Source of the DNA: an uncultured delta proteobacterium
Lineage (GTDB): Bacteria; Myxococcota_A; Polyangia; Fen-1088
Assembly: GCA_963796685.1 (NCBI GenBank)
Contig: CAWCMR010000022.1
Coordinates: 32,001 to 96,000, forward strand
Direction: 5' to 3'
Length of the DNA: 64,000 nt
Shown here: one piece after another, positions 1-64,000 of the stretch
Position numbering within the stretch: position 1 is the stretch's first letter
Layout of the letters: each line of letters opens with the position of its first letter
Made by a program: the position numbers and the translations under genes
The notes under the pieces: generated by a model
The model's input: the letters and a program-made list of their open reading frames with translations, nothing else
Databases searched by the model: none
What the model was told of the DNA's origin: nothing

Positions 1-115
1 GCGATCACGACGTGCATGCCGGCTTATCATACCCGGTAGACGTAGCGTGCGATATCGGCCAGGATAGCAGACCCCAGGTTGGCGCGGGCCATCCAATCAC
101 AGCGAGGCAGACACC

Positions 116-1288
116 ATGTTCAAGATTCAGACACTCAACAAGATCGCTTCCATCGGACTCGACGAGCTTCCGCGTGATTTCTTTGAAACCGCATCCGAGA
201 TCCTGAACCCCGACGGCATCTTGGTGCGTAGCGCGGACATGCACGCCCTCGATCTGCCCGCCTCGCTCAAGGGCATCGCCCGTGCCGGCGCCGGCGTGAA
301 CAACATTCCCATCGACAAGTGCTCCAAGCGCGGCATCGTCGTGTTCAACACCCCGGGCGCCAACGCCAACGGCGTCAAAGAGCTGGTCATCGCGGCCATG
401 CTGCTCGCCTCGCGCCGAATCGTCCCCGGCGTCGAGTGGACGCGCGCGCTCAAGGGCAAGGGCAAAGAGGTCGGCCCCTTGGTCGAGAAGGGAAAAAAGG
501 ACTTCATCGGTCCCGAAATCAAGGGCAAGAAGCTCGGCGTGGTAGGCCTGGGCGCCATCGGCGTCATGGTGGCCAACGATGCCCTGGCGCTGGGCATGGA
601 CGTGGTTGGTTACGATCCGTACATCTCGGTCGAAGCGGCCTGGGGTCTTGCCCGCACGGTTCGGCGCGCGACCAGTCTGGATCAGTTGCTGTCCCAATCC
701 GACTACATCACCCTGCATGTCCCGTTGGTGGATGCCACCAAGGGCATGCTCGGGCGCGAAAAATTCGCCATCATGAAGAAGGGCGTGCGCATCGTGAACC
801 TGGCGCGCGGCGGCCTGGTCAAGACCGTGGATGTCAAAGAGGCACTGGCCTCCGGCCAGGTGGGCTGCTACGTCACGGACTTTCCCGAGGACGATCTGCT
901 CGACGAGAAGAACGTCATCCCCATCCCGCACCTCGGCGCCTCTACCCCCGAGGCCGAGGACAACTGCGCGATCATGGCGGCGCGCCAGATGCGCGACTTC
1001 CTGCAGTTCGGCAACGTGAAGAATTCCGTGAATTTTCCGAGTTGCGAGATGCCCTACATGGGACGCCCTCGCCTCATCGTGGGCAACGCCAACGTACCCA
1101 ACATGGTCGGCCAGATCACCACCGTGCTGGCGGCGGACAAGATCAACATCATCGATATGATGAACAAGAGCGCCGGCGACCTTGCCTACAACATCATCGA
1201 CGTCGACGGCGAGGTCACCGCGTCGATGGTCGACAAGCTGCGCAAGATCGATGGCGTGACGATGGCGCGGCTGATCCCCAAGATGTAG
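116..1288 (+). CDS. serA: D-3-phosphoglycerate dehydrogenase with C-terminal ACT domain
   Basis: 390 aa; RAGAGVNNI, NTPGANA, GLGAIG Rossmann motif, NLARG, PHLGAST; C-terminal ACT-like NANVPNMVGQIT. Confidence 0.93.
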   Translation: MFKIQTLNKIASIGLDELPRDFFETASEILNPDGILVRSADMHALDLPASLKGIARAGAGVNNIPIDKCSKRGIVVFNTPGANANGVKELVIAAMLLASRRIVPGVEWTRALKGKGKEVGPLVEKGKKDFIGPEIKGKKLGVVGLGAIGVMVANDALALGMDVVGYDPYISVEAAWGLARTVRRATSLDQLLSQSDYITLHVPLVDATKGMLGREKFAIMKKGVRIVNLARGGLVKTVDVKEALASGQVGCYVTDFPEDDLLDEKNVIPIPHLGASTPEAEDNCAIMAARQMRDFLQFGNVKNSVNFPSCEMPYMGRPRLIVGNANVPNMVGQITTVLAADKINIIDMMNKSAGDLAYNIIDVDGEVTASMVDKLRKIDGVTMARLIPKM

Positions 1289-1449
1289 GGCCAGACCAGG
1301 CTCCAAACTGCTGGCTCTGCTCTCGTCGTGCGACATGCAGGCGGCTTGGCACCACCGCACGTAGGGCACCGTCGGTCCCTGCGATTCTCGCACATCTCCG
1401 GAAGCATCGGCAGGGTCCGGATCGGCATCCATCAAAGTGGAGCAGCCAA

Positions 1450-3562
1450 GTGTACACTTCGCCCGCGAGGTCATCCCGCAATATTTGGCGCGGCAAACTG
1501 CAGCTTGCCGCAGCGGCGGCTTGCCTTGCTTTCTTGCCGCCGGGCTGCGCTTCGCGATCGCAGTCGCAAGGCGACGGCGCCATCGCACCCGATGGCTCGC
1601 CCGTCGGCGGCCCCGATCTGGCCCCCGCCTTCGAGCCGGTCTCGCCATTTGCCTACGTAGCCAAGGTCAAGAACGTACTGGTCGGTTTGCCACCGACGGA
1701 CGACGAGGTCGCCCAAGTGATCGCGGATCCCACTCAGCTCAAATCCCTGCTCGCCGGTTGGATGCTGCTTCCGCAGTACACGCAGAAGATGAAGCGCTTC
1801 TTCGAGCTGGCCTTTCAGCAGACCCAGATCTCGACGGCAGATTTCGCCGATCAGGTCTATCCCGGGCAGATTGCCCTCAACGCGACCACGACGCCGTTGC
1901 TGTTGCAAAACATCGAGGAGAGCTTCGCGCGCACCATGCTCGAGCTTATCGCCGAGGGACGGCCGTTGACTGAAGGAGCTACCACGCAGCGTCTGATGCT
2001 GACCACCGCGCTCAAGAGAGCTCTACGCCTTCCTCGATGTCTGGCAGGTCGACGACGCCGGCAAGGTCACCGACCGCTTCAAGCAGTCCAACCCCAAGCT
2101 GTCTATCACGGTCGAGGCCGCCCAGGGTCCCATCCCGATCTCCGACACTCTGGATGCGAGCAGCCCGAGCTACATGCATTGGTACGATCCCGACGTGGCC
2201 GGAGAGGACGCGCAGGTTGCCGACTGCGTGCAGGACCCCGTCGTCTACCCGGCCAATGCGCAAGTCCTCCACTACCTGCTGTATGGCTCTCTCGACAACC
2301 GCAAGAGCGCCAGCGGAGCGGCTTGCCCGCAGTCGGGCGGCACTTCGGCGGCGCCTCAGCTCACGACAAGCGACTTCTCCGACTGGGCCATGGTCACCCT
2401 GCGTTCACCAGCAGCCGGGGAATCGACCACGCCGTTTTACGACTTGCCCACCCTGCGCTCGGCGAGCGAGCTGGTCCTGTCGATCCCCCGCGTGGGCTTC
2501 TTTTCCACCCCGGCGTTCTTCGCCAACTGGCAGACCAACATCAGCAATCAGATGCGCGTGACCATGAACCAGACGCTCATCGTGGCCCTTGGCGCATCCG
2601 TGGACGGATCCGATTTGACCGTGACGCCGGGCAATCCCCCGCCGGGCCTCGATGTCGCGCACGCCTCCTCACCCGACTGTCTTTATTGTCACCAGTCTCT
2701 GGATCCGACACGCTCGATTCTGGCCGCGACCTATTCCTGGAACTATCACGACCAGCTGGACCCCACCTACCAGGCAGAAAAGGGTCTGTTCGCCTTTCAA
2801 GGGATCGTCCAGCCGGTCGGCAGCATCGCCGATCTGGCCGGCACGCTGGCCCAGCACCCGCTGTTCGCCCAGGCCTGGGTGCAAAAGCTCTGTGCCTATG
2901 TCAACTCCGGAGCCTGCAGCAGCTCCGATCCGGAGTTCCAGCGCCTGGTCGGCTTGTTCCGGTCCACCGGCTATTCGTGGAACGCCCTGGTCACCGAGTT
3001 GCTGTCGTCGCCCCTGACCACACACGCCAGCGAGACGGTGACTTGGGATACTCAGGGTGAAGTTCTCGCGGTATCGCGACGCGATCACCTGTGCGCCGCG
3101 CTCAATGCGCGCCTGGGCTTCGTCGACGTGTGCGGGCTCGATGCCACCACCAAGAAGCAGCAGCAGTCGAGCATCGTCCAGTTGGTTTCGGGCCTGCCTT
3201 CCGACGGCTATGGCCGCGGGGCCACCATGCCCGTGCTGCCCAACAACCCGACCCTGTTCTACCGCGCTGCCACCGAAAACCTGTGCGAGGCCATCGCTGC
3301 CGACGTCATCGACGTGCCGGGTGCGAAACGCATCGCCGGTGTCGCGGCATGGGCGAGCGGAAACCCCGACGCGGCCATCGCCGATTTCATCGCCACCGTC
3401 ATGGCTCTCGTGCCATCGGATCCGCGCTCGGCACCGGCCACCGCCTTGCTCAGGGGACACTACGACGCGGCTGTCGCGCAAGGGGCGAGCGCATCGGACG
3501 CGCTCAAATCGACCTTCGTCACCGCCTGCCTCGCCCCGTCGGCGGTTTCCATCGGATTGTGA
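1450..3562 (+). CDS. Lipoprotein of the DUF1585/DUF1588/DUF1549-like group with CxxCH motif (apparent +1 frameshift at ~2017)
   Basis: GTG start, signal and lipobox (LAFLPPGC). Removing one base at 2017 joins ...TTALK to ELYAFLDVWQ... and the 2174-3562 ORF (~703 aa). CLYCH motif; LAGTLAQHPLFAQAWVQKL segment; followed by DUF1501-like gene. Start position uncertain. Confidence 0.7.
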
Positions 3563-3570
3563 GAAGGCAC

Positions 3571-4881
3571 ATGATCACACGTCGACAGAGCTTGCAGGCG
3601 ACGCTGCTAGGGACCGGTTGGATCGGCCTGCGCGCGCTGGCGACCGGTTTGCCAATCTCGTTCCTGCTGGCCCCGAGGCGCGCCTTCGCGGGGGGCGCGG
3701 TGCCTGCATGTCCCAACCCGAAGGCGCAATACATCGTGTTCAACACCTCGGGCGCCGGGGATCCGATCAACGCGAACGTGCCCGGCACCTACGATGACCC
3801 CAAGATCGTTCACAGCACCGATCCGGCTCTCGCTCCGACGGCCTTGACCCTCTCCGGGCAAGCGACGACCGCGGCGGCGCCCTGGTCGACCTTGCCGCAG
3901 AACGTGCTCGACCGGACCTGCTTCTGGCACCTCATGACCAACACCCCGGTGCATCCGAAGCAACCCGACGTGCTCAAGTTGATGGGCGGAAGCAACGCTG
4001 GCGAAATGCTGCCTTCGCTGCTCGCCAAGCACCTGGCGCCTTGCCTCGGAACCATCCAGACCCAGCCCATCAGCCTCGGTGCGACCACGCCCTCGGAGGG
4101 GTTGACCTACGATGGCTCGCCTCTGCCGATCATTCCGGCGCTCGCGCTCAAGGCGACCTTGACCAGCCCGGCCGGTGCCCTGACCGACCTGCAGCCGTTG
4201 CGCGACCAAACCTTGGCCCAGCTCTACGATCTGTACAAGAACGGTGCGACCTCGGCACAGCGGGCCTTCATCGACTCCATGGTCACGTCGCAACAGCAGG
4301 TACGCAACATCAGCCAGGACCTGCTTTCCGCGCTCTCGTCGATCAAGGACAACAGTGCAGCCTCGCAGGTCTTGGCCGCAGTCACGCTGATCCAGATGAA
4401 GGTCACGCCGGTGGTAGCGGTTCACATCCCGTTCGGCGGCGACAACCACCGCGACATCGGGCTCGCTGGCGAAACCAGTCAAACCGTCTCGGGCGTCGCG
4501 ACCATCGCGTCGCTCATGCAACAGCTGTCCTCGGCGGGGCTGTCGGACGGCGTGACCCTGATGTCCCTCAACGTGTTCGGCCGCACCATCGGGCCCAGCA
4601 ACACCGACGGCCGGCAGCACAACCCGAACCACCAGGTCTCGCTCACCATCGGAAAGCCGTTTCGCGGTGGCATCGTCGGGGCGGTTGCTCCGGTGCAGGG
4701 GGACTATGGAGCGACTGCGATCGACTCGAAGACGGGGCGCGGCGGCCCTGGCGGCGACGTTAGCGCGCTCGACTCGCTCGTCGCGTTCGGGTCCACCATG
4801 CTCGCTGCCGTCGGCGTGGATGCGGCAGCGATTGCCAAGGACATCCCCTCCGGCCAGGTAATCGCGGGGGCTCTGCTGTAG
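3571..4881 (+). CDS. Tat-exported DUF1501-family protein
   Basis: MITRRQSL twin-arginine signal; FGGDNH, VFGRT, GRQHNP, FRGGIVG motifs resemble DUF1501; typical partner of the upstream gene. Confidence 0.72.
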   Translation: MITRRQSLQATLLGTGWIGLRALATGLPISFLLAPRRAFAGGAVPACPNPKAQYIVFNTSGAGDPINANVPGTYDDPKIVHSTDPALAPTALTLSGQATTAAAPWSTLPQNVLDRTCFWHLMTNTPVHPKQPDVLKLMGGSNAGEMLPSLLAKHLAPCLGTIQTQPISLGATTPSEGLTYDGSPLPIIPALALKATLTSPAGALTDLQPLRDQTLAQLYDLYKNGATSAQRAFIDSMVTSQQQVRNISQDLLSALSSIKDNSAASQVLAAVTLIQMKVTPVVAVHIPFGGDNHRDIGLAGETSQTVSGVATIASLMQQLSSAGLSDGVTLMSLNVFGRTIGPSNTDGRQHNPNHQVSLTIGKPFRGGIVGAVAPVQGDYGATAIDSKTGRGGPGGDVSALDSLVAFGSTMLAAVGVDAAAIAKDIPSGQVIAGALL

Positions 4882-4945
4882 CCCCGCGGAATTCTTGGCG
4901 GTTGCCCTCGGATTCAGGGCCGGCGCAAACGCCGCGCGACAGGAG

Positions 4946-6112
4946 CTACACGACGATGCGCTCGCAGTTGGCCGCGAGGGCCTCGGCTTCCTTGACCACG
5001 TCGAGCTTGGCCTCGGCGGCTTCCACGTCGGCCAGTCTGGCCGCGGTGGCGGGGTGCGTGGGAATGAAGAGCGAGCAGCAGTCCTCATAAGGCAGAGACG
5101 ACGTGTCGTAGGTCCCGATCTGCCGCGCCAGCGCGACGGTCTCCATCTTGTCGTAGGTCAGCAGCGGACGCAGCACGATGTGGCGGGCGGCGTTCTCGAT
5201 GTTGGCCATGTTGATCAGGGTTTGACTTGCCACCTGGCCCAGGTTCTCGCCGGTCACGATGGCATCGGCGCGGGCTCGCTTGCACAAGAGGTCGGCCACG
5301 CGGACCATCATGCGCCGGTACAGCACCACCGCCAGCTCGGCCGGGCCGGCCTCACGCAGTCGCTGCTGCGTCTCGGTGAAATGGGCCACGTGCAGGGTCG
5401 TGGCCACTTGCCAGCGCGAGAGAATTCGCAGCAGCGCGACGACCTTGTCCTTGGAGCGCTCGCCGGTGAAGGGCGGTGAGTGAAACGTAAGCGCTTCCAG
5501 GGCCAACCCGCGCTTGGCCGCCAACCAGCCCGCCACGGGCGAGTCGATGCCGCCCGAGAGCAAGAGCAGTCCGCGCCCCGACACGCCGACGGGGAGCCCG
5601 CCGGGTGCCCGGCGAATTTCGGCGAAGATGTAGACCGTGCTCTGCGCGACCTCGATGCCGATGCGCAAACTGGGCTTGTGCACGTCCACGCGCATGGAGA
5701 GGGCATCGATGATGGCGCCGCCGACATGGCAGTCGATGTCGTGCGAGCGCAGGGGAAACTTCTTGTTCGAGCGGCGGGTCTCGACCTTGAAGCTGCGGCC
5801 GAGGTCGGGGTTTCGCGCGATGGCCGCCTTGGCCTCGCTGACCGCGGTGGCGGTGATGGCTTCGAGGTTGGGCTCGGCCTCGGCGCCAGCCGAGACCGAA
5901 ACCAGACCGAAGACGCGTTCCAGTCGGGAGCACGCATCTTCGCGCAATTCGTCGGGCACGCGCACCAGGATGCGGCCATAGGGGGTCGAGACTTTTGCGT
6001 CGGGCAGGTCGCGCACGGCCCGGCGCACGTTGTCGGACATGGCGCGCAGGAAGAACCCCCGGTTGCCCCCCTTGAGGAAGAGCTCACCGAAGCGGCAAAG
6101 AATGGAGATCAT
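4946..6112 (-). CDS. thiI: tRNA 4-thiouridine synthase ThiI (short form without rhodanese domain)
   Basis: ELFLKGGNR, THUMP region, GGLPVG, PP-loop LLSGGIDSPVA, GENLGQVASQT, EDCC; ATGA overlap with iscS stop. Confidence 0.93.
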   Translation of the reverse strand: MISILCRFGELFLKGGNRGFFLRAMSDNVRRAVRDLPDAKVSTPYGRILVRVPDELREDACSRLERVFGLVSVSAGAEAEPNLEAITATAVSEAKAAIARNPDLGRSFKVETRRSNKKFPLRSHDIDCHVGGAIIDALSMRVDVHKPSLRIGIEVAQSTVYIFAEIRRAPGGLPVGVSGRGLLLLSGGIDSPVAGWLAAKRGLALEALTFHSPPFTGERSKDKVVALLRILSRWQVATTLHVAHFTETQQRLREAGPAELAVVLYRRMMVRVADLLCKRARADAIVTGENLGQVASQTLINMANIENAARHIVLRPLLTYDKMETVALARQIGTYDTSSLPYEDCCSLFIPTHPATAARLADVEAAEAKLDVVKEAEALAANCERIVV

Positions 6113-7269
6113 CGATCTCGATTTACCACTTGATGGACTACTTTTGCGACCTCGGCGATCGCTTGAGCGAGGGCGTGCGCCGCTGGTTCGACGTCCTCGG
6201 TCATGGACAGCCGCGAGAGCGAGAAGCGCAGGGCTCCGGTGGTAGGGGCAATTCCTAGCGCACGCAGAACGCGACTTTGCTCCCGCGCGTGCGACGAGCA
6301 GGCCGCGCCCTCGGAAGCGAAGACGCCGCGCGCTTCCAGCGCGTGCAGGACCGGCTCGGCGGGGAAACCGGGCAGAAGGATGCTGGCGATGTGAGGCGCC
6401 CGGGGCACGGGCAGGGGCACCGCCGGCCTGGCCTGCGGAACCGCGGCGAAAATGAGATTCTCCAGGCGGTCGCGCAGCGCGCGCACGCGGGTCGCGGCCC
6501 CGACCTCCTTGCGCGCCTGTGCCGCCGCCACGCCGAACCCGACGGCCGCAGGCAGATTCTCGGTGCCCGAGCGCAGGTCGCGTTCTTGTCCGCCGCCGCC
6601 GTAGAGCGGGGCCAGCCGCTTGCCCTTGCGCAGCCAGAGCGCTCCGATGCCCTTGGGGCCATGCAACTTGTGGGCGGAGATGGCGATGGAGTCGGCGCCC
6701 TTGGTGCGCACGTCGAGCGGCTCGAGCCCGGCGAACTGGACCGCGTCGACGTGAAAATGAATCTTGCGCCCGAGGCCGCGCAGGGCGCGGCCGATGTCCG
6801 CCACCGGTTGCAAGGTACCGATCTCGTTGTTGACCAGCATGACGGCGACCACCGAGGTCTCGGGTCTGACCGCCGCCAGCACGGCGTCCGGCGTGACGCA
6901 TCCATCCGACCCGGGCGAGACCGTATCGATCTGCCAGCCCTCGTCGGCAAGCAGGCGCGCGGAATTGAACACGGCCGCGTGCTCGATCGCACTGACCACG
7001 AGGTGGCGCGCTCGGGAGGCCCGCGTCGCGCCGACCACACCGAGAGCGTTGGCCTCGGTGCCACTGCCGGTGAAGATGAGCTCCTCGGGCTCGGCGTGCA
7101 TCAGCGCAGCGACCTCCTCGCGTGCCGAGGCCAGCGCCCTGGCCGCTGCCGCGCCCAGCCCATGCAAGGAAGACGGATTGGCGAAGTGCTCGCGCATGGC
7201 GCGGCTCACCGCCTCGATGACTTCGGGCGAGGGCTGGGTGGACGCAGCGTTGTCGAGGTAGATGGCCAT
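6109..7269 (-). CDS. iscS: Cysteine desulfurase (IscS/NifS class I)
   Basis: YLDNAAST, ANPSSLH, HVDAVQ, PLP lysine SAHKLHGPKG, RSGTEN, catalytic GAACSS. Confidence 0.9.
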   Translation of the reverse strand: MAIYLDNAASTQPSPEVIEAVSRAMREHFANPSSLHGLGAAAARALASAREEVAALMHAEPEELIFTGSGTEANALGVVGATRASRARHLVVSAIEHAAVFNSARLLADEGWQIDTVSPGSDGCVTPDAVLAAVRPETSVVAVMLVNNEIGTLQPVADIGRALRGLGRKIHFHVDAVQFAGLEPLDVRTKGADSIAISAHKLHGPKGIGALWLRKGKRLAPLYGGGGQERDLRSGTENLPAAVGFGVAAAQARKEVGAATRVRALRDRLENLIFAAVPQARPAVPLPVPRAPHIASILLPGFPAEPVLHALEARGVFASEGAACSSHAREQSRVLRALGIAPTTGALRFSLSRLSMTEDVEPAAHALAQAIAEVAKVVHQVVNRDR

Positions 7270-7343
7270 TCTTTGCAAGTGGCAGCATACCCTCGACACC
7301 GCGGAGCTGCACCCCGAACGGATGGCGGCCTTCGGACGCGCTC

Positions 7344-8537
7344 TTAGACCGGCAGTGCTTGCAGGGCCGCGACCACGTGCTCCTGTTCCATCTCCGTCAT
7401 ACCGTGGAAAAGCGGGATCATGATGGTCCGGTCGCGCGCCTCTTCCGAATGGCGCAGGCGCAGGCAACTGCCGTGGAGGTGGAGCTCGGAGCTGCACGGC
7501 TCGGGGCCGCAGGACCAGGGGGTGCTCCTATAGGCGGGCTCCATGTGCGCGTTGCCCACGCCCCGGCGGGTGGCCACGCCGCGATCGAGCAGGTGCTGCA
7601 TGATCTCCACCTGCGATAGACGAGCGCCGGCACGGATTCGCAAGGGGTAGCTCTGGAAATTGGCCCGCATCCATGGCAGCTCGCGCGGGGGCACGAGGAG
7701 GGAATGGTCGTCGAGGGCAGCGCGGTAGCGTTCGGCGAGCGCCCGCCGGGTGGCGATGGTCTGTCGCAGGCGCCCGAGCTGGGTGCGTCCCATGGCCGCC
7801 TGCAGGTCGGTCATGCGGAAGTTGTAGGCCGGTTCGCCGAAGGATTCGAAGACCACGCGCTGGCTGTCGTGACGGAGGGTGCTCGACACCGACATGGCGT
7901 GCTGGCGAAGTTGGCGCAGGCGAGTAGCCAGCGATTCGTCGGCGGTCGTGATCATGCCGCCGTCGCCGGTGGTGATGACCTTGCGTGGGTGAAACGAGAA
8001 ACACGCGAGCAGGCCCTGTGGCCGGCCGATGGCTTGCCAGAGACCATTCACTTTCATCTCGCTGCCGATGGCGCATGCCGCGTCCTCGATGACCGGGATC
8101 CTGTGGCGGCCTGCGATGTCCAGGATGGCTGGCAGCTCGCACGGAAAGCCAAGTTGGTGCACGCACAGAATGGCACGTGTTTTCGGGGTCAACGCGGCTT
8201 CGAGCCGACTTGCATCCATGCCGTAGGTGGCGGGATCGATGTCCACGAAGATCGGGCGCGCGCCCACCGCGACCACGGCGTTCGCGGTGGCGATGAAGCT
8301 GTGGCTGACCGTAACCACGTCGTCGTCCAGGCCCACGCCCAGGGCGCGCAGACAGAGCTCGAGCGCGGCCGTGCAGCTCGACACCGCGATGGCGTGGGAC
8401 GCGCCGACGGCACTGGCCAGCTCGCTCTCGAACGCGGCGACCTCGGGGCCTTGCGCCACCCAGCCCGAGCGGATGACGGCGGCGACCGCCAAGGCCTCGG
8501 CCTCACCCAGGTCCGGACGCACGATGGGGATCTGCAT
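7344..8537 (-). CDS. DegT/DnrJ/EryC1/StrS sugar aminotransferase
   Basis: SSCTAAL, IEDAACAIG, SFHPRKVITTGDGG, YNFRMTDLQAAMG. Confidence 0.92.
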   Translation of the reverse strand: MQIPIVRPDLGEAEALAVAAVIRSGWVAQGPEVAAFESELASAVGASHAIAVSSCTAALELCLRALGVGLDDDVVTVSHSFIATANAVVAVGARPIFVDIDPATYGMDASRLEAALTPKTRAILCVHQLGFPCELPAILDIAGRHRIPVIEDAACAIGSEMKVNGLWQAIGRPQGLLACFSFHPRKVITTGDGGMITTADESLATRLRQLRQHAMSVSSTLRHDSQRVVFESFGEPAYNFRMTDLQAAMGRTQLGRLRQTIATRRALAERYRAALDDHSLLVPPRELPWMRANFQSYPLRIRAGARLSQVEIMQHLLDRGVATRRGVGNAHMEPAYRSTPWSCGPEPCSSELHLHGSCLRLRHSEEARDRTIMIPLFHGMTEMEQEHVVAALQALPV

Positions 8538-8621
8538 GCAACGAGGATCGCCCGCTGGGAGCGCGGGTTCAAGTTATTGCCGCATGACGGGAGTCAACCC
8601 ATTCGGTGCCCAAAGGCAAGC

Positions 8622-9131
8622 TCACGAAACCGGCACGGGCAGCTTCAACATGATGCCGCCTGTGAAGACGAGCCCCATTCCCATCACCGCCTGTACCCGG
8701 GCGAAGGGAAACAACGGCGACGCCCAAAGATGGGTGCCTCCGTGAACGTAGTTGGCCCACAGGGTCGCCTGGCCGCCGTAGCGAGGCACGTCGCCCGTAA
8801 CATCGATGACGAAACCTGGGTCGAGCCCCAGCAACACGTTGTGCACGCTTCCTCCGAGCACCACGGCGGGCTGCGCTTCGAAATAGAGACGGCCTGGCAC
8901 GAAACCCGCGGCAGCACCCAAGCCCCAGGTCCCCGAATATTGCGCCATCGCCACTTCGCCCCCAAAACGCATGGAGCCGTCCAGGCCGAGCTCGAAGCTC
9001 GGGCCCGGGGTGATGAAGCCAACGGGCCGCCTTGGGCTGCCCACCTCGGCTTGCGCCGGTAGGCCCACCAAGGTGAAGGCGGCCAGTGCCGCAAGCTCAA
9101 TTCCCACGGCCGTGCCGAGGGATTTACGCAT
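8622..9131 (-). CDS. Exported hypothetical protein, probable small outer-membrane beta-barrel
   Basis: Signal peptide ending AQA; amphipathic Gly/aromatic-rich beta segments; start chosen at MRKSLG. Confidence 0.55.
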   Translation of the reverse strand: MRKSLGTAVGIELAALAAFTLVGLPAQAEVGSPRRPVGFITPGPSFELGLDGSMRFGGEVAMAQYSGTWGLGAAAGFVPGRLYFEAQPAVVLGGSVHNVLLGLDPGFVIDVTGDVPRYGGQATLWANYVHGGTHLWASPLFPFARVQAVMGMGLVFTGGIMLKLPVPVS

Positions 9132-9343
9132 GGAGCGCCAGGGTTGCATGGGAAGCACCTCACCACTATGGACACCGCAAGCCGAATTTCCGCAACCAGA
9201 AAGGTTCTTTTGTAGCGTGCTGGCGCGACGATCGGCACCATCGTCGAATCTTCGCCCCTTGACGGTAATGCACATACGCTCATCATGCTCGTCATTCAGC
9301 TCGTGCCCGGCCGTGTGGAGCCGGGAGAACAAGGAGGAGGAAG

Positions 9344-9919
9344 ATGCGCATGACAATCAAAACTATGGGGCTTGCTGCGACCTTGTTGACAGGCGTTGTT
9401 TCACTCGCCCTGGCTCAGGGAGCGGGAGTCAATGCGTTTCGCGGGGCAGGAAGAGGTACCGTGGAGGTGAACGAGCCGGTTTCGAACCTGACATCGGAGC
9501 AGAAGACGAAGATCGCGGCCTTGCGTGCCGCAGCCATGGAGAAGGTCGCGCCTTTGCGGGCTGAGGTTCACGCCAAGATGCTCGAGATGCGGGAGCTTTG
9601 GTCGGTTGAGAAGCCGGACCGCAAGGCCATTGTCGGAAAGCAAGCCGAGATGGACGCGATCCACCAGAAGATGCAGGCAATCTGGACCGACTTCGGACTG
9701 GACGTGCACGCGCTGCTCACGCCCGCGCAGAGAGCCGAGTGGGCCCAGAGCATTCCTGGCCGCGGCTGGGGTATGGGCCCGGGCATGGCGGGCGGTGGCG
9801 GTCCCAGGGGCCGGCGCGGTGGCGGCGCCGGGCGTGGACCAGGTCGTGGCATGGGAATGGGGCCGGGCATGGACGGGTGTCCTTGCGGATATCCCATGTG
9901 TCCGATGAACCAACCCTAA
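9344..9919 (+). CDS. Spy/CpxP/ZraP-family periplasmic chaperone
   Basis: Strong RBS (aaggaggagg); signal peptide; two LTxxQ motifs (LTSEQ, LTPAQ); Gly/Met-rich tail. Confidence 0.85.
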   Translation: MRMTIKTMGLAATLLTGVVSLALAQGAGVNAFRGAGRGTVEVNEPVSNLTSEQKTKIAALRAAAMEKVAPLRAEVHAKMLEMRELWSVEKPDRKAIVGKQAEMDAIHQKMQAIWTDFGLDVHALLTPAQRAEWAQSIPGRGWGMGPGMAGGGGPRGRRGGGAGRGPGRGMGMGPGMDGCPCGYPMCPMNQP

Positions 9920-9955
9920 CGCGACACGCGCCCCTGCGTGCCCAGCGCTAAGAGC

Positions 9956-10738
9956 TCACGATGGCGCCACGGCCACCGGCTTCTCGTGGTCCGACTTGCC
10001 CGCTCCGCGCGCCAGCGTAAAGACGATGCCGGTGAAGGCGTAGAGGGCCACCACGGTGTAGCCCGTGGGCAGGTCGAGGAAGTACGAGGCGACGATGGCG
10101 ATGAGGTTGAGCACCGTCCCGAGCCCCCAGGCGAGCAGCAGCTTTGTCCGGAACGAGCCCTTCATGCTCGACACGATGAAGGCGGGCGCGACCAGGATGG
10201 AGAACACCACGAGAACGCCCGCGAGGTTCACCGAGCTTGTCACCGTGAGCGAGAAGGTGCCGAAGAACAGCAGCTCTCGCCACGTGCCATGCAAGCGTCG
10301 TAGGGCCAGCCAGAGGACCGCTCCGATGGCCGCGTAGAGGACAGCCGTCTTGAGCACTGCGTGCATGGGTACGAAGAGAATGTCTGCGGCCACCAGGTGC
10401 TGCATCTCCTCCGCCCCGCGTGGCGCGCGGGAGAGTGCAATCACGGCGGCGCTCATGCCGAACGCGTACAGGAGCCCGATGAAGGCCTCGTGGTGGCGCG
10501 TGCGCTTGGTCGACAGGGCGATGAGAAAGGCGCCCGCCAGCGAGAAGGCGAGCGACACCGGGTACATGTACTTGCCGTCGAAGACCAGGATGGCGATGGC
10601 GGCGCCGAACGCCGCCATTTGTCCGATGCCCAAATCGGTGAAGATGATCCCGCGCTCGATGATGTGCAGGCCATAGTACGAGTGAATGCCGAGCAGCACG
10701 ACGGACAGAAGAAAGGCGCTGAACAGAACGTCGATCAT
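9956..10738 (-). CDS. Zn/Mn ABC transporter permease (ZnuB-like)
   Basis: Highly hydrophobic; RGIIFTDLG, EAFIGLLY, AGVLVVFSILVAPA, DLPTG. Confidence 0.88.
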   Translation of the reverse strand: MIDVLFSAFLLSVVLLGIHSYYGLHIIERGIIFTDLGIGQMAAFGAAIAILVFDGKYMYPVSLAFSLAGAFLIALSTKRTRHHEAFIGLLYAFGMSAAVIALSRAPRGAEEMQHLVAADILFVPMHAVLKTAVLYAAIGAVLWLALRRLHGTWRELLFFGTFSLTVTSSVNLAGVLVVFSILVAPAFIVSSMKGSFRTKLLLAWGLGTVLNLIAIVASYFLDLPTGYTVVALYAFTGIVFTLARGAGKSDHEKPVAVAPS

Positions 10739-11643
10739 CGAAGGATGCTCGCCAGCAAGGTGTCGAAGAGGCTGAACATGTCCTTCGCCGCCGGCACCGC
10801 CGTCACGTCCTGGGGCAGCACCACCCACGGGATCGACATCTTTTGTGCCACGCCTTGCGGGGTTTTCTGCTCGTGGTAAGGGTCGGTGATGATCTTGTAG
10901 ACGGTACCGGGGGGGTTGGACTGGATCAGATCCTCGATATGTCGACTGGTCGGCGGAATACCGGGCTTCGGCTCAAGCTCGCCGACGATCTTCATTCCCG
11001 TGCGTAGCACGAAGTAATCGAACAGTCGGTGGTACTGGATGACGGCTTTGCCCCGCAAGGGCACGGCCTCCTTGTCCCATTCCGCGGACTTCACCTTCCA
11101 GCGCGTCAGGAAGTCGTCGAGGTTTTTCTGGTAGATGCCCGCGCCGCTACGGTCGACGCGGCCGAGCGCATCGGAGATGAAGCGCGCCAGGTTCGGGACG
11201 TTGTGCCAGTCGAGGATGAAGTGCGGGTTGCCTTCGGGATGGATGTCGCCCTCCGAGCGGCTGACCTTGTCGGGTTTCTCGATCAAGGTGACGGCCTGGG
11301 ATAGGTCGACCAGGCCCTCGGCCCCCGGCATGATCTTCGGGTTGTTGGCCTGGCGGATGAGCGGCGGTACGAATCCGATCTCCAGCGAGGCGCCGTTGAT
11401 GATCAGAAGATCCGCCTGGCGTAGTTTCCCGATGAACGAGGGGCGTGGCACCACGAAGTGCGGATCCTCGTCGCCCTTGGCCAGGGTGCTGACGTCGGCT
11501 CGATCCTTGGCGATTTCCCCGACCAAGGAGGCGATGTACGGATAGGTGACCACGACCTTGACTTTGGCTTGTGCAGGGCTGGCAAACGCAGAGCTGATCG
11601 CGGTGGCGATCAGAAGATGGATCATCGTGAGTTTCATGAACAC
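10735..11643 (-). CDS. Zn/Mn ABC transporter substrate-binding protein (ZnuA/TroA-like)
   Basis: Signal peptide; DPHFV, GDIHPEGNPH, YH, EPKPGIPPT. Confidence 0.9.
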   Translation of the reverse strand: MFMKLTMIHLLIATAISSAFASPAQAKVKVVVTYPYIASLVGEIAKDRADVSTLAKGDEDPHFVVPRPSFIGKLRQADLLIINGASLEIGFVPPLIRQANNPKIMPGAEGLVDLSQAVTLIEKPDKVSRSEGDIHPEGNPHFILDWHNVPNLARFISDALGRVDRSGAGIYQKNLDDFLTRWKVKSAEWDKEAVPLRGKAVIQYHRLFDYFVLRTGMKIVGELEPKPGIPPTSRHIEDLIQSNPPGTVYKIITDPYHEQKTPQGVAQKMSIPWVVLPQDVTAVPAAKDMFSLFDTLLASILR

Positions 11644-11673
11644 TTCTCCTATTCAAGCAGCGGCGTGGCGGGT

Positions 11674-13119
11674 CTAGAACGAGTGCGCCCCGTGGGGGCC
11701 TACGGCGATGTTCATTTGGAGCAGGACTTCGTGAACGTCCTTGCGAGCCCCGTCCAAGAAGCGGGATCGGTCGTAATCGTATTGAAGCCGGAATCTGGAA
11801 AACTCGGTCGGGCTGTATTCCAGCATGGTGGTGTAGCGCTGGAGCATGTTGTCGAGCGACTGCTTCGCGCCATCAATGGTGTACGAATTCTGATCGAGCA
11901 GGTCGAAGCGAGCCCCCACACGCCAGCGCCCCGGTTCGTCGAACCGCCAGATGAGCTGGCTGTAGAAGCCCCCCTGTTTCTTGTCGGCCGAGTGCACGAG
12001 CCCGTCCGAGGCCAGGGCGAGATCCCCGGACGACAGCAACCCCATGTATTCGCTCAGCCAGGTGAGGCTCCGGTACGAGCTGATGAGGTACTTGTAGGTC
12101 AATTCTCCGTTGTAGAGAATCGTGCCCGGCGCGCTGAACGCCATATCGGTGGGCAGGTTCTGGATGCGCGTCTCGGTGGAGTGTCCGTACATGACCGACC
12201 CACCGAGCAGGAAGACGTTGTCGCCGAAATCGAACGAGGTCTTGAGCGAACCGACGACCATGGCCGGAACGAACGGTGCCTTGGACGAGAGAACTGTCCC
12301 GTTTTGCGCGGTCAGATCGTAGGCCGTGGCGTTGTAGAGCGGCGATTCATCGTTGACCCCTTGAAAGACCTCGACGTCGGCCTGCAGCAGAAAATCGACG
12401 GGCGCGGTCCAGGACAACCTGATCCCGGGGTTCTTCCACCCCTCTTCACCCATGTAGGCCTCATAGACCAGAGGCTGGTCGTAGAAGTCCCACTGGTGCT
12501 GGTGCATGCCATTGAGCCGGCCGAACGCGGAGAAAAACTTACCCATGCGCAATTGAAATCCGAATGGCAACTGGCGCGTGTCGACGTAGGTCTCCTCGAT
12601 GTCGAACCCGCTCGGGGTGAAGGTGACGACGCTGAAGAAATCGAAGTAGGGATCGACCGCGATGGAAAAGGCCAATTCGAGGTAGTTGAAGTCGATCCCG
12701 CGCAACTTTCCGGTGCGGTCCGATTGGGCGATGAATCCCGGAACCGTGAGGGTCTCGGCGGTTGCGTCGCTGAGGTTCGTGCCCACGAGGCCGAAGTCGG
12801 CGATCATGGAGAGATCGGGATTGAAGCGATTTTGGATGAAGGTCGCCGCGGTCGAGCGTGCCGATGGCACGGGAGTGCGCTCCGCTTCCGCGGCCTCCAA
12901 CGCCTCGATTCGGCGAAGAAGCTCCTCCTGGGAAGGCACCGGCTTCGAAGCGGCCGGCTTGCTCTGGGGCGTGGCTGGCTGCTTTTCCGTTGCGGCCGGT
13001 TTGTCTTCGACCGTGGCCGGTTCGACCGTCGTCGGGCTATCGGTTCCGCCAGGCGCTGGGGCAGCGCCTTCGGGCGACTGCGCGAACAGTAAGGCGGTGG
13101 TCAGGGCGAGATGAATCAT
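11674..13119 (-). CDS. Outer-membrane beta-barrel metal-uptake receptor/porin
   Basis: Signal peptide, low-complexity and coiled N-terminus, FNPDLS, VDPYF, FGRLNGMHQHQWDF, PTEFSRFRLQY, C-terminal GPHGAHSF; in operon with metal ABC genes. Confidence 0.82.
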   Translation of the reverse strand: MIHLALTTALLFAQSPEGAAPAPGGTDSPTTVEPATVEDKPAATEKQPATPQSKPAASKPVPSQEELLRRIEALEAAEAERTPVPSARSTAATFIQNRFNPDLSMIADFGLVGTNLSDATAETLTVPGFIAQSDRTGKLRGIDFNYLELAFSIAVDPYFDFFSVVTFTPSGFDIEETYVDTRQLPFGFQLRMGKFFSAFGRLNGMHQHQWDFYDQPLVYEAYMGEEGWKNPGIRLSWTAPVDFLLQADVEVFQGVNDESPLYNATAYDLTAQNGTVLSSKAPFVPAMVVGSLKTSFDFGDNVFLLGGSVMYGHSTETRIQNLPTDMAFSAPGTILYNGELTYKYLISSYRSLTWLSEYMGLLSSGDLALASDGLVHSADKKQGGFYSQLIWRFDEPGRWRVGARFDLLDQNSYTIDGAKQSLDNMLQRYTTMLEYSPTEFSRFRLQYDYDRSRFLDGARKDVHEVLLQMNIAVGPHGAHSF

Positions 13120-13150
13120 GAACGCGTCCTCCGTGGTCTTGGAAATCGAA

Positions 13151-13192
13151 CAGGAACGTCACTCCCATGGCGGGGGAGTCGTGACGTTCCTG
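13151..13192 (-). promoter_or_regulatory. Strong hairpin (attenuator/terminator-like) between leader ORF and receptor gene
   Basis: caggaacgtcac (13151-13162) is the exact reverse complement of gtgacgttcctg (13181-13192); inner actccc/gggagt pairing also possible; followed on the minus strand by ttcgattt. Confidence 0.55.
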
Positions 13193-13253
13193 CGACCGAA
13201 TCTTCCCCGTGGGCGGCTGGCGATGTGGGCGGCGCTCGTGGCCGCGACGACAA

Positions 13254-13688
13254 TCAAACCGCCGGGGGCGAGTTCTTGGGCGAAAGGACGATGAGGTCGA
13301 CCGTCGTGAACGGACCGGATTCGGACGAGAGAGGAATCGGGCGGGCAGCCTCGATACTCGAGGTGGCCTGGCGGGCAGGCGGGAGGAGGGCGAAGCGCTC
13401 GTGCGTGCTCGTGCAGATGAAGCAGTGGTCGTGGACACCCTCGGCCCTCGGCCCCGTCCCCTCGATGCAGGGGCGGCTGGAAGCATCTTCGGCATCATCG
13501 TCCGAGGGCAGCGCGTGCGAAGCTTCGTGCGGTTGCCCGGCGTGGATGATGTCGCCGTGCTCGGGGCATGTGACGTGGCGTACGACCATCAGGTGGCCAA
13601 GAGACAGGATCTGTGCGGCCAGCAACAGCAAGCCGGTGGCGTGCATGCCGGGCCCTCGTACCCGACCGCTGTTGCCTATTTTCCGCAT
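13254..13688 (-). CDS. Small exported His/Cys-rich protein, DUF2946-like putative leader/arrest peptide
   Basis: Hydrophobic N-terminal segment, HVTCPEHGDIIH, HDHCFIC, C-terminal LSPKNSPPAV; first gene of metal-uptake operon; alternative start 13647. Confidence 0.65.
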   Translation of the reverse strand: MRKIGNSGRVRGPGMHATGLLLLAAQILSLGHLMVVRHVTCPEHGDIIHAGQPHEASHALPSDDDAEDASSRPCIEGTGPRAEGVHDHCFICTSTHERFALLPPARQATSSIEAARPIPLSSESGPFTTVDLIVLSPKNSPPAV

Positions 13689-13695
13689 CGCAATG

Positions 13696-13724
13696 TTCTT
13701 AGGAGACGAATAGGGGTGTGTCAA
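13696..13724 (-). promoter_or_regulatory. Candidate sigma70 promoter (TTGACA-17 nt-TAAGAA)
   Basis: Perfect -35 at 13724-13719, imperfect -10 at 13701-13696, 7 nt before the ATG at 13688. Confidence 0.35.
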
Positions 13725-13975
13725 GGCGGCACGGACGGACACCGGGGTGATTCCATCGAGCTCGGGCGGGCAGCCGTTCTGGCAGAGCCCAGACGCAAAA
13801 CTCGGGAATGTCCGCGCACGCAGCTAGCCTAATCCAGTCTCTATACGGTATCGTTTTTAGACTTGAATTCAGACCTGTATGCGCCCGCCAGTTCCCGACA
13901 GAAGATGTGAGTCGGTAATAGGAGGTAACCTGCCCGGCCACACCCGCCGATAGTAGCGACCTCGTGCAAATGGGC

Positions 13976-14830
13976 TCACTTCCTGGTCGCTTCGTAGGCT
14001 TCTTCGAGAACGTCCAGCACGGCGTCGGTGGTCATGTCGTAGACGTAGGGACGGCCGTCGATGAACAGGCTGGGCGTGGCCTCGACCTTGTTGCGCAATC
14101 CCTCCTGCTTCGATTCCACCAGCGCGTCGCGCGTCTTGGGGTCGGCGAGCTCGCGTTCGAAGGCGGCGCGATCCATCCCCACGCTCGCAGCCCACTCCGG
14201 AAGCACGGCCGGCGAGAAGCTGTCGAAGCGTTTGTAGATCAGCAGGGTCATCGGCCAGAGATGGCCGAGCTTGGCCGCGCTCATCTCGGCCAGCCCGCCC
14301 TCGGTCGATCCCGGGTGACTCTTCAAGGGAAAGGGGCGCAGGTAGAGGCGCACCTTGCCGGCCAGCGGTCCGTCGGTGACGGCGGCGTACAGTGCCGGGA
14401 CCATGACCTTGCAGAAGGGGCAGCGCGTACACGCAAAGACCACGGCGGCGACAGGGGCAGTCGCCGAGCCCGCCCGGAAGGCATCGTCCAGCGTCAGCGA
14501 TGCCCGCGGGCCGGTGGGCAGCACGGACTGGGCGCGCCGTGACAGGGCATTCTCGATTTCCTTTGCGGTCTTGCCGGCCTTCACCTGGCGGCAGATGTCG
14601 GCGGCCAGGCGCGACACCACGGGCTTGGGCGGCTTGGCCGCGAGGCAACGCGCGAAGGTCTCGTCGCAGCCATCGTAAGGATGCAAGGTCGCGAAGAGGG
14701 ATTGCACCAGGGCTTTCTTGTCCGCGGGCAGGCTGTTGCAGGCGGCGCAGCCCTGGGCCCGGCTGGTTCGGCCAAGACCGACGAGCGCGACAGCGACGAT
14801 CAGCAACGAGAAGAGCGAGTGCTTTTTCAT
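13976..14830 (-). CDS. Exported DsbA/thioredoxin-fold protein
   Basis: Signal peptide; CPFC active site, RPFPLKSH, cis-Pro motif ATPSLFIDG; extra Cys-rich N-terminal domain (CAAC, GCDETFARC). Confidence 0.85.
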   Translation of the reverse strand: MKKHSLFSLLIVAVALVGLGRTSRAQGCAACNSLPADKKALVQSLFATLHPYDGCDETFARCLAAKPPKPVVSRLAADICRQVKAGKTAKEIENALSRRAQSVLPTGPRASLTLDDAFRAGSATAPVAAVVFACTRCPFCKVMVPALYAAVTDGPLAGKVRLYLRPFPLKSHPGSTEGGLAEMSAAKLGHLWPMTLLIYKRFDSFSPAVLPEWAASVGMDRAAFERELADPKTRDALVESKQEGLRNKVEATPSLFIDGRPYVYDMTTDAVLDVLEEAYEATRK

Positions 14831-15324
14831 GATGGCTCCTGGCCGACGGCTTTCTTGCGTCGGCCGAACAGGCGATCCAGCCCCAGCGGACTGCGATCGA
14901 GGATGAAGATATAGACGGCAAGCAGCAGCCAGCTGGCGTCGCGCACGATGGTCTGCCACGAGATGGGATCCTCGGCAGAGCCCTGCGACGCGAAGCAGCC
15001 GCAGGACATGTCGAGGCCCTTGGCCACGGCGCTGGCGATGGCCACCGTGAACATGGCCAGCATGCCCATCGCCAGCAGTGCAGCGGCCCGGGTGCGAAAT
15101 CCCAGAATGAGCATCAGCGCCGCGGCCAGCTCTACCCAGGGCAGCACGATGGCCAGCAGGTTCACCAGGCCGAGCGGCAGGATCTGGTAGGTCGCGATGT
15201 CGAGCGCGAAGGCCGACGGTTCCAGGATCTTGTGCGGGCAGGCCAGGAGAAAAATGGCTCCGAGATACAGACGCGCGCCGAGGGCGAGCACGCCATGACC
15301 GCGCCAGTCGAGAAAGGCTCTCAT
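14827..15324 (-). CDS. MauE/DoxX-family redox membrane protein
   Basis: ARLYLGAIFL, LPWVEL, GLDMSCGCF, TIVRD; four hydrophobic segments. Confidence 0.88.
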   Translation of the reverse strand: MRAFLDWRGHGVLALGARLYLGAIFLLACPHKILEPSAFALDIATYQILPLGLVNLLAIVLPWVELAAALMLILGFRTRAAALLAMGMLAMFTVAIASAVAKGLDMSCGCFASQGSAEDPISWQTIVRDASWLLLAVYIFILDRSPLGLDRLFGRRKKAVGQEPS

Positions 15325-15828
15325 CGCGCACCTCGCATGGCCGCGGCCTTTTCCAACTGCGGCGCCCCGCCCGCGACGAAGCGCACGTTGCGGATCCCTT
15401 TGCCCGCGATCTCGCGTGCGAGCTGCTCGCCCGAGTCGGGTGCGCCGCCGTCGCCGAACACCACGACTCTAGCGGCTCCGGAGGATGCAATTCGATGCAC
15501 CAACCCGGGCGCGGTCGGCTCCAAATAGTCGTAGGGGACGGCCAGCGCGTTCGGTGGATGCCACCTTTGGTGCTCGACGGTCGAGCGCGCATCGACCAGC
15601 AAGGTGCGGGCATCCCACACCGACGGATCGTCGGCGGCGATGGCCTGCGCGTCGCCCGAGCCCTCGGGACAGGGAACGAGGATTCTGATACTCGGATCGT
15701 TGCACGAACGCGATTCTGTCGGGGCGAAGGGCGTTGGTCACCACGCCTACCGCCGAGCATGCGGCCAGGACGACGAGGGCGTCGCGCGCAGCCGTGCGCA
15801 ACGCGTGGGGCCTCGTGGCGCGAACCAT
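15321..15828 (-). CDS. Membrane-anchored rhodanese-like domain protein (apparent +1 frameshift at ~15683)
   Basis: N-terminal TM then LLVDARS, HPPNALAVPY, VVVFGDGG, GIRNVRFVAGG; removing one base gives EYQILVPCPEG and a 168-aa ORF. Confidence 0.75.
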
Positions 15829-15836
15829 CGCCGTCT

Positions 15837-16517
15837 CTAGTCCCGGCACGCCGCGCTCCTTTGCACGTCTTCGCCCTGGCGCAAGAGATCTTGCACCCGC
15901 TCTCCCAGCTCGCCGCCGCCGAGCCCGTAGTCGAGGGCCACGTGCTCGAACGGCGAGGCAGCGGCGGGGAGCCAGGGATCGGCGGTGAAGGTCCAGATCA
16001 GCCTGCACAGCAGGCGATGGTCCGTGTAGGCGTAGGGATGGGCCGTGCTGTCGCGCGAGGAGAGCTCGTAGAAGACACCAACCTTCAGCTGATCGATGAG
16101 CGGTGGCAGGAAAGCACTGGCCGACACCTTGAGCAGGATATCGCGGCGGTTCGTGGTGTACGCCGCCGAGTCGAAATAGCCCGCCGAGCGCGGATAGAGA
16201 TCGGCGCTGGTCAAGAGGCTGGGCGGAAGGCTGCAGCTCTCGCGGTGAAGCTCGGCGGCCGCAGCGATGGTGCGCAGGGCCCAGAAATCGTTGCCGTCAT
16301 CGAGATAGGCACGTGCCAGCAGGAGGCGCAAGGTCTCGGACATGGGATTGCGCTCGATGGCTCGCTTGAAAAGGGGAATGGCCTGCGCGCCCTGGCCGTG
16401 GGCCAGCAACGCGCGAGCCTGGTTTCCAACAGGCTCATCCGGCGCGACTTGCCCTCGCGCACGCGATCCCGCAAGTAGGCCGATCGTCATCACCAGAACG
16501 TAACCCCGCTGCTTCAT
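15837..16517 (-). CDS. TPR protein with a few C-terminal beta strands; probably internally deleted
   Basis: Signal peptide, TPR-like AIPLFKRAIERNP..LARAYL, abrupt switch to barrel-like strands (VGVFYELSSRDST..YTDHRLL). Confidence 0.5.
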   Translation of the reverse strand: MKQRGYVLVMTIGLLAGSRARGQVAPDEPVGNQARALLAHGQGAQAIPLFKRAIERNPMSETLRLLLARAYLDDGNDFWALRTIAAAAELHRESCSLPPSLLTSADLYPRSAGYFDSAAYTTNRRDILLKVSASAFLPPLIDQLKVGVFYELSSRDSTAHPYAYTDHRLLCRLIWTFTADPWLPAAASPFEHVALDYGLGGGELGERVQDLLRQGEDVQRSAACRD

Positions 16518-16867
16518 GGCGCATTCCCGATGGCGCCCTCGCTCGTCTCGCTTGCACGCGCGTCTACCGTGGTCATGGCGTCGAGCACCGCCGACGCCTC
16601 GGGTGTGGTCGACGCATCGGATGGCGAGGGCGCATCCGGCGTACTGGAAGCGTCCCGCGAAACACACACGCCGCTCGCCCCGCAGATTTGCGGCGCCGGG
16701 CAGTCGAGGCTCTGGTAGCAACGCCCTTTCACGCAGCCGACCGAAAGGCACAGGGCCATCGCCGACAGCCAGGGACGCACACGGTGCGGGTTGTATAGCT
16801 CGGGCGCTGCCGAGCTCCAGAGCGCGGTCACCCGTTTCCGCCGTTCCGTGGGAGCACGCGTGTTCAT
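16514..16867 (-). CDS. Short lipoprotein (Cys-rich motif plus stalk, no catalytic domain)
   Basis: RBS gggag; lipobox LSVGC; CYQSLDCPAPQICGASGVC; DA-rich linker; ATGA overlap with next gene. Confidence 0.5.
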   Translation of the reverse strand: MNTRAPTERRKRVTALWSSAAPELYNPHRVRPWLSAMALCLSVGCVKGRCYQSLDCPAPQICGASGVCVSRDASSTPDAPSPSDASTTPEASAVLDAMTTVDARASETSEGAIGNAP

Positions 16868-16986
16868 CGTCAATTCTCCCTCGCAAGCAATAGTGAACAT
16901 TGGTGCACTACCGGTCAAGTGGAGACTCGGGCTGGGTCCGGTGCCGGGATGAGCGGACCCGTGCTGGTGCGACCAGCGGTGCCGGA

Positions 16987-18462
16987 TCAGTGTCCGTAGC
17001 CCGCGGCGACGATGTTGGCCTGGACGGCTTCGTCGGTCGCGGTCGATGAGGCACCGGAGGTCATGCACCCTTCGAAGAAGTTGCCCTGCGCGCTGTTGCT
17101 GTTGTCGCCGCCGATCCCCAGGATGATGGCCCCCTCCTTCTTCATGGGATTGTAGCCGGTGGTGGCGGGGCGCGAACCATCGTACAAGGTCGTCAGCGCA
17201 CCCGACTGCGAATTGCCGCTCTTGATTGCAAAGCTCCCGGATCTGCCCGTCACCATGGCCGTAACATAGGTGGAGGTCTGAGGCGTGTTGGTGGAGGTGG
17301 GCCCGAAGTCCTTGCCAGCAAAAAGACCGTTCTCGAGGTCCGCCATCACCCAGGGGCCCGTACCCGTGCCCTTGCCCCACCCCGTGCAGTTGCCGAAGTA
17401 GATGGCTTCCATGGTGCCGTTGCCGTTGTCCAGGTTGTTGGTCTCCGCGTTGCCGTAGTCGAAGCAGCACTGGTTGTTGTAGTAGTTGCCGCTGGTCACC
17501 ATGTACATGGACTCCGGCTCGTCCTTGACCGCGATGCCCGACGTCTTGTCGTTGCGATAGCCGACGCCGGCAGGAATGTGGACCCCGTACACCGTGTGGC
17601 CGCCCACGGTCAACTTGAGAGCGGTCGCGCTCGCTTCGTTATCGGGTGTGTTCTTGGCCCCGCCCGCGGGCGCCTTGGTGAGGTGGTTGCCCTTCCCGGA
17701 CTGGTCATAGATGATGGAGATGGTGCACGTCGTGCCGGAACAGAACGCGTCCTGCGCGGCCGAGTCGGCGAAACCTCCGGGGCCTAGGACTGCGATGTCC
17801 TTGGTGGTGCCGTCCGCCTTCTTGACCTGGTACAGGTTTCCGCTGTACGCGGCGGCAAGGGCCCTGATCGTACTGTGGGCTGCGACACACGGGGTGTTGC
17901 CGGCCGCGTAGATATCGCAAGGCCCGGTGACGGCGGTTGTCGAGCCGTCCGAACCGGCGTTTCCTCCCGAACCGCCCTGGCCACCCGTGGCGTCTGAGCC
18001 TCCGGTGGGCGCGTCCCGGACCGCGGCATCGGGTCTGGCGTCGCCGGGCGTCGCAGCATCCACGCGACTGCTGCCTCCGGAGCCGGCGTTTCCTCCCGAG
18101 CCGCCGCGGCCGGCAGAGCCACCGCCCGAGCCGATGCTGGTGCTGCCCCCGCCGCCGACGGTTCCGGCCGTGCCACCAGCGCCAGCACCGCCGCGCCCGG
18201 TAACCGCGCCACCAGTTTCCGTTGCCGAGCCTCCGCTCGAGGAAACCGCTCCGCCCGATGCCGTGGCACCAGCGCCGCCGGCCATTCCTCCCTGGGCTCC
18301 GGTGGAGCTTCCACCCTGCGAAGGCCCGACTCCACCCCCGCCGCCGGTTCCGCCCGAAGCCCCTCCGCGGCCCGACTCGATCGAGGGCGCCGGCGTGCTC
18401 GAGCAGGACGCGATCGCGGCCGCAAGACTCAGGACGAGGGCCACCAGAGAGGGATTCTTCAT
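16987..18462 (-). CDS. GH54 alpha-L-arabinofuranosidase B catalytic domain lipoprotein
   Basis: Lipobox IASC; Gly/Ser/Thr stalk; GPCDIY, PCVAAHS, IYDQSG, CCFDYGNAE, MEAIYFG, ADLENG, GGDNS. Confidence 0.92.
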   Translation of the reverse strand: MKNPSLVALVLSLAAAIASCSSTPAPSIESGRGGASGGTGGGGGVGPSQGGSSTGAQGGMAGGAGATASGGAVSSSGGSATETGGAVTGRGGAGAGGTAGTVGGGGSTSIGSGGGSAGRGGSGGNAGSGGSSRVDAATPGDARPDAAVRDAPTGGSDATGGQGGSGGNAGSDGSTTAVTGPCDIYAAGNTPCVAAHSTIRALAAAYSGNLYQVKKADGTTKDIAVLGPGGFADSAAQDAFCSGTTCTISIIYDQSGKGNHLTKAPAGGAKNTPDNEASATALKLTVGGHTVYGVHIPAGVGYRNDKTSGIAVKDEPESMYMVTSGNYYNNQCCFDYGNAETNNLDNGNGTMEAIYFGNCTGWGKGTGTGPWVMADLENGLFAGKDFGPTSTNTPQTSTYVTAMVTGRSGSFAIKSGNSQSGALTTLYDGSRPATTGYNPMKKEGAIILGIGGDNSNSAQGNFFEGCMTSGASSTATDEAVQANIVAAGYGH

Positions 18463-18572
18463 GCGCGTGTCTCCTTTTTGTCAGCCGGCTCGAATGAGGT
18501 GTCTTCCAAAGGGTAGTGGCGCCAGAATCGCATCTGGCTCGAAGATGGTGCAAGACAATCCACCCCTCGGGG

Positions 18573-18797
18573 CTACTCCGGCTTGAGCTCGCGATTCGGG
18601 TACAGGCTCTTGAAGAGCTGGACCAGCTTGCTGTGCCTGACCGGGTTGGTCTTGGGCAGCAAGGAGTTGCAGCCGGCGCAGAGATAGATCAGCTCCACCC
18701 CGGGCGTGCCGTTCACGAGCGTGTACGAGAAGCGGATGATGGTCGGCTTCTCGTCGCTTTCGGTGCCGCACACCTCGCAGCGGAAGGTATTCGACAT
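18573..18797 (-). CDS. Small Zn-ribbon protein
   Basis: 74 aa with CEVC and CAGC; GC-biased codon use. Confidence 0.6.
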   Translation of the reverse strand: MSNTFRCEVCGTESDEKPTIIRFSYTLVNGTPGVELIYLCAGCNSLLPKTNPVRHSKLVQLFKSLYPNRELKPE

Positions 18798-18830
18798 GCG
18801 CGCCTGCCCAGTCGCCTGACCGGCGACGTG

Positions 18831-20054
18831 CTACGGGCCGGCGAATTGATAGAGCGCTTGGATTTCGGTGGCGCTCAAGGCACGGCCGTAGATGCGGAGC
18901 TCGTCGATCCGTCCGTCGAAATAGGGATCTGCAGTGAATTGCGACTTGCCCAGATAGGCGTAGTCGATCGTGCCCAGGTCCGAGGGCCGAAGCGCAATCG
19001 CGCTGGGTCCGGCGACAAGGGCGCCGTCCACATAGAGGCTGCCCTGTCCGGAGGCCAACACCACCGCCACGTGCTTCCAGGTGCCGGTCGCGAGGACGGC
19101 AGTGGTGAGCTTCTGCTCGCTACCGTACCCGTTATTGCTGATGGCGAAGGCGAGATTCGCAGGCGTGACGTCGTTCTGCGGTACGAGGTTCAGGTAGTGT
19201 GTCCCGGTCGCCGTGTTGCTCGACAGCTTGGCGTTGACGCCCACGTCGAAGATGCGCGCCCAGTTCTGGGAGGTGGTGACATTGACCCAGGTTGCGATGG
19301 TGATGTCCGTGACGTTGGCAAACATGGCTGGCGGCAGGGTAACGTAGGCTGAGCTCGCCTTGGCGAGAGTCAGCGCGTTTCCCACCTTGCCCGCCGCAAA
19401 GGCGTAGCCGGCGGCGCCCAGCGTCCCGTTGTTGTTCTTACCGGAGGAGTCCGGCAGGGTCGTGCCGGTGGCACTTTCGCATTTGTAGTAGGCGAGAAGG
19501 CCCACGAGCAACGGGTTCGCATCCGGTGGAGTGTCTGGCCCCGTGTCCGGTCCCACGTCTGGCCCCGTGTCTGGCCCTACGTCTGGCCCTACGTCTGGGC
19601 CTGTGTCGAGCCCCGTGTCTGGCCCCGCATCAGACCCGCTGTCCGTCTTGACGTCTTGGTGAGCCGTGTCCGGCCCCAGGTCCAACCCGGAATCGGCAGG
19701 CGGTCCGTCGGACGAATCGCCGGCTTCCTTGCCGTCTGCTCGACCGTCCTCCTTCTGGTCGGGGCCTTGGTCCGCTTTGTCGGCGGGCGCATCAGGCGTG
19801 GGTCCATCCGGTGCCGAGTCTTTCTCAACCGGCGTCGCGTCTCCGGACGGCAAGTCCGGGCCCGGCTGTATCGAGTCGTCGTTGGCGTCGGGCTGGTTGG
19901 GGTTGTCGGAGCAGTTGCCCGCCGTCGCGCACGCCTGGACTTTTTCGGGCTTGTTGAGGTTCACACACCCCGCGGCCAAGGCAGTCGCGAGGAGAAAGAC
20001 CAACTTTGCGAGTGGGACACGTGGCTTCGTCGAATCACGGTCTGACAATTTCAT
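18831..20054 (-). CDS. LamG/concanavalin-like domain lipoprotein with Pro/Asp-rich stalk
   Basis: Lipobox AAGC; GLLAYYK, DSSGKNNNGT, WARIFD, WKHVAVV, LYVDG, GRIDELRIYGRALS. Confidence 0.85.
   Translation of the reverse strand: MKLSDRDSTKPRVPLAKLVFLLATALAAGCVNLNKPEKVQACATAGNCSDNPNQPDANDDSIQPGPDLPSGDATPVEKDSAPDGPTPDAPADKADQGPDQKEDGRADGKEAGDSSDGPPADSGLDLGPDTAHQDVKTDSGSDAGPDTGLDTGPDVGPDVGPDTGPDVGPDTGPDTPPDANPLLVGLLAYYKCESATGTTLPDSSGKNNNGTLGAAGYAFAAGKVGNALTLAKASSAYVTLPPAMFANVTDITIATWVNVTTSQNWARIFDVGVNAKLSSNTATGTHYLNLVPQNDVTPANLAFAISNNGYGSEQKLTTAVLATGTWKHVAVVLASGQGSLYVDGALVAGPSAIALRPSDLGTIDYAYLGKSQFTADPYFDGRIDELRIYGRALSATEIQALYQFAGP
19530..19626. repeat. 12-bp coding tandem repeat (GPDT/GPDV)
   Basis: About 8 degenerate copies of gtctggccccgt/gtctggccctac. 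Confidence 0.8.
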
Positions 20055-20244
20055 AGGTTCTATCTTCTCCGACAATATGCCCTTGCGAAGTCCTGCCGGT
20101 GACCTTTCGCTCACGTGCCGTTCACACACGTGGTTGCGGTCACAACCCGTCTCGGATTACCAATAGGTCTATTTGTGGACGATATTGGCACGAGAAGTCG
20201 GAGCGGTCCATCGGGAGGATCCCCGGCATTTACGGGACGCGGCA

Positions 20245-21664
20245 TCACCGGTGCGGACGCTCTTCCCTGCCGATTGTGAAGGCCACCCAGCCATCGGGGC
20301 GATTCTGCGCGATGACGGACAACCGAAGCGCGCCGCACACAGCGCGCGTCAGGGCGAGCCCGAGACCGCAGTGCTCGCCGGTCCCGGAGCGAGCCGAATC
20401 CAAGCGGAAGAACCGAGCGAAGATCCGCTCCAAGCCGTCTTCGGGAATGGCGGGACCGCTGTCGCAGACCGCGAGCACATCCTCGGGCGATGCGACGCCT
20501 TCCACGATCACGCGACCGTTCTCGGCCGTGTATTCCACCGCGTTGGCCAAGAGATTGGTGAGCACGATGCGAAGCTTGTCGCGATCCGAGACGACCAACG
20601 CGCCGGCGGGCACCAGGTTCTCGAAGCGCAGGTTTCGCAGGCGCGCCTTCGCGGCAAACGGAGCAAAGGACTCGTCCACGAGCTCGCGAACCGCGATCTC
20701 CTCGTTCGCGATGCGCACCTGCTCTGCCTCGATACGGGCCAACATCAACAAGCTCTCGACCAGGCCGTTCATCTGCTCGACGACGTGCAGGGCGTCTTGC
20801 AGGGTTGCTTGGTACTCGGCCGCGGGCCTTTCGCGCGACCCGGTCACTTCCAGCATGCTGCGCAGGCCTGCAATAGGCGTGCGCAACTCGTGGCTCACAT
20901 CCGCGCTGAACTGGCGCTCGAAGGCAAATGCCCGTTCAAGGCGAGAGAGCAGCTCGTTCAGCTTGACCACCGCAGGGCGCAGCTCGCGCGGAAGATCCTC
21001 CACCGGCAGACGCTCGCCGAGGCGCTGCGCATCCATCGTCTCAATCCGCGCGGCCAACCGCGCGACGGGTGCCAGGCCATGTCGAATGGCGAACGTGCCG
21101 GCCAACGCAGCCAGGACCAAGGCGCTGAGCCCCGAAACCCAGAGTACCAAGCGCAGGGTCGCCAAGGTCGCGTCCACCTCGTCGGTGGCCCGCGCCACCG
21201 CGACCGTCAGGCGTCTGCCGGAGGGGCGAGGCGGCCCTTCCTCATCGCTTCGCGGCGGGAGGGAAGCCAGCAAGAGGCGCCCCTTGCGGCCATCCGGCAG
21301 CCTGGTGTCGTCGGTGATCGTACCCGCGAGCGATGAAGGTCGTCGTAGGTCGCTTCGACCGAGCGATGGCGAACGGGCGAGCACCGTGCCGTCGTCCATC
21401 CACACCTCGTAGTAGACCACGCCGTACTTGCGTTCGAAGTCTTCGAGCGCGCCAGGCTCGAACTCCCATGGTCCGCCCGCCCGCTCTTCGACCATGTTGG
21501 CAACCGCGCGCGCGTCCTGCGCCAGCCGCTCGTCGAACTGTCGCCACAGCGCCCGGCTGAAGGTGGCGTGCAGAACCAACGAGAAGTGCGCACAGCGACA
21601 GGCCGAGCACGCCCGCGACCGCGGCGGCGAGACGCAGCCCCAGCGAAGGCGCGGCCTTCGTCAC
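20245..21664 (-). CDS. HAMP-domain sensor histidine kinase, CusS/QseC-like (apparent +1 frameshift at ~21586)
   Basis: FSADVSHELRTP H-box, NLLANA N-box, DSGP, GLGL; joining the 21664 ORF gives 472 aa with two TMs. Confidence 0.88.
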
Positions 21665-22335
21665 TCGCCTTCTCCGAGCACATACCCCTGTCCGCGCCGG
21701 GTGTGGATGAGCCTTTGGCCGTGGTCTTGCTCTATCTTCTTGCGCAGGTACCCGATGTACACATCGACGACGTTGCTCGAGGGCTCTGAAGCGAAGTCGT
21801 AGACGTGATCCCAGATCTCCGACCGACTGACCACCTGGCCGCGCCGAGCGGCGAGGTACTCGAGGAGCGCATACTCACGCGCCGACAGGACGATCGCCGT
21901 TCCCCCGCGGCGGACGGTGCGGGCCGATGTATCGATCTCGAGGTCCCCGACGTGAATCGTGTTGGCCGGCGACTGATAGCGCCGACGGATGATGGCCCGA
22001 ACACGCGCAAGCAGCTCGGCGAAGGCAAAGGGCTTGACCAGATAGTCGTCGGCGCCGAGATCGAGCCCCTTCACGCGGTCGTCGATCGTATCCCGTGCGG
22101 TCAGGATCAACACCGGGGTGGCCTGGCCGCGGCCGCGCAGCCGACCGAGAACCGCCAGCCCGTCCAGCTTCGGGAGCATCAGATCGAGAATCACGGCGTC
22201 GTAGCTCGTCGCCTCGGCGCAATCGAGGCCCGCCTCGCCATCGCTGGCGGTGTCGACCGCATAGCCCGCCTCGCGCAAACCTTGGCTCACCGAGCGGAGC
22301 AGGGGAAGGTAGTCCTCGATCAGCAGGAGGCGCAT
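21661..22335 (-). CDS. OmpR-family response regulator
   Basis: LLIED, ILDLMLP, GADDYLVKPF, NVVDVYIGYLRKK, TRRGQGY. Confidence 0.94.
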   Translation of the reverse strand: MRLLLIEDYLPLLRSVSQGLREAGYAVDTASDGEAGLDCAEATSYDAVILDLMLPKLDGLAVLGRLRGRGQATPVLILTARDTIDDRVKGLDLGADDYLVKPFAFAELLARVRAIIRRRYQSPANTIHVGDLEIDTSARTVRRGGTAIVLSAREYALLEYLAARRGQVVSRSEIWDHVYDFASEPSSNVVDVYIGYLRKKIEQDHGQRLIHTRRGQGYVLGEGE

Positions 22336-22470
22336 CGCCCTAGGGTATTCCGGTTGGCGACTCGCCGCCATCGGCACCATGTTCCGTAATCCCGCGACAA
22401 GCTCAGGGACATCGCGAGGCGCCGGGCTAAAGGCCCCATTCTAAGCCTCTCGTCTGGCGGGGCGACGAAA

Positions 22471-22619
22471 GGTGGTCGTGGCCGCAGACGTCACCGTGGT
22501 CGTGGCCGTGGCCGGACATTTTGGACGCTCGGGCCATTGGGAATCAGCCAGCGGTCGGGGAAAAGTTGCTCGGTCACACGGCCACGACCACGACCACGAC
22601 CACGGCCACGAGCACGACC
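22471..22619. repeat. Inverted pair of hexamer microsatellite tracts (GTGGYC)n ... (CCACGR)n
   Basis: ccgtggtcgtggccgtggcc at ~22494-22513 is complementary to cacggccacgaccacgaccacgaccacggccacgagcacgac at 22577-22618. Confidence 0.75.
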
Positions 22620-22761
22620 TTCGGCGGCTATCGCGGGATTAGGGGGCACCACGTTTGTGCGCGAGGGTGAGAAGAGCATGAGAGCCGGTCTCATCGTGCT
22701 CTCACGTTGCGATGGCATCCATAGGAGGCACGCGCGCAAGGTGCCCAAGGAAAGACTCGAG

Positions 22762-23999
22762 ATGAGCAGGCTCCGGTTCGCCACCACGTCGATTTTGGCG
22801 GCGCTCCTCGCGCCCCAAGTCGCGTGGGCTGGCGCGGTGTCGTTCGCCGAGGCGCGCGCCGCTGCGCAGCGGGTTGCGCCGGAGCTCCAGCTCGCAGAGC
22901 GTCGCGTGGATGTCTCCACCGCGGAGGTGCAGGTCGCGGGAGCCCTGGCCAATCCCACCTTGACCGTGTCGACAGCACGCGAGACCGCGCACCTTGCAAC
23001 CGCGGTTGGCGTGCCGTTACCGCTGTTCGGTCAGCGCGCCCTGTCCATCAAGGCCGCACGCGCGGACGCCGACGCTGTCAGTTTGGACGTCGAGGTCAAG
23101 CGTCGCGAGGCGAGATGGGGGGCAACGGTGGCCTGGGTCGACCTGTGGGAGGCCCAGGAGCGTGCCAAGCTGCTCGATTCTTGCTGCCAAAGACGCCGAG
23201 CGCCTCGTCCAAATCGCGACCGAACGCTTCGACGCCGGCACGGGACCTCGTCTCGACGTGATCCGAACCGGGGCCGATCGGGCCCGCGCCACGTCGGAGG
23301 CCGAGGCGGCCCGCCTGCTGGTGTCGGCGGCCGGCGCACGTCTGGGGCCATGGATTGGCGCACCCGCGGACGACGAGCTTACGGCCTCGGGAAAGCCCGG
23401 CTATTCCGAGGACATGCCCTTCTCCATCGCCAAGCTCGAGGAGCGGCTCTCGGACCATCCCACCCTGCATCGGGACCGGGCCGAGGTGATGGCGGCCACG
23501 ACGCACATCCAAAGCGAGGAACGCCTGCGTTGGCCCACGGTCACCCCCGAGGTCGCCGTAAACCAGTTCGATCCGACGTTGCCCGGACCAGACTTCATCC
23601 TCGGCCTGTCGTTCGACCTCCCGGTGCTCAACCTTCGGGCCGGGGCCACCGCGCGCGCACGGGCGCAACGTGCCCTGGCCGAAACGGCCAGCGACGCCGA
23701 CCGGCGGCGGCTGCTTGCCGAGATGCTCGATGCCTACCGGCGCACGCAAGGCGCGAGCCTGAGGCTGCGCGCTCTTCGCGAGCAGGTCCTGCCGTCGATG
23801 CAGGAGGCGAGAGACATGACCGAGGAGGGCTATCGCGCGGGAAGGGTGGATTCTCATTCGTCTCCTCGAGGCCCAGCGAGCCCTCCTCGATAGCCGCCTG
23901 GCGGAGGTGGAGGCAGCCGCATTCTGGAGCCGCGCGGTGGCCGATTTGGAGAGCGCGGCAGGCGCGGATTTCCAGGGGGGCGACTCGCATGCGCCGTAA
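22762..23999 (+). CDS. TolC-family outer-membrane efflux protein (two apparent +1 frameshifts at ~23178 and ~23851)
   Basis: Signal peptide, ANPTL, ERFDAG, EGYRAG..DLIRLLEAQRA after correction; 411 aa when joined. Confidence 0.85.
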
Positions 24000-25065
24000 C
24001 CTCGTGGTCCTCTGTTTGGCCGTCGTGGCATGCAAACGAGGCGCGGAGGTCGAGCCCGCGGCCGGGCCCAAGAGGGTGGAGTGCGCGCGGGTGCAGAGCG
24101 CGCTGGTCAAGGACGCGATCGAGGTCCGCGGCACGGTTGCGCCGCTGCCCGACCGCGACGCGCTGGTCGCTGCCCAGGTTGTCGGGCGCGTTCTGCACAT
24201 CGAGGTGCGGGAAGGGGATCAGGTTGCGGCCGGACAGGTCGTGGCGCGTATCGATGATGCGCCACTGGTGGACAGCGCGCACCAGGCCGAGGCCGCGCTG
24301 GCGCGTGCCCGGGCGGAGTACCAGAACGCGCAGACCACCCTGGCCCGGGTCCAGCGCGTGTTCGAGCACGGGATCGCCGCGCGCCAGGAAGTCGACGACG
24401 CGGCGGCGAAGGAGGCGTCCGCCAAGGCCGCACGAGCCGAGGCGGAGGCGGCCGCACGCCAGGCCCATCGCCAGATCGAGCGGGCAAGCGTACGCAGCCC
24501 GCTTGCGGGCGTGGTGCTGAAGGTCTTGCGCAAGACGGGCGAGCTCGTCGATGGCACGCCGGCCACGCCCATCGCCGAGATTGCCGATACCTCGGAGCTG
24601 GAGCTGGTGGCGGATGTGCCCGCCCAGGATCTCGTGCGTCTCCGTCGCGGGGCGCTGGCGACGTTGAAGCTGTCCGCCATGCCCGACCGCGAATTCAAGG
24701 CCTCGGTTTCGCGGGTCGCGCCGTCGGTGGATCGCGCGACCGGCTTGGGCACGATCCGCATCGCCATCACGCAGTCGGGGACCGTCGGGCCGCCTGTCGG
24801 TTCGTTCGGCGTCGCGCGCGTCGAGAGCGGCGAGCAACATCAAGCCACGCTGGTGCCGCAAGCCGCGGTTCGAACCGTCGTCGGAGCCGAGGGCGAGGTC
24901 GTGTTGTGCGGCGCCGACCACGTCGCGCACGTGCGCAAGGTCAGCCCCGGCCAGGCTTACGATAGCCTGGTCGAGGTTCGTGGCGAGCTCGGTGCCGGCG
25001 ATCGGGTGGCGGTCAAGCCGGTGCTCGGGCTGGCCGAGGGAGACGCGCTCGAGGCCGTCCCGTGA
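23989..25065 (+). CDS. RND efflux periplasmic adaptor (MFP) lipoprotein
   Basis: Lipobox VVAC; VREGDQVAAGQ, coiled hairpin, VRSPLAGVV. Confidence 0.9.
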   Translation: MRRNLVVLCLAVVACKRGAEVEPAAGPKRVECARVQSALVKDAIEVRGTVAPLPDRDALVAAQVVGRVLHIEVREGDQVAAGQVVARIDDAPLVDSAHQAEAALARARAEYQNAQTTLARVQRVFEHGIAARQEVDDAAAKEASAKAARAEAEAAARQAHRQIERASVRSPLAGVVLKVLRKTGELVDGTPATPIAEIADTSELELVADVPAQDLVRLRRGALATLKLSAMPDREFKASVSRVAPSVDRATGLGTIRIAITQSGTVGPPVGSFGVARVESGEQHQATLVPQAAVRTVVGAEGEVVLCGADHVAHVRKVSPGQAYDSLVEVRGELGAGDRVAVKPVLGLAEGDALEAVP

Positions 25066-28000
25066 AGGCATTCGGCGCGAAGGCATTCGAATGGATGGCC
25101 GGGCGCCGAGGCCTCGTGTGGTGCACCGCCTTGGCCGTCGCGCTCGGCGGCGTCCTGGTGGCGAGGCGCCTGCCGAGCGGCATCTATCCCGAGGTCGAGT
25201 TCCCGCGCATCGTGGTCGTGGCCCGGGCCGGCGACGCGCCTCCCGACGTCACCCAGGTCTCGGTGACCCGCCCGCTCGAGGCGGCGCTGGCCACCGTGCT
25301 CGGCGTGGAGCGCATCCGCTCCAAGACCATTCGCGGCTCGACCGAGATGTCGCTGCAGTTCGCGCCCGGCACCGACATGTGGCGCGCGCTTCAGCTCGTC
25401 GAGTCCCGCGTGGGAGAAGCCCGCTCGGGGCTTCCCCCGGGGGCCGAGATCACCGTCGAGCGCTTGACCACCACTTCCTTCCCGGTGCTCACCTACAACC
25501 TCACGGGGCCCATCGATTCGCGCCGGCTGCGCGAGCTCGGCGAATTCGTTCTCAAGCCGGCCTTTTCACGGGTACGTGGCGTCGGCCGCGTGGAGGTCCT
25601 CGGGGGCGACGTGCGGGAGGTCGAGGTGATTCTCGATCCCGAGCGCACCGCCGGTTTGCACATCAGCCCGGCGCAAGTCGCCGAAAAGCTGCGCGCGCAG
25701 AACGTGCTCCAGGCCGTCGGCCGCCTGGAGCAATCGCACTCGCTCGTCACCGTGATGGCCTCGGGCGAGCCGACCGGGCTCGACGACCTGCGCGCCATCC
25801 CGGTGGCCGTGGGACCCGACGGAAGCCCCATTCTCCTCGGCGCCATCGCCGAGGTGCGCGAGGGCGCGGAGGACCGGCTGCTGCGGGTCTCCGGGCCGGG
25901 GGGCGAGACGGCGCTCCTCAGCGTGGCCCGGCTGCCGGGCGCGAGCACCCCCGAGGTCGTGGCCAACGTCAAAGCCGCGGCTCGCGCAACCGCCGCCGCG
26001 CTGCCCAAGGGAGTCGCGCTCACGCCGGTCTACGATCAGGCCGAGCTGGTCGACGAGTCCATTCGCTCCGTGCGCGACGCCATCTTGATCGGCATCGCCC
26101 TGTGCGTGGGCGTGATCGCGCTCTTCCTGCGCGACTTCCGGGCCGGGCTGGCGGCCTCGCTGTCCGTGCCCCTGACCTTGGCGGCCACCTTCCTTCCCAT
26201 CGGGGGCCTCGGTCAGAGCCTGAACCTGATGTCGCTCGGCGGCTTGGCGGTGGCCATCGGGCTGGTCATCGACGACGCCATCGTGGTGGTGGAGTCCATC
26301 GGCCGGCACGTCGAGGAGGGGCTTGCTCCCGCGGTGGCCGCGCGCGACGGGACGCGCGTGTTGCTGGCCGCCCTCGTGGGCACCACGGCAACGACCGTCG
26401 TGGTGTTCTTCCCGCTCGCCTGGCTCGAAGGCGTGGTTGGCCGCTTCTTCTCCGCCCTGGCGGCCACGCTGTCGACGGCGGTGCTCATCTCGCTGGTCAT
26501 GGCGCTGACCGTGGTGCCGCTCGCCGCCGCACGCTGGATCCGACCACGGCCGGCGTCCAGCCATTCGGCGCGCTTGGCGAACGCGTATGAACGCGCGCTA
26601 GGCCCCTTCCTGCACCGGCCCTGGATCGGGCTGCTCGTCGCCTTTGGCCTGCTCGGGCTGGGGGCGATGGCGGCGGTCGAAGCCCCGTCGGGATTCCTGC
26701 CGACCATGGACGAGGGCGCCTTCGTGCTCGACTATTTCTTGCCGGCCGGGACGTCGCTTGGCGAGACCGATGCGGTGGCGCGCAAGATCGAGACCATTCT
26801 CGCGGCGACCCCCGAGGTGCGAACCTATTCTCGACGGACCGGGGCCGAGCTTGGCCCGGTCGCCGCGACGCAGGTCAACCGTGGCGACATCATGGTCCGC
26901 TTGAAGCCGCGTGCGCAGCGCCACCGTTCCGCCGACGAGGTGATCGCGGAGGTGCGCGCGAAGGTCGTCCGGGACGTGCCGGAGGCGCGCACCGAGTACA
27001 TTCAGGTGCTGCAGGACGTGCTCAACGACCTGGCGGGAACCCCACGGCCCATCGAGATCAAGATCTTCGGCGACGACTACGCGACCTTGCGGGCCAAGGC
27101 GCAAGAGGTGGTGGAACGCATCCACGACGTGCCGGGATTGGTGGACCTGTACCCGGGATTCGAAGGCCGTGCCCCGGAGCTGCGCTTTCGCATCGACGGC
27201 GCGGCGGCGGCGCGCGCGGGAGCAACCGCCGCCGACGTGGCAGGCAACCTCGATGCCTCGCTCCATGGCGTCGTCGCGTCGATTCTTGCGCAGGCCGGAT
27301 CGCCCCATCGGGGTGCGCGTGCGCTATCCGGACTCGGTTCGCTTCGACCCCGAGCGCGTGGTCGAGCTGCCTCTTCTCGTCGGCGCGGAGGGCGTCACCC
27401 GCATCTCGGCGGTGGCCACGCCCATCCACGCCAGCGCCGAGACTTCGCTCCTCCGCGAGAGCCTGCGTCCGGTCGTCATCCTGAGCGCCGACCACGAGAA
27501 CCGCGATCTCGGCTCCGTCGTGCGCGACGTGCAGAAGCGACTGCGCGGGCTCGTTTTGCCCGAGGGCTATGGCCTCGAGCTCGGCGGCCAGTACGAGGGG
27601 CAGCAAGCGACCCTTCGGGATCTTTCCGCAGTGATGGGATTCGGTCTCCTGGCCGTGTTTATCGTCCTCCTTGCGCAGTTCCGCCGCGCGCGCCTGGCGT
27701 TCGTGGTGCTCGTCTCGGTTCCGCTGGCGGTGGTGGGGGCGCTGGTGACCCTTTGGGTTCTGCAGATACCGCTCAACGCCTCCTCGCTCATGGGGTGCGT
27801 CTTGCTCGTGGGCTTGGTGGTGAAGAACGGCATCCTGCTGCTCGAACAGTTCGAGCGCCTGCTCGACGAGAACGGGCAGGACGTCGAACGGGCGCTCGTC
27901 CTTGCCGGGCGCATCCGCGTCCGCCCCATCTTGATGACCACGTTGGCCACCATCGCCGGGCTCGCCCCGCTGGCGCTTGGCCTGGGGGCGGGCGCGGAGA

Positions 28001-28140
28001 TTCAGCGCCCGCTGGCCGTGGCCGTGATCGGCGGCCTCGTCGTGTCCACCGCCGTGAGCCTGCTGGTCCTGCCGTCACTCGTGCGCCTCACGCACGCCCG
28101 GCTGCAGGACAGTGGTCGTGCTCGCGGCCTCGAAGCGTAG
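25062..28140 (+). CDS. RND efflux permease, CusA/CzcA-like (apparent +1 frameshift at ~27283)
   Basis: GLVIDDAIVVVE, VKNGILL, RVRPILMTT, RPLAVAVIGG; ~1025 aa when joined. Confidence 0.92.
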
Positions 28141-28246
28141 CGGACTCTGCGGTTCATTTACACCTCGTCGCTCGAAAACCACAAAGAGGACATATCCCAC
28201 ACGCCCAACCGATGCCCGATGCTCCCCATACCCAGGCGATGCTTCC

Positions 28247-30351
28247 CTACGCACTGGCAGAAGTCGCGGCCGCCTCCCCTGTCGAGCCTGTCGAGCCCGC
28301 GCCAGGCGAAGAGTTTTTGCGCACGGCAAGGAGTGCGCGCATCGCCCACGCCAGCGCCAGGAACCATGACGACATCGTGAGCACGAGCCCCACCAGGAAC
28401 ACGGTCGGGAGATAACGGGTCGCGATGACATGGTGCCCTGCCTCGACCATCAGCGCACGCAGGCCCCCAGCGGCTTCGAACATGTAGCCGGCCGAAATGC
28501 CATCGATGCGCGCCCGCCAACCCGGGAAATACACCTCGTTGAAGACCAACATCGTGCGAACCGGGAGGTCCACGACGTACTCCACCCGGTCGGGAAGGTA
28601 GCGCGATATCGTGAACGTAACCGCAATGGCTTTCTTCTGAAACAGACTTCCATCCGCCGGAGGCGGTGCCTGCGCGAAGCCCACGATGCGTTGCCCGCTG
28701 ACGAGGAATGGCCGAAATCCTTTCGTCAGCAACCCGTCCAGCCGCTTCAGACGAAAGGGAGTATACGAGGGTAGATAGAACTTCTTGTTCAAGTACGCAT
28801 CGTTGGAACCGGGGTCGTCGATTTTTTGGGCATCCATGCGCGGAACCAGGGCCTTCGAGGGGTCGAAGTCGGAAACGTGAATGCTCATGCAGCGCAGGAC
28901 GTCGTCCTCGGGGGCCACGGCGAAGAGGCTTGCGTCCGAGCTGGCGTGCGTGCCGGAATCAAACGCGGCAATCAGCACAAGAGAGATGGCAGCGGCTCGG
29001 GGCCGCAGGAAGCGAACGACGGCAATCAGCGCAATCACCAGGACCATCAACTCCAGGTAGGTGGTGCCAAGAAAATAGTAGTCGAGGCTGGACGTAGGCG
29101 GGTAGATCACGTTCTTCAGCCAAAGGATCCCGACGAGCATCAATAGTGCCAGGCCAGCAAGAATGCCAATCAGCCGGCGCCGGGCCTCGGGCTCTTCGCG
29201 CAGATGGGCCAGACCGCCGCCGGCCAGCAGCCCTCCTGCCAGCGCCACCACGGCCCGGCTATCGGCGGCTGGAAAGCGGGATAGATTGAGCTTCGAGAAG
29301 AGGTCGTGCAGCGCCACGCGCGGGAAGGAGTACCGGCCAAGGCTCATCAGCAACGCGGCGAGAAAGCCAATGCCCAGTGCGGTGGTCGTGCGACAACGGC
29401 GGAAGAGGACCGCGTACAACACGAGGGCGAAAGCCACGATACCGAAGTACAACCCGCGCATCGAGATGTCGGTGACGAACCCATCGGAGGCCAGCCTGGT
29501 CGATGCACCGAAGACCAGGTGCCACAGATCCGGGGGCGAGAGGCTCTGGACCAAGGCCTCATCCGTGGTCATCGGCGAGCCACGCGTGAATGCGCCCGTG
29601 TTGGTCGCGATGGGTAGCCAGTGGCCGGCCGAAATCCCAGCGCCAAGCAGGAGACTGAGGCAAAGGCCCTTCGCAAAATGCTTGCGGCTTGACGGATCCC
29701 TGCACTGGCTGACGAACAGCCAGACCGACCAGCCGACGAACCATATCGGGCTGGTCAGGACAATGCCTGGGTAACCGCAAACCACCAGCAGCCCCAACGT
29801 GGCCCCGAGCAGAGGACAGGCCCATGGTTCGCCGTCGGCAAGCTTCTTGATGCTCAAGAGGACCCACGGGAAAACCGAGAAGGCATTGATGATATCCATG
29901 TGCTGGGCATTGCACAGTCGGGCACTCGTGAAATTGAAGGCAATCGCGGCCATGAGCGCCGCGGAGCGACGGGCCCATAGGCCATGGGCCAGAAAGTAGA
30001 CGCCGACCGAACCGAACAGGATCATCAGGAGCTCTGGCGCTGTGCCACCAGCGGGTCGTAGCCCCAAAGCAGGGAGACAATCCAGGTGACCGGCGACCAC
30101 AACTGAGACTGTGGATTGACGAGAAAGGGAGCTCCGGCGTGTCCGTAGGGAAACCAAAGCGGCAGGGCACCCGCCCGCAGGCTGTCGGAGATGAAGATCA
30201 GAAAGCGAGCGTACGAGTTGAAGAAATCGTAGGGGATTGCTACGGTCGGGATTCCGTTGGTGCCACGCATCCCGCGCTCCATCACGGCGATGTGCCAGAC
30301 GGAAAGCGCGGCGAGCGGGCCGAGGTGCCTGATGAGAGGGAGGCGAACCAT
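28247..30351 (-). CDS. YfhO-like polytopic membrane protein (GT-C glycosyltransferase-like), frameshift at ~30035
   Basis: GALPLWFPYGHAGAPFL, many TMs, SRFP, C-terminal EVYFPGWRARIDG..LRALMVEAGHHVI; ~700 aa when joined; start uncertain. Confidence 0.75.
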
Positions 30352-30603
30352 CGCGCCGCGTAGCCGGCGGAAGATGGCCGCTGCGAGAGAGCTCCAGCCA
30401 GCCCTGTTCAACTCGAAAAGTCGAATCCGAAAGTGCGCACGTATGCTCATCCAGATCGCCAGAGCCTAACCGATTTGGTCAGGAGGGTGCGTGGAAGAAT
30501 GGGAGGGATGGAATGAAGGCGGTGGCGAAACCTCGAGAGGCGGCGGCGAGGCCTTGGCGCGATCGGGCCGGACTACATGTGGCGAGAGCTAGCTGCGTGA
30601 CCT

Positions 30604-31680
30604 TCACAAACGTTCGGCTGCGGCGCGGATTGCTGCTTCGCTGGGCGGGGTCACCGAGCCGCGCGGGTCGCGACCGTTCTGGAACTCGACCATCCAGCCG
30701 GGATACTCGGGGGGAAGCGCACTGGATTGGTCCAACAGCGCGACATGCGCGGGCGATAGGCGAAGGTCGGCCGCGCCCAGGTTGTCCGCCAACTGTTCGG
30801 TCTTCTTGGCCCCGATGATCACGCTGGTGACGAAGGGTTTGGTCAGCTGCCAGGCGAGGGCGATGCGCGCAACGGAAGCGCCGGTTTCGTCGGCGACCTT
30901 GCGTAGCGCCCCGAGCACGCGGGGTAGGCGTTCCATGTTCACGGGCGGAAAGTCGAAGTTGCTCCGGCGCGCATCCGCCGGGCCGTTTTTGTTGGGATCG
31001 AACTTGCCCGACAGAATCCCTCCGGCCAGCGGGCTCCACGGCAGAATGGCAAGTCCCTCGGCCTGGCACAGCGGTGCGATCTCGCGCTCGATATCGCGAC
31101 CGACCAGCGAGTAATAGACCTGGGCGCTTTGAAAGCGGGCGAGGCCGTTCTGTTCGGCAAAGGTGATGGCCTTCGCGGCCACCCAGGCCGGCAAATTGCT
31201 GAAGCCAAGATAGCGGGCTTTGCCCATACGGACGACGTCGTCGAGGGCGCGCAGGGTTTCTTCGATGGGCGTGACCGGATCGAAGCCGTGGATCTGATAG
31301 AGATCGACATGGTCAAGACCTAGCCGCTGCAGGCTGCCGTCGATACTGGCGAGAATGTGCGCGCGAGAGAGTCCGACCTGATTGATGCCCGGACCGATGC
31401 GACCGCGTACCTTGGTGGCCACGACGATCTGCTCGCGCGGGCGATTCAAGGTCTTGAGGGCCTCGCCGACCAGTCGTTCACTCTCGCCCTCTGAGTACAC
31501 ATCGGCGGTATCGATGAAGTTCACGCCAGTGTCCAGTGCCGCAGCCACCAACCCAAGCGACTCTTTCTGTCCCAGGCGACCAATGGCCTGCCACATGCCG
31601 CTTCCGCCACCAAATGTCATCGAGCCAAGACAAAGCTCGGAAACGTAAAGACCAGTCCTGCCAAGTAGGTTGTAGCGCAT
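30604..31680 (-). CDS. Aldo/keto reductase
   Basis: LGRTGLYVSELCLGSM, DTADVY, ATK, DLYQIH, WSPLAGG. Confidence 0.94.
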   Translation of the reverse strand: MRYNLLGRTGLYVSELCLGSMTFGGGSGMWQAIGRLGQKESLGLVAAALDTGVNFIDTADVYSEGESERLVGEALKTLNRPREQIVVATKVRGRIGPGINQVGLSRAHILASIDGSLQRLGLDHVDLYQIHGFDPVTPIEETLRALDDVVRMGKARYLGFSNLPAWVAAKAITFAEQNGLARFQSAQVYYSLVGRDIEREIAPLCQAEGLAILPWSPLAGGILSGKFDPNKNGPADARRSNFDFPPVNMERLPRVLGALRKVADETGASVARIALAWQLTKPFVTSVIIGAKKTEQLADNLGAADLRLSPAHVALLDQSSALPPEYPGWMVEFQNGRDPRGSVTPPSEAAIRAAAERL

Positions 31681-31853
31681 GCTTTCGCTATGACGTGGAG
31701 CCAGCCCGGAGTCAAGGCTCGATCAAAGGTTGGGGCAAGCCTTTGCGTCTCTGCCGTCATCAGGCGGCCGCAGCCACCACATACTTGCCGAGTCGACGGC
31801 CAGAAGAAACGTCCGACGCCACTTTTCATTCGCCAAAGCCTCCGGGGCTGCGC

Positions 31854-33416
31854 CTACTGTCGCTTGCGGCGGAGGCGCACAACCCACACTGCCGCCAAGA
31901 AGAGCAAACCAGCGGTGCTGCTTCTGTCGCGGCCTCGGTGTCCCAACACGCACGTGCAGCCGCTATCGCTCGCTCTTTGCACCGCGGACGACGAGCCTCC
32001 CGAGCCGGACTTTCCCCCCGTGTCGGTTGCGCCGCCACTGCCGGTCCCTCCACCTGCACCCGCGCTGCTGCCGCCATGGCTGGCCACGCTGCCGCCCACG
32101 CCGGGTGAGCCGCCGCTCCCGCTGCTGCCTCCCTTGTTGTCGCCGCCCGCACCGCTGCCCGAGCTTCCGGCACTGCCCGAGCTTCCGCCGCTGTCCGAGC
32201 TTCCGCCGCTGCCCGACGTTCCGCCGCTGCCCGAGCCGCCGCCGGCGCTGCCCGACGTTCCGCCACTGGCGGCGGAGGTATCACTGCCAGGGGTAGCATC
32301 GCGGCCGGCCGCCCCACCATCGCGCACGGTGGTGGAGCCCCCCGTGCCTGTGGCACCGCCTGCGCCGCTGGTTCCTCCCAATCCACTAGCCCCACCGGCC
32401 CCACCACTGCCGCCGCCAGGAATGGCATCCGGGCACGCTGCCGTCTCGGGATCCTGGTCGCTGGCCTTGTCGAGGCCGAAGTACGCGGCGGTGGCACTGC
32501 CGTCGAACGGCACCGCGTGCCCGACGCCGGACAATGCGAAGGTCTCGTAGACCGTGTAGCCACATTTGCTCTTCCAGTACTGGTGGGTGGTTCCGCTCTT
32601 CGGGGTGTCGGTCCCGTCGGGGGTCGAGCTCAAGTCGAGAAGGTTGGTCCACTCCTTGATGTCCTCGGCCATGTTCTTGTAATTGAGCGTGGTGTCCGAG
32701 GTGCCGTGCCAGTGTTGCATGCGCGGACGATGCCCGGTGTAACCCGGAAAATAGGATCGAACCAAATCCCCCCACTGCTGCGCGGTCTTGACCACGCTGC
32801 CGTTCGCGCAGTCGCCGCTCCACTGACCGGTACCATCCGAGGGCTTGCCGGTGACATCGTTGTAGTTCACGCCCCAACAGCCGCACGGGACCCCCATGAG
32901 CGAGATGCCTGCCATGAAGACATCGGGATACACGCCCAGCAACGCCTCGGTCATGATCCCGCCCGAGGAGCCACCCACCGTATACACACGATTCGCGTCG
33001 CCACCGTATTTGGACAGGGCGTACTTCACCATCTGCACGACGGCGCCGGTGTCGCCCTTGCCCCCGTGGCTGAGCGAGCGCGCCGAGCCGGCGTCCCAAC
33101 AGTTCTGTCCGGTGGCCTCGGGAAAGATCATGATGAAGCCGGTCTTGTCCGAGATGGACAGCAAGCTCGACGATTCGCTGTAGCTCGACGAGGCGGTCCC
33201 CTGGCAGTGATGGGGCACGACCACGATGGGCGGCTTGCTGGCCTGCTGCGCGGGCACGTAGATGTACATGTTCACGTAGCTAGGCAGACCGGTGACGCTC
33301 TCCCACCAGACGCTCTGCTCGACCTTCTGCATGGAAGCTGCACGCGCCGGCAGTGCGCACAGCAGCCCGAGCAGGAGCGAGGTCAGGACGAAGAGGTGAT
33401 GCCAGATTCGATTCAT
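31854..33416 (-). CDS. CE1/PHB-depolymerase-family esterase (acetyl xylan esterase-like) with Gly-rich stalk and MYXO-CTERM
   Basis: Signal peptide; MYIYVP, HHC, CWD, GGSSGG nucleophile, WHGTSD, GVGH; C-terminal SGCTC-hydrophobic-RLRRKRQ. Confidence 0.85.
32150..32265. repeat. 18-bp degenerate coding repeats (Gly/Ser linker)
   Basis: Repeated ccgctgcccgagcttccg-like units. Confidence 0.7.
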
Positions 33417-33812
33417 CGTTTGTTGCTCCACTGAATGTTCAAGGCGTTGGAAGAAGTCTGCGACGAAGCGGCACCGACGAGATCGGCGCTGCCCCAACAC
33501 GGCTGTCCGCCGCAAAAACCCGGTACCAAGTCGAATCGGCCCGAGTTTCCCGAGTTTTCCCGAGATTTCTCAGGGGCTTGGCCCGTGGTAGGCATTTTTC
33601 CGCGATGTTTGTCGAAACCCTCGAGACCGTGTCGAGCGTTGAGCATAAGGCATTCAAGCGCCACTTTCCCTTCGTTTTCATGTCGAGGCCAACCACGCTT
33701 CCCGCCCGGCGTCGAGGTCGCTGGACCGGGCTCCATCAGGGGCGTTACACGATGCACCGTGTAGCTGATGACCACCCGTGTCTGGCCTGGCTTCGATGCT
33801 ATCTTACTCGGC

Positions 33813-34754
33813 ATGAATCCGCCGCTGAACGTAGGTGCTGGCCACAAAGGCCTGAAGAGCGAGGCCATGAAAGTGGCCCTGGACGAGGCCCTGCGCGGCC
33901 GCCTGGACGATCTGCAGGGGTTGCTCGCACGCCATGGCAACATGCCCTCGCCGAAGCCGAATCTCGAATTGGCCGCAGCGTTTGGGGTCGAGGCCGCCGC
34001 CCAGACACGCGACGTGACGGCCCTTCTGACCACGTTGGCGGCCACCCATACCGAGGCCGATACTGCGGACGTCTTCGTGCCCATTGCCGCGGCCTACGGT
34101 TGGGTTGCTTTGCTGCGTTCATCGCCCGACAACCGGGACGCCTGGAACGCGGTCCACGAATTCCTGGCCGACGAGCGAACGCCTGTCCGCACGGGTATTC
34201 GAGACGCGCTCGTGCGCCATTGCGGCTACCCGTATCAGGCGGATCGGCTGATAGCCCAGGGCCTGCGCTGGATGGAGGAAGACGGCGACGAGCCGCAGTT
34301 TGGTGTGGCGGCGGTGCTCCTGGAGCTCTTCGCCAAGAAGACAATCACCAACAAGGTGGCTGACCCGTCCGTGCTGTGGGAATTCCTGTCGCGGGTCTTG
34401 GCGATCGTGTCGAATGCGTCCCGCTCTGCATCCCGCCGGGATGCGTATCGTCGCTTGCTGGCCGCGCTTCCCCCGGGCATCGCGGCTTGCGTGGCCAACG
34501 TCGGCTCGGCTAGCGGGCTGGCCCAAGCTGCCCACGCTTGGCTGAAGAACGAATGCACCCTCGCACGCGAAGAGTCGGTTCGCGGCCTTCTGTCCGAGAC
34601 CATCATTCAACTGCGCTCACCGGCGCACGGCCTCGCTGCTGGCCAGGTCGACGCTCTTCACGCGGCCTTGGCTGCGGGAACCAAGCCTACCCGCCGGGCG
34701 GAACGCATGCGACCTGGCCAGGGCAGGGGGAAGCTTTCCCGGCAGACCAGATAG
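33813..34754 (+). CDS. Conserved hypothetical alpha-helical (HEAT-like) protein
   Basis: MPSPKPNLELAAAFG resembles the LPGPRxNLELA-type hypothetical family; Ala/Leu-rich helices; start uncertain (33813 or 33867). Confidence 0.6.
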   Translation: MNPPLNVGAGHKGLKSEAMKVALDEALRGRLDDLQGLLARHGNMPSPKPNLELAAAFGVEAAAQTRDVTALLTTLAATHTEADTADVFVPIAAAYGWVALLRSSPDNRDAWNAVHEFLADERTPVRTGIRDALVRHCGYPYQADRLIAQGLRWMEEDGDEPQFGVAAVLLELFAKKTITNKVADPSVLWEFLSRVLAIVSNASRSASRRDAYRRLLAALPPGIAACVANVGSASGLAQAAHAWLKNECTLAREESVRGLLSETIIQLRSPAHGLAAGQVDALHAALAAGTKPTRRAERMRPGQGRGKLSRQTR

Positions 34755-34997
34755 AGGTCTGCGCCGGACCAATCGGTGGCGCAGGTAGGAGCCGAATTTC
34801 TCGACGATGGTTTACGGCTCCGCAGCCGTCATCTCCCCAGGGACCGCGCGCGGCTGCAACCGCTTCCGTCAGGGATGGCTTCTCCCGGCCGGGTGGAGCT
34901 TCGACCGCCTCCGATATAGGGTTGTTGCGCAACCTGCACGTTGACACCCAGTCGGGTTGACAGGGCGACGGGCGCCGCTCAGATTTGTCGTCGAGCA

Positions 34998-36065
34998 ATG
35001 TCCACCCTTCGTGCCACGCTCGAACAGGCTGCGGCCGGGTTGGTCCTGGCCACGGGGCAACGTCACACCATCATCATCCCCTCGAAGATCGTGCGTGTGC
35101 GCATGGTGGGGATGCTCTTCGACACCGACAAGACCTTCCTGCTCCCGTCCTCGATGGCCGGCATCCAACGTCTCAAGCAGCTCTACGACGAGCACCACCC
35201 CAAGACCGTCCTGGTGTCTGGGCACACCGACCGGGCCGGGTCCGCCGATCACAACCTGACCCTGTCGGTAGAGCGCGCGCAAGCGGTGGCGGCGTTTCTG
35301 CAAGACGACGTCGACGACTGGCTGCCGCGCTACCGGGCGGGCCAGCACAAGTCGCTGACTTGGGGCGTGCGCGAGGACCAGCTCATGCTGGCGTATCTGC
35401 GCGACGGGAGCGGCAAGCCGTACCTGGTCGGCGCGGTCAGTAGCAAGTCCGGCCCTGCCACGCGGGACGCCACCCACCGTTTTCAAGCCGACAACGGGCT
35501 CGCCCAAGCGGCCATGAACGACGACACCCGGCGCATCCTCATCCGGAAGTACATGGCGACGGACGGCACGACCCTGCCCGACGACGCCACGCTGGCCATC
35601 CACGGCTGCGGGGAATCGCACCCGTCGGTGCCCACCGCGGACAGCGTGGCCTTGGCCGAGAATCGTCGGGTCGAGATCTTCTTCTTCTCCGGACCGGCCA
35701 AGCCACCGCCGGTCGACCCTTGCCCGTCAGGGGGATGCGCCGAGTACCCGCAGTGGGTGGCGCGCTCGTCGCAGACCATCGACATCAATGCAGCGCCCGA
35801 GGTCGTCGTGTTCCTGGTCGACGAGCTGGGCCTGCCCCTGCGCAACGCCGCGGTCCGCCTGCTCTTGCCGGGCGGCGCCAAGGAAGAGGCCCAGACCGAC
35901 GAGCACGGCACGGTCCGACCCCGCGTCGCCCCCGGCACCGCGTTCGACGTCGTGGTCCTCGACGTGCACGAGGGCGGGGCGCAGGACTCCCTCACCACAC
36001 CCTCCGGGCACCACTTCGCCGCGGGTGGCGTCGCGCCGGCAACCGACTCGGGAGGTGGCGCGTGA
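34998..36065 (+). CDS. OmpA-like domain protein with inserted peptidoglycan-binding segment and C-terminal transthyretin-like module; no signal peptide
   Basis: FDTDK, GHTDRAG..NLTLSVERAQAV, GPATRDATHRFQADNGL, GCGESHP, ENRRVEIF; VFLVDELGLPL..TDEHG. Confidence 0.82.
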   Translation: MSTLRATLEQAAAGLVLATGQRHTIIIPSKIVRVRMVGMLFDTDKTFLLPSSMAGIQRLKQLYDEHHPKTVLVSGHTDRAGSADHNLTLSVERAQAVAAFLQDDVDDWLPRYRAGQHKSLTWGVREDQLMLAYLRDGSGKPYLVGAVSSKSGPATRDATHRFQADNGLAQAAMNDDTRRILIRKYMATDGTTLPDDATLAIHGCGESHPSVPTADSVALAENRRVEIFFFSGPAKPPPVDPCPSGGCAEYPQWVARSSQTIDINAAPEVVVFLVDELGLPLRNAAVRLLLPGGAKEEAQTDEHGTVRPRVAPGTAFDVVVLDVHEGGAQDSLTTPSGHHFAAGGVAPATDSGGGA

Positions 36066-37249
36066 CCCCGCGGGTGGCGTTCGTGCCGAGCACGCGCACG
36101 CAACCGCTGCGACTGCACGAGCTGGGCTTGACCCCGGAAGGGCACTGGGGGTTGATCGACGACGACGTGTGGCTGGGCGCCCAGGCCGCGCACGAGGTCG
36201 AGCTGCTCTATCTTTCCCACCCCGATTACCTGCACGCGGTCCGGCACCTCGATGCCGGCCAGATCGGCGAGGCCGTGCTGCGCCGGCGTCGGGTCTTCTC
36301 TGCTGCTCTGCCCAGCCAGGCCTTGGGCGAGGTCGCTCTGGCCGTGTCCCGCTGTATCTCGGCGATACCGGTCGGTGCATCGACCGGCGACGTCGTGCCG
36401 GATCTCCTGGCGGCCCTGGCCTCCTTCACCACCATGCCCCGCCTGGCCCACACCTCCCCCCTCGTGCTCATCGACTATCTGCGCGACGGCGAGGCCGAGG
36501 TCATCGCCCAGATCGAATCGCCGTCCATGTGCGCGGCCCAACCTGCCGGCGGCGGGCTCGATCCCGACGGCTCGGAGCGGGAGATCCGACGCCGATTCGC
36601 CACCGAGCTGGGCGCGATCGCGGCCGAGCGGGATCGCAGCGCCGACGTGCGTTTTCTTCCCTATGTCGATGTGTCGCGCACCTACTACGTCGAGCCCGCG
36701 AACCCCGAGGTGAAAAAGCGCGCCCACTTCCTGGGCGATCCGGTCCGAGACTGGGGCCAGGGCATGCTCTTGCCCCTGCCCGAGCGGGTGGCTGCCGACG
36801 TGAAGGTACTCGGGCATCGGCTGACCGTGGTGTTCCCGGCCGCCGGGCCCTTCCTGGGCGCCTTGCAGGAATGCACGGGGCCGCAGCTGGACGTGGAGCT
36901 GCACGAGCGCCTGAGCGCGCCCGGCCTCGCGGCCCATCTCGACCAGCAGCGACTGGAGCAGGCGGTCCTGCGCTCGGCGGCGCTGCTCGTGGCGGGTGCG
37001 GATGCGGAGCTTGGGCCAATTTTGCGCGCCCAGACCGAGCTGGAGGCGTCGGCCCTGCCAGGCTGGCTGACCCACGCTCAGGGTACGTTCTCGTCCTTGT
37101 CCGACCTGCCCCAGGAGCTGGCGGCCATCGTCGATACCGCCACCCTGCTGGCCGGGCTGTGCCGGCTCAAGGACAAGCCGGCCATCGCCGGCAAGGTCGA
37201 GGCGCTCGGCCGCGCGCTCTCGCACGTGGCCCGGGAAGCGAGGAGCTGA
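36062..37249 (+). CDS. Hypothetical protein (395 aa), paralog of 38445-39641
   Basis: GTGA overlap with upstream stop; GC3-biased frame; visible similarity to the 38445 protein. Confidence 0.72.
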   Translation: MTPRVAFVPSTRTQPLRLHELGLTPEGHWGLIDDDVWLGAQAAHEVELLYLSHPDYLHAVRHLDAGQIGEAVLRRRRVFSAALPSQALGEVALAVSRCISAIPVGASTGDVVPDLLAALASFTTMPRLAHTSPLVLIDYLRDGEAEVIAQIESPSMCAAQPAGGGLDPDGSEREIRRRFATELGAIAAERDRSADVRFLPYVDVSRTYYVEPANPEVKKRAHFLGDPVRDWGQGMLLPLPERVAADVKVLGHRLTVVFPAAGPFLGALQECTGPQLDVELHERLSAPGLAAHLDQQRLEQAVLRSAALLVAGADAELGPILRAQTELEASALPGWLTHAQGTFSSLSDLPQELAAIVDTATLLAGLCRLKDKPAIAGKVEALGRALSHVAREARS

Positions 37250-37254
37250 TCGAC

Positions 37255-38448
37255 ATGGCCGCCTTCTACCACCTGTGGCACCACCCTGATCTCGACGGCA
37301 GCGCCCCCTTCGCCACTGTCGATCTCGACATCCCGGCCATCCAGGGTGGCAAGACCGAATCCAAGTCGTTCCAAAGCCTGAAGAACGACATGGCCAAGCT
37401 GCGCGACGACGGCGTGGGCAAGGGCATCGTGGACGGCAGCATCGTCGACGTGGGCAAGAGCACCGAGAGCCGGGAGCTGTGGGCCCTCAAGGTGGGCAAG
37501 GGCGCAGACCACAAGATCCTGGTCACCGGCTGCCACCATGCCCGGGAATGGATCTCGGTCGAGGTGCCCTTCCTGGTGGCCAAGTTCCTCATCGACAACT
37601 ACGCGGACGCGCCCACGGACGAGAAGGGCAAGCGCATCAAGCACCTGCTCGACAATCGCGAGATCTGGTTCGTACCGCTGGTCAATCCCGACGGCCACTG
37701 GCACTCGGCGATGAAGCTGCGCCTGTGGCGGCCCAATCGCCGCAAGGTCACCTTCGATCACGACCAGACCCTGCGCGCGCCCAGATTCGGCGGGGGCACG
37801 CGGACCATCAACATCAAGGCCGGAACCTACCAGGGCATCGATCTGAATCGCAACTACCCGAGCAAGCACTGGGGCGAGGAGACCCAAGCCACCAGCCGGA
37901 ACCCGGCCGACGCGCAGTGGGGCATCTGGGCCGGCCCCTCGGCGGGCTCGGAGGTCGAGACCCAGCTCATGGTCTCCTTGATCAAGGATCAGAAGTTTCG
38001 CTCGGGCATCACCTACCACAACTTCAGCCAGCTTCTGCTCTATCCGCCCGCAGCCCGCAAGGACGCCTTCACCCAGTTCGTGGGCCAGGGCATGAGCAAG
38101 CTCATCGACGCCAACGGCAACCCCTACCGGTACATGTCCGGCGACGATCTGTATCCGACCACGGGCGATCTGATGGAATACATGTACGGCGTGCTGCCCG
38201 GCCGCCCGAATTTCACCCCCGAGCTGCGCCCCAAGGACGGTGCGCCCGACGAGCGCGCCTTCAGCGGCCTGCCCGAGGACGAGATCGAGCCGACCTTCAA
38301 GGAGAACCTGGGCGCGGCCATGGCCCTCATCAACTGCGCCGGGTTCGATGCCCCGGCCAAGGAGGTGACCATCCGGTGGTCGCCGGACACCACGGTTGGA
38401 CAGGTGGTACGCAACGGCTGGCGTGTCTTCGAGGGGCCGGCCCCATGA
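37255..38448 (+). CDS. M14 zinc carboxypeptidase (carboxypeptidase T-like), no signal peptide
   Basis: HHAREW, VNPDG, GIDLNRNY, GSEVET, TYHNFSQ, FTPELRP; RBS aggag. Confidence 0.9.
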   Translation: MAAFYHLWHHPDLDGSAPFATVDLDIPAIQGGKTESKSFQSLKNDMAKLRDDGVGKGIVDGSIVDVGKSTESRELWALKVGKGADHKILVTGCHHAREWISVEVPFLVAKFLIDNYADAPTDEKGKRIKHLLDNREIWFVPLVNPDGHWHSAMKLRLWRPNRRKVTFDHDQTLRAPRFGGGTRTINIKAGTYQGIDLNRNYPSKHWGEETQATSRNPADAQWGIWAGPSAGSEVETQLMVSLIKDQKFRSGITYHNFSQLLLYPPAARKDAFTQFVGQGMSKLIDANGNPYRYMSGDDLYPTTGDLMEYMYGVLPGRPNFTPELRPKDGAPDERAFSGLPEDEIEPTFKENLGAAMALINCAGFDAPAKEVTIRWSPDTTVGQVVRNGWRVFEGPAP

Positions 38449-39641
38449 GCGTGGGGAGCTGGATCATGGTGCTGGGAGCCATCGGGATGGGTCGCGCCGC
38501 TGCCACGCCGGGCGAGCGAATCGTGCTGTGCAAGGATCCAGCGGGCATCTGCCGGCAGGGCACCGTGCTGGGCAAGAGCACGCACGGGATCTGGGCCCAG
38601 GTCGCCGACGACGCCGTGCTGGCCGCGCATCCTGTGCCGAGGGTGCTGTACTTCTCCGTGCCCGAGTACCAAGACGCCATGTCCGGGCTGTCCGACAAGG
38701 AGCGCGCACAGGCCATCCTTCGCCGGGACGAGGTCGTCGCGGGCAACCTGTCCGGCTGCCTGTTCGCGCAGCTCACGCGGGACCTGAAGGACAGCGCGCC
38801 CGGCGCCACCCGCGCGGATCTCGACGCCCTGATCGAGGCCGCGGCCGTGCTCGACGGCGGCAGCGAGCGCCTGCGCGGCTCGGGTGCCGGAGAGCTCCTG
38901 GACATGGCCAGCGCGGATCTGGCCCAGCTCGTGGTCGAGCTGCCCAAGGGCCCCCTGGTCGAGGCCTTCGCCAAGCAGGCCGAGGCCGTGGGCCGCCTGG
39001 CCACCGGCCTACGCAAGGACGGCAGCCGCTCGCCATTGCCCTTCGCCGAGCCGAGAGCCGTGTTCTTCATCCCCTCGCTGCCCGAGAAGGAGCTCCTCGT
39101 GCTGCGCGCCCTCGCGGGCTATCCGCACGCGTGGCATGGTGGCGTGGTCGCCATCGTGGATCGACACCAGCTCGCGCAGGCCCCCTTCAAGGGGCGTGCG
39201 CTCGAGCAGCTCTACCCAGGGCCCGCCGACTATCTCGCGGATCTGACCGAGCTGACGGCCGCCCAATTGGATCGCCGTCTGGCGACCCGCCTCAGGTCGG
39301 GCTTCGACCGGAACGGCTTCGTGGCCGAGCTGGCCTTTCGCCACGCCATCCTCTGTCGCGCGCTGACCACCCTGGCGCAGAAGAGCCGCATGCCCTGGGC
39401 CACCGAGTGGCAGGCCATCGACGCGATGGACGTCGACAATCTGCAACGGGTCCTGGCCGCGACCCGGCCCACCGCCACCTCGGAGCGCGAGCCTCGGGTC
39501 GACCGTGCACGCGGCGATTTCGCCTTGGCCGCCGGGCTCCTGCGCGATGGCGATGCCAGGCACCGGGCCATGTTGGTCAAGGCCACCGACGCCCTGTCGA
39601 AGCTTGCCCTTGGCAAGGGCTGGCCAAGGACCGACCCATGA
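38445..39641 (+). CDS. Hypothetical protein (398 aa), paralog of 36062-37249, possible signal peptide
   Basis: ATGA overlaps at both ends; hydrophobic N-terminus ending RAAA. Confidence 0.75.
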   Translation: MSVGSWIMVLGAIGMGRAAATPGERIVLCKDPAGICRQGTVLGKSTHGIWAQVADDAVLAAHPVPRVLYFSVPEYQDAMSGLSDKERAQAILRRDEVVAGNLSGCLFAQLTRDLKDSAPGATRADLDALIEAAAVLDGGSERLRGSGAGELLDMASADLAQLVVELPKGPLVEAFAKQAEAVGRLATGLRKDGSRSPLPFAEPRAVFFIPSLPEKELLVLRALAGYPHAWHGGVVAIVDRHQLAQAPFKGRALEQLYPGPADYLADLTELTAAQLDRRLATRLRSGFDRNGFVAELAFRHAILCRALTTLAQKSRMPWATEWQAIDAMDVDNLQRVLAATRPTATSEREPRVDRARGDFALAAGLLRDGDARHRAMLVKATDALSKLALGKGWPRTDP

Positions 39642-42010
39642 CCAGCGCGGGCATGATGAGCTATCCCTCGCTGCGCGTGTCCTCATCACCAGGCGCGCAG
39701 ATCCTCCTGGTTCGCGCCACCGATGCGCTACGCCTGTGCCGGGAGGCGGGCTATCGGCTCCTGCCCGCCCATCGCACACTGCCGCTGCTCGGCACCCTCG
39801 ACCGCCGCGCACAAGGTGAGGTGAGAGCCTTCGTGGCCCATGTCTCGCGCACCCGACTGCGCCTGGAGGGTGCTCAGGATGCCCTGGTGCTGGCCTCGCT
39901 GCGCGAGCTGGTCCGAAGTCAGGACGTCGTCGCCATCTGCGAAGGTGACACCAGCCAGAGCCCCGACGGCGACGGGACCGCTGAGCAGCGCCGCCTGGTG
40001 CGCGCCATCGCGGCTCTGACCCGAGGCGGCCGGCTTGCATACCAAGGACGCGGGTATCGGTTGGTCGCCGCCCCTGACCTCGGGCGACTGCCTGACCGCG
40101 ACAGCTACGAGGTCGTTCGCCGCGCCGACGCCGAGCAGATCCTCACCGGTCTAGCCAATCACAGCACTGCCCCCTCGGCCCAGCTGGCCAGCCTACTCAC
40201 CCAGGCCAAAGGCATGCTGGCGCACGACTGGCGTCCGCCCATGGCGCCGGACGGGCTCGTCTTGTTCCGGCGTATCTCGACCGTCGCGGCCAGCAGCCCC
40301 AGCTCCGACCCCGCCATCACGCCGTCGCAGATGAAGAAGCTGGTCTCGGACTGGATCGAGATCGAGGTGGCCGACGAGGACGCCGTGCCTTACACCGGCA
40401 GCTACGCCCTGGACCTGCCCGATTCCAGCTCCATCGCCGGGACCTTCGACGACGACGGGTTCTACGGCAACCACGCCATCAGTACCGGGCAGTGCAAGCT
40501 GTTCCTGCCGGGCAAGCCGGAGGCCGCCGACGAATTCAAGGTGACGGTGGTCGACGAGACCGGTCAGCCGGTCGGGGGCGTGGCCCTCGTGTTCGGCGTC
40601 GGCGAGTCCAATTTCCCCGTCACCGCCGACGCCTCGGGCGTGGCCAAGCGCAAGGTGCCCAAGGCCAGCAGCGTGTCGGTCTCGTTCGCCGATGCGAGCG
40701 CCCTGGCCGCCACCATGAAGCCCCTCTGGGCCTCCCCGCGCAAGGTCGAGCGCAGCGCTTGGGTGCAGGAAGATGACGCCACCGCCACGGTGAGCCTGTG
40801 GGGCGGGCGCGTGGTGGAGGCGATCGCCGAAGACAGCGACGACAGCGACGACGGTCCCCTGCCCGAGGTCGAGGTCGAGCGCTTCGACGGCCTGCAGGTC
40901 GCGGCCGACAGACCGGGCATGTTGAGCGTCCAGCCGCTCGTGCTCATGGTCAGCCTGCTCGGCGAGCACTTCGACACCGACAAGTGTTTCCTTTTGCCCA
41001 AGGCGCTCGGCACCGTGCAGGACTTGGTGCAATTGCACCGGCAGTATCAGGACACCGACCTGCTCATCGTCGGTCACACCGACACCAGCGGGGCCGACGA
41101 CTACAACCTGGACCTGTCCCTCGAACGCACCTCCGCCATGCGGGCCTACCTCACCGACGACGCCGACGCCTGGCTCGCGTGGTACGACTTGGGCAAGCTG
41201 GCGAGCAAGCGCTGGGGCGAGACCGAGGACGCCTTGATGATCGGCGCCGTGGTGGACGGCAGCCCCTATCCCGCGTCCGTCCTCGGCTACCAGCAGTGGC
41301 ACAACGCACTGGCCGGCCGACAAGACGGCTACGAGGTCTTGGACGAGGACGGCGCCATCGGTCCGCACACGCGCAAGCAGCTCATCCTCGACTACATGCA
41401 CCGGGAGGACACCACGGTCCCGGCCGGCACCGCCATCGCGGTCCACGGCTGCGGCGAGCTCTTCCCGCTCGACGAATCGGGCACCGAGCTGGACCCGGCG
41501 GCGCAAGACGGGCAGGACCAACCGGAGGACCGGCGGGTCGAGGTGTTCCTGTTTCCAAAGGAGATCGGCATCGCACCGCCCGTGCCCGGCGACAAGGCCA
41601 GCCAGGGCGAAGAGGAATATCCCGAGTGGCGCCGGCGCGCCGTGGAGGCCGACCTGGCGTCCGACGTGCAGGCCGGCGACTGCGTGGTCTCGCTGGTCCT
41701 GGTCAGCAACTCGGGCAACGTGGTGCTGTCCAATCGGAAGTACGAATTGCGCATCGAAAACGGTCCGGTCTTGCAGGGCAAGACCGACGCCGACGGCTTC
41801 CTCGAGCACACCGGCCTTCCCGCGGGCGACCACACCCTGGTCGTGGATGGATGTGAATCCCGGGTCGGGGCAACCCCGCCGGACTGCACGCGCAGGCGCC
41901 ACATGATGGCGGGTTACGTGCTGATTGCGGGAGATGGCGGCGAAGACGGAGACGGCGAAGGCGGCGGAGACGGCGGGGGCGAAGGAGACGGCGAAGGAGA
42001 AGACATCTGA
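39638..42010 (+). CDS. Multidomain OmpA-like/peptidoglycan-binding protein (790 aa) with three transthyretin-like modules and acidic tail
   Basis: WIEIEVADED..GTFDDDG; VTVVDETGQPV..ADASG; FDTDK, GHTDTSG..NLDLSLER, DGAIGPHTR, GCGELFP, EDRRVEVF; GKTDADG. Confidence 0.82.
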   Translation: MTSAGMMSYPSLRVSSSPGAQILLVRATDALRLCREAGYRLLPAHRTLPLLGTLDRRAQGEVRAFVAHVSRTRLRLEGAQDALVLASLRELVRSQDVVAICEGDTSQSPDGDGTAEQRRLVRAIAALTRGGRLAYQGRGYRLVAAPDLGRLPDRDSYEVVRRADAEQILTGLANHSTAPSAQLASLLTQAKGMLAHDWRPPMAPDGLVLFRRISTVAASSPSSDPAITPSQMKKLVSDWIEIEVADEDAVPYTGSYALDLPDSSSIAGTFDDDGFYGNHAISTGQCKLFLPGKPEAADEFKVTVVDETGQPVGGVALVFGVGESNFPVTADASGVAKRKVPKASSVSVSFADASALAATMKPLWASPRKVERSAWVQEDDATATVSLWGGRVVEAIAEDSDDSDDGPLPEVEVERFDGLQVAADRPGMLSVQPLVLMVSLLGEHFDTDKCFLLPKALGTVQDLVQLHRQYQDTDLLIVGHTDTSGADDYNLDLSLERTSAMRAYLTDDADAWLAWYDLGKLASKRWGETEDALMIGAVVDGSPYPASVLGYQQWHNALAGRQDGYEVLDEDGAIGPHTRKQLILDYMHREDTTVPAGTAIAVHGCGELFPLDESGTELDPAAQDGQDQPEDRRVEVFLFPKEIGIAPPVPGDKASQGEEEYPEWRRRAVEADLASDVQAGDCVVSLVLVSNSGNVVLSNRKYELRIENGPVLQGKTDADGFLEHTGLPAGDHTLVVDGCESRVGATPPDCTRRRHMMAGYVLIAGDGGEDGDGEGGGDGGGEGDGEGEDI

Positions 42011-43963
42011 TGGGCAAGGGCAAGAAGAAGCCGCAGGCCAAGCCACTCGATTCGACCTTCGCCATCGGCGGCTCGAACATCCTCATCACGGGCGACGACA
42101 GCAAGCCCACGAACGATGTCCTGCAACTGGTCTACTCGGGCTCCGAGGCCGAGGTCGACAAGGTCACGGTCACCCTGGTCGAGATCGACGAGGACGAGGA
42201 CATCGACCCCAAGCCGCCCGGTCCGGACGCCACGGTCGCGCAGTTCTTCGGCAAGATCTCGGGCAAGAAATTCGTCACCGATTCGGAGAAGCTCGCCACC
42301 GACAAGCTGCCCGCCAGCGCGCCCTTCATCCAGCTCTCCATCGGCGGCAAGTCCTACCCCAAGATCAAGCTGCCCGGGGTGGATAGCGAGAACGGCCTGT
42401 TCGAGCTGGGCGTCGTGGTCACCGCGGGCAGCTCGAAGTACCGCAGCACCTGGCGCGCCTATGCGCGCCACTACACCATCCGTCCGGCCATCGGGCCCGT
42501 GATGGCCTTCGTGACCGGGGCCGAGGACAACACCTTCTTCACCGCAGCCGGCAAATACTGGAAACAGCACGCCGACGCCGTGCTCAGCAAAGACGGAATG
42601 AGCCTGGAGGAGATCGTCAAGTACCTGGTCAAGCATCGCGAGGGCTTCGGCGACTACGGCGAGGTCAACATCGTCAGCCACGGCAATCGGCTCTCGGCCT
42701 TGCTGCGCATCGTGACCGGCGGCGAGCGCGAGCTGCGCCTCAAGACCTTGTTCCGCACCCTCGGCATCGAGGGCGAGGAGTCCGACGATCCCGTCACCAA
42801 GGCGGCGCAGGCGGCGAACCTGGAGAAGTTCAATCACACCGCCGCCCAGCTGGGCCTCGGCGACAAGTCCCGCGTGGTCTTCCGCGCGTGCAACATCGGC
42901 CATCGCCCCGACGTCCTGCAGGCCGTGCGCGAGCACATCTTCGCCGACGCGTGCGCGGTCTTCGCGCCCAAGTTCCTGCAGGGCTACGGCGACGGGGATT
43001 CTCATCACCAAGAAGAAGGTCGACCCGTTCGAGTTCTTCGCCGAGGATCTGCAGCACCACGTGCCGGGCAAGGTCAACCCGCCGCGCGCGCCCAACAAGG
43101 TCCCCGACGGGACCAGCCAGGAGGAGATGATGGCGCCCATCTTCAAGACCGACCATCCCTCGCTCAAGCTCGACGACGAGAAGGCCTCCTACACTTCCAA
43201 GATCTCGTCCACCAAGCCCGGCGATGCAACCTTCGGCCTGACCGGCACCGAGGCGACCTTCTTCGACTTCCTGGCCAACGCCAGCAAGACCGACGCCCAG
43301 CTCGGCGCGGAGATGCAGACCGGATTCGATGCCCAGCGCTCGGAGGACATGGAGTTCACCCAGTGGAAGCAATGGGTCGCAGAGCCCATCACCCGCAAGG
43401 ACCAGACCCAGAAGGTCGACAACAAGGTCGAGGTCCTGACCACGGAGAACGTGTGGGTCACCGTGGCCAGCAGCAAGGCCGTCCCGCACCAGTCCTTCGC
43501 CTCGCCCGGCGGCGAGCTGGCCCTGGGCTCGGATCCAGCCCTGGGCACGGCCACCTCCTCGGACGAGCGGCCGGCCGGCATCACCTTGCCCGACAAGAGC
43601 GTGGCGGCCCTGCACGCGAAGATCACCACCTCGGGCTCGCCCGACGCGGCGGTCGACGCGGAGACCGGTCAGACCGTCACCTTCCAAGGCAAGGCCGCGG
43701 GGTCGTTCACCGGCACGGTCCCGGTGTCGTTCTCGGTCGGCCCGTTCGCGATCTCCATGCGGCCCGAGAAGCAGCGCCTGGCCACGGCGCAATTGACCCG
43801 GACCCTGGTGCATTGGCGCCGGCCCTTGCGCAAGGACGACCCCAAGGTGTCGTACGGAAAAGATCGCCCTTTGGTCGTTCCCGACGTGGACAACAAGGAC
43901 CATTATGGCTCGAGTGATGATCCCGCACCGTCGGACGCCGATCTGGCCAAGCTCTTCGAGTAG
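42010..43963 (+). CDS. Hypothetical protein with clan-CD (caspase/C80/DUF4347-like) His-Cys motifs (apparent +1 frameshift at ~42999)
   Basis: TGATG coupling; EVNIVSHGN and RVVFRACNIG; removing one T gives GDGDLITKKKVDPFEFFAED and a 650-aa ORF. Confidence 0.68.
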
Positions 43964-45597
43964 CCTCGCCATCGTCTTGCGCGTGGTGCTGGTCGGTGGC
44001 CTGGCGCAGGCGCAGCCGGCCGGCCCGGCGCGAGACGCGGGCGCGACCCCGATCCAGGACGCCGTGGCAGGTGCGGGCCACGACTTGGGCGACGCGCAGA
44101 CCAGGCTGCTCGAGCTGGCGGCCGCCGGACACGCCTTGTTCGTGCGACGCGCCCAGCGCGCGGGCTCGGCCTGCGACGAGGTCCGGCTGCGTCCGTCGGT
44201 GCCCGACGGCTCCGCCGGAGAGATAGCTCTCGGCGACCTGAAGGGCAGGTACGCGATCCGCCGGGGCCAGCTCGACGTGTTCCACGCCGGTCCGGCCACC
44301 GACTTCAGGGTAAGCGAGAGCTTCGTCCTGCACGGAGCCACCCGGGACGGCGTGCTGCTCGGCGGGGCCCTGCTCGCGGTCAGCAAGGAGGCTTGCCAGG
44401 GCCATACGTCTTATCGGCCTCTGGCCCTCAAGAGTGAGCGCTGCGCCCCGATCCCTCAGCTCGGCCGAGCCGTGTCGGCCACGGCCGACGACGCGCCCTG
44501 GGTGTTCAACCACCGTGGCCTGCTCGGGCCCTGTGGGTGGGCAGGGGCGTACTTTGCAAACGGGACACGCTATCCGCTGGAGCTGTTCGTGCCGCTCGGA
44601 CGGGCGTGGCTCTCCGGACCGCTCGCGGGCGGGACGGGCGAGCCACACATGGTCGATCTGCGCATCGAAACGGCCCGCCTGCGGCTGGGCGAGCGCATCC
44701 TCGAGCCCCTTCCCAGCGTCCTGTCGCAGGCGCCGGCCGACGCGAAGCCGGCGCGGATTGGGCCGGGCGGCCTCGCCGGTGGCCCAGCCGGTCACCCAGC
44801 CGGTGACCAAGATGGCGACTTCGCCGGCGACTTTCTGGGCGAGACGCGGCCCCTCTATCTTCCCGTGCTGCGCGAGCACGGCGTCACCTGCGCCGAGGTC
44901 GACCTGTCCAAGCTGCAAGCGACCATCACCCTGCCGAGCTTCTCGGGCAACCCGCGCAAGCTCGAATTCCAAAAGGACGACTTCGGCCTCTCGCTGTGGC
45001 CGGCGCGCTCCGAGAGAGGCAGCCTCGCGCAGGGCCGGCGTGCCGCGACCGTCGCCCTGTGCGACGGCGGGGCCATTCACCTCGCGGTTCACGGCCGGGA
45101 CGCCGACTCCTACCGCGTCGGCGGCTCGCGCTGGTTTTTCGACCGGGCCACCTGCGAGCGGCAACACGGCCACGTGCTGCCCGCGCTGGTCGATTCTCAT
45201 CAACCTCGCGAGCAAGCCGTGTGCGCCAAACGACGCCGGTCTGCAAGCTCGGCCCGCTGCTCATCTGACGAGCGGGACGTACTATGTGCGGTCGCCGGAC
45301 GCCCAGGACTGCGTCCCGATCGAGGTCGTCGGGCCCAAGCAACCCGGACTCGAGTCCGGATACGTGCGCGTGAAGCCTGGGCTGGCCACGGCCGAGCTGT
45401 GCGACATCCGCTTCGACGAGGTCGCGGGCGGTCGATACCTGTGGCGAAGCCGCCCCGATTCCCCCGATGGGGATTCGGTCGAGACCAAGCCGTTCCGAGA
45501 GGGTACTCACGTCGGCGTGCAAGTCGGCGCGAGCCGGTGGTATCGAGACCCGTCATCCTGTCGGGCTTCCGCTGCCGCGCGCGGCCCCACACGCTGA
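43917..45597 (+). CDS. Exported Cys-containing hypothetical protein (apparent +1 frameshift at ~45194)
   Basis: Signal-like segment ending AQA; correction gives ALVDLINLASKPC and ~559 aa; repeated 'WY/WF..xxxC' segments; start uncertain. Confidence 0.58.
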
Positions 45598-45775
45598 GCC
45601 CGTGCGCGCCACGGGCCGAGCTCCCCTCTTCTCGTCGGCGCGGAAGGCGTCACCCGCATTTCAGCGGTGGCCACGCCGCTGCCCATGCCCAAAGCCCGGA
45701 TTCGCCCCCTGGACGACTTTCATCAGCGGGACCAGGACCGGTCACCTGAGATACTGGAACATCCAGAGGCGCGCT

Positions 45776-47956
45776 CTACTTGGCGAGCTTCATGATGGCG
45801 GCGCGGCTCATGTCCGACCAGTACAGGGCCGCGTCGTCCTGGTAGAGCTTTCCGCTCGCGCTTTGCCCGGTCGCCATGGTCTTCGTTCCGGTGCAGCCCG
45901 ACGAGGCTGGCGAGCAACGGTTCAGATTGCCGCTGGCATCGAACCAGTACAGATACGAAGCGTCCTCTGTCGCCATCACGCTGGTTGAAGCGACGGCGGT
46001 GATGAGCTGCAGGGACGGCGAAGAACCCACCGGCACGCGATACAGGATTCCGGCGGTCGTCGAGGGGTCCCAGAGCAGCACCGACGGCGCATTGACGTCG
46101 ACGATGACCATGGACGAGGTAAGTCCCGAGGACAGCAGCTCCGTCGCATACGAGGCATTGTAGCCGATGGAAAACAGGCTGGTGGATGACGGATCGGTCC
46201 GGAGATAGAAGACGGTATTCTGGTAGGCGCTGAACGCGCTGTAACTGACGCTCGAGTAGTCGCTGAGCGTGTCGTCATACGACGCCTTCACATCGCCACC
46301 CGTGGTGTACCACGTGATGTTCGCCGGGGCCGAGGTGGGATTGTAGAGAGGAACATACGCTGGCTGTGAGCTGCCCCATGAGGCGGCGAACGCCCCGCCG
46401 TTGATGGACCCGAGCTGCACCTTGGTGCCCGCGGTCATGTCGTAGAGGTAGTTGGCGTCCATATTCTCGGCGAAGATGAACACGTCGTTGCCCACCACCC
46501 CGCGAAACGCAGCATAGGCATAGTTCGGAACCACCTGGGTGCTCGCGCTGCCCGCGGCCTTGCCCACTCGAGCAGCCGACGCTTCCACGAAGCCGGATTG
46601 ATAGACGGAGTAGTAGAGGTTCTGGGCGTCGATCCCGAACAGGCCCTGAAAGGTGTCTCCGAGGTTCGCGGCCACCGCGACCGGCTGGCACAGACCGCTG
46701 CTGCACGTCCCGCCGAGGCAGTCGTGCCCACAGGCTCCGCAATTATGGCCATCGGAGGTCACGTCGAGGCACGAGCCGCTGCACTCTTTCTTGGGCGAGG
46801 CACAGGTGCACGCGCCGAGGCTACACAGGTAGCCGCCGGCGCAAGCGGTCTGGTTCGCCCACGCTCCGCTCGTGCCGCACTTTTGCGGCACACCACCGGC
46901 GCTGCATTGAACCTGGTTTGGCGTACACACGCCGGTGCATCCGCCCGCGCTGACGTCACAGGTGTACGTGCAAGCCTCCACGCTGGGCATCGAGCATGAG
47001 CCGGCCGTGCAGGTGCCCACGGCTTGGTAGCCGGAGCTCGTGCAAGCCGGCGTTCCGCAGGAAAGGGTGGGGTAGGTGCAGGATGGGCTGGTCCCATCGC
47101 AAGCCGCGGCGCAGATATCGCTGCCCGTGCAGGGCGTGTGCCCCGTGTGGGGCGATGCTTTGGCGGCCAAGGTCTTGCAGGTTCCCGTGGAGCCACCGAC
47201 ATCGCACGCCTCGCACGAGCCCGTGCACGCCTTGTCACAACACACGCCATCGGGTGAGCAGTAGAGGCCGGCGGCGCATCCTCCACCCACGACCTGGCAG
47301 GCCGTTCCCTGCTTCGACTTGCAGGCCCCCGTCGAGTCGCAGGTGCCGCTGCAACGGCCGGTGGGATCGTCCTGGCCGACCAGGGCAACGCACGTGTTGC
47401 TGGCGTTGCAGGTCTTGCAGCTTCCGGCGCAATCCGCGGCGGTACAACAGGCAGTCGAATCGATGCACTCGCCGTTGCAGCTCACCTTGCCCGACGGGCA
47501 TCCCGCCGCATCGAGCGTGGCGGCGTCCATCCGCGCTGGAGCGTCCATGGCAGCGTCGGGGTTGCCATCCGCCGGCGCGTCGGCGAGCTCGCTATCGGTG
47601 GCCGGCTCGATGCGCGCGTCCGGCGTCGCGTCCAGTCGTGCACCGGGAAGGCCATCGCCAGGGGCGTCGTTGTTCACTTCGGCGCTTCCGTCGTTGGTCC
47701 CGGCTCCCGCTTCGCTCCCACCCATGGGCGAGGCGTCGCTGCGGCTGCCACCAAACCCGCCGCTTGGGGAGCAGGTCCCGGACGAGGTGTCGCACACGTA
47801 GCCGCTCGGACAGCCGGTCTGCGTCTTGCACCTCAGGCGCGACGGATCGGCGGCGTCGAAACAGCCTAGAAAGCCCGGTAAAGCGAGCGCAACGATCCAG
47901 AACCCGATCGGAAAAGGTCGCCGATTCTCTCGTCCAAGGGCGCGTGTCGTCTTCAC
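45776..47956 (-). CDS. Myxobacterial Cys-rich lipoprotein with C-terminal beta-propeller-like domain
   Basis: Lipobox FLGC; DGVCCDKACTGSCEAC; DGHNCGACGHDC; DASYLYW and DDAALYW repeats. Confidence 0.8.
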   Translation of the reverse strand: MKTTRALGRENRRPFPIGFWIVALALPGFLGCFDAADPSRLRCKTQTGCPSGYVCDTSSGTCSPSGGFGGSRSDASPMGGSEAGAGTNDGSAEVNNDAPGDGLPGARLDATPDARIEPATDSELADAPADGNPDAAMDAPARMDAATLDAAGCPSGKVSCNGECIDSTACCTAADCAGSCKTCNASNTCVALVGQDDPTGRCSGTCDSTGACKSKQGTACQVVGGGCAAGLYCSPDGVCCDKACTGSCEACDVGGSTGTCKTLAAKASPHTGHTPCTGSDICAAACDGTSPSCTYPTLSCGTPACTSSGYQAVGTCTAGSCSMPSVEACTYTCDVSAGGCTGVCTPNQVQCSAGGVPQKCGTSGAWANQTACAGGYLCSLGACTCASPKKECSGSCLDVTSDGHNCGACGHDCLGGTCSSGLCQPVAVAANLGDTFQGLFGIDAQNLYYSVYQSGFVEASAARVGKAAGSASTQVVPNYAYAAFRGVVGNDVFIFAENMDANYLYDMTAGTKVQLGSINGGAFAASWGSSQPAYVPLYNPTSAPANITWYTTGGDVKASYDDTLSDYSSVSYSAFSAYQNTVFYLRTDPSSTSLFSIGYNASYATELLSSGLTSSMVIVDVNAPSVLLWDPSTTAGILYRVPVGSSPSLQLITAVASTSVMATEDASYLYWFDASGNLNRCSPASSGCTGTKTMATGQSASGKLYQDDAALYWSDMSRAAIMKLAK

Positions 47957-48789
47957 TAGAATGCTCCTGTCAGTACGGCGCCGGCCTGACTTGTCCCGAT
48001 GACCGGCACCAGGGCGAGCCCGCTGGCCGGCCCTGATTTTTCCTTGAGCCCGATCCCGTAGAGGACGGCCCCGGTGACCACGCAGGCTGCCCCAAGTCCG
48101 TAGCCGACCCAAGCCAAGGCCTCGTAGGTCTTGCGGTCGGACTCCTTGGAATACCCGTCGTAGGTCGAGTACATGTCGTTAACCGTGTGGTTGGCCTTCA
48201 CGTTCAAGAGGATGCCAGCGCCCAAGGCCGCGACGCCGAAGGTCGCGACGACGATGCCGCCGGTTCGCAAGCCCGCGCCGCCGGACGGCGGTATGGGGCC
48301 CGGTGCGGGTTGCTGGATCACGGTCGGCTCGGGCGCTGTTGCCGGCGCCGACGCAGCGGGCGCGACCGGCGGAGCATCCACGACGGGTTGGGGGGCGGGC
48401 GAAGTGGGCACGATAGCCCGTTCTTGGGCCAGCATTTCCTTGCAGTAGGAGATGTGCTGGTCGGCGTCGGCCTTCTCGTTGCTCCCCAGCTTCTCGTGCC
48501 CCGCGAGCAAGAATTCCTGGAAGCGCGCAATGGCATCGTCGTACCGGCGGTTCTGCTCGAAGCAGCGTCCCTGGTTGAAGATGTAGGTCGCGTTCTTGGT
48601 TTCGACGAACAGTTTCGAGAGGACGGCGACCCCCTCGGCGTAGTTGCCGTCGAGGCATGCCTGGCGCGCAAGGTTCGCGCGCGCTTGCCTGCTGGCGGCC
48701 GACGCCGGCCGAGCCGCAAGCAGTGCGAAGACGATGGCGACTCCCACGAGGGTGGGAGTTTGAAGGGTGCGGCTTTGACGCTCGATCAT
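47956..48789 (-). CDS. TPR-containing exported/membrane protein (myxobacterial TPR/PEGA-type)
   Basis: ARQACLDGNYAEGV, YIFNQGRCFEQ..YDDAIARFQEFL, Pro-rich linker, Gly-rich hydrophobic C-terminus ending GAF. Confidence 0.8.
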   Translation of the reverse strand: MIERQSRTLQTPTLVGVAIVFALLAARPASAASRQARANLARQACLDGNYAEGVAVLSKLFVETKNATYIFNQGRCFEQNRRYDDAIARFQEFLLAGHEKLGSNEKADADQHISYCKEMLAQERAIVPTSPAPQPVVDAPPVAPAASAPATAPEPTVIQQPAPGPIPPSGGAGLRTGGIVVATFGVAALGAGILLNVKANHTVNDMYSTYDGYSKESDRKTYEALAWVGYGLGAACVVTGAVLYGIGLKEKSGPASGLALVPVIGTSQAGAVLTGAF

Positions 48790-48838
48790 GGCGGCGTACT
48801 TTGGTAGCGCTCCTGGCCGTAGGCAAGGAGATTCTGGG

Positions 48839-50266
48839 CTATTTCTCGTAGTGAACGCAGCCACGCAGCGCCGGTGTGCCACCCTCGCAATGGTGCTCGA
48901 AGGTGGCGGTGAACGAGATCAGGGAGCTGTTGCTCATGATCAAGGATTCCACTTGGAAGCTCCCGGTTACGGTGTTGCATCCTCGCCCGTCGCCGCTCAC
49001 GTCGAGCCCGGGATGGCCGGGAGACTCGAACGGCCAACGCTCCGCTCCCTCGTAGACCTGTGTGGTGATGGGCGCCGGAATCTGCGAAGTTTCGAAGTAG
49101 AGATCCCACCACAGGCCCTGCGATTCGTTGGACGGCGTGACCGAGATGTGGACCTCGCCCGTCGACGCGCTGGCCGACCACTGTCCCTGGGTGATGGTCT
49201 CTATCCCCGAGTAGACGTAGTCGCCTGAATCGCCGTTGAAGAAGATCACATTCCCTCCGGCAAGGCACGGCGAATCCGAACCGATACCGGTGGGAGCGAC
49301 CAAGGTAATCTCCTGGCTGTTGGCCACCACGGTGTTCGGCGCTGAAGCGAGCGCGAGTGTGATGCGCACGGTACCGGGGCACCACGAGGAGGCGGCGGCG
49401 CTGCACGGAGTGAAATACGCGGTGGCTCCGGTCGGGGTGAGTGTGAGGGTATTGGGCGAAATGGTGCCCGCGCCCGCTCGCGAGGTGTCCAGCACGACCG
49501 TGGCCGTCGAAGGAGCTCCATCAGCGGTGGTGCCAAGAATGGTGACGGGTATCGTCGAGTAGCCGTCGGCCCCGATGGTCGTGACCCCGACGCGCACGAT
49601 GAACTGTTCGCCTCCTGCATCGGGCACTGGCACGCACTCCCCACCGACCGCCTCGGTTCCAGGCCCGCACGCAAGGGTGGTGCCTCCATCGCTTGGATCG
49701 GAGAGACACTGATTTCCTGACTGATGAGTTCCTGGGCCGCAGACCATCGTGCTACCGGCGTCACTGGGATTGGGAAGGCATGTGCCTCCCGATTGGTGAG
49801 TTCCCGGGCCACAAACCATCGTGGCGCCGGCGTCGCTGGGATCGGGAAGGCATTGCGCGCCCGATAGGTGTGTGCCGACACCGCATCCGATAGGTGGACC
49901 GGCATCTGCTCCTACGGGAACACACTGATTTGCGACGGCCACGGTTCCCGCACCGCACACGACGGCTGTGCTCCCGGCATCGCTCGGCACGACGACACAT
50001 TGACCGCCCACCAGCCGCGTCCCGGAACCGCAAGAGACGCTTGCATCCACATCCGACAGACAGACATTCCCCACCATCGTCGTCCCGGGGCCGCAGGTCG
50101 TGTCGACAATGCACTTTCCGCCCTCCGGGTGCGTTCCGGCTCCGCACTGGCTCGAGGAGAGCCCGTTGCTGCTGCAGGCGACACCTACGGCAAGCCCCAA
50201 TACGGCCGTCATGCAAACGCCAGGAAGGAAGGGTCGGGAGATTGATCCGGTCGTCAGGGTCGTCAT
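48839..50266 (-). CDS. Lipoprotein with CGxGT...C tandem repeats and unknown C-terminal beta domains
   Basis: Lipobox GVAC; 8 CG(P/A/S/V)GT-x-C units; C-terminal ATFEHHCEG..ALRGCVHY. Confidence 0.75.
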   Translation of the reverse strand: MTTLTTGSISRPFLPGVCMTAVLGLAVGVACSSNGLSSSQCGAGTHPEGGKCIVDTTCGPGTTMVGNVCLSDVDASVSCGSGTRLVGGQCVVVPSDAGSTAVVCGAGTVAVANQCVPVGADAGPPIGCGVGTHLSGAQCLPDPSDAGATMVCGPGTHQSGGTCLPNPSDAGSTMVCGPGTHQSGNQCLSDPSDGGTTLACGPGTEAVGGECVPVPDAGGEQFIVRVGVTTIGADGYSTIPVTILGTTADGAPSTATVVLDTSRAGAGTISPNTLTLTPTGATAYFTPCSAAASSWCPGTVRITLALASAPNTVVANSQEITLVAPTGIGSDSPCLAGGNVIFFNGDSGDYVYSGIETITQGQWSASASTGEVHISVTPSNESQGLWWDLYFETSQIPAPITTQVYEGAERWPFESPGHPGLDVSGDGRGCNTVTGSFQVESLIMSNSSLISFTATFEHHCEGGTPALRGCVHYEK

Positions 50267-50510
50267 AAGGCACCACCTTTCACTTCGTAGTGGACCAAGT
50301 TTCAGGTCCGCATTTTGCCCTGTCGCGCAAGTCGGCGGGTGGAAATTCGATCCCTGACTTGCCACTTTGGCTTGAAACGGGAATCCTCCGCGCCGATTCG
50401 CCGGAGCACAGTCCGTTCGAGCGCCGCTTTGCTTTCACGTCTGATAAGAAGCATCACATCAACCACAACGACCTACACGCCAGTCTGAGCCAAGCGGGAC
50501 AAGCGAGGAG

Positions 50511-52563
50511 TCTTGGTCAATCGCCCCGCCCTATCCTGCGGCAGCCGAAGCCCATGGTTGCATGCTTCGGCGGTCTCGCTTGACGGATTGTGGACCAGCT
50601 GGCCACTGCCAAGGCAATGTCATGGGTTCCACACGATTCTCGGCCGGCTCAGTTGCTGGGTGCGATGGCTGTCGTCGCTCTCGCGCTGTTCGGCTTCGCT
50701 TGTTCCGCATCAGATGGAGGCCATGGTGGGACAGGTGGGGGAAGCGGCGGGGCGTCTGTGGCGGCTTCCGGGGGCGCCGGCTCGGGTGGAGTCATGAGCA
50801 CCGGTGCTGGGGGCGGCGGTTTTGGGGGTAGTTCCGCAACTGGCTCTGGCGGCGACGCCCGCGGGGGAGCGGGCAGTGGCGGCAAAGCCGGATCCGGCGG
50901 CGCTGGCAACGGGGGCGCGGCTGGCACCACCAGCAACGGCTCGGGAGGTGATTCGGTCGATGGCGGCTCGAGCGCCGGCGGTAAGCTGGGCACGGGAGGT
51001 GCCAAGTCGACAGGCGGGAGCTCCGCAGCCACGGGTGACGCCAGCGCGACGGGCGGGAAGACCTCCACAGGCGGTGCGACGAGCACGGGAGGCTCGAATC
51101 AACAGGGTGGGTCCACCGGCGGTACTGCTGCGGGCGGTTCTGCTACTGGTGGGGCCACCGGGTCAGGAGGCGCAAGTGCAACCGGACCCTGTGATATCTT
51201 CGCGGCCGGCAGCACACCCTGCGTTGCGGCCCACAGCACGGTCCGCCTTCTGGCCGGAAGCTACGGCGGACCGCTTTACCAGGCTCGTCGCGCCTCGGAC
51301 GGCAAGACCCAGGACATTGGAGCTCTGGCGCAGTTTGGTGTGGCCGACGCCGCCGCACAGGAAACCTTCTGCACGGGTACGACGTGCACCATCTCCGTCA
51401 TCTACGATCAATCCGGCAAGGGGAATCACCTCACGAGGTCGCAGGGAGGTGCCGAGGTGTGCCGGCACCAGGATCTCGAGGCCGTGGCAGACGCGCTACC
51501 CCTGACCCTCAACGGTCATAGGGTGTACGGGATCAAGGTCGTTTCGGACGACAACGCCGGTTGTACGCCGCCGGCAGGTGGCGAGGGGACCGGCTATCGG
51601 CTGGACAAGACGACGGGCGTGGCAGTTGGAGATGAGGCGGAGACCGAATACATGGTGACCAGCGGTGACACCCCGGCTTACCAAAACAGTGGTTGCTGCT
51701 TCGACTATGGCAACGTGGAAACGGATGACAAGGATGACGGCGCCGCGACCATGGAGGCCATCTACTTCGGAGGCGGCGCCGGCTGGGGTCATGGAGGTGG
51801 CAACGGGCCGTGGGTCATGGCCGACATGGAGAACGGAATATTTTCCGGATCCACCAATGCCTATACCGGCAACACGTCCGTGCCCTATCCCTACGTGACC
51901 GGCGTTCTGATCGGCCGGGCCGGAGGGACGTACGCCCTCATGGCCGGGAACGCACAGACCGGCAATCTCACGACCATGTACGACGGAGCCCGGCCGAGCG
52001 GGTACACCAAGATGAAGAAGCAAGGAGCTATCGTCCTCGGGACAGGTGGCGATAACAGCGACCATGGTCGGGGATATTTCTTCGAAGGTGTGATGACCTC
52101 GGGTGCGGCGACCGCTGCTACCATGAGCGCGGTTCAAGCCAATATCGTCGCTGCCGGCTACGGCAAGTGATTCCGCCCCGAGGGAATTGACCCTACATGA
52201 AGCTGCTCGAGTCCGGTCGGATGGTTCGAAGCGGGGGTGGTCGGCTGAGGACTCCAGCATGGAGACTTGACCCCATCTCCGAGCGGGCTGTATCTTTGAC
52301 TGAAGAACAATCCCCAATCGACGCGACTGAAGCACTGGAAGATCTACCAGGAAATCACCACCGCCTCCAAGCAGACCGGTCTGAGGGAGGTCGTCTTGCT
52401 TTCCTGCAAGGTCGGGAATGCCATCGATTTCGTGAAAAAGATTGCCAACGATTTTGGCGCCATTGTTCGCGCCTACAAGGTGCAGGTCGGTCTCGATCAG
52501 AATGGATCAAGACCCAAGGTCTTCTTGGTCAATCACGCCCCGCCCTATCCCACGGCAGCCGAA
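50511..52563 (+). repeat. Degenerate ~40-bp direct repeat (50511-50549 and 52523-52563) bracketing the second GH54 gene
   Basis: tcttggtcaatc--gccccgccctatcctgcggcagccgaa versus tcttggtcaatcacgccccgccctatcccacggcagccgaa. Confidence 0.75.
50617..52170 (+). CDS. Second GH54 arabinofuranosidase-like lipoprotein
   Basis: Lipobox GFAC; Gly-rich stalk; GPCDIF, PCVAAHS, CCFDYGNVE, MEAIYFG, ADMENG, GGDNS; start uncertain. Confidence 0.9.
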   Translation: MSWVPHDSRPAQLLGAMAVVALALFGFACSASDGGHGGTGGGSGGASVAASGGAGSGGVMSTGAGGGGFGGSSATGSGGDARGGAGSGGKAGSGGAGNGGAAGTTSNGSGGDSVDGGSSAGGKLGTGGAKSTGGSSAATGDASATGGKTSTGGATSTGGSNQQGGSTGGTAAGGSATGGATGSGGASATGPCDIFAAGSTPCVAAHSTVRLLAGSYGGPLYQARRASDGKTQDIGALAQFGVADAAAQETFCTGTTCTISVIYDQSGKGNHLTRSQGGAEVCRHQDLEAVADALPLTLNGHRVYGIKVVSDDNAGCTPPAGGEGTGYRLDKTTGVAVGDEAETEYMVTSGDTPAYQNSGCCFDYGNVETDDKDDGAATMEAIYFGGGAGWGHGGGNGPWVMADMENGIFSGSTNAYTGNTSVPYPYVTGVLIGRAGGTYALMAGNAQTGNLTTMYDGARPSGYTKMKKQGAIVLGTGGDNSDHGRGYFFEGVMTSGAATAATMSAVQANIVAAGYGK

Positions 52564-52632
52564 ACTATTCTCCATGAGGAATACTTGCCGTACTCGCCCA
52601 ACGACACCCTTCTCGTCGGGCCTCCACTTTGA
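52258..52632 (+). pseudogene. 3' remnant of a gene with His-Gly and LLSCKVG motifs (clan-CD-like), in-frame TGA at 52297
   Basis: Frame reads HGDLTPSPSGLYL*LKNNP...EVVLLSCKVGNAIDFVKKIANDFG...; no credible start. Confidence 0.45.
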
Positions 52633-52820
52633 GCTGACGACGGCTTGGTCACTGCCGGGGGCAAGGCGGAGAGGCTTGGTGCGAAGTCCTTCGGCGCAAG
52701 ACAACGACATCCGTGTCGCGGAACGGACCGCAAGTCTTTGGCAGGAGGGCCGCGATTCGGCCCGTTTCTCCCCGGCGCGGGCCTGGCCCGGCGATTGCTA
52801 GATTGCTTGAACGTCAGATC

Positions 52821-53219
52821 ATGCGATTTCCGCTCGGCATGCCTCTTCTTTTCGCCGCGTGCATAGTCACGCTCTTCCCGGGTTGCCTTGGAGGTGGTTG
52901 TTACGCCACGCAAGAGAATTTTCGCGTAACGCCGACGGAGAGCTGCATCCAGCCGGTGTTCGACGTCTGCGATGCCCAAGCGGGTTCTCTGACGGTGAGG
53001 AACAATTGTGCCGACCCGTTGGTCGTTCTCGACAGCTCTGTGGGCGATTCCGGCGCCGGCGGAACCTCGCAAGCGGACATTACGATCGAGCCTGGCGCGA
53101 AAGACGAGATCGAATGCGCTCCATTCACCGATTCATCCAACAGCGGGCTGTGGCACGTCACGATTCCCGCCGTGCTCGGCACAACCTCCATCGTGATCAC
53201 TTTCGATATCGCGCGCTAG
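52821..53219 (+). CDS. Small Cys-containing lipoprotein, hypothetical
   Basis: Signal and lipobox FPGC; LTVRNNCADPLVV beta-rich domain. Confidence 0.6.
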   Translation: MRFPLGMPLLFAACIVTLFPGCLGGGCYATQENFRVTPTESCIQPVFDVCDAQAGSLTVRNNCADPLVVLDSSVGDSGAGGTSQADITIEPGAKDEIECAPFTDSSNSGLWHVTIPAVLGTTSIVITFDIAR

Positions 53220-53370
53220 TCAAGCGATTCCAGCCAGGCCAAAGCTACAGACCGGCTTCAGAGCTGGGCACGAGCGAAACGCTGGGAAAACCGGGGTGTT
53301 GAGAAGCCGGCGACTGAAACCGGGATTGACGCCCTGGCGGCCGCGTAACGGCCGTATCGCCTCTCGGCAA

Positions 53371-53454
53371 GTGAGGGGCCGACGCGCTCGCTCTTTCGCG
53401 CGCCCCTCACCCGCCGACGCGGACGTCGGCGGCCTCACCCCGACGGGGAGAGGC
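53371..53454. repeat. REP-like multi-hairpin intergenic palindrome
   Basis: gtgagggg/cccctcac, gccgacg/cgtcggc and cctcacccc/ggggagagg inverted pairs between convergent genes. Confidence 0.6.
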
Positions 53455-53518
53455 TGGGATCTTAGCCTGCGCGAACACCTCGAGACCCGAGCACATTGCC
53501 ACTCTTCCGGACGCCCAG

Positions 53519-54523
53519 CTAGAGTCGGACGCGGCAATCGAGGGTGCAGAGGCCGCTGTCGTTGAACGGGCCGTCGTCACACTCCTCGCCCCACGCACTG
53601 TCCACCTTGCCGTCGCCACAGTAGGCCGGAACCGTGCACGTATCGGTGCAGCCGCTCCGAGCCCCATAGACCGCCGTGTTCTTGCCCCAGCCAAGGTCGC
53701 ACGTCTCCGGGCCGTTGACGATACCGTCGCCACAGAGGAGGTAGCGGCAGTGGGTGCTGCAGCCGCCATAGTTGCTGTCGTCGTTGGCGGAACCGTCGTC
53801 GCATTCCTCGGCGCCCTCGAGCTTGCCGTTGCCGCAATAGACGCCGTCGACCGGCAGCCCCGCACAATTGCCGCCGTCGACGTAGGGCAGCCGGCGCAGG
53901 CAAGCTCCGCTCGAACAGTCCCAACAGGGCTCCGTCAGACAGAGGCTCGAGCAGCCATCGCCGCTCATCGAATTGCCGTCGTCGCAGCTCTCGCTGCCGA
54001 CGAGCAGGCCATCGCCGCAGATCGGGCTGCAACGCCGTCCGGGCACCGGGCAGTGGAAGCCTGGCTCGACCGCGCAGCTCGACGAGCAGCCGTCGCCATC
54101 CGCGAGATTGCCGTCGTCGCAGAGCTCGCCGGCGCCGAGCAAGCCATCGCCGCAGACCACCTGACGCGGGTAGGGCGGCGACGGACAGTCCGACCAGCCA
54201 CACTCGATCTGGCAGGTGGGATCGCAGCCATCGCCCGGGAGGGTGTTGCCATCGTCGCACGTCTCCCCGGGATCGACGAAGCCATCACCGCAGCTCGGGC
54301 CACGCAAGTCGAAGGCGGTGTCGGGTGGGGAGCGCGGTGGGAGGTCCGGGCTCGACAAGGGCGCGAGATCCGGTGCGAGAGCGGCGTCCTCGGCTGCCGC
54401 CGGGCTCGGACCTCGACCCGCGTCCGGCGGTCCGACCTGCGCGAGATGCGTGCGGCCGCAGGCCAGGGCCCCGCCTGTGCCCAAGAGCAGCGCGGCGTAC
54501 CGCCATCGCGTCGTGCTTGCCAT
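53519..54523 (-). CDS. Myxococcus cysteine-rich repeat (DUF4215-like) lipoprotein
   Basis: Lipobox ALAC; six CG(D/N)G..E.CD.G units. Confidence 0.88.
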   Translation of the reverse strand: MASTTRWRYAALLLGTGGALACGRTHLAQVGPPDAGRGPSPAAAEDAALAPDLAPLSSPDLPPRSPPDTAFDLRGPSCGDGFVDPGETCDDGNTLPGDGCDPTCQIECGWSDCPSPPYPRQVVCGDGLLGAGELCDDGNLADGDGCSSSCAVEPGFHCPVPGRRCSPICGDGLLVGSESCDDGNSMSGDGCSSLCLTEPCWDCSSGACLRRLPYVDGGNCAGLPVDGVYCGNGKLEGAEECDDGSANDDSNYGGCSTHCRYLLCGDGIVNGPETCDLGWGKNTAVYGARSGCTDTCTVPAYCGDGKVDSAWGEECDDGPFNDSGLCTLDCRVRL

Positions 54524-54691
54524 GCGTTGGTATTCTATTCTCCTCTCTGAGCGCTGCCCAGAGGGCGCGATACCCTGCCGCCATCCTTTGGCGGCGCGAT
54601 ATAATCGTCGCCGGATGGGGTGAAACGTCCTGCGCCCGACCAAGAAACGCCGTTGCCGGTTGGCACATCCAAGTCAACGAGGTCCACGCGC

Positions 54692-54961
54692 ATGTGCAGG
54701 AACATTCGAACCCTGTTCAATTTCGATCCACCCGTCACGCCCGAGGAGGTGCAAGCCGCATCCTTGCAGTTCGTGCGCAAGATCAGCGGCTTCACCAAGC
54801 CGTCGAAGGCGAACGAAACCGCGTTTCAAGGAGCGGTCGACGCCATCACCGAGATCGCCAACCGGCTTCTCCATGCCCTGGAAACCGCCGCGCCTCCCAA
54901 GAACCGCGAAGAGGAAGCCGCCAAGGCCAAGGCGCGTGCAGCCGCGCGGTATGGCGGGTAG
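54692..54961 (+). CDS. DUF2277-family protein
   Basis: MCRNIRTLFNFDPP..AASLQFVRKISGF.KPS..NE.AF signature. Confidence 0.9.
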   Translation: MCRNIRTLFNFDPPVTPEEVQAASLQFVRKISGFTKPSKANETAFQGAVDAITEIANRLLHALETAAPPKNREEEAAKAKARAAARYGG

Positions 54962-55097
54962 GGCAGGGTTTCAGCCCGCGGGCCGACCAGTCACGGCACG
55001 GAGTGTGGTGCGGAAGACACACCCTCGCTGCCTACCCCTGGAAACCGAAGAGTTCTTCGTGCAGTACCAGACGGGACAACGCGCGCGGCGTTCTGGA

Positions 55098-56147
55098 TCA
55101 GTAGGGCACCACCTGGATGATCTTGTCGCTGGGCTTGCCCGACTGCGCGTCGGCGCCGCCGCAGATGTACCCGGCCCACATCGACGAAACCCAGGTGCCC
55201 ACGTGGCCGCCCACGTAGAGGGGAAGCGCGAAGTCGAGGGGCGTCGCCTCGCCGGCCATCGGATCGAAGCTGAGGATCGAGGTGTACCCCGTCGAATTGC
55301 TGGCGCTGCCAGCCGGCAGATAGAAGAAGTCGCCGTCGCCGAAAGCCGGCGCGCCCCACAACGCATAAGGAAGATTGCCGGCCAAGGTCGCCTCGCCGGT
55401 CGCTGGATCGAACACCTGTACGGCGTTCGTTGCGACGCCAGTCGTGCCGGCGGCATCCGCCTTGCCGCCGAGGATCCAGACCACACTGCCGTCCCAGAAG
55501 ACGCCCGGCTCCTCGACGCCAACCGGCAAGGTCGCCGCCACGCTCGTGAGCGTGTCGCTGGTCGGATCGTAGCGCAGGATCTGCGCCAGGTGCCCGCCAG
55601 CCACGCCTCCGACGACGTAGATGGCAGAGTCGGCCCACACCGCGGTCACGTTGTAGGCGGCGCTGGGTAACAGGGCGTTCATGATGGTGACCGTACCCGT
55701 GCCGGGCACATACCGGACGATCCGGCGAAGCGCACCGGTCTTGTCGAGCCCGCCGAACAGGTAGGCGCCCGTCGGGGTCCAGGCCACGCCCGCCGCGTAC
55801 ATCGGCGTCGGCAGGGCCTCGGGCAACACGGTCACGGCCCCGGTACCGGGATCGAAGCGAACGATATCGGCCAATAGCGTGCTCTTGTCGTCGAGCCCCC
55901 CCGCCACGAAGACCGCGTTGCCGTCGGAAAATACCGCCGGCTCGTGCCGCGGCGTCGGCAAGACCGCGCCGAGCACGGTAGCGCCCGGCGGTAGCAGTGG
56001 CGGCAGCATGGCGTCGCCGTGGGCTCCGCCGTCGGCTGTGCCCTTGCTGGAGCCGCCGCACGCCAAGAGTGCCAGGCCAAGGCAGCCACAAAGAAGGCGC
56101 GGCCACGCACGGGATGCATTACCGGCAAAGAGCCAAGCTCGGGGCAT
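55098..56147 (-). CDS. Kelch-repeat beta-propeller lipoprotein
   Basis: Lipobox LLAC; six repeats (VAGG, LFGG, VVGG, ILGG...FDP). Confidence 0.85.
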   Translation of the reverse strand: MPRAWLFAGNASRAWPRLLCGCLGLALLACGGSSKGTADGGAHGDAMLPPLLPPGATVLGAVLPTPRHEPAVFSDGNAVFVAGGLDDKSTLLADIVRFDPGTGAVTVLPEALPTPMYAAGVAWTPTGAYLFGGLDKTGALRRIVRYVPGTGTVTIMNALLPSAAYNVTAVWADSAIYVVGGVAGGHLAQILRYDPTSDTLTSVAATLPVGVEEPGVFWDGSVVWILGGKADAAGTTGVATNAVQVFDPATGEATLAGNLPYALWGAPAFGDGDFFYLPAGSASNSTGYTSILSFDPMAGEATPLDFALPLYVGGHVGTWVSSMWAGYICGGADAQSGKPSDKIIQVVPY

Positions 56148-56280
56148 GAAGCGGTCCTTTCCGTTGGGTTGTCGGCGCGAGCATACCCGATGTGCCGTCA
56201 TCCCGGTGTAGATTGGTCGATTCGAAGAACCCGCGGCCTCGAAGTGAGGCAGCCTGGCGCCAGCGGGCGTGTACGATGTC

Positions 56281-56829
56281 TCAGAGGCCGAAAAGGGAAG
56301 CGTCTCTTCTGGCCGTTGCGGTGTCCAGGCGGATCGTGGCGGTGTCCAGGCGAAGCGTTGTTGCGTCTCCGCCTGGGGCCGCGTCCCTCTTGATGGTCAC
56401 CGTGTCTTGCTTGGTTGCTGGGCCATCGTGGAGCGCCGTCGCGGAATCGCGTTCGGAAGCCGTCGCGTCTCGGCCATTCATCCCGGCATCGCGATTGCCA
56501 CCCGAGCCCGACGATCCGCCCTTGGCCGAGCCGCCCATTCCCGAGGTTCCCCCTGATTCCGTGGATCCCCCGGTTGCTTTCCCGCCAGCGCCATTGCCGC
56601 CGGTATCGTTGGAATTGGTCGACGAGGTCTGACCTTCGGTTCCGGCTCCCCCGGCTCCGGTTCCGCCTGTCCCGCCAGCGCCGGTCGCGCCGCCATCTCC
56701 GGTGGGGGCGGCGTCGGTCTTGGTGAGTTCACCGCCCGTCGGCATGCAGCTGAAGATAGAGATCAGGGCTCCGCAGCACAGAGCCTTCGCCCAATTGCAA
56801 CTCCCCTCGGCCTTGGTTCCGGCGTTCAT
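56281..56829 (-). CDS. Stalk-only Gly-rich lipoprotein, probably truncated
   Basis: Lipobox IFSC followed only by Gly/Thr and DA-rich linker; ends in a 21-bp duplicated unit (RLDTAT x2). Confidence 0.45.
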   Translation of the reverse strand: MNAGTKAEGSCNWAKALCCGALISIFSCMPTGGELTKTDAAPTGDGGATGAGGTGGTGAGGAGTEGQTSSTNSNDTGGNGAGGKATGGSTESGGTSGMGGSAKGGSSGSGGNRDAGMNGRDATASERDSATALHDGPATKQDTVTIKRDAAPGGDATTLRLDTATIRLDTATARRDASLFGL

Positions 56830-57216
56830 GGCGCTTTTCAACCGTGGGCGGAAAGCTCCCACCATCGTGGCCGAAAGTCCAGGGGCCGAACATGGATCCC
56901 TGATTCCGACCAGCGAGGGCACATTCTTACCCTTGGGATTAACCACATGGACCTACATGCGTGATTGTCCTCCTCTCCCTGAGCGGTCTTGGCTGTTGTC
57001 TTCACAGGCAGCGTGTAACAGCCCTGCTTTTGCGCGCCCGCTCCAAGTGACGAAGCGCACTGGGCGGTGATCTGGTCAAAAAAAAATTAACGCCCCGAAA
57101 CCAATTCCTGGCAGTGTACGCACGAGGTAAGTTCGCCACCGACCGGCGCGCCCGCGTGTTGTGCCATGTGCTCGGCCTCCACTGGCTGGGGAGCGCCATA
57201 GAAAGGAAAGAACCCG

Positions 57217-59958
57217 ATGACCAAGAGAATGACTTCTCAGATTCAAGTAGGCAGTTCTCACCCATCTTCAGGTCTTCTGCCATGCCTCGCGGCCTTCTTC
57301 GCCGCGAGCCTGGCGGTTGGCTGCAGTAGCTCCTCGAGTACGCCCCCTCCGAAGGATGGCGCGGTGGACCAAGCAAAGGACACTGCAAACAACACTGCAC
57401 TCGACACTGCAAAGGACGTAGGCAGCGATACCGCAAAGCTTGATCTCGCCATGGACACTGGCGGCTGCTACGAAAACGGCCAGTTCTACGCCTTCGGCGC
57501 CACCGTCGTCACGTCCGGCAGTTGTACCTCCACGTGCACGTGCCTCAGCAACGGCACGGTCGGCCTGTGTACGACCACCTGTTACGATGCCAGCGTGCCT
57601 GATGTCCCCCCGACGGATACCCCGATTACCTGCACCAGGGCCGGCAAGTCCTACAATCCTGGCGAAACCGTTCCTCTCAACGACGGGTGCGGAGGGACCT
57701 GCGTTTGCCTGACGACCGGCGTTCTCGGGTCATGCATAAACACGTGCCCGCTCGACACCGGGGTCAAAGATACCAATCAACCGGATCAGCCACCACCGGT
57801 AGACACCCAGCCACCCATCGACACTGGTTGCGCCGCCGGAGCGGCCTGCAACCTGGCAAGCGGCGTCAAAGGCTTCTGCGCTGCCGGCGTCTGCAAGGCG
57901 TGCGCGGGCGCAACGGACGATGCCTCTTGCAAGACAGCCTACGGGGTCGGAAACATCTGCATCGCCGGTGCCTGCACGGCTGGCGACTGCCACGACTCCA
58001 CGGGCTGCTCGGCGGGCCGCATCTGCGGTTCCAGCGTGGCCCACGCCTGTGGCGACTGCACCACCGACACCCAGTGCACCGGGGATACGCGCTACGGGGC
58101 GGGATCCCTCTGCGTGAATAATCTCTGTGTCCAGGGCGACTGCCACGACACCAGCGCCGACTGCACCGGCACCACCAAGGTGGGCCAGGTGTGCGGGGCC
58201 ACCACGGCCCACACCTGCGGCGCCTGCACCGCTGACACGCAGTGTGCGGACGATGCAACCTACTCGGCTGCAACCCCGCCCAAGTCCATCTGCACGACGA
58301 CCACCGGTTTGGCCAAAGCTGGCCAGTGCGTCGCCAATCCCACGACCGGCACCGGCAATCTCTGCACCAGCAACAACGTGGTGTGCCCGGCCAACAGTGC
58401 CGACTTCTGCTGCGGCAACAAGTGCGTTGCCGGCAATTGTTGCGGCGATGCCGATTGCACGACTCTCGGCTCCGACTTCGTCTGCCGCCAAAACACGTGC
58501 ACGCGCTGCGACACCGCCACTGGCTATGCCTACTTCGTCGATCCCATCAATGGTGACGATGCGACGGCCACCGGCAGCGGCATGTCCGGGGGAACCGCCG
58601 CGGCAGCTTGCAGCTTCCGCACGATCAAGCAGGCCCTGACCGTCATCAATGGTCTCACGGCGCCGACCGGAACGGCCTTCACCGTCACCGTGGTCGGCCA
58701 AACCACCGGCACCACCTCTCTGTACATGGTTGCTGCCGGCGGGGTAACCAGTGTCGAAGCTCTGCCCATCGTGGTGCCTGCCAACGTGACCATCACGACC
58801 AAGACCGGCCCGGTGAGTCTCGCATTACGCGTCGGCGATACCCTCGGCTTCCGTCTTGCCGGAGCCGGCGCAGGCCTCAAGCCTGTCACCGCCGCGCCCT
58901 TGACCATCAATGGAGCGGCCCGAGCGAACAGTGTTGGTATCGTGATCGCCCCTACCAGCGGAACCGCAAGCCTCGGCAACGTCACGGTGACGAACACGGC
59001 CAGTGACGGCATCCAGGTTACAGGAGGCACGGCCAGTATTCTTGCCGGCGTCACCGTAACCGGCGCTGGCGCCAACGGGCTCAGTATCTCGGCAGGTTCG
59101 GCAACCATGAGCGCCGGCATCACCATCACGAACGCCGGCACCAACGGCATCAACATCTCGGGCACCGGCGCGGCCACCATGAGTGGCGGCGTCAGCGTCA
59201 CAGGCGCGACCAACCACGGTATCAATATCCTGGGCACCGGTGCGGCAACCATCGGTGCTGGCGTCAGTGTGACAGGCTCGGACGCCAACGGCCTCAACAT
59301 CCAAGGCGGCGGCACGGCAACCATCACGGTGACGAGCGCCACCGCTGCCAGCACGGTCTTCGACAGCAATGGTCAGTACGGCATCTCCGTGGCGGGAACC
59401 GGTGTGCTTACCATCAGCGGCGCAACGGTCGCGACCGGAACCACGGTACGCACGGTTTCGGCCAAGAGCAATACCTTGAGCAACGTCTATTTCGCCAGCA
59501 CATCCACGGCTCTGAGTACCATCGATCATTTCTATTCCTACAATAGCTCGGCGGATGGACTGCGCATTGCAGCGGGCAGCACGATTCAAGTCCGCAACAG
59601 CGTCTTCAGAAGGAATGCTGGCGATGGTATCCATATCATTTCATCTACCAGCACCGACGATCTCTCCAATATCGACCTCGGGACCTCCGCTACAACGGAT
59701 GCCGGCAACAATGAGCTTCAGAGTGCAGCGACCGGCACCAAGAACACCGGCGCAGGTCTATGCGTGGATCTGACCCTGACCACCACACCCGCGCAAACTC
59801 TGGAGGCCAGGGGTAACCAGTTCACGGGTGTCGACTGCACGGCGACTGGGGCAGGTGCAATCACCAAGAATGCGACCTGTGCTTCAGGTGTTGACCTGGG
59901 TATTACGGCGGCTGGCCCGACCGTGACTGTCAACACCAACCTCTGCACGCATCCGTAA
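57217..59958 (+). CDS. Large surface lipoprotein: Cys-rich N-half (VWC-like and other repeats) plus right-handed beta-helix
   Basis: RBS aaggaaag; lipobox AVGC; CxxCxC units; YFVDPINGDD..FRTIKQAL start of beta-helix; ~23-aa NGINIxG coils. Confidence 0.82.
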   Translation: MTKRMTSQIQVGSSHPSSGLLPCLAAFFAASLAVGCSSSSSTPPPKDGAVDQAKDTANNTALDTAKDVGSDTAKLDLAMDTGGCYENGQFYAFGATVVTSGSCTSTCTCLSNGTVGLCTTTCYDASVPDVPPTDTPITCTRAGKSYNPGETVPLNDGCGGTCVCLTTGVLGSCINTCPLDTGVKDTNQPDQPPPVDTQPPIDTGCAAGAACNLASGVKGFCAAGVCKACAGATDDASCKTAYGVGNICIAGACTAGDCHDSTGCSAGRICGSSVAHACGDCTTDTQCTGDTRYGAGSLCVNNLCVQGDCHDTSADCTGTTKVGQVCGATTAHTCGACTADTQCADDATYSAATPPKSICTTTTGLAKAGQCVANPTTGTGNLCTSNNVVCPANSADFCCGNKCVAGNCCGDADCTTLGSDFVCRQNTCTRCDTATGYAYFVDPINGDDATATGSGMSGGTAAAACSFRTIKQALTVINGLTAPTGTAFTVTVVGQTTGTTSLYMVAAGGVTSVEALPIVVPANVTITTKTGPVSLALRVGDTLGFRLAGAGAGLKPVTAAPLTINGAARANSVGIVIAPTSGTASLGNVTVTNTASDGIQVTGGTASILAGVTVTGAGANGLSISAGSATMSAGITITNAGTNGINISGTGAATMSGGVSVTGATNHGINILGTGAATIGAGVSVTGSDANGLNIQGGGTATITVTSATAASTVFDSNGQYGISVAGTGVLTISGATVATGTTVRTVSAKSNTLSNVYFASTSTALSTIDHFYSYNSSADGLRIAAGSTIQVRNSVFRRNAGDGIHIISSTSTDDLSNIDLGTSATTDAGNNELQSAATGTKNTGAGLCVDLTLTTTPAQTLEARGNQFTGVDCTATGAGAITKNATCASGVDLGITAAGPTVTVNTNLCTHP

Positions 59959-60006
59959 CCACCGTACCTGAACGCAGCTCCTAATTGCGAGCCGCTCCAA
60001 TCAATC

Positions 60007-60048
60007 AACGCCCCGGCAGGTCCAATCCCTCGCCGGGGCGTTTTCTTT
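60007..60048 (+). terminator. Intrinsic terminator
   Basis: aacgccccggc / gccggggcgtt stem followed by ttcttt, downstream of the 59958 stop. Confidence 0.8.
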
Positions 60049-60103
60049 GGCTCGCGATGCATGGGAAGAACGAACCCGGCGGCCAGTCGGTGTCGCGATG
60101 GCG

Positions 60104-62584
60104 TTACTGGCACGAGCTGAGCAGCACGCTCACGGTGTCCGAGCCTTGGTTCGTGACCACGATGTCCGGCTTGCCGTCGCCGTTCACATCGCCCATCGCT
60201 ACCGAGTCCGGACCACCGTCGCAGGGCATACAGATGGAAGCGGCCGCATAGTCCACTTCCCGCGCGAAGGTCCCGTCACCATTGCCAAGAAACAGGCCCA
60301 CGGTGCCGGTACGGTTCGCCGTCACCAGATCCATCTTGCCGTCGCCGTTCAAGTCGCCCACGGCCACGGACTTAGGGCTCAGGGAAGGTAAGGTCGGGTA
60401 GTCGTCTCTGGCAGTGAAGGTCCCGTCGCCCTTTCCAAGCAGGATACCGAGGGCGTCGCTGAAGGCGTGGTTCGTGGTGAGGATGTCCAACACGCCATCA
60501 CCGTTCAAGTCGCCCAGAACCACGGAGGTCGGGAGGTTCGGCGTCGGGTAGTCCTTCTTCGCGGCGAAGGTTCCGTTGCCTTTGCCGAGCAGCACGCTCA
60601 CGCTCTGCGAGTCGTAGCTCGCGGTCGCAACATCCAGCTTGCCATCGCCGTTCAAGTCGCCCAGCGCCAGCGCGCTTGGGGCCCCCCCGGTTGGGCAGCC
60701 CGTGCTCGCGGTGAAGGTTCCATCGCCCTTGCCGAGCAGCACGCCCACCATATTCGAACCGGAGAGAGCAACGACGAGGTCCAACTTGCCATCGCCATTC
60801 AAGTCACCTAGTGCCAGCGCGACGCCCGACATGGTGTAGTCCACTTTGGCGACAAAGGTCCCGTCGCCCTTTCCCAGCGACACCCTGACCACCTGCGGGC
60901 TCGCTTCGATCGCGACGACATCCGGCTTGCCATCGCCATCGAGATCGCCGAACACCGCCGAATCGCCCGACAGGCTGGTGTCGGGTGCGTTGGCAGTGAA
61001 GGAGCCGTCGCCTTTCCCAAGCAACACGGTCAACCAAGGGCCTACCCCAACCAGGTCGACGTTGCCATCACCGTTCAAGTCCCTCATCAGCACCCCATTT
61101 GCCAACACGCCTTCATAGTTCGCCAGGTTGGCGAAGTTTCCATCGCCCTTCCCGAGTTGAACACTTAGGGTACTGGAGTCGTTCGTCGCGACGAGATCCA
61201 GCTTGCTGTCGCCGTTCAAGTCGCTTAGCGCTACCGAGGTCGGGTGTCCTCCGGTCGGAAAGTCCACCCTGGTCGCGAAGGTCCCATCGCCTTTCCCTGG
61301 CAGCACGCTCACCGTGCCCGCGATGTCGTTCGCCGCGACGAGGTCGAGCGCGCCGTCGCCGTTCACGTCACCCAGCGCCAACGAAATCGGCATGCCGATT
61401 ATTGGCGTGGTATCGAGCTCGTACCCCCCGGCCGCGTAGTCCACCTTGGCCGCGAAGGTCCCATGGCCCATTCCCAGCAGCACGCTCACGGACATCGAGA
61501 AGTAGCTCGTGGTCACGATGTCCAGCCTGTTGTCGCCGTTCAAGTCACCCAGGACCACCGAGTACAAGGCCCTTCCAGCAGCGTAGTCCGCCTTGGCGGC
61601 AAAGGTCCCGTCGCCCTTCCCGAGCAGCACGCTCACCGTGCTTGCGCTGGAGTTTGCCGTCACGAGGTCCAGCTTGCCATCGCCGTTCAGGTCGCCCAGC
61701 GCCACCGATTGCGGCATAGACCCGGTGGCGTAGTCCACCTTGGCGGCAAAGGCACCGCCATCCTTTCCAAGCAGCACGCTCACCGTGTTCGCGTCGTTGT
61801 TCGTCGCGACGATGTCCGGCCTGCCGTCGCCGTTCAGGTCGCCCAAGGCCACCGCAATGGGGGAAGCCCCGGTCGCATAGTCCACCTTGGCGGCGAAAGT
61901 CCCATCGCCTTTGCCGAGCAGCACGCTGACTGTGTTCGCGTCCAGATTGGTCGTCACGACGTCCAGCTCGCCGTCGCCGTTCAGGTCTGCAAGCGCCAGC
62001 GAAGTCGGAGAAGCCCCGGTCGGGTAGTCCGCTTTGGCGGCGAACGTCCCGTCGCCTTTGCCAAGCAGCACGCTCACCGTGGCCGCGCCTTGGTTGGCGG
62101 TAACGAGGTCGGGTTCGTGGTCGCCGTTCAGATCCCCCCATGCCAGCGAATTCGGGCCTGCCCCGGTTTCCATCAGTGGGAACGAGCCGAACGAGAGTGT
62201 TCCAGGGCACGCTGTCGAACCACCACTGTCCAAGCCGGCTTCCTTCTTGCCCATGGCCTCGCTCGCAGCATCCTGCTTGATGGGCGCCGTATCCGGAATT
62301 GCTGCCGTGCCTGGGATTGCGCTGTCGTGGTCAGGGCTTGCGCTGTCGTGGCCGGAAAGAGGTGCATCCAGACCGCTATCGATGATGTCGACACCCGCAT
62401 CGACGGTCGCGTCCTTGTAGACGGCATCGCTGTCGCCTGGCAGGTCACGTTGCGAACCGAGATCGGGTACGCTCGTCCCCGAATCATTGGTCTTGCGGGT
62501 TCTCAGCGTGGAGCTGCCGCACGCGGCGAGGACAAGGGCGGACGCGATGACGAAACCAATCCTCCTGGCGGTGCATGAGACCAT
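60104..62584 (-). CDS. FG-GAP/VCBS repeat lipoprotein (integrin-like beta-propellers)
   Basis: Lipobox LAAC; about 14 copies of GDLNGDGKLD(L/I)V...VSVLLGKGDGTF. Confidence 0.92.
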   Translation of the reverse strand: MVSCTARRIGFVIASALVLAACGSSTLRTRKTNDSGTSVPDLGSQRDLPGDSDAVYKDATVDAGVDIIDSGLDAPLSGHDSASPDHDSAIPGTAAIPDTAPIKQDAASEAMGKKEAGLDSGGSTACPGTLSFGSFPLMETGAGPNSLAWGDLNGDHEPDLVTANQGAATVSVLLGKGDGTFAAKADYPTGASPTSLALADLNGDGELDVVTTNLDANTVSVLLGKGDGTFAAKVDYATGASPIAVALGDLNGDGRPDIVATNNDANTVSVLLGKDGGAFAAKVDYATGSMPQSVALGDLNGDGKLDLVTANSSASTVSVLLGKGDGTFAAKADYAAGRALYSVVLGDLNGDNRLDIVTTSYFSMSVSVLLGMGHGTFAAKVDYAAGGYELDTTPIIGMPISLALGDVNGDGALDLVAANDIAGTVSVLPGKGDGTFATRVDFPTGGHPTSVALSDLNGDSKLDLVATNDSSTLSVQLGKGDGNFANLANYEGVLANGVLMRDLNGDGNVDLVGVGPWLTVLLGKGDGSFTANAPDTSLSGDSAVFGDLDGDGKPDVVAIEASPQVVRVSLGKGDGTFVAKVDYTMSGVALALGDLNGDGKLDLVVALSGSNMVGVLLGKGDGTFTASTGCPTGGAPSALALGDLNGDGKLDVATASYDSQSVSVLLGKGNGTFAAKKDYPTPNLPTSVVLGDLNGDGVLDILTTNHAFSDALGILLGKGDGTFTARDDYPTLPSLSPKSVAVGDLNGDGKMDLVTANRTGTVGLFLGNGDGTFAREVDYAAASICMPCDGGPDSVAMGDVNGDGKPDIVVTNQGSDTVSVLLSSCQ

Positions 62585-62804
62585 GGGGCCCTCCGATGGC
62601 TACGTTCTTCCCGACCGAAGAAGCCCCTTCTAGCACGATTGCGGCTCTCCGAGGAGAGCCCAAGGTCAAGGCGTCATGGCGAGACCGTGGTGGATTCGTG
62701 GCAGGAATGTGGTGGCAGGGCTGACCAGCGCGAGCATCGTTTGGGCGAGAGGAAATTGCTGGTGGGTCGACGCCGGGGACCGCCGGGCAGGATGGTAGGA
62801 GCAA

Positions 62805-63299
62805 ATGAGAATTCGACTTGTCTATCCGGATCCGAACCCTCGCGTTGGGTTGAGTGGGCGAAAGGTCGAGAGCGCCGCGCTCCAGCTCTTGGCGGCGATT
62901 ACCCCGGCTGAGCACGAGGTCTCCATCGTGCAAGAGCATTTGGGCGACCGCGTTTCCTTCGACGACGCGGATATCGACCTGGTGGGCATCACGGCCATGA
63001 CCATCCAGTCCCGTCGCGCCTACGAGATCGCGGACGGGTTCCGGCGCGCGGGCAAGACCGTGGTTCTGGGCGGAATCCACCCATCCGTGCTGCCCGACGA
63101 GGCGCTGGCGCACGCGGACGCCGTGGTGGTGGGCGAAGCCGAGCCGGTGTGGCCGCAGGTGCTCGCCGATGCGGCGAAGCATTCGCTGCGGGGCATCTAT
63201 CGCGGGCACCTGCCGGGCCCCAATTTGACCAACTTGACCAACCAGGGCTGGGATGTCAAAGTTAGCATCAAGGTCGAGGGAACATGCGCAAGGCTGTGA
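62805..63299 (+). pseudogene. Truncated B12-binding domain radical SAM gene
   Basis: DLVGIT, RAYEIAD, VVLGGIHPS, ADAVVVGEAE..W, then similarity lost after LRGIYRG; no CxxxCxxC. Confidence 0.78.
63225..63242 (+). promoter_or_regulatory. Tandem ttgaccaac repeat, candidate TA promoter/operator
   Basis: ttgaccaac-ttgaccaac ending ~40 bp upstream of the antitoxin start. Confidence 0.4.
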
Positions 63300-63523
63300 A
63301 TATCTACCAAGCCAAGAGCCAGCTGTCGGACATGGTAAGCCGGGCAGCCGACGGCGAGGAATTTGTCATTGCCAAGTCGGGAAAGCCACGTGCGCGCTTG
63401 GTACCCCTGGCCGCTCACCCGGTTCGCCGACGGCCAGGCGGTGGCAAGGGCAAGGTGTGGGTTGCGGATGACTTCGACGCGCCTTTGCCGGCCGATCTGG
63501 TTGCCGCCTTCGAGGGCCGCTAG
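63284..63523 (+). CDS. Phd/YefM-family antitoxin
   Basis: VNIYQAKSQLS, GEEFVIAKSGKPRARLVP, DDFDAPLP. Confidence 0.92.
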   Translation: MRKAVNIYQAKSQLSDMVSRAADGEEFVIAKSGKPRARLVPLAAHPVRRRPGGGKGKVWVADDFDAPLPADLVAAFEGR

Positions 63524-63525
63524 CC

Positions 63526-63900
63526 TTGCGACTACTTCTCGATACGCATGCGTTCTTGTGGTGGTGGGCCGGGGACCGGAAAATTGGCGCCAAGGTCCGT
63601 GCCACGATCGGCGGCGCCGACACCGTGTTGGTGAGCGCGGTGTCGGCGTGGGAAATGACCATCAAGATGTCTCTCGGCAAACTGCGTTTTGATGGCGGCA
63701 TTGCCGATGCCGCGGAAGCTTGTGGCTTCAAGCGCCTTGACATGCAATTCGAACACGCCGAGGCCGTTCGCAGTTTGCCTTCTCACCACAGCGATCCTTT
63801 CGACCGAATGCTGATCGCACAAGCCATCGTCGAAGGCGCGACCTTCGTCACCCACGACCGTGCCATCGCGAACTACCTCATTCCTACTTTGTGGATCTAG
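63526..63900 (+). CDS. vapC: PIN-domain VapC toxin
   Basis: TTG start; LLLDTHAFLW, SAVSAWE, HSDPFDRMLIAQA, VTHD. Confidence 0.92.
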   Translation: MRLLLDTHAFLWWWAGDRKIGAKVRATIGGADTVLVSAVSAWEMTIKMSLGKLRFDGGIADAAEACGFKRLDMQFEHAEAVRSLPSHHSDPFDRMLIAQAIVEGATFVTHDRAIANYLIPTLWI

Positions 63901-64000
63901 TTTCGATAAGGACGACATCAGACCGAGGACATCCTCAAGAAGATCCTTGGTCCTCAATCCGAGCAAGGAATCAGCACCTCCACGGCATGCTCTTGGCGAT

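Follow-up and report, generated by a model that had tools for sequence, protein, structure and literature searches.

Two tandem gene modules in a Polyangia genome, probable orphan T6SS effector-immunity cassettes made of new families

Gene layout and separation into two modules

The window analysed here, a 64,000-nucleotide stretch of DNA from an uncultured soil bacterium of the Polyangia, carries seven co-oriented genes on the + strand between positions 34998 and 45597, as delimited by a third-position GC frame plot and by the junction sequences:

34998-36065, + strand: gene A, 355 aa, OmpA-like and peptidoglycan-binding (frame plot, Pfam)
36062-37249, + strand: gene X1, 395 aa, GTGA overlap with A, from a family without a name
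37255-38448, + strand: M14 gene, 397 aa zinc carboxypeptidase (Pfam PF00246), 5-nt gap after X1
38445-39641, + strand: gene X2, 398 aa, ATGA overlap with M14, exported paralog of X1
39638-42010, + strand: gene B, 790 aa, ATGA overlap with X2 (Pfam)
42010-43963, + strand: gene 6, about 651 aa from two pieces, TGATG junction with B, Cys/His protease
42997-43007, + strand: first frame-break site, in gene 6, a one-base frame change
43917-45597, + strand: gene 7, about 559 aa from two pieces, 47-nt overlap with gene 6, exported
45192-45202, + strand: second frame-break site, in gene 7, a one-base frame change

The two break sites carry the same 11-mer, which occurs in two copies in total across the 7.3-Mb genome. 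Public soil-metagenome contigs have one letter fewer at position 42999 (sequencing runs labelled X2 and X3) and at position 45194 (run labelled X1), and because these contigs are shorter at both sites the breaks in genes 6 and 7 are probably assembly artefacts. Gene 6 homologs, 573-651 aa in length, are without the frame change. The breaks are absent from the original prediction.

That prediction had described a single seven-gene coupled operon. The seven co-oriented, overlapping genes are real, with frame plot and junction sequences in agreement; the single system gives way to two tandem modules of four and three genes, which together do not form one conserved unit. Module 1 consists of A, X1, M14 and X2, the only ones of the seven genes found together repeatedly. 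Their order is kept in other Polyangia genomes with new flanks each time, and flanking genes differ in all five contexts of the module or its remnant that were compared. Module 2, comprising B, gene 6 (the Cys/His protease) and gene 7 (exported), is rarer. The X family occurs in two of 36 other genomes of the same taxonomic family and in 0 of 400 other genomes in a sample of the phylum. Conservation within module 1 is uneven: relative to genome G401, A and M14 are 72% and 73% identical and X1 and X2 48% and 43%. In genome G435 a remnant is left: X2 is intact and keeps its signal, next to pieces of A (residues 1-115) and M14 (residues 304-394), and X1 is deleted.

Predicted export and the M14-X2 pair

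Signal peptides were judged by hand, from a hydropathy scan and by reading the N-termini by eye. Hydrophobic N-termini were found in X2 and gene 7 alone (N-terminal hydropathy of gene 7, 3.00), and none in A, X1, M14, B or gene 6. Four of four M14 orthologs share the same kind of N-terminus, which has no signal, and X1, to judge from the N-termini of family members, begins straight at a beta-strand. The N-terminus of X2 resembles a signal peptide, with a conserved C..G.C motif after it, and the same order of signal-like N-terminus and conserved cysteines holds for 10/10 X2-type proteins (alignment A5). The absence of export signals from A, B, the M14 enzyme and the protease, as first proposed, is thus borne out by hydropathy and by the M14 orthologs, while the proposal that the proteins are made in the cytoplasm fails for X2, which is exported. 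Each of the two peptidases, M14 and gene 6, has an exported protein encoded directly downstream. Hydropathy, ortholog N-termini and hand reading agree on a signal-less candidate effector with an adjacent partner sent to the compartment where the effector would act.

The domain call for the M14 enzyme was confirmed (Peptidase_M14, PF00246, 160.1 bits against a cut-off of 21.6, E 1.2e-46). Its best solved relatives are carboxypeptidases T/A; HHAREW, WRPNR, DLNRNY, YHNFS and LYPTTGD align with carboxypeptidase T motifs, the metal-binding and catalytic motifs are intact, and an FTPELRP motif was read by eye. Assignment to the murein tripeptide amidase MpaA (NF007897) was tried and rejected, the match reaching 25.9 bits against an NCBIfam cut-off of 157 (E 4.3e-6) in an enzyme of the carboxypeptidase T/A type.

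As had been proposed, X1 and X2 are paralogs, though distant ones at 25% identity (E 7e-9); their family has 87 representative clusters at E<=1e-3 around X1. Searched with Foldseek, the AlphaFold model of X1 (pLDDT 93.5) matched nothing in the PDB at E<=0.001 and otherwise gave generic helical-bundle matches alone, and a PDB profile search with a family alignment that includes X2 (A1) returned nothing relevant.

Structure prediction for the adjacent M14-X2 pair agreed with the partner relation suggested for neighbouring genes: three runs scored 0.89, 0.90 and 0.85, against 0.00 for the best of three controls, on a tool whose mark is reached by 58/80 solved complexes and 2/110 mismatched pairs. 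Contacts agreed by at least 87% between runs, and partner pLDDT was at least 84. The predicted interface includes M14 residues R97, R159, R162, S258 and Y300, which line the active-site cleft, to judge from their alignment to carboxypeptidase T. X2 is thereby placed, in the models, over the M14 active-site cleft, making it a candidate inhibitor (immunity protein) of M14.

Known protein inhibitors of M14 carboxypeptidases include latexin and those of leech, tick and potato. X2 resembles them in its predicted coverage of the active-site cleft, but is far larger (about 370 residues when mature) and has no detected similarity to them. A similar arrangement is seen in the Tae/Tai and Tlde1/Tldi-type pairs, in which the gene of a signal-less effector precedes that of an immunity protein, exported to neutralise the effector in the periplasm, and for which orphan loci and orphan immunity genes occur (10.1101/2020.02.18.954545, PMC9638812). 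The T6SS pairs that target peptidoglycan include Tae/Tai amidases and Tlde1/Tae5 L,D-carboxypeptidases with Tldi/Tai5. Module 1 shares with them the signal-less M14 enzyme, the exported X2 next to it, the orphan locus and the orphan X2 of G435. It differs in that M14 is a metallocarboxypeptidase of the T/A type and not an amidase or an L,D-transpeptidase fold, that the family of X2 has neither a name nor a PDB counterpart by Foldseek (E<=0.001), and that a cytoplasmic paralog, X1, and a signal-less OmpA-like protein, A, are also encoded. A literature search on M14 T6SS effectors found a general review alone.

The same genes could conceivably form a self-directed operon for wall remodelling or recycling, for example in development or sporulation, with M14 trimming the cell's own muropeptides, the OmpA-like proteins as anchors and X1 and X2 as regulators. 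M14 enzymes that act on murein peptides do exist, and the weak MpaA match points the same way; OmpA and PG_binding_1 domains attach to the wall of the cell that makes them, and a predicted inhibitor such as X2 would suit regulation as well. We nevertheless consider such an operon improbable, given how far the MpaA match falls below its cut-off in a T/A-type enzyme, the occurrence of the cassette in only 2/36 other genomes of the family and in differing contexts, the wall-binding proteins that have no export signal, and the retention of X2 alone in G435.

OmpA-like proteins, the B_N domain and the gene 6 protease

Both OmpA-like proteins exceed the Pfam cut-off of 27.2 bits for PF00691 (A, 39.1; B, 29.9), in agreement with the earlier domain calls. 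Their modules are common to the two proteins (34% identity, E 2e-44) and contain GHTD...N..LS..RA, which we take to be the OmpA-like binding motif with its conserved Asp and Arg. In A, a PG_binding_1-like segment is inserted, and an Ig/transthyretin-like domain lies at the C-terminus; the Pfam matches to PG_binding_1 and Big_1 are weak, and the ortholog of A at locus L004 has PG_binding_1 at E 4.7e-6. Orthologs of A are 64-74% identical. B begins with a domain that we call B_N (residues 1-290), followed by a CarboxypepD_reg-like domain, an OmpA-like module with an insert and a C-terminal beta domain; it has 21 homolog clusters besides the window's own protein, most of them B_N plus OmpA.

B_N has no sequence match to any Pfam family. 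It was found in 12 of 12 genomes of the same genus, at 1-10 copies each, and in 16/61 genomes overall, in open frames of 86 to 886 aa, joined in different proteins to OmpA, PG_binding_1 or a protease core. Genome G408 has a protein in which B_N and the protease core of gene 6 are joined, with two lipobox proteins encoded downstream of it, and the window's own genome has two B_N copies upstream of an unknown ORF and Imm72/Imm71 immunity genes. The family thus has the layout of polymorphic toxins: a shared N-terminal module, varied C-terminal parts, and immunity genes directly downstream (Imm72/Imm71, two copies). Among 32 copies in five same-genus genomes, three lie within 3.1 kb of a Pfam-confirmed vgrG, where chance would give about 0.13 (a hand estimate), and 29 are not near vgrG; in the window's own genome, 0/5 copies are in the neighbourhood of a VgrG match. 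T6SS adaptors and trafficking modules found beside vgrG include DUF4123/Tap, DUF1795/Eag and DUF2169, alongside N-terminal markers of the MIX/FIX type. Modules of this kind are also named in PMC13323088. Like them, B_N is lineage-expanded, N-terminal or stand-alone, placed ahead of varied proteins and immunity genes and sometimes beside vgrG; unlike them, it matches no Pfam family.

Gene 6 encodes an N-terminal beta-sandwich, a clan-CD-like Cys/His core (motifs NIVSHGN and FRACNIGH) and an FHA-like domain, with no Pfam or PDB sequence match. Alignment A4 shows the His and the Cys in at least 90% of its rows, so both are close to invariant. Its fold was read from a model of the homolog P0091 (pLDDT 81.7), not of the window's own protein. 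The best match of the P0091 catalytic core is Tce1, at a moderate Z of 9.7 (rmsd 3.7, 149/178 residues aligned), with RtxA CPD at Z 6.6 and SAVED-CHAT at Z 6.5 (Foldseek probability 0.99); other folds in the protein matched FHA (Z 10.8) and BtaeB-NTD (Z 8.4). Tce1 (PA0256) is a putative cysteine protease that Hcp3 loads as an effector of the H3-T6SS in Pseudomonas aeruginosa, and gene 6 has the same His-Cys dyad in the same order (PMC13323088). The two have no sequence match. Tce1 has 310 residues and fits inside Hcp rings, whereas gene 6 has about 651, with extra beta-sandwich and FHA-like domains, and would be too large for Tce1-style loading. We propose, from the modelled fold, that gene 6 encodes a Tce1-like cysteine protease effector. 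Gene 7, a candidate immunity partner of gene 6, has a repeated G.SRW..D...C motif, with a weak internal repeat (E 0.004), no match in Pfam, NCBIfam or PADLOC, and no detected relatives in the loci searched.

A patchy distribution, variable contexts, weak ZorB/MotB matches in PADLOC and the combination of a caspase-like protease and an FHA-like domain in one protein might also suggest intracellular defence or abortive infection, in which cytoplasmic OmpA-like and protease proteins sense or answer phage. The PADLOC matches, however, span the generic OmpA core alone (33-43 residues), two members are exported, M14 is predicted to meet the exported X2, and the B_N family has links both with vgrG and with immunity genes of polymorphic toxins, all of which make a defence role highly unlikely.

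Delivery route and interpretation

The original prediction had the proteins delivered by a contractile injection system encoded elsewhere. All four genomes with module 1 or its remnant encode the T6SS sheath protein TssC, compared with 22/41 in the family sample. Kinship confounds this co-occurrence: TssC is present in every sampled member of the genus, and the X family is in 1/12 of them. The window's own genome (G000) has matches to TssC (PF05943), VgrG (PF05954), Hcp (PF05638) and PAAR, with 10 match rows for Phage_GPD (VgrG), where some rows are fragments of the same gene (about eight genes in all), and a single row for Hcp. The 64-kb window contains no vgrG, hcp, PAAR, tss or known adaptor gene and no eCIS gene, and in the four other contexts read the cassette likewise has no T6SS or eCIS neighbour, so that linkage of an effector to vgrG, hcp, PAAR or an adaptor is lacking at the window and at the G401, G435 and L004 cassettes alike. 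By Pfam, none of the seven proteins has a known T6SS targeting domain. Contractile injection is therefore upheld in part, by TssC in 4/4 carriers, B_N beside vgrG in three loci and the Tce1 fold, and weakened by the absence of a linked T6SS gene.

The eCIS branch of that proposal is unlikely because Phage_sheath_1 (PF04984) has no match in three of the four carriers, G000, G401 and G453; G435 has one. Carrier genomes are 86-90% complete where this is known (G000, 88.6%). Zhang, de Souza, Anantharaman, Iyer and Aravind 2012 describe polymorphic toxins delivered by PVCs that have a C-terminal OmpA-superfamily domain, proposed to interfere with the wall, and possibly to be toxic, by binding stem peptides of peptidoglycan (PMC3482391). 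The combination seen here was first taken to be undescribed, which must be qualified, OmpA domains as injected toxins having been proposed in that work. Like those toxins, A and B have an OmpA-superfamily domain and no Sec export. The 2012 toxins have the domain at the extreme C-terminus and are tied to PVC/eCIS, whereas the module of A and B is internal, with a PG_binding_1-like insert and no eCIS sheath detected in 3/4 genomes. That these proteins are eCIS/PVC cargo of the 2012 kind is accordingly very improbable.

The same effector-immunity logic could be served by another route, such as a different contact-dependent myxobacterial pathway (a Tad-like Kil apparatus, a needle-less type III-like system or outer-membrane exchange), vesicles or cell lysis. 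This locus and the four-gene cassettes read all lack a linked T6SS gene, and the 29 of 32 B_N copies away from vgrG fit such a route. Set against it are the vgrG-adjoining B_N copies in excess of expectation, TssC in every carrier and the T6SS effector as the closest fold of gene 6. Toxins of outer-membrane exchange are known as lipoproteins, and the proteins here are without a lipobox. Delivery outside the T6SS is, on this balance, a minority possibility, though one with some weight.

We favour two tandem, orphan antibacterial effector-immunity cassettes served by a T6SS and directed against the cell envelope of neighbours, with a probability of roughly 0.55; M14-X2 binding and the gene 6 fold enter as in silico predictions, and what we infer is toxicity, the substrates, what X1 does and delivery by the T6SS. 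A and M14 would be made without signal peptides in the producer. Inside the periplasm of a target, A would bind peptidoglycan and M14 would trim stem peptides. X2 would go by Sec to the producer's own periplasm, cover the M14 active-site cleft and shield kin, while X1, its cytoplasmic paralog, may keep M14 (or A) from doing harm, or prime it for loading, ahead of export. In module 2, B would join a vgrG-linked N-terminal domain to the same kind of OmpA module, gene 6 would act as the Tce1-like cysteine protease effector and gene 7 as its exported immunity partner. X1, having no signal, has a role that does not follow from the effector-immunity model, and paralogous partners (X1, X2) beside the unrelated A and M14 are a poor fit to a scheme of one toxin and one antidote.

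A more specific and tentative version, which we consider doubtful in its full extent, would make this enzyme the first M14 metallocarboxypeptidase used as an injected antibacterial effector, guarded by paired inhibitors of a new fold, with X1 silencing it in the cytoplasm before loading and X2 acting in the periplasm on incoming enzyme. The signal-less OmpA-like proteins would then be non-enzymatic, wall-binding co-effectors or carriers, and B_N would serve as a new loading domain, linked to vgrG and multiplied within a single Polyangia genus.

Orphan effectors are difficult to spot when secretion genes lie far away, and the interbacterial weapons of the Polyangia are little known. If the cassettes are what we propose, M14 would be a new enzyme class among wall-targeting effectors, the X family a new inhibitor fold and a possible tool against M14 carboxypeptidases, and the X1/X2 pair a test case for immunity in two compartments. 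The 2012 proposal of OmpA domains as toxins would gain an experimental footing, and B_N would become a new marker domain for effector mining in myxobacterial genomes.

Gene run and its two modules

The region is best accounted for by two tandem effector-immunity cassettes that would act against the cell envelope, with effectors exported independently of Sec; we give effector-immunity logic, by whatever route, about three chances in four. The original prediction of seven co-oriented, coupled genes was borne out by a third-position GC frame plot and the junction sequences, from which the gene calls were made:

34998-36065, + strand: A, OmpA-like protein (frame plot and junctions)
36062-37249, + strand: X1, GTGA overlap with A
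37255-38448, + strand: M14 carboxypeptidase, 5-nt gap after X1
38445-39641, + strand: X2, ATGA overlap with M14
39638-42010, + strand: B, OmpA-like protein, ATGA overlap with X2
42010-43963, + strand: gene 6, Cys/His protease-like protein, TGATG junction with B
43917-45597, + strand: gene 7, exported protein, 47-nt overlap with gene 6

No terminator-like site was found on the + strand within this run, in a scan whose overall yield was at chance level (6 terminator-like sites vs 5.3 expected), and the same promoter/terminator scan found no promoter-like sites. The source genome, of an uncultured soil bacterium, is a metagenome-assembled genome (MAG) of 7.3 Mb in 26 contigs, 88.6% complete and with about 66% G+C; the window is its stretch G000:C22:32001-96000. 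The operon is flanked by large cysteine-rich and repeat proteins:

45776-48112, - strand: 778-aa Cys-rich protein without a database match
53522-54673, - strand: DUF4215 protein
60107-62599, - strand: FG-GAP protein with a TcdB_toxin_midN match

The seven genes had also been taken for one system, a claim that did not survive comparison with related loci, which come from Polyangia MAGs. The order A-X1-M14-X2 is kept in a genome of the same genus (G401), in a Polyangia MAG (L004) and in a metagenome contig near-identical to the latter (L006), and two short contigs (L005 and L007) preserve a part of it; B, gene 6 and gene 7 are absent from all five loci, and the flanks of the four-gene cassette differ at every locus. 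By gene content, then, the region reads as two modules, A-X1-M14-X2 and B-gene 6-gene 7. A search with a four-row alignment returned one genome locus and three metagenome loci. Among the genomes searched, few have either module. Of 36 further genomes in the same taxonomic family, 2 have the X family; a phylum sample with 400 further genomes gave no match to profile A1, with four candidates scored per genome, and a weak match in one genome to X1 as a single query. The gene 6 family turned up in 1 genome among 88 others from the order. Relative to G401, A and M14 are much better conserved (72 and 73% identity) than X1 and X2 (48 and 43%).

Frame breaks in genes 6 and 7

The original description of the operon had the gene order right but overlooked two frame breaks: gene 6 switches frame near 42997-43007 and gene 7 near 45192-45202, and each was read as two separate pieces. 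Both breaks lie on one 11-mer, of which these are the only two copies genome-wide, and a programmed +1 frameshift was therefore considered. It was rejected as the main reading because the first site is uninterrupted in nine further natural gene 6 homologs (573-651 aa, seven of them 619-651 aa), and because contigs from three public soil-metagenome runs, 90-99% alike, lack a letter at each site, at 42999 in one contig each of runs X2 and X3 and at 45194 in one contig of run X1. We take the breaks for artefacts of assembly or changes private to the strain, and treat both genes as intact in the population.

Elsewhere in the window, genes for an AcrB-type pump and an outer-membrane efflux protein are frame-split, and frame breaks lie at 23170-23190 and about 27290-27310. 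On another contig, the source genome's tssC (G000:C15:58933-59784) is split into three VipB matches that lie in different frames, which again points to indel errors in the assembly. The breaks tend to share a single sequence context, found also at the efflux-gene break, while the AcrB break falls at a C/G run. Genome-wide, in clearly coding DNA, a +1 switch follows 16 of 33 in-frame GAT TCT sites, vs 0 of 46 and 4 of 154 for the same hexamer in the other two frames. Most likely the assembly carries a systematic one-letter insertion at GATCT sites, which does not fully explain the frame bias.

Protein families and the predicted M14-X2 pair

Export signals were read by hand from hydropathy and N-termini. 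A, B, M14 and gene 6 appear signal-less and gene 7 exported, as first described. X2 appears to bear a signal too, and X2 and gene 7 alone among the seven proteins have a hydrophobic N-terminus. A signal-like start followed by ERVVFC...G.C is present in all 10 aligned X2-type proteins, and X1-type proteins begin directly with M..RVVF. The N-terminus of M14 is conserved, with no signal, in all four orthologs.

The OmpA domain scores 39.1 bits in A and 29.9 bits in B (Pfam cut-off 27.2), and the two proteins have in common a 300-residue module (34% identity) containing a PG_binding_1-like insert and a following beta domain. M14 is a carboxypeptidase (160 bits, Pfam), nearest to carboxypeptidases T and A, with aligned zinc and substrate motifs. 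Self-directed wall remodelling is a rival reading to which such domains would also lend themselves. Assignment of M14 to MpaA was rejected (25.9 bits vs a cut-off of 157, NCBIfam). NCBIfam otherwise gave generic OmpA matches alone. Phage defence is another rival, and the PADLOC ZorB/MotB matches that might have spoken for it are generic, covering the OmpA core only. A motif common to the N-termini of A and a metallopeptidase of a related genome (G408) returned A and one internal site in an own-genome search and was dropped. A literature search for M14 as a T6SS effector, with supplements outside its scope, turned up a general review alone.

X1 is a distant paralog of X2 (25% identity, E 7e-9); neither has a family match in Pfam, NCBIfam or PADLOC, and at E<=1e-3 their family takes in 87 representative clusters from a collection of 1.84 billion proteins. 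The X1 structure model is confident (pLDDT 93.5, pTM 0.92), and Foldseek found no match to it in the PDB at E<=0.001, nor did a PDB profile search for the X family return anything. VIA-align gave ferritin-like four-helix bundles only, at a Z of 12 that the tool counts as noise where proteins are helical, and glycosyltransferase clusters in the ESM Atlas were discarded at 0.89, under the tool's 0.9 line.

The original prediction had cargo and partner genes alternating, and modelling of one adjacent pair agrees with it: M14 and mature X2 are predicted to bind, at 0.89, 0.90 and 0.85 in three runs vs 0.00 for the best of three controls. In calibration, 58 of 80 complexes with solved structures reached the mark, as did 2 of 110 mismatched pairs, counts that are only rough for M14-X2 because our own alignments were supplied. 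At least 87% of contacts were common to the runs, and partner pLDDT was at least 84. The prediction thus favours binding, short of proof. Among the M14 residues at the modelled interface are R97, R159, R162, S258 and Y300, which alignment to carboxypeptidase T places next to the zinc ligands, the lid tyrosine and the substrate-carboxylate arginine; in the model, X2 therefore spans the active-site cleft. In a related genome (G435), fragments only of A (residues 1-115) and M14 (304-394) persist and X1 is gone, with X2 intact at 403 residues and with a clear signal peptide. This single case has the pattern of an orphan immunity gene and is independent of the complex model. X1 could be a cytoplasmic guard or loading factor, the least secure step of our reading.

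The structure of gene 6 was read from a model of a homolog (P0091, pLDDT 81.7). The best solved match of its core is Tce1 (Z 9.7, rmsd 3.7, 149 aligned), followed by the RtxA CPD (Z 6.6) and SAVED-CHAT (Z 6.5, Foldseek probability 0.99). Tce1 is a putative cysteine protease effector, cargo of Hcp3 rings of the P. aeruginosa H3-T6SS, with a His-Cys dyad that lines up with the one in TcdB (PMC13323088). In alignment A4 of the gene 6 family, at least 90% of rows conserve the His of NIVxHGN and the Cys of FRACNIG. The N-terminal beta-sandwich resembles the N-terminal domain of BtaeB, a Bacteroides T6SS effector (Z 8.4), just a weak lead because unrelated Ig-like folds score 6.6-6.8. The third part is an FHA-like domain (Z 10.8). 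For a gene 6 homolog (P0093) and a B-like homolog (P0105), both JGI entries, the longest contig given is 14,626 bases in each case, and the two may share a contig, which, if true, would place B and gene 6 side by side in another organism.

Probable toxin loci, vgrG and the possible route of export

The source genome has four further copies of the N-terminal domain of B (B_N, residues 1-290). The domain is present in all 12 same-genus genomes, each with 1-10 copies, and in 16 of the 61 relatives, within open frames of 86 to 886 aa. It is fused mostly to OmpA or PG_binding_1 in a large protein collection, where B has 21 homolog clusters, and its ESM Atlas matches were unnamed Myxococcota clusters only (0.92 and 0.91). 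In G408 (L019, G408:C156:1-11388), B_N and the gene 6 protease core are fused, with a truncated OmpA module between them, in an 873-aa protein; after it come two lipobox proteins, tandem paralogs of about 400 aa each, and then a 791-aa protein that lacks a signal and has two PG_binding_1 repeats and an HExxH motif. At another source-genome locus (L020, G000:C25:968000-987999), a signal-less OmpA-like protein (481 aa) and a signal-less Cys/Trp-rich protein (423 aa) precede a Sec-signal protein (337 aa), near a PG_binding_1 protein, a pentapeptide-repeat protein and another B_N copy; it is a third own-genome locus, one that repeats the scheme of signal-less proteins followed by a signal-bearing one. 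Two further B_N-like copies, inverted, are each followed by a 489-500-aa ORF without a known family and then by Imm72/Imm71 genes, probably a polymorphic toxin locus:

G000:C5:255000-269000 (L021) and 278000-292000 (L022): inverted B_N-like copies, one adjoining a DDE transposase

Imm72 and Imm71 are tied to Ntox48 toxins by Zhang et al., 2012 (PMC3482391).

A Pfam-confirmed vgrG lies within 3.1 kb of 3 of 32 B_N matches in five same-genus genomes, vs a hand-estimated chance expectation of about 0.13. B_N is divergent from vgrG in one locus, followed by an A-like OmpA/PG_binding_1 ORF; in the second it is directly upstream, and in the third two genes upstream. Gene neighbourhood thus appears to link B_N to toxin systems and to vgrG. 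TssC is present in all four carriers of the cassette or its remnant vs 22 of 41 of a family sample, a comparison confounded by kinship because all sampled genus members have TssC. None of the five B_N copies of the source genome lies near a VgrG match. In that genome, Phage_GPD gives 10 match rows, which amount to about 8 vgrG genes, and Hcp and PAAR give one match each; none is on the window's stretch. The original prediction had allowed for an eCIS as the contractile route, and cargo of an eCIS is a rival to the cassettes proposed here; an eCIS sheath was not found in three of the four carriers, which goes against it. Effector-immunity with T6SS as the route is somewhat better than an even bet, and another contact-dependent route is unlikely.

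The signal-less OmpA-like proteins recall a prediction made in 2012, of which we know of no test. A system of two effector-immunity cassettes is of a kind already known, and it is the families that would be new in role: M14 as an effector, the X fold as a partner and B_N as a vgrG-linked module.

Follow-up and report, generated by a model that had tools for sequence, protein, structure and literature searches.

A previously unannotated family of paralogs flanking an M14 carboxypeptidase gene in a candidate T6SS cargo-effector module

Two genes, P1 and P2, that lie on either side of an M14 carboxypeptidase gene in the window (the whole stretch of DNA analysed, 64,000 nt) were found to encode paralogs in a previously unannotated protein family, for which no relative was found in Pfam, NCBIfam or the PDB. 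One interpretation of these data, which we regard as reasonably probable, is that P is a family of M14-binding proteins and that the surrounding cassette is a T6SS cargo-effector module, with P2 as a periplasmic immunity protein and P1 as a cytoplasmic inhibitor, chaperone or adaptor.

P1 and P2 are paralogs in an unannotated family

The P1 gene (36062..37249, forward strand) encodes a leaderless protein of 395 amino acids, and the P2 gene (38445..39641, forward strand) a protein of 398 amino acids in which an N-terminal signal peptide is followed by ERIVLC-x6-C. Both open reading frames were recovered as given in the initial annotation, as was the restriction of a signal-like N terminus to P2 of the two. 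GC3 was 0.87 and 0.89, respectively, and codon-position GC was typical of the genes of this genome. The gene between them does encode an M14 peptidase (Pfam Peptidase_M14, E = 1.2e-46), and the suspected translational coupling was evident at both junctions, where the P1 start overlaps the stop codon of the upstream OmpA-like gene (GTGA) and the P2 start overlaps that of the M14 gene (ATGA). The paralogy of P1 and P2, originally proposed from short motifs aligned by eye, was confirmed by BLASTP (E = 7e-9, 25% identity over 268 amino acids), with those motifs inside the alignment, and by a shuffle test, in which the Smith-Waterman score of 139 compared with 41.4 +/- 6.1 for shuffled sequences (n = 500, z = 15.9) and was reached by none of the 500 shuffles. 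A single profile built from the P1 and P2 ortholog groups together retrieved both genes from the genome and no other gene there.

Neither protein matched Pfam, NCBIfam or PADLOC, in agreement with the earlier statement that no family could be recognised. The family profile retrieved 190 clusters (50% identity) among 1.84 billion representatives. Comparison of 84 family members with Pfam gave nothing real, the single match being to TetR_C_31 (E = 0.0072), and a family profile search of PDB sequences returned nothing below E = 0.03. Members of the family are large two-repeat proteins of about 400 amino acids, in which R75 is the sole residue invariant across the 84 sequences and no catalytic-looking motif was seen. 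Between G000 and G035/G057, identity was 48/38% for P1 and 43/30% for P2, compared with 73/64% for M14 and 72/69% for the carrier encoded upstream of P1, and on this measure P evolves much faster than the neighbouring M14 and carrier.

Foldseek searches of the PDB with the whole P1 model and with its N-terminal domain gave no match at E <= 0.001. A ferritin-like four-helix bundle was rejected for the helical core, where VIA-align Z values of 8-10.5 were under the stated noise of ~ 13 for helical bundles, and a ferritin-like di-iron protein was rejected on the lack of conserved E or H columns among the 84 sequences, where only R75 is conserved. For the N-terminal domain of P1, the best VIA-align match was to LapB (Z 5.3), and procarboxypeptidase pro-segments scored at noise level (Z 3.2-3.5). 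These model-based fold matches were treated as probable common arrangements and not as homology. Leads from the ESM Atlas, to glycosyltransferases and giant-virus hypothetical proteins, were sub-threshold (0.89) and were dropped; PADLOC matches to ZorB were due to the generic OmpA/MotB domain of the carriers and not to P1 or P2; and an apparent 566-amino-acid hydrogenase fusion (P0037) was set aside as a probable frameshift in the gene call.

Adjacency to one M14 subfamily and the genes of the cassette

Related loci were collected from genome and metagenome contigs using the better-conserved M14 sequence as the query; a P1 ortholog alignment returned no loci from the genome contigs, and another alignment returned none from the metagenome contigs. 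Eleven genome loci, labelled Polyangia/Myxococcales, Bryobacterales, Pyrinomonadaceae, Trueperaceae and Fibrobacteria, carried a full-length M14 ortholog of at least 38% identity, and in all 11 a P-profile match ended just 5' of the M14 start. P was also directly 5' of the close M14 ortholog at 16 of 18 assessable metagenome loci. The 128 loci with a distant M14 gene (69 + 59) gave one weak full-length match and three matches to the N-domain only, then none. Near-obligate adjacency links P to a single subfamily of M14 carboxypeptidases. In several phyla the core order runs from a carrier with a transthyretin-like C-terminal domain through a leaderless P to M14, which is often followed by a second P. 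The cassette was present in four of the 89 genomes of the taxonomic family and in none of a sample of 400 other genomes from the phylum. The genes flanking it differ between loci, some loci lie beside transposases/IS elements or other mobile elements, and some cassettes are decayed.

The carrier gene (34998..36065, forward strand) encodes a leaderless protein of 355 amino acids. Its OmpA-like peptidoglycan-binding domain contains a PG_binding_1-like insert, and residues ~ 262-347 form a transthyretin/Ig-like domain at the C terminus; the Pfam matches were to OmpA (E = 1e-9) and, weakly, to PG_binding_1 and Big_1. The carrier orthologs in G035 and G057 likewise have no signal peptide. This C-terminal domain shares 40% identity (E = 1e-15) with a CarboxypepD_reg-like protein of 112 amino acids, which stands alone and precedes the P gene at an Acidobacteriota locus, and a transthyretin-like domain ends directly 5' of the P gene at 10 of the 11 genome loci. 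The initial annotation had suggested that the paralogs were immunity proteins or chaperones/adaptors, each for a cargo encoded upstream, and this general reading fits the data, but the OmpA-like protein did not hold up as the cargo partnered by P1. The pairing that is conserved joins the leaderless P1 to the downstream M14 and to the C-terminal transthyretin-like domain of the protein encoded upstream, and not to the OmpA-like part as such.

The M14 zinc carboxypeptidase (37255..38448, forward strand) is a leaderless protein of 397 amino acids with a subfamily-specific N-terminal extension of ~ 60 residues. Its HxxE and NRN motifs, H255, Y300 and E323 are invariant in nine orthologs, and its closest solved relatives are carboxypeptidases T and A. 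The enzyme is 51% identical to an Acidobacteriota ortholog; such conservation across phyla is unusual for a weapon, and it counts against that role.

P2 is followed by a gene for a second OmpA-like protein (39638..42010, forward strand; 790 amino acids; Pfam OmpA and CarboxypepD_reg), which overlaps P2 (ATGA) and the C-terminal half of which is a paralog of the carrier (BLASTP E = 2e-44, 34% identity). A similar gene follows M14 at L018 and L073, but this second OmpA-like gene is accessory, being not conserved in most related loci. It overlaps in turn (TGATG) with a coupled downstream gene (42010..43963, forward strand), which encodes a leaderless product with no Pfam match and is frameshifted within a G-run near 42990. 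No counterpart of this gene was found at any of four loci (L008-L010 and L013), nor of either of its halves among the matches listed for the 80 genome loci L014-L093, and its membership of the cassette is uncertain.

The predicted P1-M14 complex and the split between leaderless and exported copies

Co-folding of P1 with M14 gave ipSAE values of 0.86, 0.87 and 0.87, compared with 0.00 for the best of three controls, and the runs shared at least 84% of their contacts, with a partner pLDDT of at least 87. Of 157 solved complexes 116 reach the score mark used, as do two of 215 mismatched pairs, although these counts apply only roughly to our own alignments. In the model, P1 lies across the rim of the M14 catalytic cleft. 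The M14 side of the interface includes residues 153-157, 188-193, 257, 299-300 and 329-336, which border the conserved motifs for catalysis and substrate binding and map putatively onto classic carboxypeptidase A positions. The N-terminal domain of P1 (residues 1-80) makes no contact with M14 in the co-fold and the invariant R75 lies outside the predicted interface, two points that count against the proposed reading; the interface core, LP[YF]x[DE] (P1 residues 195-203) with R127 and L128 (P1 numbering), is conserved in both the P1 and the P2 clades. No solved complex similar by sequence was found in the PDB sequences. P1 is thus predicted to bind M14, and the pairing of P with M14 across phyla together with the co-fold scores argues for M14 as its partner. 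If the proposed reading is correct, the model supplies a confident predicted enzyme-inhibitor interface that is open to direct test.

Proteinaceous inhibitors and pro-domains of M14 enzymes include latexin, the potato, leech and tick inhibitors, and the activation segments of procarboxypeptidases. The contact predicted for P1 resembles theirs in covering the rim of the active-site funnel. P1 differs from them in that no sequence similarity was found and that its N-terminal domain, for which the fold match was at noise, lies outside the predicted interface.

The downstream copies of P, judged from their sequences, carry an export signal without exception, at 14 loci that include some near-duplicate contigs (the window, L014, L015, L022, L094-L098, L102, L103, L105, L110 and the G011 remnant). 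These signals are either Sec or twin-arginine with a lipobox. The upstream copies, with the exception of two Fibrobacterota loci, have no leader and begin directly at strand 1. P2 has a cysteine pair right after its signal and directly adjoins M14 through the ATGA overlap, a placement that fits an effector-immunity pair. In the decayed cassettes of G011 and L102/L103 the exported copy is intact, whereas both P1 and a functional M14 have been lost. An immunity role for P2 is supported by the export signals on all downstream copies, by the cysteine pair just after the signal and by the survival of the exported copy in these two decayed cassettes. About half of the loci have the leaderless copy alone. 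The peptidoglycan-binding domains of the carriers suggest that the putative effector acts in the periplasm, and if it does, the leaderless-only loci have no visible periplasmic immunity; it could therefore be that the target is cytoplasmic, or that the leaderless copy is itself an immunity protein.

T6SS links and alternative functions

Five related loci carry PAAR, VgrG, DUF2169 or FHA-DUF4123 genes. At L019 the OmpA-like/transthyretin-like carrier is fused to PAAR; at L073 the order is VgrG, DUF2169, P-like, M14 and then PAAR-OmpA-calpain; at L104 VgrG abuts M14; at L105 an FHA protein and a weak GPD-like protein are encoded 5' of the cassette; and at L013 an FHA-DUF4123 gene lies close by. 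No secretion-system or T6SS gene was found in the 64,000-nt window, and no T6SS gene was found within the DNA fetched around most of the related loci. TssC was detected in eight of the nine cassette genomes tested, with no match in G490, and is encoded elsewhere in G000; since it is also present in 54 of the 89 genomes of the taxonomic family, its occurrence in four out of four of that family's cassette genomes is not informative. A DUF4123 search gave no match in four related genomes, but as it gave none in control genomes either, it carries no weight. Literature searches found no paper linking M14 enzymes to the T6SS, so there is no precedent on which to lean.

The cassette resembles T6SS peptidoglycan effector-immunity pairs, such as the Tae/Tai amidases and Tlde1/Tldi1, which has L,D-carboxypeptidase activity, in that a leaderless, putatively wall-acting hydrolase adjoins a fast-evolving signal-bearing partner, the exported partner persists as an orphan after effector decay, and relatives are linked to vgrG/PAAR genes. 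It differs from Tae/Tai and Tlde1/Tldi1 in its enzyme, an M14 zinc carboxypeptidase, a fold for which no report as a T6SS effector was found, and in its partner, which is a two-repeat protein of ~ 400 amino acids from an unannotated family where theirs are small; in addition, a leaderless paralog of the immunity-like gene is found here 5' of the effector. Like the DUF4123 (Tap/Tec), DUF1795 (Eag) and DUF2169 adaptors, P1 is leaderless, encoded directly 5' of the cargo and 3' of a carrier or spike-associated gene, and predicted to bind the cargo. However, no Pfam match to these three adaptor families was found in P1, P2 or the 84 members, P1 has an exported paralog, and its predicted contact is with the catalytic cleft and not with an N-terminal loading region alone. 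The transthyretin-like C-terminal domains of VgrG proteins are reported to recruit cargo effectors and mediate their delivery, as for EAEC VgrG1-Tle1 and P. aeruginosa VgrG2a/b (PMC7376260). The likeness lies in a CarboxypepD_reg/transthyretin-like domain directly 5' of the cargo genes, which in relatives is PAAR-fused or follows a GPD-like protein; the difference is that the domain here ends an OmpA-like peptidoglycan-binding protein, or stands alone (112 amino acids), and is not on VgrG.

On the reading of the cassette as a T6SS cargo-effector module, it would be a small and patchily distributed unit comprising a carrier that ends in a transthyretin-like domain (here fused to the OmpA-like part), P1, M14 and P2. 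The leaderless M14 would be the toxic cargo, cutting the peptide stems of peptidoglycan. P1 would lie across the M14 catalytic cleft in the producer cytoplasm, where it would hold the enzyme inactive, present it to the carrier for loading, or both. P2 would be exported to the periplasm and neutralise M14 arriving from sister cells, which would make it the immunity protein. More tentatively, the fold may have been duplicated for both sides of the weapon, the leaderless P plugging M14 and using the N-terminal domain that it has free to bridge the enzyme to the transthyretin-like domain of a carrier linked to PAAR or VgrG, as both safety catch and loading adaptor, and the exported P providing periplasmic immunity.

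It could be instead that both copies are just immunity proteins, P1 in the cytoplasm and P2 in the periplasm, against an M14 whose toxicity extends to either compartment, as it would if the enzyme trimmed cytoplasmic peptidoglycan precursors as well as mature stems, and that P1 has no loading or adaptor role. The predicted position of P1 over the cleft rim, the retention of the leaderless copy at single-copy loci and the separate DUF2169 adaptor gene upstream at L073, by which an adaptor is already supplied, are consistent with this. We nevertheless consider it unlikely, as P1 was lost along with the effector in both decayed cassettes that retained P2, which is unexpected if P1 guards against incoming enzyme, and as P1 is encoded between the transthyretin-like domain gene and M14, the usual place of an adaptor, with its N-terminal domain free in the model.

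A housekeeping or stress-related peptidoglycan-trimming complex that does not involve the T6SS, with a regulated M14 carboxypeptidase acting on stem peptides, OmpA-like proteins as wall anchors and P1 and P2 as regulatory subunits, would account for the high conservation of M14, for the recurrence of OmpA-like or PG_binding_1 peptidoglycan-binding domains in the carriers, and for the lack of T6SS genes in the window and at most loci and of a TssC match in G490. Such a complex is improbable given that export signals are missing from both M14 and the carriers, that the distribution is very patchy (4/89 family genomes, 0/400 others sampled from the phylum) with varying flanking genes, that some cassettes are decayed or beside mobile elements, and that relatives have a PAAR-carrier fusion and an adjacent VgrG. 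The patchy distribution and the transposases/IS elements adjoining some loci would also suit an anti-phage or abortive-infection module that sets a restrained carboxypeptidase free on infection, and an enzyme with a partner predicted to bind it tightly resembles a toxin-antitoxin arrangement; yet PADLOC gave no match save to the generic OmpA/MotB domain, no recurrent defence genes lie nearby, and the second-copy export signals and the PAAR/VgrG links are left unexplained, making this function very improbable.

If the T6SS cargo-effector reading is correct, the data would define an unannotated family of 190 clusters and, in M14, a candidate new class of interbacterial effector, with paralogs of one protein guarding the producer cytoplasm and the periplasm separately. 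The order of transthyretin-like domain, P and M14, with or without an exported P, would then provide a genomic search rule for uncultured soil and sediment bacteria. Should the more tentative arrangement of safety catch, loading adaptor and immunity protein also be true, adaptor and immunity functions would be evolutionarily interchangeable, and M14 carboxypeptidases would be a new class of wall-targeting T6SS effectors across Myxococcota, Acidobacteriota, Fibrobacterota and others.

The coupled gene run and its two paralogs

The window has a high GC content, and codon-position GC marked a run of plus-strand genes from ~ 35.0 to 44.0 kb. This run comprises an OmpA-like gene whose product ends in a transthyretin-like domain (the carrier; 34998-36065), P1 (36062-37249, 395 aa), an M14 zinc carboxypeptidase gene (37255-38448), P2 (38445-39641, 398 aa), a second OmpA-like gene encoding 790 aa (39638-42010) and a further coupled gene (42010-43963). 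The junctions read, in order, GTGA, TGA-5 nt-ATG, ATGA, ATGA and TGATG and, since they overlap or nearly abut, the genes of the cassette are tightly coupled. The initial annotation had placed P1 and P2 at these positions around the M14 gene and claimed translational coupling, and on both points it was borne out.

The 42010-43963 gene switches frame near 42990 inside a run of G bases, and its two halves together read as a leaderless protein of ~ 650 aa without a known family. An AcrB-type RND efflux pump gene (plus strand), preceded by outer-membrane factor and HlyD-type genes, is split over two frames near 27000 (25062-28415 and 27169-28140), and its Pfam ACR_tran match is divided accordingly, positions 8-754 lying in one frame and 753-1019 in the other, owing either to a frameshift or to an indel in the assembly. 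The sheath gene TssC of the same genome is in three pieces in different frames (contig C15:58933-59784), which, taken with the window's own two frameshifts, suggests assembly indel errors rather than true pseudogenes. On the minus strand, 45776-48112 encodes a large, cysteine-rich, secreted-looking protein with a weak NCBIfam match to an MXAN_6577-like cysteine-rich family (E = 8.5e-5), which agrees with a myxobacterial origin.

P1 and P2 were 25% identical over 268 aa (BLASTP, E = 7e-9), and their Smith-Waterman score of 139 stood 15.9 standard deviations out over 500 shuffles, none of which reached it (0/500). The two had been described beforehand as diverged paralogs of no recognised family, with a signal-like N terminus on the second only, and each part of that description held: P2 has such an N terminus and P1 is without one, and neither protein matched Pfam, NCBIfam or PADLOC. 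The window's genome contains exactly these two copies.

Word-indexed searches returned eight relatives of P1 (47-72% identity) and five of P2 (49-62%), all 13 being metagenomic and either named 'hypothetical' or unnamed. At E-value limits of 0.001, 1e-10 and 1e-30, a family profile built from 15 sequences matched 190, 145 and 59 clusters, respectively, among 1.84 billion representatives, and almost all of these were 370-450 aa in length. Ten of these matches, looked up by identity, were clusters of one to three members (seven had one); every one came from a metagenome or MAG, and no informative name was attached to any. No real Pfam match was present in any of 84 full-length members, and the profile matched no sequence of a solved structure. 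In the 84-sequence alignment, R75 is the sole invariant residue and six more columns, the majority hydrophobic (L, Y, A, Q), reach 90% conservation or more; with so few conserved positions the family does not look like an enzyme.

Association with an M14 subfamily

The family was found in four of the 89 genomes of the window's taxonomic family, three of them with both copies 2.4 kb apart, and a sample of 400 further genomes from the phylum gave no match. The related genomes G035 and G057 share the window's gene order (carrier, P1, M14, P2) but not its flanking genes. A MAG labelled Pyrinomonadaceae has a distant member that shares ~ 20% identity with P1 and is likewise followed immediately by an M14 gene, whose product shares 51% identity with the window enzyme (E = 4e-145). 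The product of the small gene preceding this member shares 40% identity (E = 1e-15) with the CarboxypepD_reg/transthyretin-like domain at the C terminus of the window carrier.

M14 was taken as the probe for a neighbourhood survey of 80 genome-contig and 80 metagenome-contig loci because it is far better conserved than the P family. On genome contigs, a P gene ended immediately before M14 in all 11 loci with a full-length M14 ortholog of at least 38% identity, and a transthyretin-like domain ended immediately before the P gene in 10 of these; the other 69 loci gave one weak full-length match (L073) and three ~ 95-aa ORFs matching the N-terminal domain only. On metagenome contigs, close M14 orthologs were present in 21 of 80 loci, three of them without upstream sequence to assess, and P lay upstream in 16 of the other 18. 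The two exceptions are near-identical contigs (L102 and L103) with a 5'-truncated M14. No P match was present in the 59 metagenome loci with a distant M14. The survey ties P to this M14 subfamily. Since the N-terminal part of the carrier varies (OmpA-like, PG_binding_1, a segment of ~ 100 aa without a known family, or absent), the conserved core is the transthyretin-like domain, then P, then M14.

The three ~ 95-aa ORFs (L045:6621-6908, L083:6578-6865 and L072:495-782), from MAGs labelled Chloroflexi, Multivoradales and Gemmatimonadota, stand alone and are each followed immediately by one of the more distant M14 genes. They share a similar C-terminal tail (RFRVA, KFGIA or RFGVA), which could be a substrate-like C terminus for a carboxypeptidase. 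In Acidobacteriota-type cassettes a conserved ~ 250-aa protein of no known family precedes a stand-alone transthyretin-like gene (L013:5256-6020, L016:4668-5429, L017:4458-5447 and L107:3949-5064), and a second paralog of it is on the opposite strand in L021.

Predicted fold of P1 and its complex with M14

The AlphaFold2 model of P1 was confident (pLDDT 87, pTM 0.87). It opens with a small alpha/beta domain (the N-terminal domain, residues 1-80), then has a helical core, another alpha/beta unit (about 200-260) and additional helices. In several members the N-terminal-domain profile also matched the second region (~ 200-280 against ~ 1-80; window 36660-36900 and 36062-36300, plus strand), with independent E-values down to 6e-4, and because the one profile finds both units, P is probably an ancient internal duplication of an alpha/beta-plus-helix unit. 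Foldseek found nothing with the P1 model. A ferritin-like bundle was considered and rejected, as VIA-align Z scores of up to 10.5 stay under what the tool gives as noise among helical proteins, and the protein lacks the metal ligands. Modelled alone, the N-terminal domain reached a pLDDT of 93; it had no significant structural neighbour (best Z 5.3), and protease pro-domains scored a Z of only ~ 3 against it.

Co-folding of P1 with M14, using alignments of 84 and 9 sequences, respectively, gave ipSAE values of 0.86, 0.87 and 0.87, while all three controls, in which either the partner (two) or M14 (one) was exchanged, gave 0.00. At least 84% of contacts agreed between runs, and partner pLDDT was at least 87. 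Of 157 solved complexes 116 reach the mark applied, as against 2 of 215 mismatched pairs; both figures are rough here because our own alignments were used. No similar complex has been solved, judged by sequence, and the score is therefore unlikely to reflect mere reproduction of a known structure.

The M14 side of the predicted interface comprises a subfamily-specific N-terminal extension (residues 10-12 and 23-37) and segments 153-157, 164-166, 188-193, 211-224, 257, 299-300 and 329-336, which flank the invariant R156, N198/R199, H255, Y300 and E323. We take these residues to be R127, N144/R145, H196, Y248 and E270 of carboxypeptidase A, which presumably line the active-site funnel. The tightest predicted contacts of P1 are at residues 198-203 (LPYVD). 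The LP[YF]x[DE] motif, R127 and L128 of P1 are conserved in the P1 and P2 clades alike, and P2 probably binds M14 in the same way. The N-terminal domain of P1 and the invariant R75 are outside the predicted interface.

Export, cassette decay and a possible link to type VI secretion

All downstream copies, located after M14, carry an export signal (14 listed, judged from sequence, with fewer independent cases because several contigs are near-duplicates). The signal is Sec-type in the window, L014, L015, L094-L098, L102, L103 and L105. In L022 (8233-9546; a MAG labelled Bryobacterales) there is instead a twin-arginine motif (RRRFLGQ) followed by a lipobox (LPGC), which would be a different export route to the same compartment. 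L110 has a divergent signal-bearing copy missed by the profile, and the copy in a cassette remnant in genome G011 also bears a signal. A cysteine pair (C-x6-7-C) follows the signal in nearly all exported copies, which fits a periplasmic disulfide; the L105 copy is an exception, with a single cysteine in the N-terminal stretch examined. In upstream copies no leader precedes the first beta strand, and a stop codon or another gene lies immediately ahead; the Fibrobacterota loci L020 and L073 differ, the single copy in each having a hydrophobic N terminus.

In the G011 remnant (L010, contig C287, 7308-9157, minus strand), carrier residues 1-115 run straight into M14 residues 304-394 through a deletion that has taken out P1 and left the exported copy whole. 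Neighbours of the remnant are a Uma2-type nuclease gene and a Y2 transposase fragment. L102 and L103 likewise have an intact exported copy but no P1; the first 85 residues of their M14 are missing, and an IS110 transposase is nearby. An exported partner kept after enzyme loss is what one expects of an immunity gene. That P1 went when the enzyme did suggests a role for P1 in enzyme-producing cells only. Identity of the window's genome to G035 and G057 is 72 and 69% for the carrier, 73 and 64% for M14, 48 and 38% for P1 and 43 and 30% for P2; fast divergence of P beside a conserved enzyme would fit binding proteins under weak or diversifying constraint.

The M14 enzyme and the carriers are without a signal peptide, and the carriers nonetheless bear peptidoglycan-binding domains. 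Related loci contain genes of type VI secretion (T6SS). The L019 carrier is a single protein of PAAR, OmpA-like and transthyretin-like domains, preceded immediately by a gene for a GH25 lysozyme. L073 reads VgrG, DUF2169, P-like, M14 and then PAAR-OmpA-EF-hand-calpain, and in L104 a full VgrG abuts M14. L105 has an FHA protein and a weak GPD-like protein, then the transthyretin-like domain, P, M14 and an exported P, and L013 has an FHA-DUF4123 gene at a distance of 3 kb, on the far side of a transposase. Transthyretin-like domains of VgrG are reported as required for the delivery of cargo lipases (PMC7376260). Search listings and the opening lines of abstracts contained no report of an M14 enzyme as a T6SS effector; the nearest there were L,D-carboxypeptidase effectors, whose fold differs from M14.

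Within the window's taxonomic family all four genomes with the cassette have TssC, as do four of five such genomes from elsewhere, and since 54 of the 89 genomes of that family have it, its presence is compatible evidence only. The one cassette genome with no TssC match at all is that of L018, which is labelled Trueperaceae, the locus having 39% GC, unexpected for that group. No T6SS gene lies within the window, so the cassette here, if T6SS-type, would be an orphan module.

Apart from its gene content, signals and adjacency, all readings of the cassette are inference or modelling. The initial annotation's proposal of immunity proteins or chaperones/adaptors was right in kind but has to be corrected on one point, the cognate partner of the family being the M14 enzyme. 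The main rival explanations are that both copies serve immunity only and that the cassette is a housekeeping complex for trimming the wall. On balance we lean towards a T6SS-type cargo cassette in which M14 would be the effector, the exported P2 would confer immunity to it, and the leaderless P1 would act on the producer side as its inhibitor, chaperone or adaptor.
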